Origin: a virus
DNA: 43,998 nt
Virus record (IMG/VR): IMGVR_UViG_3300020576_007250
Strand: one strand, 5' to 3'
The notes below the pieces were generated by a model. The model searched no databases and was not told the DNA's origin. It was given only the letters and a program-made list of their open reading frames with translations. The number at the start of each line of letters is the position of its first letter. Within the stretch, counting starts at the first letter, position 1. Positions 1 through 43,998 of this stretch are shown piece after piece. A program made the position numbers and the translations under genes.

Positions 1-4
1 CTGG

Positions 5-331
5 GTGGGCCCTGTCCAAAGCCGGTGTGCACACTCTCCGTTTGATGTAGGCATCAACACTGCTTGGGCTGTACACACTCTCTTGACGACACAAACATCA
101 CTCTTGAACATCATGCGCCAGGTCCTTGAATGGGGTGGTGATACAGACAGCGTGGCGTCTATAGCTTGGGGAATTGCGTCCGCAAGATACCAAGACGAAG
201 TGCTTCCGGAATTCCTAGAGAGTGAACTCGAACAACATACTAATGGACAGTATGGTACGAAGTTTTTGAAGAATCTCGGTAAGGACCTGATGGATTCTTA
301 TGATGTCAAAAGGAATAGTGAACATGGCTAG
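5..331 (+). CDS. ADP-ribosylglycohydrolase-family protein, C-terminal fragment (5' end outside window)
   Basis: ORF open to window edge; GGDTDSVASIAWGIASA resembles the conserved GGDTD(T/S)xAAIAG metal-binding segment of DraG/ARH-type ADP-ribosylglycohydrolases. Confidence 0.45.
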   Translation: MGPVQSRCAHSPFDVGINTAWAVHTLLTTQTSLLNIMRQVLEWGGDTDSVASIAWGIASARYQDEVLPEFLESELEQHTNGQYGTKFLKNLGKDLMDSYDVKRNSEHG

Positions 332-836
332 TGACATAATTGAATCGATGTTTGTGATGAAATTTGATGACAAATTTCCGTCCATTTCAGTCGAAGGAAT
401 GAGAAAAATCATCAAAGATCATGAAGACGAACTTCCTGAGGAATGTTTTTTGACTGATCTCATGGCAGAACTAGAAGAAGTTGATGGTGATGATCGTTGT
501 TGTTCTGCTTGTGAAACTTACAATGATTATGATGCAAAGTACTGCAAGGATTGTGGTAGAAAATTTGATGCAGGTGATCACCTCGAAATTAAATTCTCTA
601 ATTTAGCATGGGTTGGTGGCAATTCTGTCGAAAGTTTCGACAGTATCTTTGTAAAGAAAGTCGTGCCTCTCATTAATGGTCGAATTGAAGTCGGAATGAA
701 TTACGGTGATGGCGAAGATGAATTTACGCCATGGAAGAGTTCCTACTTCACCATTGATGATGGAAAGATTGAATGGATTTCCTTGCACCACGACATGGGA
801 CAACCTCCGAAGTTTTCGATGGAAGAAGAATTTTAG
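300..836 (+). CDS. zinc-ribbon-containing hypothetical protein
   Basis: 178-aa ORF; alternative ATG at 324 overlaps upstream stop (TAG 329-331); CxxC-x17-CxxC ribbon (CCSACE...CKDCG); first gene of a 4-gene same-strand block. Confidence 0.5.
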   Translation: MMSKGIVNMASDIIESMFVMKFDDKFPSISVEGMRKIIKDHEDELPEECFLTDLMAELEEVDGDDRCCSACETYNDYDAKYCKDCGRKFDAGDHLEIKFSNLAWVGGNSVESFDSIFVKKVVPLINGRIEVGMNYGDGEDEFTPWKSSYFTIDDGKIEWISLHHDMGQPPKFSMEEEF

Positions 837-844
837 AGTGAGCC

Positions 845-1618
845 ATGTGCACTCTGATCATCTTGAACAATGTGATTGAAGGTTATCCGTTGGTGATTGC
901 CTCCAACCGTGATGAGCGATACGATCGAAAGTCAAAACCTCCTGAAGTCGTTGAACACAATGGAAAACGCTTCATCAGGCCGTGGGATGACAAAAAAGAC
1001 GGGACCTGGTTAGGAATCTCAGAAAGTGGTTGGTTTGTTGGTCTGACGAATCAAGATGATGCTCAGCATCACAATGACAAATTGTCACGAGGGAAGGTCG
1101 TCGTCAATTGTTTACATGCCGGAACGCATAATGCGGTTGCTCGCATATTGTCGAACGTCGATCCAGAGTATTACAATCCGTTCAATCTCGTCTTTGGCCG
1201 GCCGGGTTCTATGTTTCTTGCGCGTATCATGCAAGGCAAACCCGTTGAAATGGAAGAGATCCCAGAAGGAATTTCAGTCATCAGCAATGATTGTTGGGGT
1301 GACAAGTATGATGCCAAATTACTCCGCGCTGGTGCACTGTCTGCAGTCTACTTGTCTGAATCTCAGACGATTGACAATCTCGTCGATGGTCTTCACGAAG
1401 TCCTTAGTGATCACTCAACCGTTCAAAAAGATGATCCATTTCAGGCTTTATGCGTACATGCCCTAGAGCATCACTTTGGCACGCGGTCGACTTCAATTAT
1501 CGCCGTGTCCAATAGCAGTGAAGTAGAGTACTGGTATTCAGAGGGACCTGCTTGTTGCAGCTCTGCGGTGTTGACGTGTAGCCTCAAAAACAATGATGAA
1601 AAAGACCTCGCAGAGTGA
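845..1618 (+). CDS. NRDE/TANGO2-family protein
   Basis: Starts MC..., ASNRDE motif near N-terminus as in NRDE (TANGO2-like) family; 257 aa. Confidence 0.55.
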   Translation: MCTLIILNNVIEGYPLVIASNRDERYDRKSKPPEVVEHNGKRFIRPWDDKKDGTWLGISESGWFVGLTNQDDAQHHNDKLSRGKVVVNCLHAGTHNAVARILSNVDPEYYNPFNLVFGRPGSMFLARIMQGKPVEMEEIPEGISVISNDCWGDKYDAKLLRAGALSAVYLSESQTIDNLVDGLHEVLSDHSTVQKDDPFQALCVHALEHHFGTRSTSIIAVSNSSEVEYWYSEGPACCSSAVLTCSLKNNDEKDLAE

Positions 1619-2303
1619 CGTTTTAGAGACAACGATCTATGACAAACAGATCAAAGGTCATGGAAAAAATTTCAAATCACTGATCGCTGCTGGTTCTTGG
1701 ACTATCAGTGGATTTCATTATGGCAGGTCAAAGTGTGCTTGTTGCGGTCGGCCCATCCGCCGCATTTTGCAACTAAAGAATGAATCGCATCATTCTACGA
1801 GTGCATACTCAGAGACAATTGAGATTGGCGTTGTCTGTGGTCCCAAAGTTTTTATTGAGTCATGCGTAGGATTTTATTCTGATCCCGAAAAAGAGTGGGA
1901 ACGCCAGCATCAAGTCTGGAAGGACTACATCAATTACGTGATTCTCTGTGTTAAGCATGAAAAATTGTGGAAGATGGTGCCTGAAGGTCTTCGGACCAAG
2001 GTCGATGAATTCTTGCAGGACGGTTACAAGGCACAGAAACATAGTGGTGGGTGGTGGATGGTGAGAGATGCTAAGAAGCACTTTCTGAAACTTCAAAGAA
2101 ATCCAGATGTGTTGCCGTCGCCGCTCGCGATGGCCTCATCCAGCAGAATGTTGTTGACTGCGATGAAGAGGCAAAAATTGATTCCTGAGAGTTACGACAT
2201 GATAGCGCAATGGAGCACTGATCAAACGAGTTTGAATCGAACAATTGAATTACAGTTGTTTGATTGCCCTCAACATCCCAGCTACAGTGTAGTCAAAGCA
2301 TGA
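1593..2303 (+). CDS. hypothetical protein, Cys-containing
   Basis: 236-aa ORF overlapping upstream gene end by 26 nt and downstream start by ATGA; CxCCGRP and several Cys/His. Confidence 0.45.
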   Translation: MMKKTSQSDVLETTIYDKQIKGHGKNFKSLIAAGSWTISGFHYGRSKCACCGRPIRRILQLKNESHHSTSAYSETIEIGVVCGPKVFIESCVGFYSDPEKEWERQHQVWKDYINYVILCVKHEKLWKMVPEGLRTKVDEFLQDGYKAQKHSGGWWMVRDAKKHFLKLQRNPDVLPSPLAMASSSRMLLTAMKRQKLIPESYDMIAQWSTDQTSLNRTIELQLFDCPQHPSYSVVKA

Positions 2304-3691
2304 GTACATGGGAAAATTTCAAAAGAGAGTTAGGCATACCTGATGATGATTGGGGTAACGAGGATGTTCCAATGAGTCGTAGAACAGCAAAGATGACTGA
2401 AGATGATCCGAGCCTTATGCTCGATACCAAAGCCAATGTCATTGACGAAGTCAAAAGGTATCTCAACGTCGACAAATTCAAGCGTGCGGTCGTGTTAGGT
2501 TCTGAGATGTTTGAGGCCGCGAGTCCCTTCATTGAAAAGCCAACGTGGTGGAACGCTGGAAAATCTCTGGTGGCGATCGGACTGAATCTCATCAATGACG
2601 TTGAGCGTTACGCAGAAGATTATTTTGCCGGTGAAGAGTGGGTCGAGCCTTACAGTGCTGACTTCAATCACACCTTGTTGAAGGTGCTTCAGAAGTTTCC
2701 ATACGAACGTATCCAGACACCGGACGAAAATGTCTTCGTGAGGGTTTGCAGGCTGCCCAACGGTTGTAAAGTCGGTTGGACTTACGCCAGCAAGATGCGA
2801 ACTGTCGATCACATTTATGTTGAGCAGTCACGATTCAATGACGCTCGAGAGTACATCAAAAAGTTGCTATGGGAGCAATACAAAGAAAACTCCTTGGTGA
2901 TGCGAAAGAACAATCGCACAGGCATGTATGATGACAGTCGGGTGTGCTTTGAGATTGATGATGCATTTGAATCCAAGCTCTCAAAGAGAGCGCAAGAGCT
3001 GTCTGTCAGTCTACAAAGGCCTCTAAACGAAGGTGTTGGTCGTTCTATCATGTTCTACGGCCCGCCAGGCACGGGCAAATCGACCCTTGCGAGGACTGTC
3101 GTAGAGCTCATGAATCTCAGGTCGTTCCGGATCCGCATCGCTGATCTTGGTGGTCTGGATAACGCAACGCTCTTTGAGGCCATCAACATCTTTGAACCTG
3201 ATGCAGTGATTTTGGACGATTTTGATCGCGCAAATTCGCAAGCATCTCTCCTGGAAACTCTAGAATTCTTCCAGCAACGTGTCAAACTTGTTGTCTGCAC
3301 TGTCAACAACATGAAAAAGCTCGATAAGGCTTTGTTGAGGCCGGGCCGCATTGACATGATTGAACTCGTCTCAAAGATGGACAGTGAAGTCGTCAAGTAC
3401 GTACTTGGCAATTATGTCGATGGCTATGAAATTGTCAAAGATTGGCCTATCGCCTACATCAATGAGTACGTCGAGCGTCGGAAATATATGACTGTCGAAG
3501 AGGCTGCAGAGTCTGTCAAGGAACTTACTCTTCGTGTCAGAAGCGTTGAACGTTATGATGATTCAGAGCACAATGATTTGAAAAACATGTTGCGATTGAT
3601 GCAACAACAAGATCCTAAGGCTGCAATTGCAGAAGATGACATCGATGACGCAGGCTATGAGGTCTGTGCCGATGACGATGACTACGGGTAA
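2300..3691 (+). CDS. AAA+ ATPase (classical AAA clade) with uncharacterised N-domain and acidic C-tail
   Basis: Walker A GPPGTGKST, Walker B VILDDFD, second region of homology LLRPGRID; ATG 2300 overlaps upstream TGA 2301-2303 (ATGA coupling); C-terminal DDIDDAGYEVCADDDDYG. Confidence 0.8.
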   Translation: MSTWENFKRELGIPDDDWGNEDVPMSRRTAKMTEDDPSLMLDTKANVIDEVKRYLNVDKFKRAVVLGSEMFEAASPFIEKPTWWNAGKSLVAIGLNLINDVERYAEDYFAGEEWVEPYSADFNHTLLKVLQKFPYERIQTPDENVFVRVCRLPNGCKVGWTYASKMRTVDHIYVEQSRFNDAREYIKKLLWEQYKENSLVMRKNNRTGMYDDSRVCFEIDDAFESKLSKRAQELSVSLQRPLNEGVGRSIMFYGPPGTGKSTLARTVVELMNLRSFRIRIADLGGLDNATLFEAINIFEPDAVILDDFDRANSQASLLETLEFFQQRVKLVVCTVNNMKKLDKALLRPGRIDMIELVSKMDSEVVKYVLGNYVDGYEIVKDWPIAYINEYVERRKYMTVEEAAESVKELTLRVRSVERYDDSEHNDLKNMLRLMQQQDPKAAIAEDDIDDAGYEVCADDDDYG

Positions 3692-3988
3692 TAACAATGA
3701 GGATGATTCTGTTTTAAATCCATACGATCGAGCACACATTAGAAAAGAGAAAATTGACAGATGCGAAAGAATCAATCGAAAGATGATATCTCTTGGTGCT
3801 CGACCTCTCAAGATAAAACCTTGAATTGATTTAGATCGTCAATGAAATCAACTTTGGGCAGTGTACTTAATGTTAAGATGCAGTCATGGATCCAACACTA
3901 CACAGAACAACACAAGACCTAAAGAAACTGCAACTTAAACGTTTGATTTTCACGCCGACGATGATCGGCGTGATGTCATTTAGGCTCG

Positions 3989-4297
3989 ATGACAATGGCT
4001 AACTCGACACTCAGCCTAGATATGTCTATGTCCACTCGCAACGCTGCAAACTTGCCCCATCGTCTGGAGAAGAGTACCGACTTTCAACTCCACGTCGGCC
4101 GCGGTGCTGAAAAAAATATCATCGATTTCACTGAACAAAAACTGTTACGCTATGCGGTGAAAGCTAGCGACCCACAACAGAAGTTGACATTGATGGTAAT
4201 GGTTGATGACTATCGAAATGGACACATTGCTGTTGCCTGGAAGTGCGGGAAGCCTGTGTATTTGAAAGTAACGAAAGATACTACTGGCAACGCCTGA
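3989..4297 (+). CDS. hypothetical protein
   Basis: 102-aa ORF upstream of chaperonin gene; no recognisable motif. Confidence 0.35.
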   Translation: MTMANSTLSLDMSMSTRNAANLPHRLEKSTDFQLHVGRGAEKNIIDFTEQKLLRYAVKASDPQQKLTLMVMVDDYRNGHIAVAWKCGKPVYLKVTKDTTGNA

Positions 4298-4329
4298 ACA
4301 GATCCTCATTCAGTGTGTATGATGTGCAC

Positions 4330-5985
4330 ATGAACGGATTTCAGAACCCAGGCACCATTACACAGATTCAATTTTCCGGGCAAGCCCGTAAGCGGCTTTT
4401 CAACGGCATCAAATTAGCTGCAGACGCAGTTGGGTGTACACTAGGCCCGAGAGGCAAGACCGTCCTCATCCAGCGCCAAGGTCAGATGCCGACGGCGACA
4501 AAAGATGGTGTCAGCGTCAGCAAGGCGATCAAACTGAAGGATCCGATCGAACGGATGGGTGCGGATCTAATTCGTGAAGCCGCTAGCCAGACCAACGAAG
4601 TGGCTGGTGATGGTACGACGACGGCGACTGTGTTGACAGCTGCGCTAGTCGAAGCAGGCATGAAATTGGTGGAAGCTGGGTACGATGCTGTCCGAGTTTG
4701 TAAAGGCATCGAAAAAGGAGCAGCTGACGTCGATAAGATGTTGCTTGAGGGTGCTAAAAAGGTAGTGACCTCGGAAGAGATTGCTCAGGTTGGTACCATC
4801 AGTGCCAACGGTGATAAAGAAATTGGTTCGCTGATCGCCAATGCCATGGAAAAAGTGGGTAGGGATGGCATTATCACTGTTGAAGACGCCAAAGGAATGT
4901 CTACCACACTCGACATCGTCGAAGGCATGCAGTTTGAACGAGGTTACTTGAGCCCATACTTTGTCACCGATGCTGAACGCATGCGGGCAAATTACGAGAA
5001 CGCTCTAATCTTGGTCACTGACAGAAAGTTGTCAAATCTCAAGGACCTAATTCCGTTGCTTGAACAGGTCAATCGCGCACAAAAAGCTCTATTGATTATT
5101 GCGGAAGACGTGGACGGCGATGCAATGACCGGTCTCGTCATCAATCGAGTGAAGGGTTCTTTGCCAGTGGTGGCGATCAAGGCTCCTGGGTATGGTAGTC
5201 ATCGTACCGAACTGTTGAACGACATCTGCGTTCTTACCGGAGCGACTCTGATCTCTGCTGCAACAGGCGTCTCGATCGAGAAGGTCACACTTTCTCAGTT
5301 GGGTCAGTGCAAGAAATTTGTCACCGACGCGAAGACCACGACCATCGTAGGTCCAGGCACTTCGAAGGAAGCTGTGGAAAAGCATGCGGCAGAACTGCGC
5401 ACTCAATTGGAGGATGTCACTCTCTCCGAAGAAGAGAAGACAAAATTGAAGACTCGTGTTGCTAAGTTAGCCTCTGGTATTGCTATCATCCGTGTTGGTG
5501 GCGCAACAGAGATTGAAATGACAGAGCGAAAGTATAGAATTGAGGATGCTCTGAATGCAACTCGAGCGGCTGCCGAAGAAGGCATCGTTCCAGGAGGAGG
5601 TTCCACTTTGTTGATGTGTGGAGCTGCATTGAAGTCAACTAGTCTTGATCGTGGTTTCGCTGCAGGAGTTGATGTTGTTGCCGAAGCATGTCGAGCGCCA
5701 TTTCGAAAGATCATCTCCAACACAGGCGAGAGTCCTGACTCTGTCATCAAAGAACTTGAGTATCGAAACGCTGCTCCGGCTGCATCGTCTGAAAATCCTG
5801 TTGGTTACAATGCCGCAACTGGTAAATTTGAGAACCTCGTCGCCGCTGGCGTCATTGACCCGGTCAAGGTGACACGATCTGCTTTGAAAAATGCAGTCAG
5901 TGTTGCAGTGACATTCTTGACGCTCGAGGCGGTCATTTATGAAGAGGCGCCTAAGAATGCTTCAAACACCGGCGATGAAGATTGA
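4330..5985 (+). CDS. groEL: chaperonin GroEL/Cpn60 homolog (divergent)
   Basis: TLGPRGKTVLIQ, AGDGTTTATVL, EDVDGDAMTGLVIN, VAIKAPGYG, AAEEGIVPGGG, DPVKVTRSAL all match GroEL signature segments; roughly half of positions identical to E. coli GroEL by eye; start chosen at ATG 4330 to align with GroEL N-terminus (ORF opens at 4243); no GGM tail, acidic end. Confidence 0.9.
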   Translation: MNGFQNPGTITQIQFSGQARKRLFNGIKLAADAVGCTLGPRGKTVLIQRQGQMPTATKDGVSVSKAIKLKDPIERMGADLIREAASQTNEVAGDGTTTATVLTAALVEAGMKLVEAGYDAVRVCKGIEKGAADVDKMLLEGAKKVVTSEEIAQVGTISANGDKEIGSLIANAMEKVGRDGIITVEDAKGMSTTLDIVEGMQFERGYLSPYFVTDAERMRANYENALILVTDRKLSNLKDLIPLLEQVNRAQKALLIIAEDVDGDAMTGLVINRVKGSLPVVAIKAPGYGSHRTELLNDICVLTGATLISAATGVSIEKVTLSQLGQCKKFVTDAKTTTIVGPGTSKEAVEKHAAELRTQLEDVTLSEEEKTKLKTRVAKLASGIAIIRVGGATEIEMTERKYRIEDALNATRAAAEEGIVPGGGSTLLMCGAALKSTSLDRGFAAGVDVVAEACRAPFRKIISNTGESPDSVIKELEYRNAAPAASSENPVGYNAATGKFENLVAAGVIDPVKVTRSALKNAVSVAVTFLTLEAVIYEEAPKNASNTGDED

Positions 5986-6005
5986 TAACATCATAGTTAA
6001 CTGAC

Positions 6006-6134
6006 ATGGAAAAGCTCATCGATGTTATTTTCCCAATCCTAGTCATCATTGGCGTCGCACCTTTCATGTTGCTCGGTGCTAGTCTTGTGTTTTGGTTGGT
6101 TGATTGGCAAGACGAAAACAAGAAGCGCTGAACA
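6006..6134 (+). CDS. small single-TM membrane protein (42 aa)
   Basis: ATG ORF below track threshold; hydrophobic core IFPILVIIGVAPFMLLGASLVFWLV followed by charged tail. Confidence 0.25.
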
Positions 6135-6153
6135 TCGTTCATAGTTATGAGCT

Positions 6154-6375
6154 GTGAACCACGTACTTCACCCGGGTCAACTTGTCATCAAGCGAATTAG
6201 ATGGCAGGTTGATTCGACGTTAATTGGCCTCATCATTGGTCACGATGAGGCGACCTACCTAGATCGTAGGTGGTTGGTCTTATGGACTTCTGAAGATCAA
6301 CTAGCATGTTTCAAGTGGCACTTGTCAGATGCATTGTCAATTGTTGATGCATCAAAAAATCGACAGTTGAGGTGA
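6154..6375 (+). CDS. PGDxV-family small protein (predicted SH3/Tudor-like barrel)
   Basis: LHPGQLVIKRI ... LVLW; family motif shared with ~35 ORFs in window. Confidence 0.45.
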   Translation: MNHVLHPGQLVIKRIRWQVDSTLIGLIIGHDEATYLDRRWLVLWTSEDQLACFKWHLSDALSIVDASKNRQLR

Positions 6376-6385
6376 TCGTATTCAC

Positions 6386-6670
6386 ATGAATTTCTCTCCG
6401 GGACAATTCGTTGCAATTGCAGTGGGAGCACTAGTGAGACGTGTTGGCTCTCATGAGGAGCATTATGTTGAAAGGGTTGAATCGGGAATGATCATCAATG
6501 AATCATTCCTGTGCACTGACCCTGATTCAGACGATGACAAACCTATTCAGGTCAATTACGTCATATTGTTCAGTGTTGATCAACGGTGCTATCACGTTTC
6601 ATCAGATCACATCAGGCACCCGGACTATGTCTTAGACCCAAGCAGGCTGTTCCAGCGACTCAAGGGATGA
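6386..6670 (+). CDS. PGDxV-family small protein
   Basis: FSPGQFVAIAVG N-terminal motif. Confidence 0.4.
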   Translation: MNFSPGQFVAIAVGALVRRVGSHEEHYVERVESGMIINESFLCTDPDSDDDKPIQVNYVILFSVDQRCYHVSSDHIRHPDYVLDPSRLFQRLKG

Positions 6671-6681
6671 GGCAAGAATAT

Positions 6682-6966
6682 TCATAGGCTGTCAGAGGCA
6701 TGATTCCCAGTCACTGACTTGACAATATTCCAATTACGGCAGACAACGTGCGGCAGTGATGAAAAAGTCATTATGCGATTGTCACGAATGACAAATAATC
6801 GTATTTGATTGCCCACCATTGTAGTTGAAATAACGAATACCTGTTCGCCGACAAGTATCCAATCGCCGATTTTACCACGGACGAACTGAGATTCCCATGC
6901 ACGCATGCAATTCAATGCGATGAGCATATCACCGGGTTCAGGTAGATTAACAGTCGTTGATGACAC
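6682..6966 (-). CDS. PGDxV-family small protein
   Basis: PEPGDMLIAL ... WILVGEQVFVI. Confidence 0.4.
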   Translation of the reverse strand: MSSTTVNLPEPGDMLIALNCMRAWESQFVRGKIGDWILVGEQVFVISTTMVGNQIRLFVIRDNRIMTFSSLPHVVCRNWNIVKSVTGNHASDSL

Positions 6967-7159
6967 GGCAAATACTTCCCAATTCGTGCTTTTCTTTTTC
7001 GAAATTTATGATTCGATTATCATGAAGCAGTTGTAATCTGATCACTGTCCAAGTGCCAGAATAACTTTGTTCGCGAACAGAGATCACAAGGTATATCTGT
7101 GATGTTCTTTCGTGTTGAAGCCACACTATGTCTCCTGGATGGGCCGGAAGATTCATCAT
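6947..7159 (-). CDS. PGDxV-family small protein
   Basis: HPGDIVWLQHE ... IYLVISV; ATGA coupling with upstream gene at 7156-7159. Confidence 0.4.
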   Translation of the reverse strand: MMNLPAHPGDIVWLQHERTSQIYLVISVREQSYSGTWTVIRLQLLHDNRIINFEKEKHELGSICRVINDC

Positions 7160-7365
7160 CCGTGTCTTTCATTGATACGGGACCAAAAATCACCCTCAGG
7201 ATCATTGTCTGGCATCATGATGATGGTGAATTGAGGTGTCATGACTCGAGCGCTATTGCCAGAAAAGCCCGGGCCCGAAATACCAGAAGCGATGACCAGA
7301 CACAGGCCACGTTCGCCGTACACAAGGCCGTGAAATACGATGATATCGCCCGGAAGTAAGGTCAC
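7156..7365 (-). CDS. PGDxV-family small protein
   Basis: MTLLPGDIIVFHG ... LCLVIASG. Confidence 0.4.
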   Translation of the reverse strand: MTLLPGDIIVFHGLVYGERGLCLVIASGISGPGFSGNSARVMTPQFTIIMMPDNDPEGDFWSRINERHG

Positions 7366-7919
7366 TTGATGCGGAATGACGTCAGCAAATCACGACATTT
7401 TTGAGACACATCGTGAATTTCAAGTTGAATGTCACCCCCACACATCATGATGTAACCTGTGTCATCATCTTCAACTGCGGCAATTGCGACCCCAAAACCA
7501 ATCGACGGCACTTTAAGCGTTGTTAACGACCCAACACGATCAGAAATTTTGACCTCGCCCATCTGCTCAATTTTACTGTTCTTGATGAAGTCACGAGCAA
7601 CATAACCAGCGATTGAGGCAAATTGTCCTTTCTTGTCCTCGTCACGCCAAGGAATGGTCAATAACTTGAAACGAATCAGGTCGCGACCGACTTTCAGATC
7701 GCTCTCGGCATGAAAGACAGTTCTCAACTCTGAAGAGTCACTATCTACAGGGGTCGACATCTTCCATTTTGCGGGAACTGTGATTGACCATTTTTGATGT
7801 GAAACAGCGGTGGTATGCGAAGAATGAATGACAATCTCTGATTTCGGAGTTTCTACGAGAGGACCGAATTCAGCGCAACCGATCAATGCCGTCAAGGCTA
7901 GCGCAGCAATCTTTTTCAT
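7362..7919 (-). CDS. lipoprotein (lipobox signal peptide)
   Basis: MKKIAALALTALIGC: classical signal peptide with LIGC lipobox; ATGA coupling with downstream gene; upstream GTAGAGTCAATG resembles conserved upstream element of the 35-44 kb region. Confidence 0.55.
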   Translation of the reverse strand: MKKIAALALTALIGCAEFGPLVETPKSEIVIHSSHTTAVSHQKWSITVPAKWKMSTPVDSDSSELRTVFHAESDLKVGRDLIRFKLLTIPWRDEDKKGQFASIAGYVARDFIKNSKIEQMGEVKISDRVGSLTTLKVPSIGFGVAIAAVEDDDTGYIMMCGGDIQLEIHDVSQKCRDLLTSFRIK

Positions 7920-7928
7920 GCATTGACT

Positions 7929-8198
7929 CTACACCGCTAAACGTTCAATGAACCACACGTCATCCAGGCCCGTCCAATCGATCCATGAATCGTACCAATT
8001 GGTGTTTTTAGTTTGTTTAGTGATGACAAGACCGCAGACGTGTTGACCAGTTCCTTCACGTGTTTGTGATTGATGAGAAGATGCGACTACAAATAGTTTT
8101 CGGTGAGTGATAGCAAATGTAATGATGTCGCCTGGACGAATCGGCAATCGTTTTGAAGCTAAGGCGTCTGAACACTTGATGGCGGTACTGTACTGCAT
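7929..8198 (-). CDS. PGDxV-family small protein
   Basis: IRPGDIITFAITH ... LFVVASS. Confidence 0.4.
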   Translation of the reverse strand: MQYSTAIKCSDALASKRLPIRPGDIITFAITHRKLFVVASSHQSQTREGTGQHVCGLVITKQTKNTNWYDSWIDWTGLDDVWFIERLAV

Positions 8199-8239
8199 CT
8201 GAAGTCTAACTGTAATCTACGCATGTATTTCACGAAGCA

Positions 8240-8659
8240 GTGTGTTACAATCATTTCATGGAGCTTACGATAGCAGGCAGTCCTGACCTTCACGTAGAAG
8301 GAACTGTCACCATTGAATTGCCCGAATACATGACACTATTGGCTCCCGACGAACTCAAAGAAGTACAGAATCATCCCACGAATAATGATCTGGTGTTGGC
8401 TGCTGGAGTACATGCATCTGGTGACATAGTTTTTCTAACAGTCACTGGAGAGCTGAGAGAGTCTAACCTAGAAGGTCTTCCTGCTCCTATTGTGAAGGCA
8501 TGGCCCATTGATCACGGTAAGACAATTGTCATTGAACTTCAAGACAAAGAATTATATGAAATTCCACATTTTGTCGCGATTAGAAATTCCCGCTCACTCA
8601 TGAACTTTGGCGTCATGGCGAAACAAGAAGGCACACGAATCTCCTACATAGATAAGTGA
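8240..8659 (+). CDS. hypothetical protein
   Basis: 139-aa ORF; possible start MELTIAG at 8258. Confidence 0.45.
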   Translation: MCYNHFMELTIAGSPDLHVEGTVTIELPEYMTLLAPDELKEVQNHPTNNDLVLAAGVHASGDIVFLTVTGELRESNLEGLPAPIVKAWPIDHGKTIVIELQDKELYEIPHFVAIRNSRSLMNFGVMAKQEGTRISYIDK

Positions 8660-8904
8660 AGCTGACGATTGGACAACTACGAAGATTGATTCGTGAATTT
8701 GGGGTCGACGATACAATGCGCCACGAAGCCGGTTTCTTTATGGACGGTGGAGCACATTCGTCGATGCGTGACAAGGAAGCATCAGTAATCAACCAGCCGC
8801 CGGGACTTGGCGGACCTGAGGACGAAGAAGACAAAGATGAGCAAGAAAAACCGTCACAATGGACAGCAAGAGTACGTCGAAGAGGAACGCTCGGATCGAC
8901 TTGA
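8656..8904 (+). CDS. hypothetical small protein (N-terminal helix + Pro/acidic tail), GTG start
   Basis: GTG 8656 overlaps upstream TGA (GTGA); N-terminus MKLTIGQLRRLIRE paralogous to 13217..13498 (MKIRLGRLKRIIKE); 3' half overlaps IF-1 gene so true end uncertain. Confidence 0.3.
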   Translation: MKLTIGQLRRLIREFGVDDTMRHEAGFFMDGGAHSSMRDKEASVINQPPGLGGPEDEEDKDEQEKPSQWTARVRRRGTLGST

Positions 8905-9097
8905 ACTGGACGGGGTCGTGGAAGAATGTTTGCCCGGCACTTACTTCAAGGTAAGGTGTCCTGCGGGTAATGAAGTTTTGTGCACACTGAGTGGTAAACT
9001 TCGAATGAATAGGATCCGACTTCTTCCCGGCGATCGCGTTCGATGTGAAGTTAGTCCTTATGATGTTTCACGAGGAAGAATCACATGGAGAGTTTAA
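8837..9097 (+). CDS. infA: translation initiation factor IF-1 homolog (S1-like OB fold) with short basic N-extension
   Basis: LELDGVVEECLPGTYFKVRCPAGNEVLCTLSGKLRMNRIRLLPGDRVRCEVSPYDVSRGRITWR aligns along full length with bacterial IF-1 (GxVxExLPNxxFRVxLENGHxVxAHISGKMRKNxIRILxGDxVxVExxPYDLxKGRIxxR); start set at ATG 8837 (ORF opens at TTG 8807). Confidence 0.7.
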   Translation: MSKKNRHNGQQEYVEEERSDRLELDGVVEECLPGTYFKVRCPAGNEVLCTLSGKLRMNRIRLLPGDRVRCEVSPYDVSRGRITWRV

Positions 9098-9116
9098 TCT
9101 CATCTGGTGACTAAAC

Positions 9117-9323
9117 ATGTCAGACTACCAACTGGCAGTGTTGTCGATAGTGGTGTTACTTTGTAGTTTAGCGACATCATGTGCATACTTCACCGGTAAC
9201 ACATTCGAGTTGGGGGTCTTCTTCGCCATGGCAGCAGCTGTATTCTGGTTTGTTTTGGGAGATGTTCCAAAATTTCGAAAACAAACGAAAAAGATCAACA
9301 TCGTCCATGGTGATGTTGATTGA
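9117..9323 (+). CDS. small membrane protein (2 TM)
   Basis: two hydrophobic helices LAVLSIVVLLCSLATSCAYF and VFFAMAAAVFWFVLG. Confidence 0.45.
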   Translation: MSDYQLAVLSIVVLLCSLATSCAYFTGNTFELGVFFAMAAAVFWFVLGDVPKFRKQTKKINIVHGDVD

Positions 9324-9335
9324 TAGTTAACCATT

Positions 9336-9557
9336 ATGGTTACTCCTGCTGCTTATCTCGGCGCAACGTTCACACTTTTGATGACTTTAGGTTCGGCCGC
9401 GGGAGCTGTCATTGTAGCGTTTTATGTCAACGCTGAACCCAGCAAAGTGCTCGGATTCGTGATCACGTTGGGAATTCTGTCGCTAATTTGCGGGAGCATG
9501 GTCATTAGAAATGACTGGCCACGTGTTTGGAAGCCGCTGTTGGCTGGAAAATCCTGA
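9336..9557 (+). CDS. small membrane protein (2 TM)
   Basis: AAYLGATFTLLMTLGSAAGAVIVAFYV and VLGFVITLGILSLICGSMVI. Confidence 0.45.
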   Translation: MVTPAAYLGATFTLLMTLGSAAGAVIVAFYVNAEPSKVLGFVITLGILSLICGSMVIRNDWPRVWKPLLAGKS

Positions 9558-9773
9558 TCAAACGATGATCAAATATTTCGGATCGTAAGCATACCTGAGA
9601 TTGCTGGGCTGCCATCTGACGTCAACATCCGGACCGACCACATTTCCGTAGTTTGTGTAACCTTGGACAATGCCGATGCAATTGCCGAATTCCACAACGT
9701 GATCATTGCAGCCGTTCTTTTTGAAGGTCTCTTTTAAACCTTGTGACATCTTGACTCGAGTTCCAGGTTTCAT
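9558..9773 (-). CDS. PGDxV-family small protein
   Basis: MKPGTRVKMSQG ... CIGIVQG ... VDVRW. Confidence 0.45.
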   Translation of the reverse strand: MKPGTRVKMSQGLKETFKKNGCNDHVVEFGNCIGIVQGYTNYGNVVGPDVDVRWQPSNLRYAYDPKYLIIV

Positions 9774-9876
9774 TCGAATTCAACTTCTCCACACGTGCGA
9801 CAAACGTAGTAACTACCACTGAACAACTTGCCCGACTTGAACTTCATCCAATGTCCAAAGATTCGACAGATGAGTT

Positions 9877-10689
9877 TCATGAGTACGTGCTCACATCATC
9901 GTGGATCAAAAAAGTCTTGATCCTTTGACCTGAGGCTTCGTTGGTCTGTCCTCGCCTGCCTTTGCCAAAATCTTGTGTGGCATTGACAGTGACAATCTTT
10001 TTTGTTTCTCCGTCCAAAACGAGAGCATGAAGTTCGCGGCCGAAGACCGCGCCACCGTCGATCCCCGCGACTTTGTCAGTGATGAGCGGCTTGTCTAGAA
10101 CACTGTGACCAAAGACAATGAACTCAGGTCCATTCCAAAATTGAGTCCAAAATTTCCACCCATCTTCGTTGTCTGGCACTCGACTGGGCCACATTGACTT
10201 GAAGTTATGCGATGGTTTGCCCCCTTTATCGTAGGGTTGAATCATCTGCACATGTAATAGATGTCGAGCCTCTTGGGCTTCGATGGGTCGACCGGGATAG
10301 ACGCCAGCATGAACTGCGACCGCATTGTGTTCAGACACTCGCAGATACAAAGGCAACGATCGAAACCATTCGTAGTGTTCAGGTTTCAGTTGAGCCCGTG
10401 TTGCTAAGTGCGTAGGAGGAATTTGCTCTGGCAAGCGACCTTTACGTTTCAAGCAATCTTCATAACTGAGATGTTTTTCCTCGTGATTCCCGAGAATTGC
10501 GCCAGCCTTACCTTGTACTTGTTCACGCTGGCGTACCAGATCACAACACTTTGCATTGTCGGGTCCACGATCGATGTAGTCGCCGAGGAATATCACATGA
10601 TCAGCGGGAGTCACATCAAGTTTCTTGAGGAGTGCTACGGTTTCATCATGACATCCATGAAGATCTCCGATAAAAATTGTTCTTGTCAT
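9877..10689 (-). CDS. calcineurin-like metallophosphatase (PP-lambda / ApaH-like Ser/Thr phosphatase)
   Basis: GDLHGCHDE, GDYIDRGPD, GNHEE metallophosphatase motifs I-III in canonical order and spacing. Confidence 0.85.
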   Translation of the reverse strand: MTRTIFIGDLHGCHDETVALLKKLDVTPADHVIFLGDYIDRGPDNAKCCDLVRQREQVQGKAGAILGNHEEKHLSYEDCLKRKGRLPEQIPPTHLATRAQLKPEHYEWFRSLPLYLRVSEHNAVAVHAGVYPGRPIEAQEARHLLHVQMIQPYDKGGKPSHNFKSMWPSRVPDNEDGWKFWTQFWNGPEFIVFGHSVLDKPLITDKVAGIDGGAVFGRELHALVLDGETKKIVTVNATQDFGKGRRGQTNEASGQRIKTFLIHDDVSTYS

Positions 10690-10690
10690 A

Positions 10691-10921
10691 TTAAGGTTTC
10701 CAGTGAATGTGAAAATGGTCTTGGATTTTCCACGCGTCTTTGAGTTGCATGAGCTCTCCTGACCTCATGATGAGGGCATCCCACTTGTCGCCCTTCGTAC
10801 CGTATCCTGTTTGACGCACACTGATCACAATTGCTAAATTTACAGGTTGTCGAGAATCAACTCGACGAAAATTGTCGTCGTACGACCTCTTAATTTGAAG
10901 AAGCGTTCCAGGTGCCCACAT
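10691..10921 (-). CDS. PGDxV-family small protein (PGT variant)
   Basis: MWAPGTLLQIKRS ... LAIVISV; abuts phosphatase gene. Confidence 0.4.
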   Translation of the reverse strand: MWAPGTLLQIKRSYDDNFRRVDSRQPVNLAIVISVRQTGYGTKGDKWDALIMRSGELMQLKDAWKIQDHFHIHWKP

Positions 10922-10931
10922 GTAGATGTAC

Positions 10932-11168
10932 TCAATTTACATCAAGCTTTGACTTAGGCCAGGCAATATCCTTTGCGATGTCAATCTCTGGGTGGTCATG
11001 GTGAAGCGGATCAAAGTTGATGATCTTCAATTGTTGCTCTTTTCTCTTGGATCCCCATCGACCAAAGAACATCGCGACGTTGTGCAAACCCATCACGTGC
11101 AACCGCAATTGCAGTTCATCAAACAGCCTTCTGACGCTCATGAGTATACTTGTACTACACATCGTCAC
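10932..11168 (-). CDS. hypothetical protein
   Basis: 78-aa ORF, no motif. Confidence 0.3.
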   Translation of the reverse strand: MTMCSTSILMSVRRLFDELQLRLHVMGLHNVAMFFGRWGSKRKEQQLKIINFDPLHHDHPEIDIAKDIAWPKSKLDVN

Positions 11169-11202
11169 TGGTTACAATGACACATGACAAGGATACGCTC
11201 AA

Positions 11203-11568
11203 ATGAATAACATCGTGTGGACCTTTGAAGAAGCAGTAGAATTTTGTCGCGAACTTCGCGAACAGATTTTGCCGATTGGTTTCAATGTTGGACTTACGGG
11301 TAGTTGTCTCTATTCAGGCAAGAGCTCAAAAGACATCGATGTCATCCTGTATCCGATGAAATCGCCTGGTCCGTGGGACTTCAAATCGCTTCGATGTGCC
11401 TTGCAGGTCGGCGGTCGATTGAAATGCATCAAAAACCGTGAAGAGGTCAATGGTGTTCGTGGAACTGGATATGACGGCAAGTCTGAGAATCCCATTGAAA
11501 GAGATAAGAAGTGGGTCGAAGTTTGGGACTACAAAGGCAAACGCGTTGACTTTTTCTTCATGGATTGA
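11203..11568 (+). CDS. minimal nucleotidyltransferase (Pol-beta superfamily)
   Basis: GLTGSCLYSGKSSKDIDVILYP fits hG[GS]-x9-13-DhD NTase active-site pattern; 121 aa. Confidence 0.55.
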   Translation: MNNIVWTFEEAVEFCRELREQILPIGFNVGLTGSCLYSGKSSKDIDVILYPMKSPGPWDFKSLRCALQVGGRLKCIKNREEVNGVRGTGYDGKSENPIERDKKWVEVWDYKGKRVDFFFMD

Positions 11569-11849
11569 AAATCATGCCTAACATAGACGACAAAGAATTA
11601 GTGCCATCATGGATGCTTGTCGATGCGATGGTCGCTTTAGAACATCTTGTTAAGGCACTCGATGATTACGATGTCACGATCGAAACCACGTGTTGTCGAC
11701 AATTGTGTGAATGGTGGCTCGAGCGCCAAGAAAAAGACAAAGATCGAATTCGACAAGAGGCTGCAATGAAGCTCACCGAATCAGAACGCAACGCATTGGG
11801 CATCGACGACAAGGGTCAGAACCTCAGAAAGTCAAGGGTCATCAAGTGA
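11565..11849 (+). CDS. hypothetical protein
   Basis: ATGA coupling with NTase gene; 94 aa. Confidence 0.4.
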   Translation: MKIMPNIDDKELVPSWMLVDAMVALEHLVKALDDYDVTIETTCCRQLCEWWLERQEKDKDRIRQEAAMKLTESERNALGIDDKGQNLRKSRVIK

Positions 11850-12601
11850 TTAAAGACGGCAAGTTAGACAAGAAAACCAAGAAGAAAATCAAGTCAGATG
11901 CTCGTCTCCAGGCATGGATAATTCGGCTTAGTAAGACGTGGCTCAGCGATTGGTGCACTTCAAACTTTGATCAACTCAAAAAGCTGGAAAGTGGGTGGAT
12001 CACGATTCATCCAGAACACGGTCTCATTTGTCACAGTGCTATCAGCGAAGAAGATTTAGTAAATCGATGTCATCTTCTCATCAAACGTTCTGTATTGAAA
12101 TCATGCACTGGCATTACAGTTGAAGAAGAAATAAAAAAAGCTCAAATTAAGGAAGTTGATATCGTCGGCGGCGCACGTTGGACGACATTACAATTACAAC
12201 GTGATGACAATTTACCTCCTTTGGCAAACGTAGATGATGAATTGCCTCTTTACGAACCGCTTTCAGACACGACAGCTAGGTTCACTGAGAAGACGCCTTA
12301 TACTGTGAAGACACTTGCGGCAAAACATTCAATTCATGAAGCTAAAGTCTTGACCAAATTGAAAGACTTGGGTGCAGAGGGCATTTGGGGCTTCAACACA
12401 ATCATAGATGATGAACTAGTTAATAAATTTGAGCAATCGCTTGAAAATAATTCAGACGTGCCGGAATCAGCAAAGACCAGCCCGCATAAGCAACCTGACT
12501 ACAAACCTGTGTCTAGGAACAGATCGCTTCCTTACGACAGAGACTTGGTTGTAGATGGTTACGGGCGTAGCCAACGTCTCAATAAGATGAGGATGGATTG
12601 A
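11846..12601 (+). CDS. hypothetical protein (Lys-rich N-terminus), GTG start
   Basis: GTG 11846 overlaps upstream TGA 11847-11849 (GTGA coupling); the only in-frame ATG (11711) lies 135 nt inside the upstream gene. Confidence 0.4.
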   Translation: MIKDGKLDKKTKKKIKSDARLQAWIIRLSKTWLSDWCTSNFDQLKKLESGWITIHPEHGLICHSAISEEDLVNRCHLLIKRSVLKSCTGITVEEEIKKAQIKEVDIVGGARWTTLQLQRDDNLPPLANVDDELPLYEPLSDTTARFTEKTPYTVKTLAAKHSIHEAKVLTKLKDLGAEGIWGFNTIIDDELVNKFEQSLENNSDVPESAKTSPHKQPDYKPVSRNRSLPYDRDLVVDGYGRSQRLNKMRMD

Positions 12602-13032
12602 TGAAAGAACGTTACGGCAGGATGTACGTCTGGCTCTGGCCTTCTGATTGTGTGCCGCCTCATGGCCTGGACATGACTGTGGGTGGGCGTGATGACCTTA
12701 AGGTTGAAAAACTTCGGCATGCATTCAGCACACAAGGCTTTGATATGAGTGAACCTGCCTTGATCGGATACCCAAAGGACGGCAAGATTCAATTATTGAC
12801 TGGTACTCATCGCCATATGGCGGCTGAGCGTGCTAAGATCATGTTGCCAGTTGTCCTGCGTCTTCGCAGCATCGTTGAGGCGGCATGGGGAACTCACGAT
12901 TGGATTGACCTTACTGCTGACATTCCTGTGCGAGAACTCGAATACGTCAAGGTCATCGATCATCCTGTGACGCGAGCTGACGCTGGATTGGGTGAACGAC
13001 TCATTGATATCGATTGGCGGCAAGATGGATGA
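12598..13032 (+). CDS. ParB-like nuclease domain protein
   Basis: IQLLTGTHRHMAAERAKI matches ParB/Srx GxxRxxAA core; ATGA coupling upstream. Confidence 0.5.
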   Translation: MMKERYGRMYVWLWPSDCVPPHGLDMTVGGRDDLKVEKLRHAFSTQGFDMSEPALIGYPKDGKIQLLTGTHRHMAAERAKIMLPVVLRLRSIVEAAWGTHDWIDLTADIPVRELEYVKVIDHPVTRADAGLGERLIDIDWRQDG

Positions 13033-13198
13033 TGTTGAATACTGGCGCCGCAGAGCATTAGAAGCTGAAGCCAAACTGCAGAACGAAGAGAAAAAGAAGC
13101 TTGACGAAGCTACTGGTCCACGCTGTCGTGATTGTGGCGTGAGAAAAGCGTGTTATGGACTCCTATGTGGACCGTGTTGTTCTGATTACGACCTTTGA
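13025..13198 (+). CDS. small Cys-rich (zinc-ribbon-like) protein
   Basis: ATG 13025 overlaps upstream TGA; CRDCGVRKACYGLLCGPCC. Confidence 0.35.
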   Translation: MDDVEYWRRRALEAEAKLQNEEKKKLDEATGPRCRDCGVRKACYGLLCGPCCSDYDL

Positions 13199-13216
13199 CA
13201 ACCACCTATTTAACAG

Positions 13217-13498
13217 GTGAAAATTCGCCTAGGCCGGTTGAAACGTATTATCAAAGAGACCGTTAACGGTGTCTATCCAGGTGGACCAACCCGAAACATC
13301 TTGTCTCCTGCGACCAGCAGTCGAGAGCAGATTGGTAGTCTGGCAGACGGTGATCCTATCGATTGTGTCGACAATCCAGAAGGCATGCCAAATCATCTGT
13401 TCGAACCTGAGGTAGATCCGGATGATTGTTTTGGACCTGTGCCGCCTGATGCCGAAAAACCGTATCTGATGCAGGATCCTACGGTGAAAGACTACTAA
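13217..13498 (+). CDS. hypothetical small protein, paralog of 8656..8904
   Basis: MKIRLGRLKRIIKE N-terminal helix then Pro/Asp-rich tail. Confidence 0.4.
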   Translation: MKIRLGRLKRIIKETVNGVYPGGPTRNILSPATSSREQIGSLADGDPIDCVDNPEGMPNHLFEPEVDPDDCFGPVPPDAEKPYLMQDPTVKDY

Positions 13499-13553
13499 GA
13501 TTTAGTGAACTTTTTCTTGTCTTGATGCGTCAAAGACCTGTAATCAAAGGCTG

Positions 13554-14486
13554 ATGTGCGTTTTGCAGATATTTATCTGCATGGCAAATGCATTTATAGT
13601 AGACTCTTCAGGTGGAATTTCTGGTTCATTGACTAACCTCGTTGATGGTACTTCGTACCTCGTTGCAGGTGATGGTATCTTGATCACGAGCCAATCAAAT
13701 GGTTCGGTAGTTGTAGCTTCAGCAGTTTCACCAACTGGTGTAAGCATGTTGTCTGCATCATATACATCTAGCGGCACATGGGTGTCACCTGTGACTGGTA
13801 TCGTTTTCATTCAAGGTTGTGGTGGCGGCGGAGGCGGGGGAGGCGGTTATACTGCTAGTTCACAACCGGGAGGTGGCGGAGGCGGAGGCGCTTTAGAATC
13901 AACTGTTCCTGTATTCGTGACATCAGGTAGTTCATACGCAATCGGTATTGGAGCTGGCGGCGCTGGAAGCAACGCAGGTACTCCCGCAAACAAAGGTTTG
14001 GTCGGTGGTGATACCACATTCGGATCTCTTGCTACGTTCGTCGGAGCTAGCGGTGGAGGTGGAGGAAATAACACTTCACTAGTCACGATCGGCGGTGGAT
14101 TATGTTCAAAACAATCTGGGGCAACTTCTGTCACGACTGCAACTAACAAGAGTCTCTTGAATGGTTATTCATTACCTGACGCAGGATGTGTTCCTTCCCT
14201 TGCTGCAGGTGGTTGGGTTCACAGTTCTGGAGGAGGACAACCTGGCATGATGAACTGTATTGGCGGCTTCGCAGGCGGCGCGGGTACAGATTCAGTCACT
14301 AGTGGTGGTGGAGGCGGAGGCGCGGGACCTCGAGGTTCAGGTGGTGCTGGTGCCTCTGCTAATGGCACAGGTTCTTCTGCTTCAGCAAATACTGGAGCGG
14401 GCGGCGGTGGAGGCGGAGGTGGAACCTCTGCTGGTGCTGGTGGTGCTGGTGGATCAGGTTATCTGACTGTCATTTACCTGGGTTGA
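13554..14486 (+). CDS. glycine-rich protein (poly-Gly / GxGG repeat; possible fibre or surface protein)
   Basis: runs GGGGGGGGGY, GGGGGGGA, GGGGGNNTS, GGGGGGGGTSAGAGGAGGSG interspersed with Ser/Thr-rich segments; possible start ATG 13581. Confidence 0.55.
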   Translation: MCVLQIFICMANAFIVDSSGGISGSLTNLVDGTSYLVAGDGILITSQSNGSVVVASAVSPTGVSMLSASYTSSGTWVSPVTGIVFIQGCGGGGGGGGGYTASSQPGGGGGGGALESTVPVFVTSGSSYAIGIGAGGAGSNAGTPANKGLVGGDTTFGSLATFVGASGGGGGNNTSLVTIGGGLCSKQSGATSVTTATNKSLLNGYSLPDAGCVPSLAAGGWVHSSGGGQPGMMNCIGGFAGGAGTDSVTSGGGGGGAGPRGSGGAGASANGTGSSASANTGAGGGGGGGGTSAGAGGAGGSGYLTVIYLG

Positions 14487-14498
14487 TATAATTCGTGG

Positions 14499-15326
14499 AT
14501 GGCGGACAAAAAACCTTTTGCTGCATTCACGATTGTTCGAAACGAACCATTCTTCTTACCAATCTGGTGTTCGTATTATGTACGAGCATTTGGTGAAGAG
14601 AACATTTACGTTCTAGACAATTCGACCTCTGATGCGAGCATTGAACGTGTCAGAGGTCGATGGCCTAAAATCAACATCAAATCAGTTCCGTCTGCACAAG
14701 CAAACGCTTGGGCATGGACAACAGACGTCGTTAAGTCATTTCAGGCATCAGCGCTGAAGGCTCACGACGTCGTTGTCTATGCTGATGCCGATGAATTCTT
14801 GATTCCTAAATTTACTGATTTACACAGTTACTGTGAGATATTCCGAAGTTCAGATCGTCAATACGTTCGTGCTTGTGGGTGGGGAGTGATTCAAAACATT
14901 GATAAAGAACATCAAGTTGATGTCACCGGTCCTGTACTTCAAGATCGCAGAGAGGCGTGGAGAACGCCTAGATACGATAAGACATTGATATCGAAAATCC
15001 CATTACCATGGGCTAAAGGCTTACACACCATCTACGATGCCAGTGGCCACAAGATGTCAGATGATCCTGTCGATCACGACATGTCACTTGTTCATTTACG
15101 CGATGTCGATTTAACGTTGTTACACCAGAGATCTCTTGAACGATCTAAAATGGTCCCATATCTTGATCAATACGGTTGTGCTAGTCTGTATCACGGATCA
15201 ACAAACATTGAGCACTTGAAGACATATTTCAGGACTCGAGTGGCGCCTTGGAATCCCAAGACAATTGAAGAATTCACCAACGAAGTTCAACTAGTTCCTG
15301 AACACTGGCGAAGATCAATTGTGTGA
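14499..15326 (+). CDS. glycosyltransferase-like protein (GT-A fold, DxD)
   Basis: FTIVRNEPFFLPIWCSYY...IYVLDNSTSD and ADADEF (DxD) resemble GT2/GT92-type nucleotide-sugar transferases. Confidence 0.45.
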   Translation: MADKKPFAAFTIVRNEPFFLPIWCSYYVRAFGEENIYVLDNSTSDASIERVRGRWPKINIKSVPSAQANAWAWTTDVVKSFQASALKAHDVVVYADADEFLIPKFTDLHSYCEIFRSSDRQYVRACGWGVIQNIDKEHQVDVTGPVLQDRREAWRTPRYDKTLISKIPLPWAKGLHTIYDASGHKMSDDPVDHDMSLVHLRDVDLTLLHQRSLERSKMVPYLDQYGCASLYHGSTNIEHLKTYFRTRVAPWNPKTIEEFTNEVQLVPEHWRRSIV

Positions 15327-15334
15327 TTAATACG

Positions 15335-15655
15335 TCACAGTCGTTCAACAACGGTATCTGAGGACGCGACCCAAACAGGTCGACCTTCCCACAACACCAG
15401 ATAAAATTCATTGGCCGGTGGTGAGAAACCATACGGCCCACGTCCTTTTTTCCTCATGGCTGCATTGAATGCATCAGGCTGGCTGTTGATGAAGAGGGCG
15501 TGAGTTTCATTTGGAATATCACAAATGACAATATCCAATTCTTCTCCCAACAACGCATTGAATGACCTCGGAACGTTCCTCGCCTTGATGCTTGAACCTT
15601 CACGACGTTCAGTCAATTTGACCATGGTTCCGGGTTCAAGTTTCGTCGTCATCAT
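15335..15655 (-). CDS. PGDxV-family small protein (PGT variant)
   Basis: LEPGTMVKLTERREG. Confidence 0.4.
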   Translation of the reverse strand: MMTTKLEPGTMVKLTERREGSSIKARNVPRSFNALLGEELDIVICDIPNETHALFINSQPDAFNAAMRKKGRGPYGFSPPANEFYLVLWEGRPVWVASSDTVVERL

Positions 15656-16019
15656 TCACCGTCACGTCTCGTTCTGTCGGCATGCTCGTGATGTTGGCAC
15701 CCTTCGATTTCGCCCATTCCTTGATGAAGTTATCGAATGTCAGGCGAATGATTCCCATGTCTAACAGGCTGAGATTTTTCAAGTGATTGCTAGAGATGGT
15801 GAATGATGCAGCCTCGACGACGGCGCCGACGGGATTCTCAATGTCATATGCGGGTCTCAACCGATACTTGGGTTCTTGGTGTATGTCGGTTGCCGCCGCA
15901 GGAATGACCTGCACGACCTGATAGATAAGGCGCCGTTGAAAAGGTGAGTACTCAGTCACCTTGCCTGTCCACATCACAATGTCACCAACGTTTAGCTTTT
16001 CAAGTGGCTTCGGTGTCAC
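15636..16019 (-). CDS. PGDxV-family small protein
   Basis: LNVGDIVMWTGKV ... LIYQVVQV. Confidence 0.4.
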   Translation of the reverse strand: MTPKPLEKLNVGDIVMWTGKVTEYSPFQRRLIYQVVQVIPAAATDIHQEPKYRLRPAYDIENPVGAVVEAASFTISSNHLKNLSLLDMGIIRLTFDNFIKEWAKSKGANITSMPTERDVTVNDDDET

Positions 16020-16082
16020 TGTGGGTCACCCATATTGAGAAGGTGGAATCTATCAATGGTCATGTGCAGGTTATATCGTGTG

Positions 16083-16517
16083 TCACTCGTGGGCATTATC
16101 AACCTGTTGAGCAGTCTCTGAGACCATCCCACCCTTGACGGCCAGATCGCGAATTATGTTACCTAATTCAGCATACTTCGTGGCGATATCGAGGAGTTCA
16201 ATCTTTTTCAAATTACGTAATTCATCATGATAAATGATCAATGTTGAATCTGCACCGCCTGGTGCCTTTCCTTTGCGTGTTGGAAAGAAAGTGAAAATCG
16301 GCCGAATTCGCAAATAACCACGAACTTCCATGGGCTTCATTTTCTTTCCCGACACTGGATGAAAAACTGTTTCATATATGCTAAGACGTTTTTCCTTAGC
16401 TATGGGCGATTCATAATTCATCGTAATCTGGTAGATGACACCACCCGTTGATTCCTTGTCAGAAGCGAAGGTGACGATATCACCAATTTTCAAACCAATT
16501 TTTTCAAGTGTATTCAT
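16083..16517 (-). CDS. PGDxV-family small protein
   Basis: LKIGDIVTFASDKESTGGVIYQITMNY. Confidence 0.4.
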   Translation of the reverse strand: MNTLEKIGLKIGDIVTFASDKESTGGVIYQITMNYESPIAKEKRLSIYETVFHPVSGKKMKPMEVRGYLRIRPIFTFFPTRKGKAPGGADSTLIIYHDELRNLKKIELLDIATKYAELGNIIRDLAVKGGMVSETAQQVDNAHE

Positions 16518-17245
16518 GACTCATCATCTTCCGGATCTGAGGGTTGATGGGATGGGCTCGTCGTCACTGTTTTCGATGTCGGTATCTGCCACTTTTGCGA
16601 AAGAGGATTTGCTACTGACAATTGTGTTTGAGCTTGTTGTTGTTGTATCACGCTGCGTATCAATTCTGCTTGTCTCGCTTTCATGCGTGATTTCTTTGTG
16701 TTTTCGTCTTCGACTACGGGTGGAGCGAATATATCCTTGACGATACGTCTGATACCAAATGACCAATTCTTGAATGATTTTACTTTCGACCAACACTTGC
16801 GAAATGTCGAAGACAAACATCTGTAGGATCTCCAAAACATTTTAACCGGCCAATGACCTGTGTTGCATCGCTCTGTTAATTTGACGTCTGGATACTGATA
16901 ATCCATATGAAAGATCAGACCTTGAGGAAGTTTCATGGGTTGAACAGTTACCATTTGTTGAGCGAGGGCTGGATAATTGACTCGCCTCATGATGGGAAAC
17001 ACGAAGTTGCTGAAGATGTCTTGACTGTAGGGTTCAACCGACCACAGAATGGTCAGCTGTTCATCGTTGACTGCGATGACAATTCCTTGACCTCCGTCCT
17101 TGATGTGCTTTACCTGATCACCAGGCTTGAGGATGTCGATACCACCTTCACGAATAAAAGGCCATGGGTCGGCATAATCCGTCGGAGGAAGCGTGGATGG
17201 ATATTTGTCGCTGTACGTGCGATCGTATGTTTTAAGGCTGCTCAT
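16514..17245 (-). CDS. PGDxV-family protein with acidic/Ser-rich C-terminal extension
   Basis: LKPGDQVKHIKDGGQGIVIAVNDEQLTILW; ATGA coupling both sides. Confidence 0.45.
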   Translation of the reverse strand: MSSLKTYDRTYSDKYPSTLPPTDYADPWPFIREGGIDILKPGDQVKHIKDGGQGIVIAVNDEQLTILWSVEPYSQDIFSNFVFPIMRRVNYPALAQQMVTVQPMKLPQGLIFHMDYQYPDVKLTERCNTGHWPVKMFWRSYRCLSSTFRKCWSKVKSFKNWSFGIRRIVKDIFAPPVVEDENTKKSRMKARQAELIRSVIQQQQAQTQLSVANPLSQKWQIPTSKTVTTSPSHQPSDPEDDES

Positions 17246-17544
17246 TTACGTCCACACTTGCAGTTTGATTCTCGACACCAACGTTGACCCGTGACTGTAC
17301 ACAAACGTTCAACTGAATTCTTAGGAAGATAAAAATCTTCTTCTATAGACATCGGATTCCAACGAGGTTCGATAGACCACAACACCAAGAAGTCAGATTT
17401 GTTACGAGCTATGAGAACTCCAAACCCACCTTCTCTTTCATGTGTCACCAAATCTCCTGGTCTTTTTCGATGAAATGGGCGTTTCCATTTTTCAATGCCA
17501 ACGGTATGGATGTTCCCAGAATCTGGGTGCAATCGTAAGGTCAT
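17242..17544 (-). CDS. PGDxV-family small protein
   Basis: KRPGDLVTHEREGGFGVLIARNKSDFLVLW. Confidence 0.45.
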   Translation of the reverse strand: MTLRLHPDSGNIHTVGIEKWKRPFHRKRPGDLVTHEREGGFGVLIARNKSDFLVLWSIEPRWNPMSIEEDFYLPKNSVERLCTVTGQRWCRESNCKCGRK

Positions 17545-17924
17545 GATTTTTCATCATTTTCAGGAAGATCAAGCAGTTTGATCGTTGAATAAAAATCTGT
17601 TTGAACAGGTTTTTCAGCATAACTCGGACGTGTCATGATGCCCTTCCGAGGCATGAAATCAGATGCATCGAACACTACGGGCTCTTTCAAAACTGGAATG
17701 TATGGTGTATCAACAAAACCAGCGTCGGGCATCTCCGGAGACGTCGACCACAAGACTGAGACTTCTTCGTCGCTAATTGCAACGATCATCCCAACGCCAG
17801 TTCCAGCAATAGTCGTGACAGAGTCACCAGGTGCAAACGGGCGGGCTTCATTCCCACGAAGACTGGATTCTGCCCACGTGATGCTATGTGCCCCCGCACT
17901 TTTTCTATTGTACGTCTTAAGCAT
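17541..17924 (-). CDS. PGDxV-family small protein
   Basis: FAPGDSVTTIAGTGVGMIVAISDEEVSVLW; ATG at 17924 (ORF opens at TTG 17927). Confidence 0.45.
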   Translation of the reverse strand: MLKTYNRKSAGAHSITWAESSLRGNEARPFAPGDSVTTIAGTGVGMIVAISDEEVSVLWSTSPEMPDAGFVDTPYIPVLKEPVVFDASDFMPRKGIMTRPSYAEKPVQTDFYSTIKLLDLPENDEKS

Positions 17925-18034
17925 CAATCATCCACGTTCCATACATTGTCTGTCGTACCAACTAAGGCTTCAAGATCTCGAAAAATGTCTGCGTCAATTT
18001 CTGCTGCAATATCACGACTCAATTTAGCAGCGAG

Positions 18035-18235
18035 TTAGTCCATCCTGTTAGCATCATATCGCGACCATAACACGACGCCCATCAGGGCATCATGACTAAT
18101 TCCGATGAAGATGCCGTAGGAATCCTTGACATCAATGTGACAGACAATCTCACCAGGTTTGGTGGGCACCTCGCCGCGGTATGGTTGACCAATTGGTCTC
18201 AAAAGATTGAGTGGATGTTCTTGTAAGGTGTTCAT
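18035..18235 (-). CDS. PGDxV-family small protein
   Basis: TKPGEIVCHIDVKDSYGIFIGISHDALMGVVLW. Confidence 0.45.
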   Translation of the reverse strand: MNTLQEHPLNLLRPIGQPYRGEVPTKPGEIVCHIDVKDSYGIFIGISHDALMGVVLWSRYDANRMD

Positions 18236-27191: not shown

Positions 27192-27626
27192 TCACTTCTT
27201 GGATGTTTTGTTCTGTTTTCTAGCGCGAACAGGCTTGCCCAACGTGCCTTGTGCGATCTGTTGAAGTCTCTCTGCACGAGCTATCTCTGGCATGGCATAC
27301 TGCTGATATGCCAACGCAGCGAGCTCAGCACGCATTTCGTGATGACCCAACGAGAGAGCTTGGATTGTCGTCGTTTCCTCTTTTTCAGGCTTGAAGTTGC
27401 AAGAGGCAATGATGAGGACTTCGGGAATTTTGCATGCCTTTCTAAGATCTTGCACGCCTCGAAGGAATGTTCCCATTGCAGAATTCGCACTTTCCTTGTT
27501 ACTGAAAGGAATTCTCATCTCTTCGTAAAGCTCTGGATTTGGACCATGAATTGGCTCTTTTGAACTTTCAGAGTTTGAAACTTGCCTATCGACTGGCTCT
27601 TTTTCTGTCTTGTCGTCGTTCATTTG
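27192..27626 (-). CDS. hypothetical protein
   Basis: start ATG 27626 overlapping upstream TGA (ATGA); ORF extends further upstream in track. Confidence 0.4.
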   Translation of the reverse strand, partial: QMNDDKTEKEPVDRQVSNSESSKEPIHGPNPELYEEMRIPFSNKESANSAMGTFLRGVQDLRKACKIPEVLIIASCNFKPEKEETTTIQALSLGHHEMRAELAALAYQQYAMPEIARAERLQQIAQGTLGKPVRARKQNKTSKK

Positions 27627-28084
27627 GGTAGCGTCACTTGCGCCTGGCGAGGGTTCAGTTTGAAGGGACACGGGTCGCCCATCGCGATCTTGCGATCCTC
27701 GGGCAATGACATCCACGCGGCATGTGCGGTGGAGCGAAGCACGGGCTTCATCACGAAGAACGTGTTCCATAGGTCGTCTGGGACCGTATACTGCAGGACC
27801 TCGGCGTCCATCCCTTCGATGAGACCGAGTTGGTCCTTGACGAGCGCGACCGTGCAGATTCCCAAGGAAGTCTCGATCTTGACGTTGTTTTGGCCTTCTG
27901 CGATCATCGGCAGGGCGAGCTCACGAATCTTCGCCTTCGCCTCTTCGAGTGCAGCGGTGACCTCCTTGACGTGCTTAGCGAGCTTGTACGCATACGCGAC
28001 CGCAGTTTCCAGCTTGATTGCCTTTGACTCTGCTTTTTCAGTCTTTGCTTCGGGCTTTTTTGCAGTTGATTTTTTGGTCTTCAT
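27620..28084 (-). CDS. hypothetical coiled-coil protein (possibly Mu Gam-like / Gp157-like)
   Basis: Lys-rich N-terminus, long helix (VKEVTAALEEAKAKIRELALPMIAEG), then beta-rich C-domain; architecture resembles phage Gam/Gp157 families; weak. Confidence 0.3.
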   Translation of the reverse strand: MKTKKSTAKKPEAKTEKAESKAIKLETAVAYAYKLAKHVKEVTAALEEAKAKIRELALPMIAEGQNNVKIETSLGICTVALVKDQLGLIEGMDAEVLQYTVPDDLWNTFFVMKPVLRSTAHAAWMSLPEDRKIAMGDPCPFKLNPRQAQVTLPK

Positions 28085-28148
28085 GATTCAATCATATCAT
28101 AGACGAACAGCGCTTTTGCACTTTTGATGATGATTCGTGAAGTTTATG

Positions 28149-28337
28149 TCATCCTAAAACTACAGCCTGCATTTCACGCACGGTGGGATGTCGATGTTGG
28201 TCGATGTCTTTCAACAAGCGATGAAGCAAAGTGAGGTCGATGCGTCTCGTGGGACGACCACATGAATCATCGTCAAAGAACTCGACGCCTGCAGGTGTGA
28301 TGGCAACGTAAGGAAGGACAGAGCTCTGGACTTGCAT
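28149..28337 (-). CDS. hypothetical small protein
   Basis: start chosen at ATG 28337 overlapping upstream stop (TGATG). Confidence 0.3.
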   Translation of the reverse strand: MQVQSSVLPYVAITPAGVEFFDDDSCGRPTRRIDLTLLHRLLKDIDQHRHPTVREMQAVVLG

Positions 28338-28552
28338 CAGGCTTCTTCTTTGGGCTCCATTGTGAGCTCTACTTCTTTCCACAATTTCCACTGAGTCGAA
28401 TCCTTGATCGTCCATGACCGCGCCGCTTTCGAGTATCTCCAGATTCCATCGCGATCGTAACCTTTTTCTTTCAGGTGCTCGATCGCTTGTTGTGCAGTTT
28501 CAAACTCTGGTGCACCACCGTGCGTCTTCCTTTTTTCGATCTTCTTTACCAC
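28337..28552 (-). CDS. hypothetical small protein
   Basis: 71 aa, Lys/Trp-rich. Confidence 0.35.
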   Translation of the reverse strand: MVKKIEKRKTHGGAPEFETAQQAIEHLKEKGYDRDGIWRYSKAARSWTIKDSTQWKLWKEVELTMEPKEEA

Positions 28553-28863
28553 AGGTCCTCCGAGGTCATGACACTGCCAACGAGTTTGCCGCCGATGATC
28601 TGTTCATGAAGCAAGGCATTGATGTATGCTGAACGTCGAGTGCGATATTTTCCGCTTTCATCGAGAAAGCCTTCATCATCTTCATGCACGTCGATGTCAG
28701 TGACAGTGGGAGGCAAACCTTCCTTTTCTGATCGAAACTTGTCCAAGAACAGAATTGTGCGAAACACGTGATGGTGTCGGTACGGTCGAGGCAACGACCA
28801 GATTTGGTCGCGAAATCGAACTGCAACGTGCGTGATTGGGGGACGAGTAATTTTATTGATCAC
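28546..28863 (-). CDS. hypothetical protein
   Basis: 105 aa; alternative frame ORF 28566..28826 overlaps. Confidence 0.35.
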   Translation of the reverse strand: MINKITRPPITHVAVRFRDQIWSLPRPYRHHHVFRTILFLDKFRSEKEGLPPTVTDIDVHEDDEGFLDESGKYRTRRSAYINALLHEQIIGGKLVGSVMTSEDLW

Positions 28864-29111
28864 AACACCGGTGCTTTCTCTTCAATTGGGCGACAATCTC
28901 GGGCGAGACCATGAAGCTCACTAATCACGAATGACAAGCGAGCCGACGCAAGAGCCATTTGTGCTCCATAATTGCCGTAAAGCTTGAGAGGAATGTCTAA
29001 ATTTTCGAGTTCAGTCTGCATCTTTTTGAGTTCAGTTGCAAACTTCGTTGCTGCCTTGCTCAAGATATTCAGACGATCTTCATCAGTGATAGCCTTCTTC
29101 ATGCTCTTCAT
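28860..29111 (-). CDS. hypothetical helical protein
   Basis: 83 aa; ATGA coupling. Confidence 0.4.
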   Translation of the reverse strand: MKSMKKAITDEDRLNILSKAATKFATELKKMQTELENLDIPLKLYGNYGAQMALASARLSFVISELHGLARDCRPIEEKAPVL

Positions 29112-29341
29112 GTGGCAGTATCTTCCAACAATTTCTGGCCGAGTTCACGCTTTTCTTCTGAGGTCAAGCGACGCCAACGCGAGCCAAGGCCCCAACACGT
29201 GAAACACTGCACCATCCAACGAACGTTGTCACCCTTGCGAGTTTCCCAGACTCGACCGGTGCCTTGACATGTCTCGCAGGAACACAGGCACTTGATGTCA
29301 CTTGTCATATGACAACCACTTTGAAAAAATTTTACCGCCAA
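29108..29341 (-). CDS. small Cys-rich zinc-finger-like protein
   Basis: CLCSCETCQGTG...CFTCWGLG. Confidence 0.4.
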   Translation of the reverse strand: MAVKFFQSGCHMTSDIKCLCSCETCQGTGRVWETRKGDNVRWMVQCFTCWGLGSRWRRLTSEEKRELGQKLLEDTAT

Positions 29342-29744
29342 TCCAATATGAAATGAATGGAATGATAAGGATTATCAATCCGAAAAGCCACGCGTCGAAA
29401 AACCCATCGACAGGATGTTCAATTGAATTATATGCCAGAATATTCCAGCCCATGACATTACCCGCGAACACTCCCAAACGAGTAATTCCTACCGTGGCGA
29501 GCCAACCGAGCATGTACACAAGTGTCACTCCTAGTACACACAATACACCCAGGAGTGAGACTCCCAACATGCCTAGAAATGAACGCCCTAAGAAGCGAAC
29601 GAAAACATTGTTGACAGAAAATGCTGATTTCATCCACACTCGTTTCGTCTTCGAGCTTTTCGGAACGACTGGTTTCGACGCCGGCGCGGCATCAACTAAA
29701 GCGCTCGAGCGATAAGGATTCTGCGAGCAATTGGGACAACTCAT
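29298..29744 (-). CDS. membrane protein (3-4 TM)
   Basis: hydrophobic segments LGMLGVSLLGVLCVLGVTLVYMLGWLATV and LFGLIILIIPFISYWIGG; N-terminal CPNC. Confidence 0.45.
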   Translation of the reverse strand: MSCPNCSQNPYRSSALVDAAPASKPVVPKSSKTKRVWMKSAFSVNNVFVRFLGRSFLGMLGVSLLGVLCVLGVTLVYMLGWLATVGITRLGVFAGNVMGWNILAYNSIEHPVDGFFDAWLFGLIILIIPFISYWIGGKIFSKWLSYDK

Positions 29745-29959
29745 GGCGCGCCGTTTTCATCTTTCTTGTACGTACGTGGAAACGGCGATGTGTGAGGAAA
29801 GACCTCACGACGATTCAGCACAGCTTGCGTTGCATAGGACTTCACGTGCCCGGACAACATGTCCTCACGACGTGACATTGTCAGGTACGCTTGTTCCCAA
29901 AAGCGAATCTCTTCAGTCGTCGCATCAGGCAAGACAGTATCGAAATAGTTCAAATTCAT
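29741..29959 (-). CDS. hypothetical protein
   Basis: 72 aa; ATGA coupling. Confidence 0.35.
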   Translation of the reverse strand: MNLNYFDTVLPDATTEEIRFWEQAYLTMSRREDMLSGHVKSYATQAVLNRREVFPHTSPFPRTYKKDENGAP

Positions 29960-30618
29960 GCGTTCCTCGCTGCTCGTGCGGCTTCCTTCTCTGCCTTGAT
30001 AACTTCTTTGGGTCGATTTTTGACACCACGGGGACGCCCTCTGCCACGCTTCTCACCAGGCTTTGCGGCTGCGAGGGCCTCCTTCTTCAGTTGAGCCTTG
30101 ACAGCTCGCACTGCGAATGGGTCACCCTTTTCGGGAGCCAACTTGAAGATGTGAAGCCCGTCCTTATAGGAGACGTAGCGGACGGTCGGAATTCGAGCGT
30201 CTGAATCCTCGTCGAAGATGGTGACCAAACCGGTGTCATCGTCGATGGTGCGGACCCGACCGACGAGGGTCTGGAGCCATGGCAATCCCGGGAGCAAAGT
30301 CGTGGTGATGTCGACGACCACACGTTGACCGACATCGAAGAGCGGAAACTTTTCGAGCTTTTTCACGCCCATTTCATCAGGTTCTTGAGCGACCTCGACG
30401 ACGCCGTCCTTGAGGTGTCCGATGACAGGCCTGCGAGCCTGCCAGCGATCTCGACGCTCAGACTCCGACATGCCGAGCGACAAGGTCGCCTCAGCTGCCT
30501 CTTCGGCCGCGGCCGCTAGCTCCGGGTCGATGGGCTGCTCGACCACCGGCGGGAGACCTTCTTCGGGCCCACTCGAACCCACTTCAATTTCCGGCTCGTC
30601 AGCAATGGTGGTATCCAT
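29956..30618 (-). CDS. acidic protein with KOW/SH3-like segment and C-terminal AT-hook
   Basis: FDVGQRVVVDIT...LVGRVRTIDDDTGLVTI; GRGRPRG AT-hook; first gene of a 10-gene minus-strand coupled run. Confidence 0.45.
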   Translation of the reverse strand: MDTTIADEPEIEVGSSGPEEGLPPVVEQPIDPELAAAAEEAAEATLSLGMSESERRDRWQARRPVIGHLKDGVVEVAQEPDEMGVKKLEKFPLFDVGQRVVVDITTTLLPGLPWLQTLVGRVRTIDDDTGLVTIFDEDSDARIPTVRYVSYKDGLHIFKLAPEKGDPFAVRAVKAQLKKEALAAAKPGEKRGRGRPRGVKNRPKEVIKAEKEAARAARNA

Positions 30619-30738
30619 GGTCTTTAATTTACCACGCTCTCGAGGGCAATTGCACCGGTTTGGGAGAACGATAAAAAGATGATTTCGATGGTGAATTTGA
30701 GTGCAGATTCATTGCACACGCCGTGAAGACAATGTATC

Positions 30739-30978
30739 GTGAAGACGTTTCATCCCGGCGACATGGTCAAATCGATATGGTCAACACTTGCGGCACCGAT
30801 GTGGGATGATTGGTCAACGGCGGGAAAATCGAGCACTTCTAGCATCGTCGGTCGATTTGATGTTGGACAATTGGGCATTGTGTTATCTGTGTTACCTAAA
30901 CACACGACTGAAATTTTAATCATGACTTCACTTGGTGAGCTCGGTTGGATGTCACACCTTGACGTAGAAATCGCATAA
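30739..30978 (+). CDS. PGDxV/LGW-family array member 1 (GTG start)
   Basis: FHPGDMVKS ... LGIVLSV ... LGELGWM. Confidence 0.5.
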   Translation: MKTFHPGDMVKSIWSTLAAPMWDDWSTAGKSSTSSIVGRFDVGQLGIVLSVLPKHTTEILIMTSLGELGWMSHLDVEIA

Positions 30979-31025
30979 GAATTGAATCACAGATCCATTG
31001 TGCACACGAAAGAGACAATCACGTC

Positions 31026-31283
31026 GTGGACGGACTGCGACCTGGTGATCTCGTTATTCTTGGGCGTGGGCCTGCTGGTCTGCCTTTAATATTGACAGCG
31101 ACTCCGGGCTCAAGCGCGGGTGACAATCCTGAAACTGGGCAATTTCAATCGGGCCAACTTGGGCTGGTGTTAGCAATCACGCGTGACGGAGGCTCGACGT
31201 TGACGGACGAGGAGGCGCTCATCATTTGTCCCACGGGCCTGGGATGGAACACGATGCATAACATGAGGAAGGTGGCGACATGA
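31026..31283 (+). CDS. array member 2 (GTG start)
   Basis: LRPGDLVILG ... LGLVLAI ... TGLGWN. Confidence 0.5.
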   Translation: MDGLRPGDLVILGRGPAGLPLILTATPGSSAGDNPETGQFQSGQLGLVLAITRDGGSTLTDEEALIICPTGLGWNTMHNMRKVAT

Positions 31284-31301
31284 ATCACCGGTTATCGTGA
31301 G

Positions 31302-31559
31302 ATGAAGATTGATGCTTTCAAACCAGTACTTCCAGGAGACCTGGTGCACACCAATTCTTCACAGACCAGATCAGCGTCAATCACAAACGTGCCAATCGCC
31401 AGAATGTCTGGCCAACCTGAGTCATTGGGATTCTTGGACAGTGATGAAGTCGCCATCGTTATTAATGTTGATGATGAATCTGAAGAGACACTCGTGCTTA
31501 CCTCGACAGGAATCCTCGGATGGATTTACACAGTGGCACTACAGCGGGTGACAGGATGA
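31302..31559 (+). CDS. array member 3
   Basis: LPGDLVHT ... VAIVINV ... TGILGWIY ... RVTG. Confidence 0.55.
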   Translation: MKIDAFKPVLPGDLVHTNSSQTRSASITNVPIARMSGQPESLGFLDSDEVAIVINVDDESEETLVLTSTGILGWIYTVALQRVTG

Positions 31560-31813
31560 AAACTTCTGTCTTTAAACCTGGTGACTTAGTCAGACGTGTA
31601 AATGGCGTGTATCACAGCAAGTTACAAATCTTAAGGCAACCACGATCGAAAGGATTCAGCGTTCCTGTAGGAAGACTCATGATTGATGAAATAGCAATGA
31701 TCATTGGGCATGATGACGAAGCCAATGAATCACTGATCATCGCGACGACATACATCGGTTCTGCAGTGTTAGGCTGGATTCGCACCGATGTCATAGAACG
31801 GGTGACAGAATGA
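31556..31813 (+). CDS. array member 4
   Basis: ATGA coupling at 31556-31559; FKPGDLVRRV ... IAMIIGH ... SAVLGWI ... RVTE. Confidence 0.55.
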   Translation: MKTSVFKPGDLVRRVNGVYHSKLQILRQPRSKGFSVPVGRLMIDEIAMIIGHDDEANESLIIATTYIGSAVLGWIRTDVIERVTE

Positions 31814-32064
31814 AACATTGTGTTTTCAAACCGGGCGATCTGATCGCTGGTTCTGTCTTTCGTGTGGCACCACCGGAAATTTCCGCATGTTACGGGAGGA
31901 TAAATGAAAACAACAAACGCATCGGTCAATTGAGCAAAGACAGTGTTGCGCTCGTTCTATGCACCATTCCAGAACGCGAAGACAATGATGAAGAGGCCAT
32001 GATATTGACGTCTGATCACACGATCGGTTGGATAAGCGCTTTTGGAATAGAGCGGGTTACATGA
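31810..32064 (+). CDS. array member 5
   Basis: ATGA coupling; FKPGDLIAGS ... VALVLCT ... HTIGWI ... RVT. Confidence 0.55.
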   Translation: MKHCVFKPGDLIAGSVFRVAPPEISACYGRINENNKRIGQLSKDSVALVLCTIPEREDNDEEAMILTSDHTIGWISAFGIERVT

Positions 32065-32306
32065 AGAACGAATTTCTATGTGCTCCCGGTGACATGATCA
32101 CGGTTCCCATAGGACCGAGTTACATGTTGACAGCACGTCCCGGAGGAATCAATGGAACTACAAATCCATGCGTCGGCCATGCGGTGTTAAAAGAATTGGC
32201 GATCGTCATTTGTCGTGATGATAAAACCAGTGACCTATTGATCATGACAGGTTCGTGCAATTTGGGCTGGATTCGATCATGGGTGATTCAACGGGTAATA
32301 AGATGA
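32061..32306 (+). CDS. array member 6
   Basis: ATGA coupling; CAPGDMITV ... LAIVICR ... CNLGWI ... RVIR. Confidence 0.55.
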   Translation: MKNEFLCAPGDMITVPIGPSYMLTARPGGINGTTNPCVGHAVLKELAIVICRDDKTSDLLIMTGSCNLGWIRSWVIQRVIR

Positions 32307-32551
32307 AAACATTTCTACCGGGCGACATGATACGCTACGTCGGGCGATGGAAACATGACTATACGACAATCATGCCAGATCCATTGTCAGCTAACATTAC
32401 CACGACTAGAAACTATGCGAACGACCTGTTAACCAGTGAAATCTCAATCGTTATTTGTCGTCATGAATACACAGGAAACTTATTCATCATGAATTCCAGA
32501 TTAGTGTTGGGATGGATTGAGCCTACACGTATGATACGAGTGCATGAATGA
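32303..32551 (+). CDS. array member 7
   Basis: ATGA coupling; FLPGDMIRYV ... ISIVICR ... LVLGWI ... RVHE. Confidence 0.55.
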   Translation: MKTFLPGDMIRYVGRWKHDYTTIMPDPLSANITTTRNYANDLLTSEISIVICRHEYTGNLFIMNSRLVLGWIEPTRMIRVHE

Positions 32552-32835
32552 ACGCATTCATTCCTGGCGATTTCTTGTGTTTAGATCCGGATCATGCCAA
32601 TGATATCACAAAATCCATCGCTGTCTCTGGTATGCCGGGTGATGAATATCGCTTCAAGACATACATCGGAGGTCTTAAAGAAACTACGACCATGCTGGTT
32701 ATCTCTGGTAAAATTTTGGAACAACACTATTCACTAGTGTTGACGTCGAATGGAATGTTAGGTTGGGTACAGTCTGGTACTATGAAACGTGTGTCAGAGA
32801 GATCTCAGAATGAAAAATTCGTTCTTGCCCGGTGA
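32548..32835 (+). CDS. array member 8 (C-terminally extended)
   Basis: ATGA coupling; FIPGDFLCL ... MLVISG ... GMLGWV ... KRVSE then 11 extra residues because the normal ATGA junction is disrupted. Confidence 0.5.
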   Translation: MNAFIPGDFLCLDPDHANDITKSIAVSGMPGDEYRFKTYIGGLKETTTMLVISGKILEQHYSLVLTSNGMLGWVQSGTMKRVSERSQNEKFVLAR

Positions 32836-33027
32836 CCTCGTTCGTCTAAATCCATGTATCGGGCCAGCATCTGGAATGATTTAAATCAAATGATAGGTGA
32901 GTTCACGTCGCAGCACACTGCTATTATCATTTGCACGAGAAGTTGTGATGAAGACGTACTAGCATTGACGTCGTCAGGATTGTTAGGGTACATTCCTGTT
33001 AACAATTTAGAACGTGTGACAATATGA
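32810..33027 (+). pseudogene. array member 9, frameshifted
   Basis: MKNSFLPGDLVRLNP in one frame stops after 24 codons (TAA ~32880); family C-half (HTAIIICTR ... SGLLGYI ... ERVTI) continues in +1 frame to the ATGA junction at 33024-33027. Confidence 0.5.
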
Positions 33028-33260
33028 CACCGGGTTCTTTGGTGAAGATAGCAATTGAGGCATCGAACATCGGTCTCAGACAATATTCAACTCATTTCGA
33101 CCTGAACAACAAGTTGACTGGTTACATGACTGATAAAGACGTGGCTTTGATCGTTGGCATGCGTTGGTTTGGATACACGACGAAAGCTTTGATCGTGACG
33201 TCCAAAGGATTGTTAGGATGGACGCTCGCTGATAATTTGTGCAATGTTGGTGACGCATGA
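33024..33260 (+). CDS. array member 10
   Basis: MTPGSLVKI ... VALIVGM ... KGLLGWT. Confidence 0.5.
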   Translation: MTPGSLVKIAIEASNIGLRQYSTHFDLNNKLTGYMTDKDVALIVGMRWFGYTTKALIVTSKGLLGWTLADNLCNVGDA

Positions 33261-33502
33261 TCAAGCCCGGTGACATGGTACGAATCGATCCTGATCGAAA
33301 GATGAAGAGCACAGACTTCTTCACTGTCACTTCTCAAGCAGGAAGAATCTACGATCCGAACAATAAAATACTCGGCAAATTCATGTCAGATGACGTGGCA
33401 ATCATCATCTATGCAGACGATCATGATCAAAATGAAATGATGATACTGTCATCGACTGGGCTGTTGGGTTGGTGTTACACCACGTCGTTCGTCATCGTCT
33501 GA
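33257..33502 (+). CDS. array member 11
   Basis: ATGA coupling; IKPGDMVRI ... VAIIIYA ... TGLLGWCY. Confidence 0.55.
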   Translation: MIKPGDMVRIDPDRKMKSTDFFTVTSQAGRIYDPNNKILGKFMSDDVAIIIYADDHDQNEMMILSSTGLLGWCYTTSFVIV

Positions 33503-33542
33503 TCACCTAAAACGCAGCCAAAATTCTCACAGCATAGAAACC

Positions 33543-33857
33543 ATGAAAGAGACGCCACTCAATCTGACGACGGGCTCACTTCTACCGGGCGACCTGTTCT
33601 GCATCAAAAAGATCCCAGACCTGACATACACCATCGCCATCTTCGACCCATACGATCAGATCGGCAGAGTGATAGACAGGTTGACCGTCTCCCTGGTCGC
33701 CTTGGTGCTAGAAGCCGAGCGAGAAACACACACGTACATGATCATGAGCTCAGCAGGCACGTTAGGACGTGTGTACCTCAGTGGTGCTGCGATCAACGGA
33801 ATCTCTGAGACCGTCTCCCTGGTCGCCCGGAGCGCGGCCAAAATCTATTCTACGTAG
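33543..33857 (+). CDS. array member 12 (with internal 19-bp duplication)
   Basis: LLPGDLFCI ... VALVLEA ... AGTLGRVY; extended C-terminus carrying second copy of ACCGTCTCCCTGGTCGCC. Confidence 0.5.
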   Translation: MKETPLNLTTGSLLPGDLFCIKKIPDLTYTIAIFDPYDQIGRVIDRLTVSLVALVLEAERETHTYMIMSSAGTLGRVYLSGAAINGISETVSLVARSAAKIYST

Positions 33858-33905
33858 AAATGAAATGGAAGAAGCAAGTAGATGAGGGAGAGATAGAGTA
33901 GAAGA

Positions 33906-34439
33906 ATGTCAAACGACCCACGCGTCAAGCTAGCTCTAGAGCTGTATGGAAAGGGATTTGGTCCTACAGAAATTGTCAAGCAAATCAAGAGCCATGGCCT
34001 TGCTCCTGCGATCCCTAGAACAGTTAAGAACTGGCTGATAAAGAAGGGCGTTTACGTGTCCAATCCAGCCTATCGACGAATGGAAGTAAAGGAGACGCCT
34101 CTCAATGTCAATGTAATCAAGTGTCCTCATGACGTGCCGACCACCCGATGTAAGACATGCTGTCCAACGTCTGAGGCGAAAGCTCGATTCAATGGTTACG
34201 GCATCACTGAACTAGACTTCATCGCAATGTTAGACAAGCAACGACATCGATGTGCCATCTGCGAACGCGTGCTAGCAATCTTGCCCAAGGCTGAGGTGCA
34301 CATCGACCACTGTCACAAATCAGGCAAGGTCAGAGGTGTACTGTGCAAGAGGTGCAACACAGGCCTCTATCTGTTCGAAGAGAAGAAGATTCGAGAGCGA
34401 GCGACTGAGTACGTCTTGTCTGCGCGTCGCGCGTCGTAA
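33906..34439 (+). CDS. HNH-type endonuclease of the T4 endonuclease VII family (putative homing endonuclease)
   Basis: CAICERVL...HIDHCHKSGKVRGVLCKRCNTGL matches Endo VII His-Me finger core (HxDHxHxTGxVRGLLCxxCN); N-terminal 80 aa probably DNA-binding. Confidence 0.65.
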   Translation: MSNDPRVKLALELYGKGFGPTEIVKQIKSHGLAPAIPRTVKNWLIKKGVYVSNPAYRRMEVKETPLNVNVIKCPHDVPTTRCKTCCPTSEAKARFNGYGITELDFIAMLDKQRHRCAICERVLAILPKAEVHIDHCHKSGKVRGVLCKRCNTGLYLFEEKKIRERATEYVLSARRAS

Positions 34440-34735
34440 GGGGCGTGTCGAACGCTCAGAGTGGTGTTCTCCTCACAGTTACACACAGTCATAGCCTATT
34501 TGCTATAACGTAGTCTGCCACCTTCTACCACACTCGTAGTATGTGAGTCGCATCGGTGTATGTAGCGAGGAATGTTTGGAAGAAGAACATTGCATTACGT
34601 TCTGCATACATTCGATATGATCTCGAGATCTGCACAGATCTAACGGAAATCCACCGCTGATCTGCACAGCGACCTCACGCGTTACATGCAGATCCCCCGC
34701 AGATCCCGCCGGACACGCGTGGTCGACCGTCCCCT
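34440..34735. promoter_or_regulatory. GATC-dense non-coding region with direct repeats at GC-content boundary
   Basis: no convincing ORF; GATCTGCACAG at 34627 and 34659; 8 GATC sites within ~90 bp (34614-34702) including GCAGATCCC x2. Confidence 0.35.
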
Positions 34736-34990
34736 CTACCCTCTCCTCTCTACCCTCCGCAGCTCCTCTGTCCGCAGCCATCCCGCGGTGGGCATGCCGC
34801 GCGTCTTCCACCGGACCAGCGTACGGTCTGCATGCTGGACTGCCACCTCTCCTTCCTCGTATTTGCCTCCCGTGAGGAGGAAGGCGACCTTTTCACCGGG
34901 ATTGAAGCGGATCCCGGTCCAGTTGTCAGCCCGCAGGATGCCGTTGCAATCGATGTAGTTCTGCTGTCGAGGTGCGTTGTCTGTGCCCAT
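34736..34990 (-). CDS. PGDxV-family small protein (GC-rich copy)
   Basis: NPGEKVAFLLTGGKYEEGEVAVQ...LVRW. Confidence 0.45.
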   Translation of the reverse strand: MGTDNAPRQQNYIDCNGILRADNWTGIRFNPGEKVAFLLTGGKYEEGEVAVQHADRTLVRWKTRGMPTAGWLRTEELRRVERRG

Positions 34991-35189
34991 GGGTCAGTCT
35001 ACCACAGTCTCCACCGAGGGGACACAACTAAGTCACCCCTTGTACATGCACCCGGTGAGGTTATATGATGAGATGGGACTACTTTTTGCGGCGGTCAAGG
35101 GTTGCTCTGGCCCGCAAATGTTCTGAGCAGATCGCGCCATCGCGAGCGGGTGCGCCCGAATCGTGTATCGGGCGCGAGGAGAATTCAGC

Positions 35190-35384
35190 TCACGGGGTCT
35201 TCAGCACGCGTGATAGTTCACGGTAGACCTGCGCGAAAAGAGTGTCACCCGTCGGCTCCTGTCCCTCTACGGCGAGGTTCTTCCAGAAGGCGCGCATCTG
35301 ATCACGTAGTTCAATTGCCTCTGCACGCGTGAGGCCGACCTTGATTCCCTTGGGATGTTTCTCTCCCATCTCCTTGACGAACAT
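35190..35384 (-). CDS. hypothetical small protein
   Basis: start at ATG 35384 overlapping upstream stop. Confidence 0.35.
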   Translation of the reverse strand: MFVKEMGEKHPKGIKVGLTRAEAIELRDQMRAFWKNLAVEGQEPTGDTLFAQVYRELSRVLKTP

Positions 35385-35602
35385 CACGTGCCTCCATTCC
35401 GTGGGTCGATCCCCAGCGCAGTAAACATCTCTTCGAGTGAGTCCAACGTCTTGCATTCCTGCAAGCGATAGCTTGGGTTGTACGTGTCCAGCCGCGACAT
35501 GAGATGCTTGATGCCGTGAAACAACGTCATCGCTTCTTCCTTCTTCATCTCTACCTTGATGAGTTCGTCGCTCTCGTCTGTCGTCACGTTGATGTACATC
35601 AC
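35384..35602 (-). CDS. hypothetical small protein (MMY[IV]N paralog A)
   Basis: MMYINVTTDESDELIKVEMKKEEAMTLFHGI, paralogous to 35865..36101. Confidence 0.4.
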   Translation of the reverse strand: MMYINVTTDESDELIKVEMKKEEAMTLFHGIKHLMSRLDTYNPSYRLQECKTLDSLEEMFTALGIDPRNGGT

Positions 35603-35611
35603 CTTACCTCT

Positions 35612-35809
35612 TCAAGTTGCTGCGACTGCCAACAGGATGTTGTCCACGCGTGACCGTGCTGCGTGTTCGGTCTCGTGCCGCGAGAAGACCCAGGCACCGC
35701 TCATGACGCAGTGTCGACCATGGGCCACCAACGGACCGTCGTCTCGGTAGTAGACCAACGGATCATCGCTCTGCCAAAATGGCTTGGTGTCTGTCTTTTT
35801 GTTCGTCAT
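35612..35809 (-). CDS. hypothetical small protein
   Basis: preceded by conserved upstream element (35810-35832). Confidence 0.45.
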   Translation of the reverse strand: MTNKKTDTKPFWQSDDPLVYYRDDGPLVAHGRHCVMSGAWVFSRHETEHAARSRVDNILLAVAAT

Positions 35810-35832
35810 GATCTAGACTCTACCTCAGATCG
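35810..35832 (-). promoter_or_regulatory. conserved upstream element, copy 1
   Basis: minus-strand CGATCTGAGGTAGAGTCTAGATC then ATG. Confidence 0.5.
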
Positions 35833-35864
35833 CTGATGATTTGCACTTCGTGCAAACAATCCCT

Positions 35865-36101
35865 TCATGTCACCCGTTCCTGCCCAGGCTTGAGCACCCG
35901 TTCCAACGAGCTGGCAAAATCGTTCAGGACCTCGAGCGCTCTTGTATCGCTGGGATCGTTGCATATGATTCCGTTGGTGAGCACGTCTACCAGCGATGAC
36001 ACCCTGTTGATTGCGTGGAAGATGCGCTTGGCATCGTCAGCCTTGAGTTCGACCTTGTCGAAGTCGCCTGCCTTGCTGGGTTTGAAGTTCACGTACATCA
36101 T
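35865..36101 (-). CDS. hypothetical small protein (MMY[IV]N paralog B)
   Basis: MMYVNFKPSKAGDFDKVELKADDAKRIFHAI. Confidence 0.4.
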   Translation of the reverse strand: MMYVNFKPSKAGDFDKVELKADDAKRIFHAINRVSSLVDVLTNGIICNDPSDTRALEVLNDFASSLERVLKPGQERVT

Positions 36102-36379
36102 TTCTTTCCTCCGATGATGAGGCGCAGATGCGGCCTCGCTGGTTCGCTGGCGTTTTCTAACATGTCGAGGAAGGGTTGAACGCCTCCTCTTTGGTCGAAC
36201 TTCTCTTGAACTTTCTTTGCGCGGTCACTGATCCCCGCCAGGTGATTGAGGTGATTCTTGTGTTCATCAAAGGTTTTGCAGGAGCAGCCTCCCTCCTTCC
36301 ATGATGAGTACACGCGTTTCCATTCATCGTCCATGGTGTATCTCCAACGGCCCACGCCCCGGACACCTCTGTGAGGCAC
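36098..36379 (-). CDS. hypothetical protein (Cys/His-containing)
   Basis: 93 aa; ATGA coupling; possible start MDDEWK at 36334. Confidence 0.35.
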   Translation of the reverse strand: MPHRGVRGVGRWRYTMDDEWKRVYSSWKEGGCSCKTFDEHKNHLNHLAGISDRAKKVQEKFDQRGGVQPFLDMLENASEPARPHLRLIIGGKK

Positions 36380-36438
36380 CTCGGGGCTGTGACTGGGAAC
36401 GCGTGACTATCTTATCTTGCCGGGCTCCGTCACGCGTG

Positions 36439-37272
36439 TTATGCCGCCTCTTTCGCGGCCTCGCGGGCCGCGGCTGCGACGGTTTCATTCTCATAGTGAC
36501 CCGCCTCTTCGAGGAGGCCACCCTTGCCGCGCTGGAGGATGTAGGTCTTGCCCGTGCAACCGAACCGGTTCTTGGACACCTCGAAGAGGAGCTGACCGAA
36601 GGTCTCTGACTTCTCTTTCGTGTCCACGTAGAGTTCGGCATGGACGTCGATGGCGTGTTTGATGGTGTTGTGCCCGGCGAACTCACCGCCCTTGGTGCAC
36701 TGGCCGATGAAGATGCAGACACCGAAGTTGCGCTGCATCCAGTCCACCAACATCTCCGTGCAGTAAGTGGGCGTCTTACCCGTGGTGCCGCGGCTACGAC
36801 CGTCCTTGTCAACGTAGCGGCCGTCGTCCAGCGTCTGCAACGAGTCCTGCAGGAGGAAAATCTGCTTGCCCGGCATCGACTTCTTCACGCTGTCGAGATA
36901 ACCGAGCAGCTTGGGAAGCATGGTCTCTTCGCCGACATCGAAGTTTTCCGTGAGGCCGAGGCGTTCACAGGACATCTTCACCTGGAAGAGCGACTCCTCG
37001 CCGGTGTTATAGATGGCGTAGTGACCCATCCGGGCGAGCGCGTCTGCCGTCTGCCGGATCAAGGTGGACTTGCCTGCACCAGGACCACCGGTGAGCATCA
37101 TGGTCGTGGTGGGAGTGAACCCACCCTCGCCTTCGCCACCGAATCCAAGGGCGTCATCCATCCACTGGATACCGCTGGAGTGCTTGACTCGCAGTTCTGC
37201 CGGGACTTCGACAGAATTGATCTTCGTCCCCATCTTGAAACCGCGAGAAACATTCAATTTCATAGTCGACAT
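36439..37272 (-). CDS. RecA-superfamily ATPase, RadA/Sms-core-like (no Zn finger or Lon domain)
   Basis: SGIQWMDDALGFGG-x8-TTTMMLTGGPGAGKSTL (RadA/DnaB/KaiC-type P-loop context), Walker B IFLLQDSLQTL; 277 aa. Confidence 0.65.
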   Translation of the reverse strand: MSTMKLNVSRGFKMGTKINSVEVPAELRVKHSSGIQWMDDALGFGGEGEGGFTPTTTMMLTGGPGAGKSTLIRQTADALARMGHYAIYNTGEESLFQVKMSCERLGLTENFDVGEETMLPKLLGYLDSVKKSMPGKQIFLLQDSLQTLDDGRYVDKDGRSRGTTGKTPTYCTEMLVDWMQRNFGVCIFIGQCTKGGEFAGHNTIKHAIDVHAELYVDTKEKSETFGQLLFEVSKNRFGCTGKTYILQRGKGGLLEEAGHYENETVAAAAREAAKEAA

Positions 37273-37313
37273 CAGTGTGTCTCCTTACTTGTACAGTGTA
37301 TCATGGATTGCGG

Positions 37314-37508
37314 TTAAGATTCACTGATTACGTTGTCGATTGAGACAATTACGGTGTAACATTCGTCATCGACATTAGACAAAACGAAGTGGTCTTGCTC
37401 TTCGTCATCGCGCTCTTTGGTCGTCATGAGTTCGTCAATGATTGCTTTCGCTTGGATGACGAGCTGGCGAGCCTTTTCCAATCGAGCCTTTTCGGTATTG
37501 GTTAGCAT
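37314..37508 (-). CDS. hypothetical small acidic protein
   Basis: preceded by conserved upstream element. Confidence 0.45.
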   Translation of the reverse strand: MLTNTEKARLEKARQLVIQAKAIIDELMTTKERDDEEQDHFVLSNVDDECYTVIVSIDNVISES

Positions 37509-37530
37509 GTATCAGATCTTACCTCAGATC
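37509..37530 (-). promoter_or_regulatory. conserved upstream element, copy 2
   Basis: minus-strand GATCTGAGGTAAGATCTGATAC then ATG. Confidence 0.45.
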
Positions 37531-37738
37531 ATCTGTGACTTTCACCGTTGTTCCTGTTGAAATACACATTCACTAGCGAGATTGTGCTCGAGCTTGGTGG
37601 CTCTCCGCCAGAACCTTACAGCCCAGAGCCCCACAAGAAGCTATCGCGAGTGATAGAGACTAGTGTAACACGACGACGTCGCTCGTTGCACTGCGGGCGA
37701 GAAAAGAAACAAATTCACAGATTGGTGAAAGTCAATGG

Positions 37739-37760
37739 CGATTTGAGGTAGATTAGAACC
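37739..37760 (+). promoter_or_regulatory. conserved upstream element, copy 3 (variant)
   Basis: CGATTTGAGGTAGATTAGAACC then ATG 37761. Confidence 0.4.
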
Positions 37761-38003
37761 ATGGAAACCATCAAGAACCGGAAGATTAAGAGTGTTAAGC
37801 GCCAGACACCCAAGAGGCGAAACGTCTCAAACATTGTCTTCGATGAAGCGAAACGTTCGCTGAAGATCCGAGAAGATCAAGGGTACAAGATCACCAAAGA
37901 AATGATTGACGAAATGGTCCGTCACTATAGTGGAGGCGAGCTTTCGACTGCAAAATATAAGAGGGTCCGGCGCAAGTTGGAGATCGTCTTCGACAATGTG
38001 TAA
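37761..38003 (+). CDS. small basic protein
   Basis: 80 aa, Lys/Arg-rich (KNRKIKSVKRQTPKRRN). Confidence 0.5.
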   Translation: METIKNRKIKSVKRQTPKRRNVSNIVFDEAKRSLKIREDQGYKITKEMIDEMVRHYSGGELSTAKYKRVRRKLEIVFDNV

Positions 38004-38011
38004 CTCAACAA

Positions 38012-38033
38012 CGATCTGAGGTATAACAAGATC
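38012..38033 (+). promoter_or_regulatory. conserved upstream element, copy 4
   Basis: CGATCTGAGGTATAACAAGATC then ATG 38034. Confidence 0.5.
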
Positions 38034-38438
38034 ATGCAAACCAACGAAATCATCGGATACCGAGTGCGTTCAATTGAAGACGGCATGTACATCCACGTCC
38101 GTGAAGGCGATGGATTCAACTACTTGTCAGCAAAAGAACCGAGGCCCATCTCTCGACCAGATGCACTGCGCCGGCTAGCCGGATACTACGAGCAGAACGA
38201 TGGTGCAGAAGATGAATATGAAGTCGTCCCTGTGTATCGGGAGTACACCCCCACCCCTCTCGAGACCACGTCCAAGGAACTCGCAGGCCTGCTCACCAAC
38301 CTGACCGACCGTCATGGTCTGAAGCTTCACCTGACGCAGGAACAGATCGAACGCAAGATCGCCTACGAGCTTCAGGAGTTCGGCGCCGGCCTCTCCGAAG
38401 ACGTCTTCAAGCAACTTCAGGCGATTCGTAACACCTGA
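38034..38438 (+). CDS. hypothetical protein
   Basis: 134 aa. Confidence 0.5.
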   Translation: MQTNEIIGYRVRSIEDGMYIHVREGDGFNYLSAKEPRPISRPDALRRLAGYYEQNDGAEDEYEVVPVYREYTPTPLETTSKELAGLLTNLTDRHGLKLHLTQEQIERKIAYELQEFGAGLSEDVFKQLQAIRNT

Positions 38439-38528
38439 GCCTGAAAAAGCGGCCCACTCGTTGACCCAGGATTGACCCGGGCAACGTAGACAGGGAAACC
38501 TATGGCCTCATCGGGACAATCTCGGTGA

Positions 38529-38580
38529 GGCTTTTTGCCGTTCTCGAACCGGCGTGCTGTGAATTAAACGGCAAAAAGCC
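38529..38580. terminator. 14-bp perfect inverted repeat
   Basis: GGCTTTTTGCCGTT-N24-AACGGCAAAAAGCC between convergent genes 38034..38438(+) and 38615..38803(-). Confidence 0.4.
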
Positions 38581-38614
38581 GGGAACCCTGTCGGATCCCC
38601 GGCGTCAGCCTGTT

Positions 38615-38803
38615 TCAGGCGCCGAACTTCGAGACCAGCGCTCCGAGGATTCCCCAGAACACGACTGCAATGAAGAGGAGCAGCCACAAGGGAGCGAGGA
38701 TGTACAGCCAGGAGACGTCGACCCCCGCCAGAGAGAGTAACCCCTTGCCGATGATGAGCAAGGCCTGTAATGTACCGAGTGAACCTATGAACTTGAATCG
38801 CAT
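38615..38803 (-). CDS. small membrane protein (2 TM)
   Basis: LQALLIIGKGLLSLAGV and LYILAPLWLLLFIAVVFWGILGALV. Confidence 0.45.
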   Translation of the reverse strand: MRFKFIGSLGTLQALLIIGKGLLSLAGVDVSWLYILAPLWLLLFIAVVFWGILGALVSKFGA

Positions 38804-38822
38804 GGTGTGGGGTCTTTCTTAA

Positions 38823-38901
38823 AAGAACACGGGTCCTTTGGGACCCGTTGAACACTTCCTTGATGTCAGTAATCAGCGGGTCCCAAAGGACCCGTGTTCT
38901 T
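38823..38901. terminator. 25-bp perfect inverted repeat with internal sub-hairpins
   Basis: AAGAACACGGGTCCTTTGGGACCCG-N29-CGGGTCCCAAAGGACCCGTGTTCTT; each arm itself contains a GGGTCC/GGACCC hairpin; lies 3' of gene 38916..39182(-). Confidence 0.5.
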
Positions 38902-38915
38902 CTTTCTTGCCGGGT

Positions 38916-39182
38916 TCAGGCGGTTGCCGAAGCGCGAGGGGTGAAGGTGACCTTCTTCTCACCCCAGTTCTCGGTGACTGCCGGCTTCTTGCCGACCTTC
39001 TGGGTGACCTTGATGCGCTTCTTGCCATGGCTGGCATCGAGCACCTCGATCTTGACTTCCTTCTCGGGGTCGATGCTGGAGGCTTCCTTGCCCGGGCCGA
39101 AGTAGACGCCGGAGAAGCAGACGATGAGGGTTCCCTTGCGAGAGTAAACGCGGCGGGGAGAGTTGCTGGAGCGCATAGCCAT
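38916..39182 (-). CDS. small basic protein
   Basis: 88 aa, Lys-rich, possible KOW-like G..I.V..G.......G pattern; weak. Confidence 0.4.
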   Translation of the reverse strand: MAMRSSNSPRRVYSRKGTLIVCFSGVYFGPGKEASSIDPEKEVKIEVLDASHGKKRIKVTQKVGKKPAVTENWGEKKVTFTPRASATA

Positions 39183-39397
39183 GATGTTTTATCCTTGATG
39201 TTGAGGCCGGGTTGTTCCTGCCTGATAAGTCTAGTTTACCACGAAGAGATCACCGTTGCACTGCGAGAAGAACGTTCAGTGTTTTTCTGAAAAATTCTGC
39301 ACGTCATCATCGTCGCTCCCCTATCAGAGATGTTGCGAGGTTAATGAATCGCATGCTGCCCTCGCGGGCGTCCCACGTCGTCTTTAAATGGCGATAT

Positions 39398-39430
39398 GAA
39401 AGGTCCCTTGCGCATAAGGGCCTTTTCATA
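39398..39430 (+). terminator. hairpin + T-run (rho-independent-like)
   Basis: GAAAGGTCCCTT-GCGCAT-AAGGGCCTTTTC followed by ATAT. Confidence 0.3.
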
Positions 39431-39539
39431 TATGAATCACTGTGCTTCTACATGACATTAGGTGGGCTTTTTGTGAAAGCCACTGGCGAACCATGTTACT
39501 GTCACCGCCATGGACAACAGGGGTCATCAGGAGGGAATC

Positions 39540-39785
39540 TCAGGCGGCCTTGACAACTTTCAGTCGACTTTTGGGATTCTGGATGACATCCTTACACAGG
39601 GCGTCGATGAATTCGGAGTCGGTCCATCCAGCCTCTCTAACGAGTTCGTCTAGCATCTTTTGGATTCTGGATGCATTGTCGGACGTTTCTTCGGTGGACA
39701 GGGCTGCTGTCCGTTTTCGGGCCTCTGCAAGGATACGCTCTTGACTCCATCGAGCCTTGAGTAGGGGTTTGAGAATGGTCTTCAT
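39540..39785 (-). CDS. hypothetical small protein
   Basis: start chosen at ATG 39785 (MKTILKPLLKARW); divergent from 40063 gene across operator-containing region. Confidence 0.35.
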   Translation of the reverse strand: MKTILKPLLKARWSQERILAEARKRTAALSTEETSDNASRIQKMLDELVREAGWTDSEFIDALCKDVIQNPKSRLKVVKAA

Positions 39786-39888
39786 AGTAATGGACCCTAT
39801 CAACTATGAATGTCAATTTGCACTTCTAAAGGCAAATGACGGTGGCCAGCCATACAAACGGGCACTCGTGGGCAAGAAGTGACCGAAA

Positions 39889-39937
39889 CTGTGACATTAA
39901 TGCACCACTAAAAAGTCGACTGTGACAAAATGTCACA
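39889..39937. promoter_or_regulatory. candidate operator: repeated TGTGACA boxes incl. perfect palindrome
   Basis: CTGTGACATT (39889-39898), CTGTGACA (39920-39927), and TGTGACA-AAA-TGTCACA perfect 7-3-7 palindrome (39921-39937) in 259-bp AT-richer divergent intergenic region. Confidence 0.4.
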
Positions 39938-40062
39938 CTTATTTGTACCAAGTTTTGTGAATTAGTAGTATTGAACCAAGTCAACAGGCGAAACGTGATA
40001 AAACAAACACACGTTGGCCGAACAATAAAAAGCAGATAAAATAGGAAGTAGGTAAGAGGAAC

Positions 40063-40710
40063 ATGGGCGAGAAGAACACGGCAGCGGCGGGAACGGATCA
40101 AAATGTGTCGGCAATCGACAAGGCAATTGCGGCGGCACAGGCCCGCAAGGCAACGAAGGTTGCTTCTGGAAATGCAACGGAGCGTTCGGCTCCTGGCGAG
40201 AAGGTCGCCAAGGCTCCGAAGATGAGCGACGAGGAGAAGGCTGCGAAGCTAGCTGCTCGAGAGGCTGAGCGCGCCGAGAAGAAGGCAGCTCGGGACATCA
40301 TCCGGGCCAACAAGATTGCTGAGCGCGATGCAAATCGCCAGCCGGCACACATGCGAAAGGTCCAGAAGGCAGCAGAGAAGCTGACCTCTCTCGGTCAGGC
40401 GGCTGAGCTCCTCTTTAATGAGGCGACCGCAAACCTCACGCAGGCTGAGCTCTCGGCGCTGGCCACCCACATCCAGCACTTCAACCGTGTCAAGGCCACG
40501 GAACGCGCACTGACCCAGAAGTTCGAGGTCGGTCAGACTGTCAACATCGTTGCCGGCGACCCCCGCTTCATTGGCAAGTCGGGCACCCTCGCGAAGGTCC
40601 AACGCATCCGCTGTTACGTGACGGTCGAGGGCTTCAACAAGCCGATTTATTTGTTTACGTCAGACGTTACGTCTGCTTCTGTAGACACTGCAGTCGCCGC
40701 AGCTTCCTGA
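40063..40710 (+). CDS. Lys/Ala-rich protein with C-terminal KOW-like domain
   Basis: N-terminal AAKK/AEKK-rich low-complexity; C-terminal FEVGQTVNIVAGDPRFIGKSGTLAKVQRIRCYVTVEG fits KOW motif (GxxVxIxxGxxxGxxGxLxxV). Confidence 0.5.
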   Translation: MGEKNTAAAGTDQNVSAIDKAIAAAQARKATKVASGNATERSAPGEKVAKAPKMSDEEKAAKLAAREAERAEKKAARDIIRANKIAERDANRQPAHMRKVQKAAEKLTSLGQAAELLFNEATANLTQAELSALATHIQHFNRVKATERALTQKFEVGQTVNIVAGDPRFIGKSGTLAKVQRIRCYVTVEGFNKPIYLFTSDVTSASVDTAVAAAS

Positions 40711-41264
40711 ATAGTACGAAAAGTTGCCCAGCGAATTTGATTCGCTTTGATAGCACCTCGTTGTCGAGCGGCTCGTAACTCTGGGTTATTGACGTATGTT
40801 TCACGTCCACTAGCGCCGATTTTAGCACGGTGTTCAACAGATAAGTGCTTGCCTTTTCCGCCAATTGACATTGCAATTCGGTGTTCAGGTGTGCACTTTC
40901 TTCCTTGAAGAGCTTGTCGAATCTTTTCACGGTGTTCTAATGATTTGGGAGTAGAGGGTCCTCCTCTTCCTCCCATGTCGCCGTTTGCGCCCCACCAATT
41001 ATCTCCACCTCTTGTGTATGTTCGATAGAGTGCAATAAATTCAACTTCTTTGTCGTATGCAATTGTTTCATCATCAGTTTCGAAGACAATTGTGCGTTGC
41101 ATTCCTCCGTACTTTTCACGAATGCTACGATAGATTGCATTTCTAGAGCGACGATCGTTGACTCGCCACTCTGTTCCTTTTCCGACGTAAAAAGGTCGAG
41201 GAGAATCTTCGCCAGTGAAATCTACATAGATAGCGAATTTATGTGTGAGAGTGATACGTTCCAT
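40647..41264 (-). CDS. GIY-YIG homing endonuclease with NUMOD3 repeats
   Basis: FAIYVDFTGEDSPRPFYVGKGT (GIY...YIG-type split motif) and C-terminal repeats EHREKIRQALQGRK / EHRIAMSIGGKGK / EHRAKIGASGR (NUMOD3-like H..KIS.A..GK); gene body ~40% GC vs ~55% flanks; 3' end overlaps 40063..40710 by 64 nt. Confidence 0.75.
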   Translation of the reverse strand: MERITLTHKFAIYVDFTGEDSPRPFYVGKGTEWRVNDRRSRNAIYRSIREKYGGMQRTIVFETDDETIAYDKEVEFIALYRTYTRGGDNWWGANGDMGGRGGPSTPKSLEHREKIRQALQGRKCTPEHRIAMSIGGKGKHLSVEHRAKIGASGRETYVNNPELRAARQRGAIKANQIRWATFRTIQEAAATAVSTEADVTSDVNK

Positions 41265-41317
41265 GTATAAAATTGTACTTCACTCACGTAGTGATGACTG
41301 TTAGTGTATTTCGACAG

Positions 41318-41339
41318 TGATCTGTGGTAGACTAGATTC
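41318..41339 (+). promoter_or_regulatory. conserved upstream element, copy 5 (variant)
   Basis: TGATCTGTGGTAGACTAGATTC then ATG 41340. Confidence 0.4.
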
Positions 41340-41588
41340 ATGAACAACAATGACTACAAGCGAGCAGCCCGTAACGCAAAGAAGCTCACGGTCATCGCTG
41401 AAGGTTTGAACTCTGCTTCCTGCTATGAGGTCGCCTCGAAGGCCCACTTCAAGGCGGACGACCTTGGCACCAAGTTTGAGACCTCGACGTCAATCGATCA
41501 CTTTCATATCGGTGATCAACTGGCGTACAAGGCTCGTGAACTCCGGCAGGGGATGAAGAAACCGAAGAAGATTTGGCTCATGGTGTAA
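41340..41588 (+). CDS. hypothetical small protein
   Basis: 82 aa. Confidence 0.5.
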   Translation: MNNNDYKRAARNAKKLTVIAEGLNSASCYEVASKAHFKADDLGTKFETSTSIDHFHIGDQLAYKARELRQGMKKPKKIWLMV

Positions 41589-41596
41589 TTCAACTG

Positions 41597-41618
41597 CGAT
41601 CTGAGGTAGACTAAGATC
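41597..41618 (+). promoter_or_regulatory. conserved upstream element, copy 6
   Basis: CGATCTGAGGTAGACTAAGATC then ATG 41619. Confidence 0.5.
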
Positions 41619-41843
41619 ATGATCCACAACCAATCGATGTTCAAGTTTCAGATTGTCAAAGACAAGTTCCGCGTGGAGCTCTGGCTTCCGGAAGGATATC
41701 GTAATTCTTGCACGGTGCGAGTACTTTCGATGAAAGAAGGGCTCACCAATGCGGTCATTCACAGCAACAACTACGAGAGTCTGGACGTTGCAAGGGAGTG
41801 TTACTTCGCAATCTTGCACGCACTGAACGTGACTGTGTCATGA
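41619..41843 (+). CDS. hypothetical small protein
   Basis: 74 aa. Confidence 0.5.
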   Translation: MIHNQSMFKFQIVKDKFRVELWLPEGYRNSCTVRVLSMKEGLTNAVIHSNNYESLDVARECYFAILHALNVTVS

Positions 41844-42190
41844 AGACGAACACATCTGAAGTGCGGAACGAACCGGGCATCATCTCAGGCAGCAAGGTGG
41901 TGATCGAAGAAGGATCGCGGCCCAAGCGAGTCGTGATGCGTGTGGAGGTGACGCCCCTGTCCAATCAATTCATCGTCCAGGTCGAGTACCTCGATGCATC
42001 GATTGTGGTCGAGCAGACGTCTTCACCCGGTATGCCCATCCAACACGTGCCGGTGCTGGTGTTCACTCACTCGTCTTACGGTGACTCGAGCTCGTTTGAA
42101 TTTGATGGTAACAGCCAGCTCAACAAGTCAAAGAAGGTGGCAGCTGAAAAGGCGCTTCGAGCGTTCAAAGAACTCGTCAGAAAGATGTAG
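41840..42190 (+). CDS. hypothetical protein
   Basis: ATGA coupling at 41840-41843 (MKTNTSEVRN...); ORF opens earlier at 41708 overlapping upstream gene. Confidence 0.45.
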   Translation: MKTNTSEVRNEPGIISGSKVVIEEGSRPKRVVMRVEVTPLSNQFIVQVEYLDASIVVEQTSSPGMPIQHVPVLVFTHSSYGDSSSFEFDGNSQLNKSKKVAAEKALRAFKELVRKM

Positions 42191-42209
42191 CAACTGTGTA
42201 ACTCGTGGT

Positions 42210-42231
42210 TGATCTGAGGTAAACTGAGATC
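42210..42231 (+). promoter_or_regulatory. conserved upstream element, copy 7
   Basis: TGATCTGAGGTAAACTGAGATC then ATG 42232. Confidence 0.5.
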
Positions 42232-42492
42232 ATGAAGACAATACTCAAACGCAAAGACGCTGCAAACTTCATCCAAGAGACGCTCCTCCTCATTGCTAAG
42301 CTCGAGGAAGGCGAGTACTCAAAGAACACGCCGGTCGAGATCGCCAACCGATTCCGCACCATCGCCAGTTCGCATGGACTCGAGGTGCCTCATACCTGCC
42401 CGGGCGATGCACACTCGAACCCTCACGTTGACAACTGCGGCATATGCATGCCTCACTGGGGTTGGGTTGCAAAAGATCTGAAGATTACTTGA
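42232..42492 (+). CDS. hypothetical small protein (Cys/His cluster)
   Basis: HTCPGDAHSNPHVDNCGICMPHW. Confidence 0.5.
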   Translation: MKTILKRKDAANFIQETLLLIAKLEEGEYSKNTPVEIANRFRTIASSHGLEVPHTCPGDAHSNPHVDNCGICMPHWGWVAKDLKIT

Positions 42493-42503
42493 AAGGGCGA
42501 ATC

Positions 42504-42698
42504 ATGAAGACCAAGAAACCAATCTGCAAATTCACTGGTAAAGATGGCAACGTGTTTTCCATCATCGCCAACGTCTCTACGTCTCTCAATCGCGAAGGCC
42601 AGAAGGCTCTGGCAAAGGAGTGGCGTGAGAAGGCGATGAACTCGAAGTCGTACGATGCCGTCCTGGCGTTGGCCTACGATTATGTCTACATCGAGTGA
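42504..42698 (+). CDS. hypothetical small protein
   Basis: MKTKKPICKF...; start at ATG 42504 (ORF opens 42444). Confidence 0.45.
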   Translation: MKTKKPICKFTGKDGNVFSIIANVSTSLNREGQKALAKEWREKAMNSKSYDAVLALAYDYVYIE

Positions 42699-42708
42699 AA
42701 GTCAACCG

Positions 42709-42730
42709 CGATCTGAGATAGGGTTAGATC
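42709..42730 (+). promoter_or_regulatory. conserved upstream element, copy 8
   Basis: CGATCTGAGATAGGGTTAGATC then ATG 42731. Confidence 0.45.
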
Positions 42731-42928
42731 ATGAACAACAACACTGCAATGAAACGCTACACTCAAAAGTTCTTTGTTGCTGACGCACAGCAGAAGCAAG
42801 AGATGACCAGCCTCTATAACGGAGCGCTCGAGGAGTTCGGTGAGACGTGCGAGGAGGAGGCGGCGCAGTATGTTCTCGACGTGATTGCGACCGCCAACAG
42901 GATGAACTCTGCGGTGGCAAAGGGGTAA
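42731..42928 (+). CDS. hypothetical small acidic protein
   Basis: 65 aa. Confidence 0.5.
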   Translation: MNNNTAMKRYTQKFFVADAQQKQEMTSLYNGALEEFGETCEEEAAQYVLDVIATANRMNSAVAKG

Positions 42929-42997
42929 CCACCAAAAGTCCGGGAAAACACTCCAAGAAGTCACTGGTGGGCAACAAAAGCCGAGTGTAAGTCAGTA

Positions 42998-43759
42998 ATG
43001 GATTGGTTTAGGATGGGATCCCTGACAGGATCCCTTTCTGTCGTTAAAAAGGAACACATGGCCAAGACATCCAAAGCACCGGTGAAACCCATTGGTCGAA
43101 TTCTTTACTCAGAGATTTACACATGGTCTCCATATGGTCTTGGCGGTGAATCCAAGTACGATCGAGTCTGCGAGTGCAAAGGTTACTCTGACGATCGTCC
43201 GTTCAGCGTGTTCCTTCACAAGGATCCTGAAGACAAGAGTCCTTGGAAGGTGTGTTATCATTGGCGCAACGAGGATGGTTACAAGCAGAAGACGGTCAAT
43301 ATTTTCGGACGTCCTGAACAACGTACTGACGAAGACACGTATCACATGACAGACATTCTGCAGGCACACGCTTCAAAGACAGCTGCACAGAAAGTAATGC
43401 GTGAGCTTGGAACAAAAAGTGTCCGTCGGATTCGCGGCAGCATGATGGAAGCGTGCGAGTCGATTCCCGATATCACAATCATGGGTAAGAAGGTCAACGA
43501 GATTCATCTGCTCGTCACCTTCAACGGGTTTACCCTCACCCTTCGAGATACATGGGATGTCGTTCAAAATCGTATTCCCATCTATATGAATGGTGCTGAG
43601 CGATGGTCAGCCAGTCACCACCCATGGGACAAGCAGAGTCTCCGTGACTTCACAGATATCATCGTCAATGCCTTCAAGGTCGGCGCGCCCGATCACATTC
43701 CTCTCACGGCATCGAAGAGTCACAGCATTTTGGTGAGTGAAAATGTCAAGCACAGTTGA
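42998..43759 (+). CDS. hypothetical protein
   Basis: 253 aa; alternative start ATG 43058 (MAKTSKAPV) with AGGA 6 nt upstream. Confidence 0.5.
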   Translation: MDWFRMGSLTGSLSVVKKEHMAKTSKAPVKPIGRILYSEIYTWSPYGLGGESKYDRVCECKGYSDDRPFSVFLHKDPEDKSPWKVCYHWRNEDGYKQKTVNIFGRPEQRTDEDTYHMTDILQAHASKTAAQKVMRELGTKSVRRIRGSMMEACESIPDITIMGKKVNEIHLLVTFNGFTLTLRDTWDVVQNRIPIYMNGAERWSASHHPWDKQSLRDFTDIIVNAFKVGAPDHIPLTASKSHSILVSENVKHS

Positions 43760-43891
43760 GGTGATCCCGACACATCGCGACTTCTTTGGTCGTGAATTGG
43801 CGATCGTACGGGTGAAGTGGAAAAACGCACTGATCAACGGAATGGACAGTGAATACTTGTCGACGCCTGACTTTTTGATCAAGCGAATGTG
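43742..43891 (+). CDS. hypothetical small protein (49 aa)
   Basis: ATG ORF below track threshold filling gap before last motif copy; overlaps upstream gene end by 18 nt. Confidence 0.25.
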
Positions 43892-43902
43892 AAAGTCGCT
43901 GT

Positions 43903-43924
43903 TGATCTGAGGTAGAGTTAGATC
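43903..43924 (+). promoter_or_regulatory. conserved upstream element, copy 9
   Basis: TGATCTGAGGTAGAGTTAGATC then ATG 43925. Confidence 0.5.
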
Positions 43925-43998
43925 ATGAACCAAGTCAAGTGCAACTTCAAGTGGACGATCTGCGGTGGTTTCAAACACATCAGCGTCAAGAATCCATG
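43925..43998 (+). CDS. hypothetical protein, N-terminal fragment (runs off window)
   Basis: MNQVKCNFKWTICGGFKHISVKNP... directly after motif copy 9. Confidence 0.4.
   Translation, partial: MNQVKCNFKWTICGGFKHISVKNP

Follow-up and report, generated by a model that had tools for sequence, protein, structure and literature searches.

The homogeneous polyimmunity loci of polymorphic toxin systems are built of distant paralogues arranged in tandem and in the same orientation, separated by tiny intergenic distances (Zhang et al. 2012, PMC3482391). Their gene content varies between close strains, and they occasionally include multi-unit fusion polypeptides (PMC3482391). A second point of reference is Bacillus phage G, whose about 35 zinc-ribbon copies represent a lineage-specific expansion in a jumbo phage (Iyer et al. 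2021, PMC7824862). The locus described here comes from a 43,998-nt virus record (IMGVR_UViG_3300020576_007250, referred to below as the window), in which the plus strand between positions 30739 and 33857 holds 12 paralogous genes of 57–104 aa. The family to which they belong is previously undescribed. An earlier note on this DNA had recognised no known domain in it, and indeed Pfam, PHROGs, PADLOC and sequence profiles of solved structures in the PDB gave no significant match for 12 or 48 members, yet in environmental phages certain genome regions consist to a large extent of its genes.

Members of the array and their fold

Twelve genuine protein-coding paralogues, 11 intact and one frameshifted, make up the tandem array (Table 1). 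All 12 open reading frames listed in the earlier note were found at their positions on the plus strand; a thirteenth member is a dispersed copy outside the array. A leave-one-out HMM applied to all 559 six-frame ORFs of the window recovered each omitted member (E = 1.9e-7 to 6.2e-19), and its sole additional scoring ORF was this dispersed copy, which is the same protein as P0017 and lies 23 nt downstream of a same-strand GH5 glycoside-hydrolase gene. Other small 'PGDxV' ORFs of the window were rejected as members, with hhalign probabilities of just 2–72%, and Rfam and tRNA scans of the window returned no matches.

Table 1. Features of the array and its surroundings (window positions; E values from the leave-one-out HMM unless stated otherwise)
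Feature	Position	Strand	Remarks
Possible distant relative of the family	10691-10921		
Possible distant relative of the family	15335-15655		
13th family member	24305-24631	-	108 aa; HMM E = 4.9e-7, 1.7e-19 with iterated profile
GH5 glycoside hydrolase	24655-27165	-	
Divergent intergenic region	30619-30738	+	between minus-strand ORF 29956-30618 and m01; likely array promoter region
m01	30739-30978	+	79 aa, GTG start; E = 9.9e-12
m02	31026-31283	+	85 aa, GTG start; E = 1.9e-7
Spacer m02/m03	31280-31300	+	18-21 nt; 81% identical to NESLII-coding segment of m04
m03	31302-31559	+	85 aa; used for structure modelling
m04	31556-31813	+	85 aa; ATGA overlap with m03; E = 5.3e-14
m05	31810-32064	+	84 aa; ATGA overlap with m04; E = 4.1e-15
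m06	32061-32306	+	81 aa; ATGA overlap with m05; E = 6.1e-15
m07	32303-32551	+	82 aa; ATGA overlap with m06; E = 1.2e-12
m08	32548-32835	+	95 aa; ATGA overlap with m07; E = 3.9e-11
Out-of-frame 24-codon relic MKNSFLPGDLVRLNP...	32810-32884	+	hybrid of 5' end of X and 5' end of m09
m09	32854-33027	+	57 aa; N-terminally truncated, frameshifted copy
m10	33024-33260	+	78 aa; ATGA overlap with m09; E = 3.7e-9
m11	33257-33502	+	81 aa; ATGA overlap with m10; E = 5.3e-17
m12	33543-33857	+	104 aa; divergent last copy, C-terminal extension; E = 1.6e-7
Direct repeat in m12	33683-33701, 33809-33827	+	exact, 19 nt; TVSLVA encoded twice
Endonuclease VII-type gene	33906-34439	+	Pfam PF02945 8.5e-17; PHROG endonuclease VII 2e-25

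Alignment of the members bore out the shared motifs, with a nearly invariant P-G, an LG (of LGW) that is invariant or nearly so, the central A-I-V-I run and the C-terminal RV. The earlier note had given the motifs to every member, but some depart from them: m09 lacks the PGD N-terminus and m10 reads PGS, while LGW is replaced by LGY in m09 and by LGR in m12. The frame of m08 runs 11 codons beyond the usual RVxE end. Pairwise identity among the 12 members spans 15–42%, the most similar pairs being m03/m04 (42%) and m06/m07 (39%), and the slightly higher identity of adjacent copies (30.7% vs 26.0%) supports the proposed repeated unit duplication. An ATGA start/stop overlap occurs at 7 of the 11 junctions, at the very positions reported, but these are not seven in a row: five consecutive overlaps (31556–32548) are followed by two others (33024, 33257), the damaged m08/m09 junction separating the two runs.

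With m03 as the modelled member, each family protein (~80 residues) is predicted to be a single bacterial-type SH3 (SH3b-like) β-barrel, with the SH3 topology of a small five- to seven-stranded barrel. The earlier note had suggested an SH3/Tudor/KOW-like barrel; no KOW or Tudor motif was found by Pfam profile. A hydrophobic core and glycine turns (PGD-L-V, G43, A-x-V-I, L-x-L-T-S, G-x-L-G-W, V83) are conserved, and these fold-determining residues are kept across about 200 representative clusters, while column entropies identify the RT-loop region (residues 16–42) and the distal loop (55–63) as hypervariable in sequence and length. None of the Pfam SH3b families (SH3_3, SH3_5, SH3_8/GW, LytB_SH3) matched significantly; the only SH3 match for the 12 window members was LytB_SH3 in one of them (E = 0.22, far below cut-offs), and the only SH3-type matches in a set of 48 members were MSSS (0.04) and SH3_CYT4 (0.11), in one member each and likewise below cut-offs. 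Profile matches begin within the first ~30 residues in most relatives, and the family has no N-terminal signal-like extension, so that its proteins, judged by their sequence, are probably cytoplasmic. The pI of the 12 window members ranges from 4.3 to 8.5. Natural two-domain fusions also exist (P0022, P0025, P0053); in the AF2 model of P0053 the first domain has a pLDDT below 50, the alignment being piled onto the second domain.

Selection, turnover and distribution

Five orthologous pairs between the window and two related contigs gave dN/dS values of 0.07, 0.07, 0.20, 0.26 and 0.39, among them m02 with its orthologue in relative L002 (0.067 at a dS of 0.445), m06 and m07 with theirs in relative L001 (0.20 and 0.07), and m09 with a full-length orthologue (0.39). 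Substitutions in orthologous pairs are in excess at third positions. These values mark the members as constrained coding genes, not a nucleotide repeat. A tandem-repeat artefact was rejected, since TRF reported no repeat and substitutions are concentrated at third codon positions; what recurs, every ~240–254 nt, are motif-coding segments that are only 60–80% identical. The orthologues are under purifying selection, as gauged by gene-wide dN/dS with two orthologues per gene, which lends no support to the diversifying selection that the divergence between motifs had seemed to suggest. Diversity between genomes stems instead from ancient paralogue divergence and whole-gene gain and loss.

This turnover can be followed in close relatives, where members differ in number and identity between genomes 84–96% identical in flanking genes, and where recombination scars lie at the PGDLV motif. 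In L002, which shares all 237 nt of m01, a whole extra member (Y, P0015) that is absent from the window sits exactly at the m02/m03 junction, and the spacer at this junction is possibly the relic of a deleted copy, as its resemblance to m04 would suggest. L001 lacks m08 and has a different member, X, at that position. Positions 32805–32841 match the beginning of X with 97% identity, and positions 32828–33051 match the L001 counterpart of m09 (m09') with 93%. A 1-nt deletion after AATCC in the m09 region accounts for the missing PGD N-terminus of m09, which covers HMM positions 28–79 only and whose N-terminal part persists out of frame within the hybrid relic. Its full-length orthologue is P0005 (72 aa), and the lesion is also present in L003, a 99.99%-identical assembly. 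Arrays grew by tandem duplication, and homologous recombination between conserved stretches coding for the motifs reshapes them, so that close relatives differ by whole genes.

Relatives were obtained by an exhaustive HMM search, a word-indexed protein search giving little beyond the proteins of the window itself. The family occurs only in an uncultured clade of huge phages whose contigs measure 216–370 kb, an assignment based on a RadA/KaiC-like ATPase with 65–71% identity to its counterparts on IMG/VR UViGs of 216 and 340 kb and on a JGI contig of 359 kb. Neither the region nor three family members found a nucleotide or protein match among GenBank phages (50,697 records), and a scan of genome contigs with P0029 gave none. 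Every member-bearing contig carries several members in tandem on the same strand, and GTGA or ATGA overlaps also occur between the array genes of relatives. Array sizes extend from 4–12 up to about 49 genes: relative L012 has 12, others have 26–31 per 20 kb (L009 with 26 in 20 kb, L016 with 29, L013 with 31), and in L014 about 49 genes follow one another within 13.6 kb, to our knowledge among the largest tandem gene expansions in a phage. No toxin domain was found in 14 relative loci, nor a toxin or defence gene consistently adjoining the arrays. The gene of endonuclease VII type that immediately follows the array in the same orientation is a neighbour and not a family member, and was rejected as a functional partner for want of conserved adjacency in more distant relatives (L007, L009–L014).

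Expression and possible function

All array genes stand in one block on the same strand and are joined by 4-nt overlaps, an arrangement that fits the polycistronic, coupled translation proposed earlier. It has the marks of a coupled operon, namely stop/start overlaps and downstream genes devoid of their own ribosome-binding site: the mean anti-Shine-Dalgarno duplex energy at array genes, about −2.3 kcal/mol, equals the random background, while other genes of the window carry GAGGT. Because the array genes lack such sites, translation may proceed largely by termination-reinitiation at the ATGA junctions, on a single message whose transcription would presumably begin in the divergent intergenic region that precedes m01. 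A point against this scheme is that the first array gene, with its GTG start, has no Shine-Dalgarno signal either. The intergenic region is 100% identical in L002, and contains neither a convincing sigma-70 match nor the GATCTGAGGTAGA 5'-UTR cassette found at other genes of the window. A scan for consensus sigma-70 promoters and terminators yielded 9 of each (6.4±2.4 and 5.6±2.1, respectively, in shuffles), counts no more than about one to two standard deviations from the mean of the shuffles and with no operon-defining placement. A shared motif upstream of m01 and m02 (CATTG.GCACACG / GARGACAAT) was discarded, not being enriched over shuffles.

We infer a host-interaction or anti-defence role for the array. 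Our preferred reading, held tentatively and short of even confidence, is that of a battery of binders, transcribed together and translationally coupled, each dispensable on its own, that serves phage–host conflict and is organised like polyimmunity loci. Each protein would be a stand-alone binding module whose variable loops recognise a different partner, and the whole battery, made at once and early in infection, would act as functionally parallel binders or inhibitors against variable host or competitor proteins, e.g., defence or toxin effectors, the logic also followed by homogeneous polyimmunity loci and, in large DNA viruses, by multigene families. Individual dispensability is suggested by member Y, the exchange of X and m08, the X/m09 hybrid scar and the frameshifted m09. 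The gene-wide purifying dN/dS counts against such conflict binders, as does the absence of a consistently adjacent toxin or defence gene and of PADLOC or Imm matches. A wider proposal, which we consider unlikely as it stands, envisages a germline repertoire in a clade of huge phages, tens to perhaps a hundred SH3-scaffold binders continually reshuffled by unequal recombination at PGDLV/LGW segments into a polyvalent counter-defence or anti-toxin arsenal. The SH3 barrel is a fold not previously known in an anti-toxin or counter-defence role.

Should the proteins indeed be diversified binders, they would provide a natural collection of minimal (~80-aa) SH3 scaffolds whose specificities reside in the loops. 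The clade would also serve to test how huge phages in conflict with their hosts use gene amplification rather than point-mutation arms races and, with its dozens of ATGA junctions, would be a clean system in which to study translational reinitiation. A true counter-defence repertoire would be the phage counterpart of polyimmunity loci and of the multigene families found in large eukaryotic DNA viruses.

The same fold could alternatively serve at the cell surface, as free SH3b modules that bind cell wall or polysaccharide, aid phage glycoside hydrolases or lysins at entry or lysis, and recognise different wall or capsule chemotypes copy by copy. This is improbable in our estimate: although the nearest structural neighbours of the family are SH3b domains that bind cell walls and the dispersed member adjoins the GH5 hydrolase, the 150 relatives listed are single- or double-domain proteins with no signal peptide, N-terminal extension or fusion to a catalytic domain, Pfam SH3_3, SH3_5 and GW go unmatched, and the tens of copies per genome reside in DNA-metabolism or small-ORF regions instead of lysis or tail modules. 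Were it correct, the family would constitute a new class of free phage lectin-like modules. We give slightly less credence to KOW-, Tudor- or Sm-like binders of nucleic acids, ribosomes or transcription factors that would modulate transcription, translation or RNA metabolism in the host or the phage. The majority of members are acidic or neutral (7 of 12 at pI ≤5.7), the KOW and Tudor profiles are silent, and regulators of this kind are normally single-copy, so that 26–49 paralogues would be hard to explain.

The 4-nt overlaps throughout the arrays and the natural fusions of two adjacent domains would also suit a hetero-oligomeric assembly, such as a ring, filament, shell or virion decoration, whose subunits are coupled for fixed stoichiometry. 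This is a distinctly unlikely arrangement, however, as copy number and identity vary between closely related genomes, one copy is frameshifted in two assemblies, and array size differs so widely, all of which fits dispensable parallel units and not obligate subunits. Largely functionless or selfish tandem duplicates, a genomic filler kept by recombination-prone repeats, would explain why copies are gained and lost rapidly, why recombination has left scars, and why one copy is frameshifted and another may survive as a relic, but are very hard to credit given strong purifying selection (dN/dS down to 0.07 at a dS of 0.45–0.9), the conserved fold-determining residues, and open frames and overlaps kept across dozens of copies.

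Comparison with described systems

At the level of the single protein, the closest structural matches include the tandem SH3_3 domains of the Clostridium phage phiSM101 endolysin Psm (PDB 4KRT) and the N-terminal SH3b domains of NlpC/P60 hydrolases (3PVQ, 3H41, 3M1U), with 6–15% sequence identity to the family and no profile match. Unlike these domains, the family proteins stand alone, with neither catalytic partner nor secretion signal, and are encoded by tens of tandem genes. The GW modules of Listeria InlB and Ami (PDB 1M9S) are repeats within one secreted surface protein, whereas here the units are separate genes with no Pfam GW/SH3_8 match. Similar in format are YorP of the B. subtilis prophage SPbeta (PDB 2HEQ) and the 'SH3 domain protein' and 'Mind bomb SH3 repeat' ORFs in BFVD, which are likewise single-domain phage SH3-type proteins of 60–100 aa; their structural similarity to the family is weak (Foldseek E about 6e-3 to 8e-2), and they are single-copy genes, not arrays.

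At the level of the locus, the array resembles the zinc-ribbon expansion of phage G in that a single jumbo-phage lineage has massively amplified a small binding domain, and differs from it in fold and in its strictly tandem, overlapping copies. Compared with polyimmunity loci, it resides in a phage genome, its SH3 fold is not among the Imm families that were compared, no cognate toxin turned up at any locus, and it can be far longer, with up to about 49 genes. In the absence of a linked toxin and of Imm or PADLOC matches the array is best described as organised like a polyimmunity locus, not as a member of that class. Shared with such loci are distant paralogues in tandem on the same strand with minimal spacing, gene number and type that vary in close relatives, and fusions (P0022, P0025 and P0053) within the family.

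A tandem gene family of huge phages encoding stand-alone proteins with an SH3b fold

The twelve mini-genes of the array (m01–m12, numbered 5' to 3') belong to a tandemly duplicated huge-phage family that encodes stand-alone proteins with an SH3b fold and that is remodelled by recombination and held under purifying selection. The array ORFs, 57–104 aa in length, tile the plus strand, and their MAFFT alignment displays a near-invariant P-G-D close to the N-terminus, an A-I-V-I run in the centre, and an L-x-L-T-S-x-G-x-L-G-W block followed by a C-terminal R-V, at pairwise identities of 15–42%. A 12-member HMM searched against the window's 559 six-frame ORFs recovered every member (E = 2e-27 to 3e-18), leave-one-out HMMs matched each left-out member at E = 1.9e-7 to 6.2e-19, and the sole further ORF to score was a dispersed 13th member. 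Thus, alignment and profiles both recover the common N- and C-terminal motifs that an earlier note, made from the sequence alone, had described for 12–13 paralogous ORFs. That note also listed seven ATGA junctions, and their positions hold (31556, 31810, 32061, 32303, 32548, 33024 and 33257, or 7 of the 11 array junctions), although they are not consecutive as claimed, falling into runs of five and two with the damaged m08/m09 junction between them. Relatives carry ATGA or GTGA overlaps. TRF detected no nucleotide tandem repeat in the window, recurrence being limited to motif-coding segments (60–80% identity, spacing ~240–254 nt).

An AlphaFold2 model of m03, built with a 13-sequence family alignment, is a seven-stranded small barrel (pLDDT 90.0, pTM 0.79), in weak agreement with which Foldseek searches of PDB and BFVD (E about 6e-3 to 2e-2) returned matches including YorP and unnamed phage 'SH3 domain' mini-proteins. 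The guess of a small SH3/Tudor/KOW-like barrel was therefore correct at fold level, and its companion statement, that no known domain was obvious, agrees with the lack of sequence-level matches to family members in Pfam, PHROGs, PADLOC and PDB chains. While the fold is that of SH3b, tests for membership in the SH3b, KOW or Tudor sequence families were negative, and the mini-gene family lies outside every described SH3b sequence family. Calculated across 48 members, column entropies identify a conserved set (P11, G12, D13, L14, V15, G43, A51–I54, L64–S68, G70, L72, G73, W74 and V83), likely the fold-determining residues, and near-maximal variability in residues 16–42 (the RT-loop equivalent, with indels) and 55–63 (the distal loop).

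When 1.84 billion cluster representatives were searched exhaustively with the family profile, 201 proteins scored E ≤ 1e-3, of which 21 reached E ≤ 1e-10. Almost all have a single domain and a length of 70–117 aa, and the set includes three two-domain fusions (156, 177 and 205 aa). All retrieved contigs with one member hold several, in tandem on one strand, and 4-nt overlaps are common. Short contigs hold three (L004), four (L001, L002) or six (L005) members, a 15-kb contig (L007) five domains, an NCBI MAG contig (L012) 12 members, a 20-kb stretch of the same lineage as a 359-kb contig (L009) 26, and a 216-kb IMG/VR UViG (L016) 29. Far larger than the window array are those of L013 (31 members at 5714–17081 of 20 kb) and L014 (GCA_034680565.1, JAXOUH010042983.1; ~49 members in an essentially unbroken run, 1–13480 of 13.6 kb), in both of which nearly all junctions are 4-nt overlaps; the gene adjoining the L014 array end matches T4_Y16D. 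The largest member-bearing contigs measure 361 and 370 kb. The RadA/KaiC-like ATPase of the window shares 65% identity with the array-flanked one in L009 and 71% with one on a 340-kb UViG, and the window gene set (GroEL, endonuclease VII, NinI-type phosphatase, homing endonuclease, weak gp23-like matches, IF-1, AAA ATPase) fits a huge phage with T4-like phages as distant relatives. GenBank phage records gave no match to the array region or to three family members tested. We conclude that the window is a piece of an uncultured huge-phage genome, and its array a modest case of a clade-wide expansion. The array observation itself is solid, and its scale is much larger than a sequence-only reading could show.

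Other genes of the window are collected in the table. TANGO2, GroEL, the AAA ATPase and the NinI-like phosphatase form an accessory set typical of huge phages. The vault-like protein is unusual for a phage genome. The two ORFs with gp23 matches may be either capsid-related paralogues or fragments. Like small SH3-like barrels, many further ORFs of 69–106 aa open with PG[DQTE]x[VIL] and a hydrophobic strand; aligned to the family by hhalign (only 2–72% probability), they may be remote relations of it or belong to different families of barrels.

Coordinates of window features and the observations attached to them
Coordinates (strand)	Feature	Observation
845-1618 (+)	TANGO2-family protein	E = 1.4e-31
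2264-3691 (+)	AAA ATPase	
4243-5985 (+)	GroEL-type chaperonin	43-46% identity to Flavobacterium and Bacteroides phage versions
6154-8198	PG[DQTE]x[VIL] ORFs	
8807-9097 (+)	IF-1 homologue (translation initiation factor)	Pfam eIF-1a/IF-1, E = 8e-22
9558-9773 (-)	PG[DQTE]x[VIL] ORF	
9877-10689 (-)	NinI-like phosphatase	
10691-10921 (-)	PG[DQTE]x[VIL] ORF	among the two best in hhalign
15335-15655 (-)	PG[DQTE]x[VIL] ORF	among the two best in hhalign
16514-17245 (-)	ORF	short weak match, T4 gp23 major capsid profile positions 4-48, E = 2.5e-7
17541-17927 (-)	ORF	short weak match, T4 gp23 major capsid profile positions 314-354, E = 2.7e-3
20028-22721 (-)	vault-like protein, 897 aa	strong eukaryotic major vault protein domain matches (MVP_shoulder 2.3e-30; Vault_3, Vault repeat, Band_7/SPFH); no PHROG match
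24305-24631 (-)	dispersed 13th member	
24655-27165 (-)	836-aa protein	GH5 cellulase domain, 9.5e-53
29956-30618 (-)	220-aa ORF, divergent from array	by eye: acidic N-terminus, Tudor/SH3-like stretch FDVGQRVVVD..., C-terminal AT-hook-like GRGRPRG motif; no Pfam or PHROG match
30739-33857 (+)	array m01-m12	
33683-33701, 33809-33827	direct repeat inside m12	exact, 19 nt
33906-34439 (+)	endonuclease VII-type gene	directly 3' of array
34736-34990 (-)	PG[DQTE]x[VIL] ORF	
36439-37272 (-)	RadA/KaiC-like ATPase	
40647-41264 (-)	homing-endonuclease-like gene	PHROG 314, 1.5e-14
35809 (-), 37508 (-), 37761 (+), 38034 (+), 41340 (+), 41619 (+), 42232 (+), 42731 (+), 43925 (+)	starts preceded by cassette	weaker form at 34990 (-)

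Selection and recombination within the array

Orthologues occur on three independent metagenome contigs, L001 (84–93% identical to the window), L002 (77–100%) and L003 (99.99% identical to window 30992–41559). Nei-Gojobori estimates for orthologue pairs gave dN/dS of 0.067 for m02 (dS 0.445; differences at codon positions 1/2/3 of 6/1/21), 0.26 for m03 (dS 0.92), 0.20 for m06 (dS 0.80; 11/11/27), 0.07 for m07 (dS 0.71; 6/3/25) and 0.39 for m09 (dS 0.13), and m01 and the 128 nt upstream of it are identical between window and L002. These values exclude a non-coding nucleotide repeat, and the diversifying selection proposed earlier finds no gene-wide support. Over window 30611–31559 the comparison with L002 is a sharp divergence mosaic, dS rising from 0 (m01) through 0.45 (m02) to 0.92 (m03); such unevenness over 1.2 kb indicates probable recent mosaic recombination between related phages within the array.

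The same contigs differ in array content. In L002 an extra member, Y (P0015, a profile-search relative), lies between m02 and m03, where the window has an 18-nt spacer, and window 31280–31300 resembles the NESLII-coding segment of m04. Directly 3' of m07, L001 carries a member X in the place held by m08 in the window; the window retains the initial 37 nt of X, at 97% identity, joined to m09 at the common PGDLV-coding segment. At this joint a 1-nt deletion, which L003 as a second assembly shares, shifts the PGD-containing N-terminus out of frame, and m08 runs 11 codons past its RVSE end, across the joint. The direct repeat in m12, GACCGTCTCCCTGGTCGCC, encodes TVSLVA at each copy, suggesting that the C-terminal extension of m12 is a fragment of a 13th copy, recently duplicated and then truncated. 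The patterns at Y, X, m09 and m12 are signatures of unequal homologous recombination between conserved motif-coding segments, and show that single members can be lost or damaged while the array persists. The two mobile nuclease genes of the region (endonuclease VII-type and homing-endonuclease-like) could promote recombination locally.

Expression signals

Predicted anti-SD pairing in the 20 nt upstream of array starts averages about −2.3 kcal/mol, the level of random 20-mers from the window, compared with −6 to −9.5 kcal/mol for many other window genes; m01 has a GTG start without a Shine-Dalgarno signal. Coupled reinitiation would be the most economical reading of array translation. Consensus promoter and terminator scans of the window gave no operon-defining signal. 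Between 35.8 and 43.9 kb, a conserved ~40-nt cassette, GTGAAAGTCA-N5-7-GATCTGAGGTAGAnTnAGATC (consensus GTG(A/T)AA(A/C)(G/T)TCA-N5-7-GATCTGAGGTAGAnTnAGATC-ATG), stands directly before the ATG of at least nine genes; its second half is a palindrome, GATCT...AGATC, around a GAGGT Shine-Dalgarno, and a cassette 20-mer at ≤3 mismatches had 5 matches against 0 expected. The cassette probably serves as a promoter/5'-UTR element specific to the phage and marks a single temporal class of genes. None of m01–m12 is preceded by the cassette, placing the array in a different expression class.

Candidate functions and known systems

We tentatively favour, at somewhat less than an even chance, a battery of binding modules that would work in parallel and of which none would be indispensable; their variable loops may confer different specificities, and the modules would be co-expressed and directed at host or competitor proteins that themselves vary. 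In favour of it, SH3 barrels are classic scaffolds for interaction, with the RT-loop face as the variable part here, and conserved orthologues imply that each copy has a specific role. Several observations count against such a battery: no partner, toxin or defence gene was found linked to the arrays, positive selection gave no signal at gene level, and the closest structural neighbours are cell-wall binders. So does the position of the 13th member, 23 nt downstream of the GH5 gene on the same strand, the sole hint of a family tie to carbohydrate biology. These last two points speak for a rival in which the members are free cell-wall or glycan-binding modules; family members have no N-terminal extension able to serve as a signal peptide. 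A second rival is a set of KOW/Tudor-like nucleic-acid or ribosome binders; members have pI values of 4.3–8.5, mostly acidic to neutral. A third is a hetero-oligomeric assembly; differences in copy number and content between near-identical genomes, and tolerance of a frameshifted copy, argue against obligate stoichiometric subunits and for the battery. Junk duplicates, a notion that the damaged copy might invite, are made unlikely by the orthologue conservation.

The battery of binding modules is further favoured by an organisation matching that of homogeneous polyimmunity loci, which combine same orientation, tiny spacers and distant paralogues with strain-to-strain variation and occasional multi-domain fusions (Zhang et al., PMC3482391). 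The array agrees with these loci in four features of organisation but lacks their defining toxin linkage, so that the relation is one of analogy only, not membership. In the literature, incompletely covered, neither this family nor phage SH3 mini-gene arrays were found described. Small domains are known to have expanded within particular lineages of jumbo phages, phage G with its about 35 zinc ribbons being one example (PMC7824862).

What the first reader, a model, noticed from the sequence alone, without database searches (positions are those of the whole stretch)
35810..43924. Conserved 22-nt hairpin-forming element GATCTGAGGTA-N6-AGATC immediately preceding the ATG of at least 9 genes
Nine genes carry a near-identical element ending 0-1 nt before the start codon: 35612(-), 37314(-), 37761, 38034, 41340, 41619, 42232, 42731 and 43925. 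Its consensus is (C/T)GATCTGAGGTA(G/A)A(C/G)T(T/A)AGATC. GATCT and AGATC are reverse complements, so the element can form a 5-7-bp stem with GAGGTA in the loop and the ATG at the stem base. It contains two Dam-type GATC sites. A weaker copy precedes the lipoprotein gene at 7920. Possible roles are a phage early or middle promoter or TSS, a ribosome-binding structure exposing a GAGGT Shine-Dalgarno-like sequence, or an endoribonuclease processing site of the RegB type. The GATC pair may also make expression depend on methylation state.
Basis: seen in the sequence. Interest (0 to 1): 0.7.

Follow-up and report, generated by a model that had tools for sequence, protein, structure and literature searches.

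The report
Phage promoter cassette abutting start codons
A ~36-base sequence repeated directly in front of many small genes of an uncultured phage lineage is most likely a gene-by-gene promoter that starts each messenger RNA exactly at its AUG (no leader, no ribosome-binding site), not an RNA hairpin.

Summary
Nine genes in 35.8-43.9 kb carry a near-identical element abutting their ATG. About 100 copies occur in the window plus ~15 metagenome contigs, in front of unrelated small ORFans.

When instances are defined only by outer anchors, the invariant bases are T-12 and A-11 (47/47). T-7 is 41/47, G-14 44/47 and C-1 94% (77/82). The GTGnA block starts 24 nt before T-12 (hexamer spacer 18). 'GAGG' occurs in only 57%, 12 nt from the ATG. 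The stem shows no convincing covariation, and its 3' arm persists when the 5' arm is lost.

That is the anatomy of a sigma70-family-type -35/-10 promoter with +1 on the A of ATG, i.e. leaderless mRNAs. Leadered versions support this: orthologous ATPase genes in three phages have the same bipartite element 22-75 nt upstream, and two of those leaders carry a canonical AAGGAG-N7/8-ATG.

The genome is otherwise SD-poor and uses ATGA overlaps. The cassette also closes all three reading frames of the upstream gene.

Verdict: a lineage-specific promoter/leaderless-start cassette. It is a new variant of known kinds (PeSL, SAS/ESAS, leaderless promoters). TSS mapping is still needed.

The parts
37725..37760 (+). 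Element copy abutting ATG 37761 (80-aa ORFan): GTGAAA-N18-TAGATT-N6-ATG. It is one of a divergent pair with the 37508(-) copy.
37998..38033 (+). Element copy abutting ATG 38034 (134 aa): GTGTAA-N18-TATAAC-N6-ATG. The TAA inside the upstream block is the stop codon of the upstream gene (37761-38003).
41304..41339 (+). Element copy abutting ATG 41340 (82 aa): GTGTAT-N18-TAGACT-N6-ATG, with TGG giving TGnTAnnnT. It forms the left boundary of a strain-variable cassette.
41583..41618 (+). Element copy abutting ATG 41619 (74 aa). The TAA of the upstream block is the stop of gene 41340-41588.
42196..42231 (+). Element copy abutting ATG 42232 (86 aa). Orthologues in L006, L021 and L022 also carry the element.
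42695..42730 (+). Element copy abutting ATG 42731 (65 aa); GATA variant at -14..-11.
43889..43924 (+). Element copy abutting ATG 43925 (the gene runs off the window). The array continues in strain loci L022/L023 with 6 more copies in L022.
35810..35846 (-). Element copy abutting ATG 35809 (65 aa), with a 7-nt discriminator (CTAGATC).
37509..37545 (-). Element copy abutting ATG 37508 (64 aa): -10 TAAGAT with a 7-nt discriminator CTGATAC. The 3' GATC arm is displaced.
30619..30655 (-). Degenerate copy abutting ATG 30618 (220 aa): GTGCAA-N18-TAAATT-N7-ATG. It has a TGG extended -10 and no GATC arms.
37295..37324 (-). Leadered copy of the bipartite part (GTGAAT-N18-TGA-TACACT), 22 nt upstream of ATG 37272 of the KaiC/RecA-like ATPase. 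The leader carries AAGGAG-N8-ATG within 37270-37286.
39233..39261 (-). Leadered copy (GTGCAA-N17-TGG-TAAACT) ~45 nt upstream of ATG 39182 (88 aa). The leader contains TATCAGGCAGG (39217-39227), conserved with L021, and an AAGGA.

Best explanation
The element is a class-specific promoter built as a compact gene-start cassette.

- GTGnAAnTC (-36..-28) plays the role of a -35-type recognition block.
- 18 bp downstream lies a -10 hexamer TAGAnT (-12..-7), preceded by G-14/G-13 (T-15 in a fifth of copies, giving TGnTAnnnT).
- After a 6-nt (5-7) discriminator ending in C comes the A of the ATG.

An RNA polymerase holoenzyme of the sigma70 family, either the host's or one re-targeted by a phage sigma or activator that reads the unusual -35 block, would therefore start transcription on or within one base of the A. 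This gives leaderless mRNAs whose 5'-terminal AUG is translated without a Shine-Dalgarno.

Leaderless translation needs the AUG at the 5' end, so each ORF needs its own copy. That explains the one-element-per-gene arrays. Genes without a copy are joined to the preceding gene by ATGA overlaps.

The cassette also contains stop codons in all three frames, so any upstream ORF ends inside it. Its first four codons are A-rich.

Shown: anatomy, conservation pattern, spacing, gene association, leadered variants. Inferred: promoter activity, TSS position, leaderless translation, the identity of the sigma or activator, and the temporal class (probably early or middle, given the small ORFans plus Endo VII and an ATPase).
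For: 1. Bipartite element at fixed spacing. GTGnA-N17-G[GA]TA gives 101 hits, against 1-20 at other spacings and ~7 by chance. Starting from the downstream half alone, GTGnA starts exactly 24 nt before T-12 in nearly all of 82 instances, including copies lacking the GATCT arm.
2. With only outer anchors fixed, T-12 and A-11 are 47/47, T-7 41/47, TAnnnT 87% and G-14 44/47. Position -15 is A34/T9/G4. Variant hexamers stay within -10 space: TATAGT, TATAAC, TAAACT, TACACT.
3. ATG lies 5-7 nt after the hexamer in 89/101 (66 at exactly 6), and C-1 is 77/82. This is the geometry seen upstream of mapped leaderless TSSs in mycobacteria (PMC4633059).
4. There are 89 ATG and no GTG/TTG starts. Leaderless initiation needs a 5' ATG/GTG.
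5. Leadered versions: ATPase orthologues in the window, L021 and L009 all have GTG(A/T)A(A/T)-N18-TGn-TA(C/G)(A/T)(C/A)T 22-75 nt upstream, and the window and L009 leaders carry AAGGAG-N7/8-ATG. A second orthologous pair behaves likewise.
6. The genome is SD-poor (15/81 genes vs ~10% background). Other genes show TAnnnT at -12 (5/81 vs 0.67 expected; e.g. TGATATAAT-N6-ATG at 14499). ~33 ATGA overlaps join long open frames.
7. Driven genes are unrelated ORFans (83 proteins in 64 clusters, no Pfam/PHROG hits), so the conservation is regulatory and not paralogy.
8. A divergent pair sits head-to-head at 37509-37760. The class is confined to 30.6-44 kb of the window.
9. The A-rich +4..+15 is specific to element genes (0.45 vs 0.33, p=1e-6).
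Against: - No transcript data exist. TSS position and promoter activity are inferred from sequence only.
- The -35-like block GTGnAA matches TTGACA at only 3-4 of 6 positions, and the generic sigma70 scan flags none of the copies in this register (its one overlapping hit, at 41311-41338, uses a different -35 and hexamer). The responsible sigma or activator is unknown, and none was found in the fetched DNA.
- The strongly conserved GATCTGAGG in the spacer and AGATC in the discriminator are not explained by a plain sigma70 promoter.
- A sister lineage (L002/L015/L020) has G rather than T at the -7-equivalent position (TAnAAG).
- GAGG at -16..-13 is still the majority state and could act as an SD on read-through transcripts.
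- Upstream ORFs end inside the element in ~70/89 cases, which also fits translational coupling.
- The hairpin test is marginal rather than flatly negative (16/500).
Confidence: 0.6

Rival explanations
1. Translation-initiation or intercistronic junction element. The region -21..-1 is transcribed, either from a promoter that is only the GTGnAAnTC block (for example for a phage-encoded RNA polymerase) or from far-upstream promoters. It acts on the mRNA: GAGGT serves as a distant Shine-Dalgarno, or as a tether for termination-reinitiation after the upstream ORF stops inside the element.
For: - The element abuts the ATG of every gene in the arrays.
- GAGG is the majority state (27/47).
- Upstream ORFs run into the element in 88/89 cases and stop inside it in ~70.
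- A at -3 and A-rich early codons are present.
- It is phenomenologically like the SAS motifs of Cluster K mycobacteriophages, which were proposed to act in translation initiation (PMC3203893).
Against: - The invariant bases are T-12/A-11, not the GAGG. 43% of copies lack GAGG and have GTGG, ATGG or AAGG instead.
- GAGG-to-ATG spacing is 12 nt, whereas genuine leaders in the same lineage use AAGGAG at 7-8 nt.
- T-7 and the fixed 18-bp spacing to the far block at -36 have no role in this model.
- Nothing is conserved upstream of -38 that could be a separate promoter.
- The same bipartite part occurs detached from the ATG.
Confidence: 0.2
2. RNA (or DNA) hairpin GAUCU/AGAUC that presents GAGGUA in its loop with the AUG at the stem base, acting as a ribosome-binding structure, a stabiliser, or a RegB/RNase processing site.
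For: - The inverted repeat exists in the consensus.
- The -23..+4 RNA folds at a mean of -4.6 kcal/mol, z about -1.5 against shuffles.
- There is a marginal excess of paired cells (77.1 vs 75.0%, 16/500 shuffles).
- The 37508 copy keeps a GATCT/AGATC pair in another register.
Against: - None of the five pairs covaries beyond shuffles (only -18:-4 is nominal at 71/2000, uncorrected), and the middle pair is broken in 26/56 copies.
- Only 27/61 copies have all 5 pairs. The 3' arm keeps ~4/5 matches when the 5' arm has 0-2.
- RNAalifold predicts no consensus structure, and there is no Rfam match.
- In L018 the GATCT pairs with an upstream AGATC instead.
- If transcription starts at the ATG, the hairpin is not in the mRNA.
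- GGAG, the RegB target as I recall it, is absent from the consensus.
Confidence: 0.05
3. Layered regulation on the promoter. In this reading the palindrome GATCT-N11-AGATC, centred on A-11, is an operator for a phage regulator. Alternatively, the two GATC sites make promoter activity depend on Dam-type methylation state, so incoming and replicated DNA would behave differently. This is not exclusive of the best explanation.
For: - Spacer and discriminator bases are conserved beyond what sigma contacts would need.
- Both arms are conserved for sequence without covariation, as expected of protein half-sites.
- The palindrome overlaps the -10.
Against: - Only 29/82 copies have both GATC sites (5' site 35/82, 3' site 57/82).
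- The half-site centres are 16 bp apart (~1.5 turns), which is awkward for a simple dimer (inference).
- GATC is neither enriched nor avoided genome-wide (274 vs ~300 expected).
- No methyltransferase or regulator was identified in the fetched DNA.
Confidence: 0.15
4. The repeated cassette mainly matters as a recombination substrate that shuffles ORFan modules between phages, as PeSLs do, with expression signals as a by-product.
For: - Between strains, window 41351-41842 is replaced by unrelated genes in L022/L026, and the left boundary lies at the element.
- L007 carries a 575-bp deletion relative to L011 whose left breakpoint is inside an element's -10.
- The arrays are ORFan-rich, and the all-frame stops make the cassette a portable junction.
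Against: - There are only two events, and in both the other breakpoint is not in an element.
- Recombination would not by itself explain the position-specific -10/-35-like conservation or the strict ATG spacing.
Confidence: 0.12

Closest known systems
PeSL / PmSL cassettes of T4-like phages (promoter-early stem-loop; PMC2839356, PMC4122927)
   Same: - Short, highly conserved, repeated promoter cassettes in front of small ORFans.
- Confined to plastic, non-structural regions.
- Lineage-specific promoter consensus; associated with indels between close strains.
- The PmSL variant replaces -35 by an activator (Mot) box plus a -10.
   Different: - PeSLs are stem-loop, then sigma70 -35/N17/-10, then a Shine-Dalgarno and start codon.
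- Here there is no room for a leader or SD, because the ATG sits at the predicted +1.
- The -35 block is GTGnAAnTC with N18.
- Only ~8-9% of copies have a hairpin, and there it encloses the -35 block rather than preceding the promoter.
Start-associated sequences (SAS/ESAS) of Cluster K mycobacteriophages (PMC3203893)
   Same: - A conserved, oriented motif just upstream of a subset of start codons.
- Restricted to the non-structural half of the genome, with a strong ATG bias.
- The upstream gene's stop is sometimes inside the motif.
- Placed in front of unrelated gene families and conserved across subclusters.
- Associated inverted repeats lack RNA covariation.
   Different: - SAS is 13 bp (GGGATAGGAGCCC), contains AGGAG, and lies 3-7 bp from the start, in the SD position.
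- This element is ~36 bp and bipartite, abuts the ATG, and has its invariant bases at T-12/A-11/T-7.
- There is no sequence similarity between the two.
Promoters of leaderless genes (Mycobacterium and other leaderless-rich bacteria, PMC4633059; lambda PRM-cI from memory)
   Same: - A -10 hexamer directly upstream of a start codon that is itself the TSS.
- No SD in the usual position.
- ATG/GTG required at the 5' end.
   Different: - Those are ordinary host promoters of diverse sequence.
- Here a ~36-nt near-identical cassette is reiterated ~100 times in a phage lineage, with extra conserved spacer and discriminator bases and a non-canonical -35 block.
- The TSS has not been mapped here.
T4 middle promoters (MotA box at about -30 plus a sigma70 -10) and phage-sigma-dependent promoters (from memory; Mot-box PmSLs are mentioned in PMC4122927)
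   Same: A canonical -10 combined with a phage-specific upstream box at fixed distance replacing the -35, which defines a temporal gene class.
   Different: - The box sequence differs (TGCTT vs GTGnAAnTC).
- No MotA/AsiA-like or sigma gene was found in the available DNA.
- T4 middle transcripts are leadered.
Jumbo-phage promoters (phiKZ, AR9; PMC8244752, PMC5312081)
   Same: Highly conserved, phage-specific promoter consensus reiterated across a large phage genome.
   Different: - Those are AT-rich single-block motifs read by phage multisubunit RNAPs.
- Their 5'UTRs are 26-491 nt (AR9), and no leaderless transcripts were detected in phiKZ.

Membership tests
sigma70-family bipartite promoter | -10 hexamer TAnnnT with near-invariant A-11 and T-7 | tested here: met
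   In the anchor-only set T-12 is 47/47, A-11 47/47, T-7 41/47 and TAnnnT 87%.
sigma70-family bipartite promoter | Second recognition block ~17+/-1 bp upstream of the -10 at fixed spacing | tested here: met
   GTGnA-N17-G[GA]TA gives 101 hits vs 1-20 at other spacings (hexamer-to-hexamer spacer 18).
sigma70-family bipartite promoter | -35 hexamer resembling TTGACA | tested here: not met
   The consensus GTG(A/T/C)AA matches 3-4 of 6 positions. The generic sigma70 scan does not flag the copies in this register. This suggests a different sigma or an activator.
sigma70-family bipartite promoter | Extended -10 TGn at -15..-13 | tested here: inconclusive
   G-14 is 44/47, but -15 is A in 34, T in 9 and G in 4. 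Degenerate and leadered copies often have a full TGn.
sigma70-family bipartite promoter | Directs transcription initiation 6-8 nt downstream of the -10 | not testable with these tools
   No transcript data are available.
Leaderless gene start | -10 hexamer ends 6+/-1 nt before the start codon | tested here: met
   89/101 copies have ATG at 5-7 nt, 66 at exactly 6.
Leaderless gene start | Start codon restricted to ATG/GTG | tested here: met
   All 89 such copies have ATG at the start position; none has GTG or TTG. The criterion comes from PMC4633059.
Leaderless gene start | Mapped TSS coincides with the start codon | not testable with these tools
   Needs 5'-end mapping.
Shine-Dalgarno ribosome-binding site | Conserved GGAGG-type core | tested here: not met
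   GAGG is present in only 27/47 (57%) of copies, and -15 is the weakest position of the block.
Shine-Dalgarno ribosome-binding site | Core 5-10 nt upstream of the start codon | tested here: not met
   There are 12 nt between GAGG and the ATG. Leadered genes of the lineage have AAGGAG at 7-8 nt.
Structured RNA element (hairpin) | Base pairs maintained by compensatory change | tested here: inconclusive
   No pair is significant. The tool gives 77.1 vs 75.0% paired (16/500), within its stated false-positive range. RNAalifold predicts 0 pairs.
Known RNA families (Rfam 15) | Match at gathering threshold | tested here: not met
   There are 0 matches in the whole window.
PeSL cassette | Stem-loop immediately upstream of the promoter | tested here: not met
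   Nothing is conserved upstream of -38. Only ~8-9 copies have a hairpin, and it encloses the -35 block.
PeSL cassette | SD and start codon downstream of the promoter | tested here: not met
   The ATG lies 6 nt after the -10, which leaves no leader.
PeSL cassette | Located in ORFan-rich plastic regions and at indel boundaries | tested here: inconclusive
   The ORFan association is met. Only two indels have one boundary at an element.
SAS (Cluster K mycobacteriophages) | 13-bp GGGATAGGAGCCC 3-7 bp upstream of the start | tested here: not met
   The sequence, length and spacing all differ.
Dam-methylation-controlled promoter | GATC within the promoter core | tested here: inconclusive
   The 3' GATC is present in 57/82 copies, the 5' GATC in 35/82 and both in 29/82. 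GATC is not unusual genome-wide.
Dam-methylation-controlled promoter | Methylation state alters activity | not testable with these tools
   Needs methylation calls and expression assays.

The most novel reading that the evidence does not exclude
A lineage of uncultured (probably very large) phages expresses a whole class of ORFan genes through a portable ~40-nt 'plug-and-play' cassette. The cassette terminates any upstream reading frame and recruits RNA polymerase through a phage-specific sigma or activator that reads GTGnAAnTC. It then starts a leaderless mRNA exactly at the AUG. Transcription and translation starts are thus hard-wired together gene by gene, and the cassette doubles as the junction at which genes are swapped. 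The sub-class with 13-19-bp hairpins presenting GTGAAA in the loop might add a structure-dependent layer, either an insulator or processing site, or cruciform-type recognition.
Probability: 0.25. Interest if true: 0.65.

Novelty: new variant of a known kind. Interest (0 to 1): 0.45.

Why it matters
- If TSS mapping confirms it, this would be a clear sequence-defined case of a phage lineage using systematic leaderless expression: one dedicated promoter per gene for about a hundred ORFans.
- It would supply a ready-made motif for calling gene starts and a temporal gene class in uncultured large phages.
- It offers a handle, the unusual -35-type block, for finding the cognate sigma or activator.
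- It provides a mechanistic alternative for enigmatic 'start-associated' motifs such as SAS/ESAS.
- The practical corollary for annotation is that in these genomes a GAGG next to a start codon should not be read as an RBS.

Tried and rejected
- The literal N6 pattern matches only 1 copy, because the spacing is mostly N5.
- Megablast of 24 kb against GenBank phages found no match. blastn of the consensus against phages gave only chance hits. The literal string in the literature appears only in unrelated primers.
- Two motif scans of IMG/VR found nothing. The GTDB genome scan gave 27 loci, none with the bipartite element. These include a Propionibacterium multi-copy repeat and assorted MAG contigs, so no host clue emerged.
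- Six of the 21 metagenome loci (L004, L005, L012, L014, L016, L017) are chance hits without the upstream block.
- Rfam and tRNA scans of the window found nothing.
- I searched for a sigma factor, RNAP subunit, methyltransferase or regulator among 50 proteins of the window and related loci. None was found.
- Paralogy as the cause of conservation is rejected: 83 proteins fall in 64 clusters.
- A second upstream motif (GTGT[AG] and other 5-mers) in non-element genes does not survive Bonferroni correction.
- Special GATC usage is rejected: observed counts are about as expected.
- A resemblance of TG(A/T/C)AAn to ECF-type -35 boxes (TGAAAC, TGTAAC; from memory) was considered. The hallmark AAC is not conserved (G 26, A 10, C 9 of 47 at -30), so I did not pursue it.
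- One script was run with the wrong spacer and corrected.

Full report
**Observation**

The nine claimed copies exist. Printing the 45 nt upstream of each named start shows (C/T)GATCTGAGGTA..AGATC ending directly at an ATG for 37761, 38034, 41340, 41619, 42232, 42731 and 43925 (+), and for the minus-strand genes that start at 35809 and 37508.

The 11-mer core with <=1 mismatch occurs nine times in the window, always at these starts. The literal N6 pattern matches once because the gap is N5 in most copies.

Aligning 90 nt upstream shows a second conserved block, GTG(A/T/C)AA(G/C/A/T)TC, about six bases 5' of GATCT. Nothing is conserved further upstream. The 'weaker copy' at 7919(-) shares only TAGAGT-N6-ATG.

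**Context**

- The window is phage-like. It encodes a GroEL-type chaperonin with a strong PHROG match, a NinI-like phosphatase, a Gp23-like fragment, Endonuclease VII, a KaiC/RecA-like ATPase, a vault-protein-like 897-aa protein, a GH5 cellulase, and many tiny ORFs.
- It has no nucleotide-level relative among deposited phages.
- The vault-like protein finds only uncultured phages of 462-735 kb, at ~40% identity.
- Rfam and tRNA scans of the window are empty.

**Relatives**

- A motif scan of metagenome contigs returned 21 loci. About 15 carry the whole unit, many of them several times.
- A profile search over the window and these loci gives ~90 copies, nearly always abutting an ATG.
- Exact-protein lookup found near-identical strain variants that extend ~4.4 kb beyond the window and carry six more copies.
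- IMG/VR and GTDB genomes hold no member, and the string is not in the literature.

**What is conserved**

*Spacing.* A definition that ignores the GATC arms and GAGG (GTGnAn-N16-19-TAnnnn-N5-7-ATG) peaks sharply at spacer 18 and discriminator 6 (61/112). Defining the element without discriminator or start codon gives 101 hits against ~7 expected. Of these, 89 have ATG 5-7 nt after the hexamer (66 at exactly 6) and none has GTG/TTG. Of the 79 complete ORFs opened, 77 are >=40 aa, with a median of 85 aa.

*Position matrix.* When only the outer anchors are fixed (GTGnA at -36; RGATC-ATG), the unanchored positions with full information are T-12 and A-11 (47/47). Next come G-14 (44), G-16 (43), G-13 (41), T-7 (41) and A-31 (45). 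TAnnnT holds in 87%. GAGG is present in 27/47, and -15 is A34/T9/G4; T there gives TGnTAnnnT. C-1 is 77/82.

*Upstream block.* Starting from the downstream half alone, GTGnA begins exactly 24 nt before T-12 in nearly all of 82 instances, including those without GATCT. A sister lineage (L002/L015/L020) has CTGTAC at the same place.

**Hairpin**

- None of the five GATCT/AGATC pairs covaries beyond column shuffles (only -18:-4 is nominal at 71/2000, uncorrected). Only 27/61 copies have all five pairs. The 3' arm keeps ~4/5 matches when the 5' arm has 0-2.
- The dedicated tool gives 77.1% paired cells against 75.0% in shuffles (16/500), with the middle pair broken in 26/56 copies. That is inside its stated false-positive range.
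- RNAalifold predicts no consensus pair.
- Consensus-like copies do fold modestly (mean -4.6 kcal/mol, z about -1.5).
- The inverted repeat is therefore a property of the consensus, not a demonstrably selected structure.

**Shine-Dalgarno**

- Other genes of the window rarely have SD-like tetramers (15/81 vs ~10% of random 16-mers). They show a small peak of TAnnnT at -12 instead (5/81 vs 0.67 expected). Examples are TGATATAAT-N6-ATG at 14499 and TGTTACAAT-N6-ATG at 8258.
- About 33 ATGA overlaps join long open frames.
- In the element, GAGG lies 12 nt from the ATG.

**Leadered copies**

The ATPase orthologues of three divergent phages all carry the bipartite part at a distance from the ATG:

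| Locus | Element | Distance to ATG | Leader SD |
|---|---|---|---|
| window 37295-37324(-) | GTGAAT-N18-TGA-TACACT | 22 nt | AAGGAG-N8-ATG |
| L021 | GTGTAA-N18-TGA-TACACT | ~60 nt | AAGGA-like only |
| L009 | GTGTAT-N18-TGT-TAGTAT | ~75 nt | AAGGAG-N7-ATG |

A second orthologous pair (window 39233-39261(-) and L021 8339(-)) has GTGCAA-N17/18-TAAACT followed by a conserved leader (TATCAGGnAGG) and an SD-like AAGGA/AGAGGA.

So the bipartite part functions apart from the start codon. Where a leader exists, an SD at normal spacing appears.

**Interpretation**

The anatomy is that of a sigma70-family-type promoter: a -35-position block, an 18-bp spacer, G-14, and T-12/A-11/T-7. Its +1 falls on the A of the ATG, with C at -1, which means leaderless mRNAs. 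This matches the signature seen at mapped leaderless TSSs in mycobacteria: a -10 hexamer directly upstream, no SD, and a required 5' ATG/GTG (PMC4633059).

It explains several other observations:
- Every gene in an array has its own copy, because a leaderless AUG must be 5'-terminal.
- Copy-less genes are coupled by ATGA overlaps.
- The first four codons are A-rich only in element genes (0.45 vs 0.33, p=1e-6).

The non-canonical GTGnAAnTC block, and the conserved GATCTGAGG and AGATC, suggest a dedicated sigma, activator or regulator. None was found in the DNA available.

The driven genes are unrelated ORFans (83 proteins in 64 clusters; no Pfam/PHROG hits). Paralogy therefore does not explain the conservation. 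The class is confined to 30.6-44 kb of the window and beyond.

**Further properties**

- Upstream same-strand ORFs run into the element in 88/89 cases, and ~70 stop inside it. They use built-in stops at -35 (TGA), -33 (TAA), -22, -17, -12 (TAG), -7 and +2 (ATGA), which close all three frames.
- Two strain-level indels have one boundary inside an element.
- About 8-9 copies in relatives carry 9-19-bp hairpins whose loop is the GTGAAA block. This is unexplained.

**Rivals**

- A transcribed translation or reinitiation junction remains possible (about 0.2), because no TSS data exist and upstream ORFs end in the element.
- The SD-in-hairpin reading is unlikely (about 0.05).
- Operator or Dam layers, and a recombination role, are possible add-ons with weak support. 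Only 29/82 copies have both GATC sites, and genome-wide GATC is ordinary.

**Comparison with known systems**

- PeSL cassettes of T4-like phages share the concept but are stem-loop + sigma70 promoter + SD + ATG.
- SAS/ESAS of Cluster K mycobacteriophages share the phenomenology, but SAS is an AGGAG-containing 13-mer at SD distance.
- phiKZ and AR9 promoters are AT-rich with long UTRs.

**Verdict**

This is a new variant of known kinds: a lineage-specific promoter/leaderless-start cassette. It is of moderate interest and needs 5'-end mapping to be settled.

Noticed in passing
L003 ~165-245(+), L010 ~875-960(-), L018 ~106-190(-), L019 ~3160-3240(-), L021 ~6908-6975(-), L009 ~2038-2125(-): A sub-class of element copies has a 9-19-bp near-perfect hairpin whose loop is the -35-like block (T)GTGAAA(G) and whose 3' arm fills the spacer up to about -14. 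No U-tract follows it. In L018 the 'GATCT arm' pairs with an upstream AGATC. It could be an insulator or RNase III site, or a structure-dependent promoter. None occurs in the window itself.
   Followed up: partly
window 20028-22721 (-): An 897-aa protein has Major Vault Protein shoulder and repeat domains plus an SPFH/Band-7 domain. Its only phage homologues are in uncultured 462-735-kb phages (LR756500/1, ~40% identity).
   Followed up: partly
window 24655-27165 (-), 845-1618 (+), 4243-5985 (+): Unusual phage cargo: an 836-aa GH5 cellulase-domain protein, a TANGO2-family protein, and a GroEL-type chaperonin. The ORF just upstream of GroEL (3989-4297) has no Pfam hit.
   Followed up: partly
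window 31302-33502 (+): Eight tandem paralogues of ~80-97 aa (24-46% identity), mostly joined by ATGA stop/start overlaps and without the element.
   Followed up: partly
window 41351-41842 vs L022 8858-9696 / L026: Strain-level cassette replacement. Two element-driven genes are replaced by diverged or unrelated ones. The left boundary of similarity lies at the element (41303-41350, 78% identity) and the right boundary at a gene junction (41843).
   Followed up: partly
L007 1027 vs L011 605-1181: L007 has a 575-bp deletion relative to L011. The left breakpoint is inside the -10 hexamer of an element (GATCTGAGGT|) and the right breakpoint is not in an element.
   Followed up: partly
window 39217-39227 (-) and L021 ~8300 (-): A leader segment TATCAGG(C/T)AGG is conserved just downstream of the leadered promoter copies of an orthologous gene pair. 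It may be a 5'UTR signal.
   Followed up: no
L002, L015, L020: A sister lineage keeps GATCTGAGGTA but uses CTGTACTTC in place of GTGnAAnTC, TA(C/T/G)AAG as the hexamer, and a 5-6-nt discriminator. The two outer blocks co-vary between lineages.
   Followed up: no
window 38578-38603 (-), 38829-38895 (both strands): Strong terminator-like hairpins, one pair bidirectional, close the convergent units after gene 38034-38438.
   Followed up: no
L021 5644-5717 (-) and 6620-6694 (-): tRNA-Lys(UUU) and tRNA-Met(CAU) genes sit inside the element array of a related phage. An element copy begins 3-4 nt after the tRNA-Lys gene.
   Followed up: no
L028-L054 (Propionibacterium acidifaciens / australiense / ruminifibrarum contigs): An unrelated multi-copy repeat, often at contig ends, reads ..GGGTGAAATGATCGTGAGGTAGAATTAGATC-ATG. 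That is a TAGAAT hexamer 6 nt before an ATG in an actinobacterium. It looks like a leaderless IS gene start that matches the 3' part of the element by chance.
   Followed up: no
window 42980-43034 (+): A lone GTGTAAGTCA block lies 3 nt before the first ATG of ORF 42998-43759. A terminator-like hairpin (43015-43034) lies inside the ORF's first codons. The public gene call in strain loci L022/L023 gives this gene 248 aa, 5 residues shorter than the ORF from the first ATG, so the true start is uncertain.
   Followed up: no
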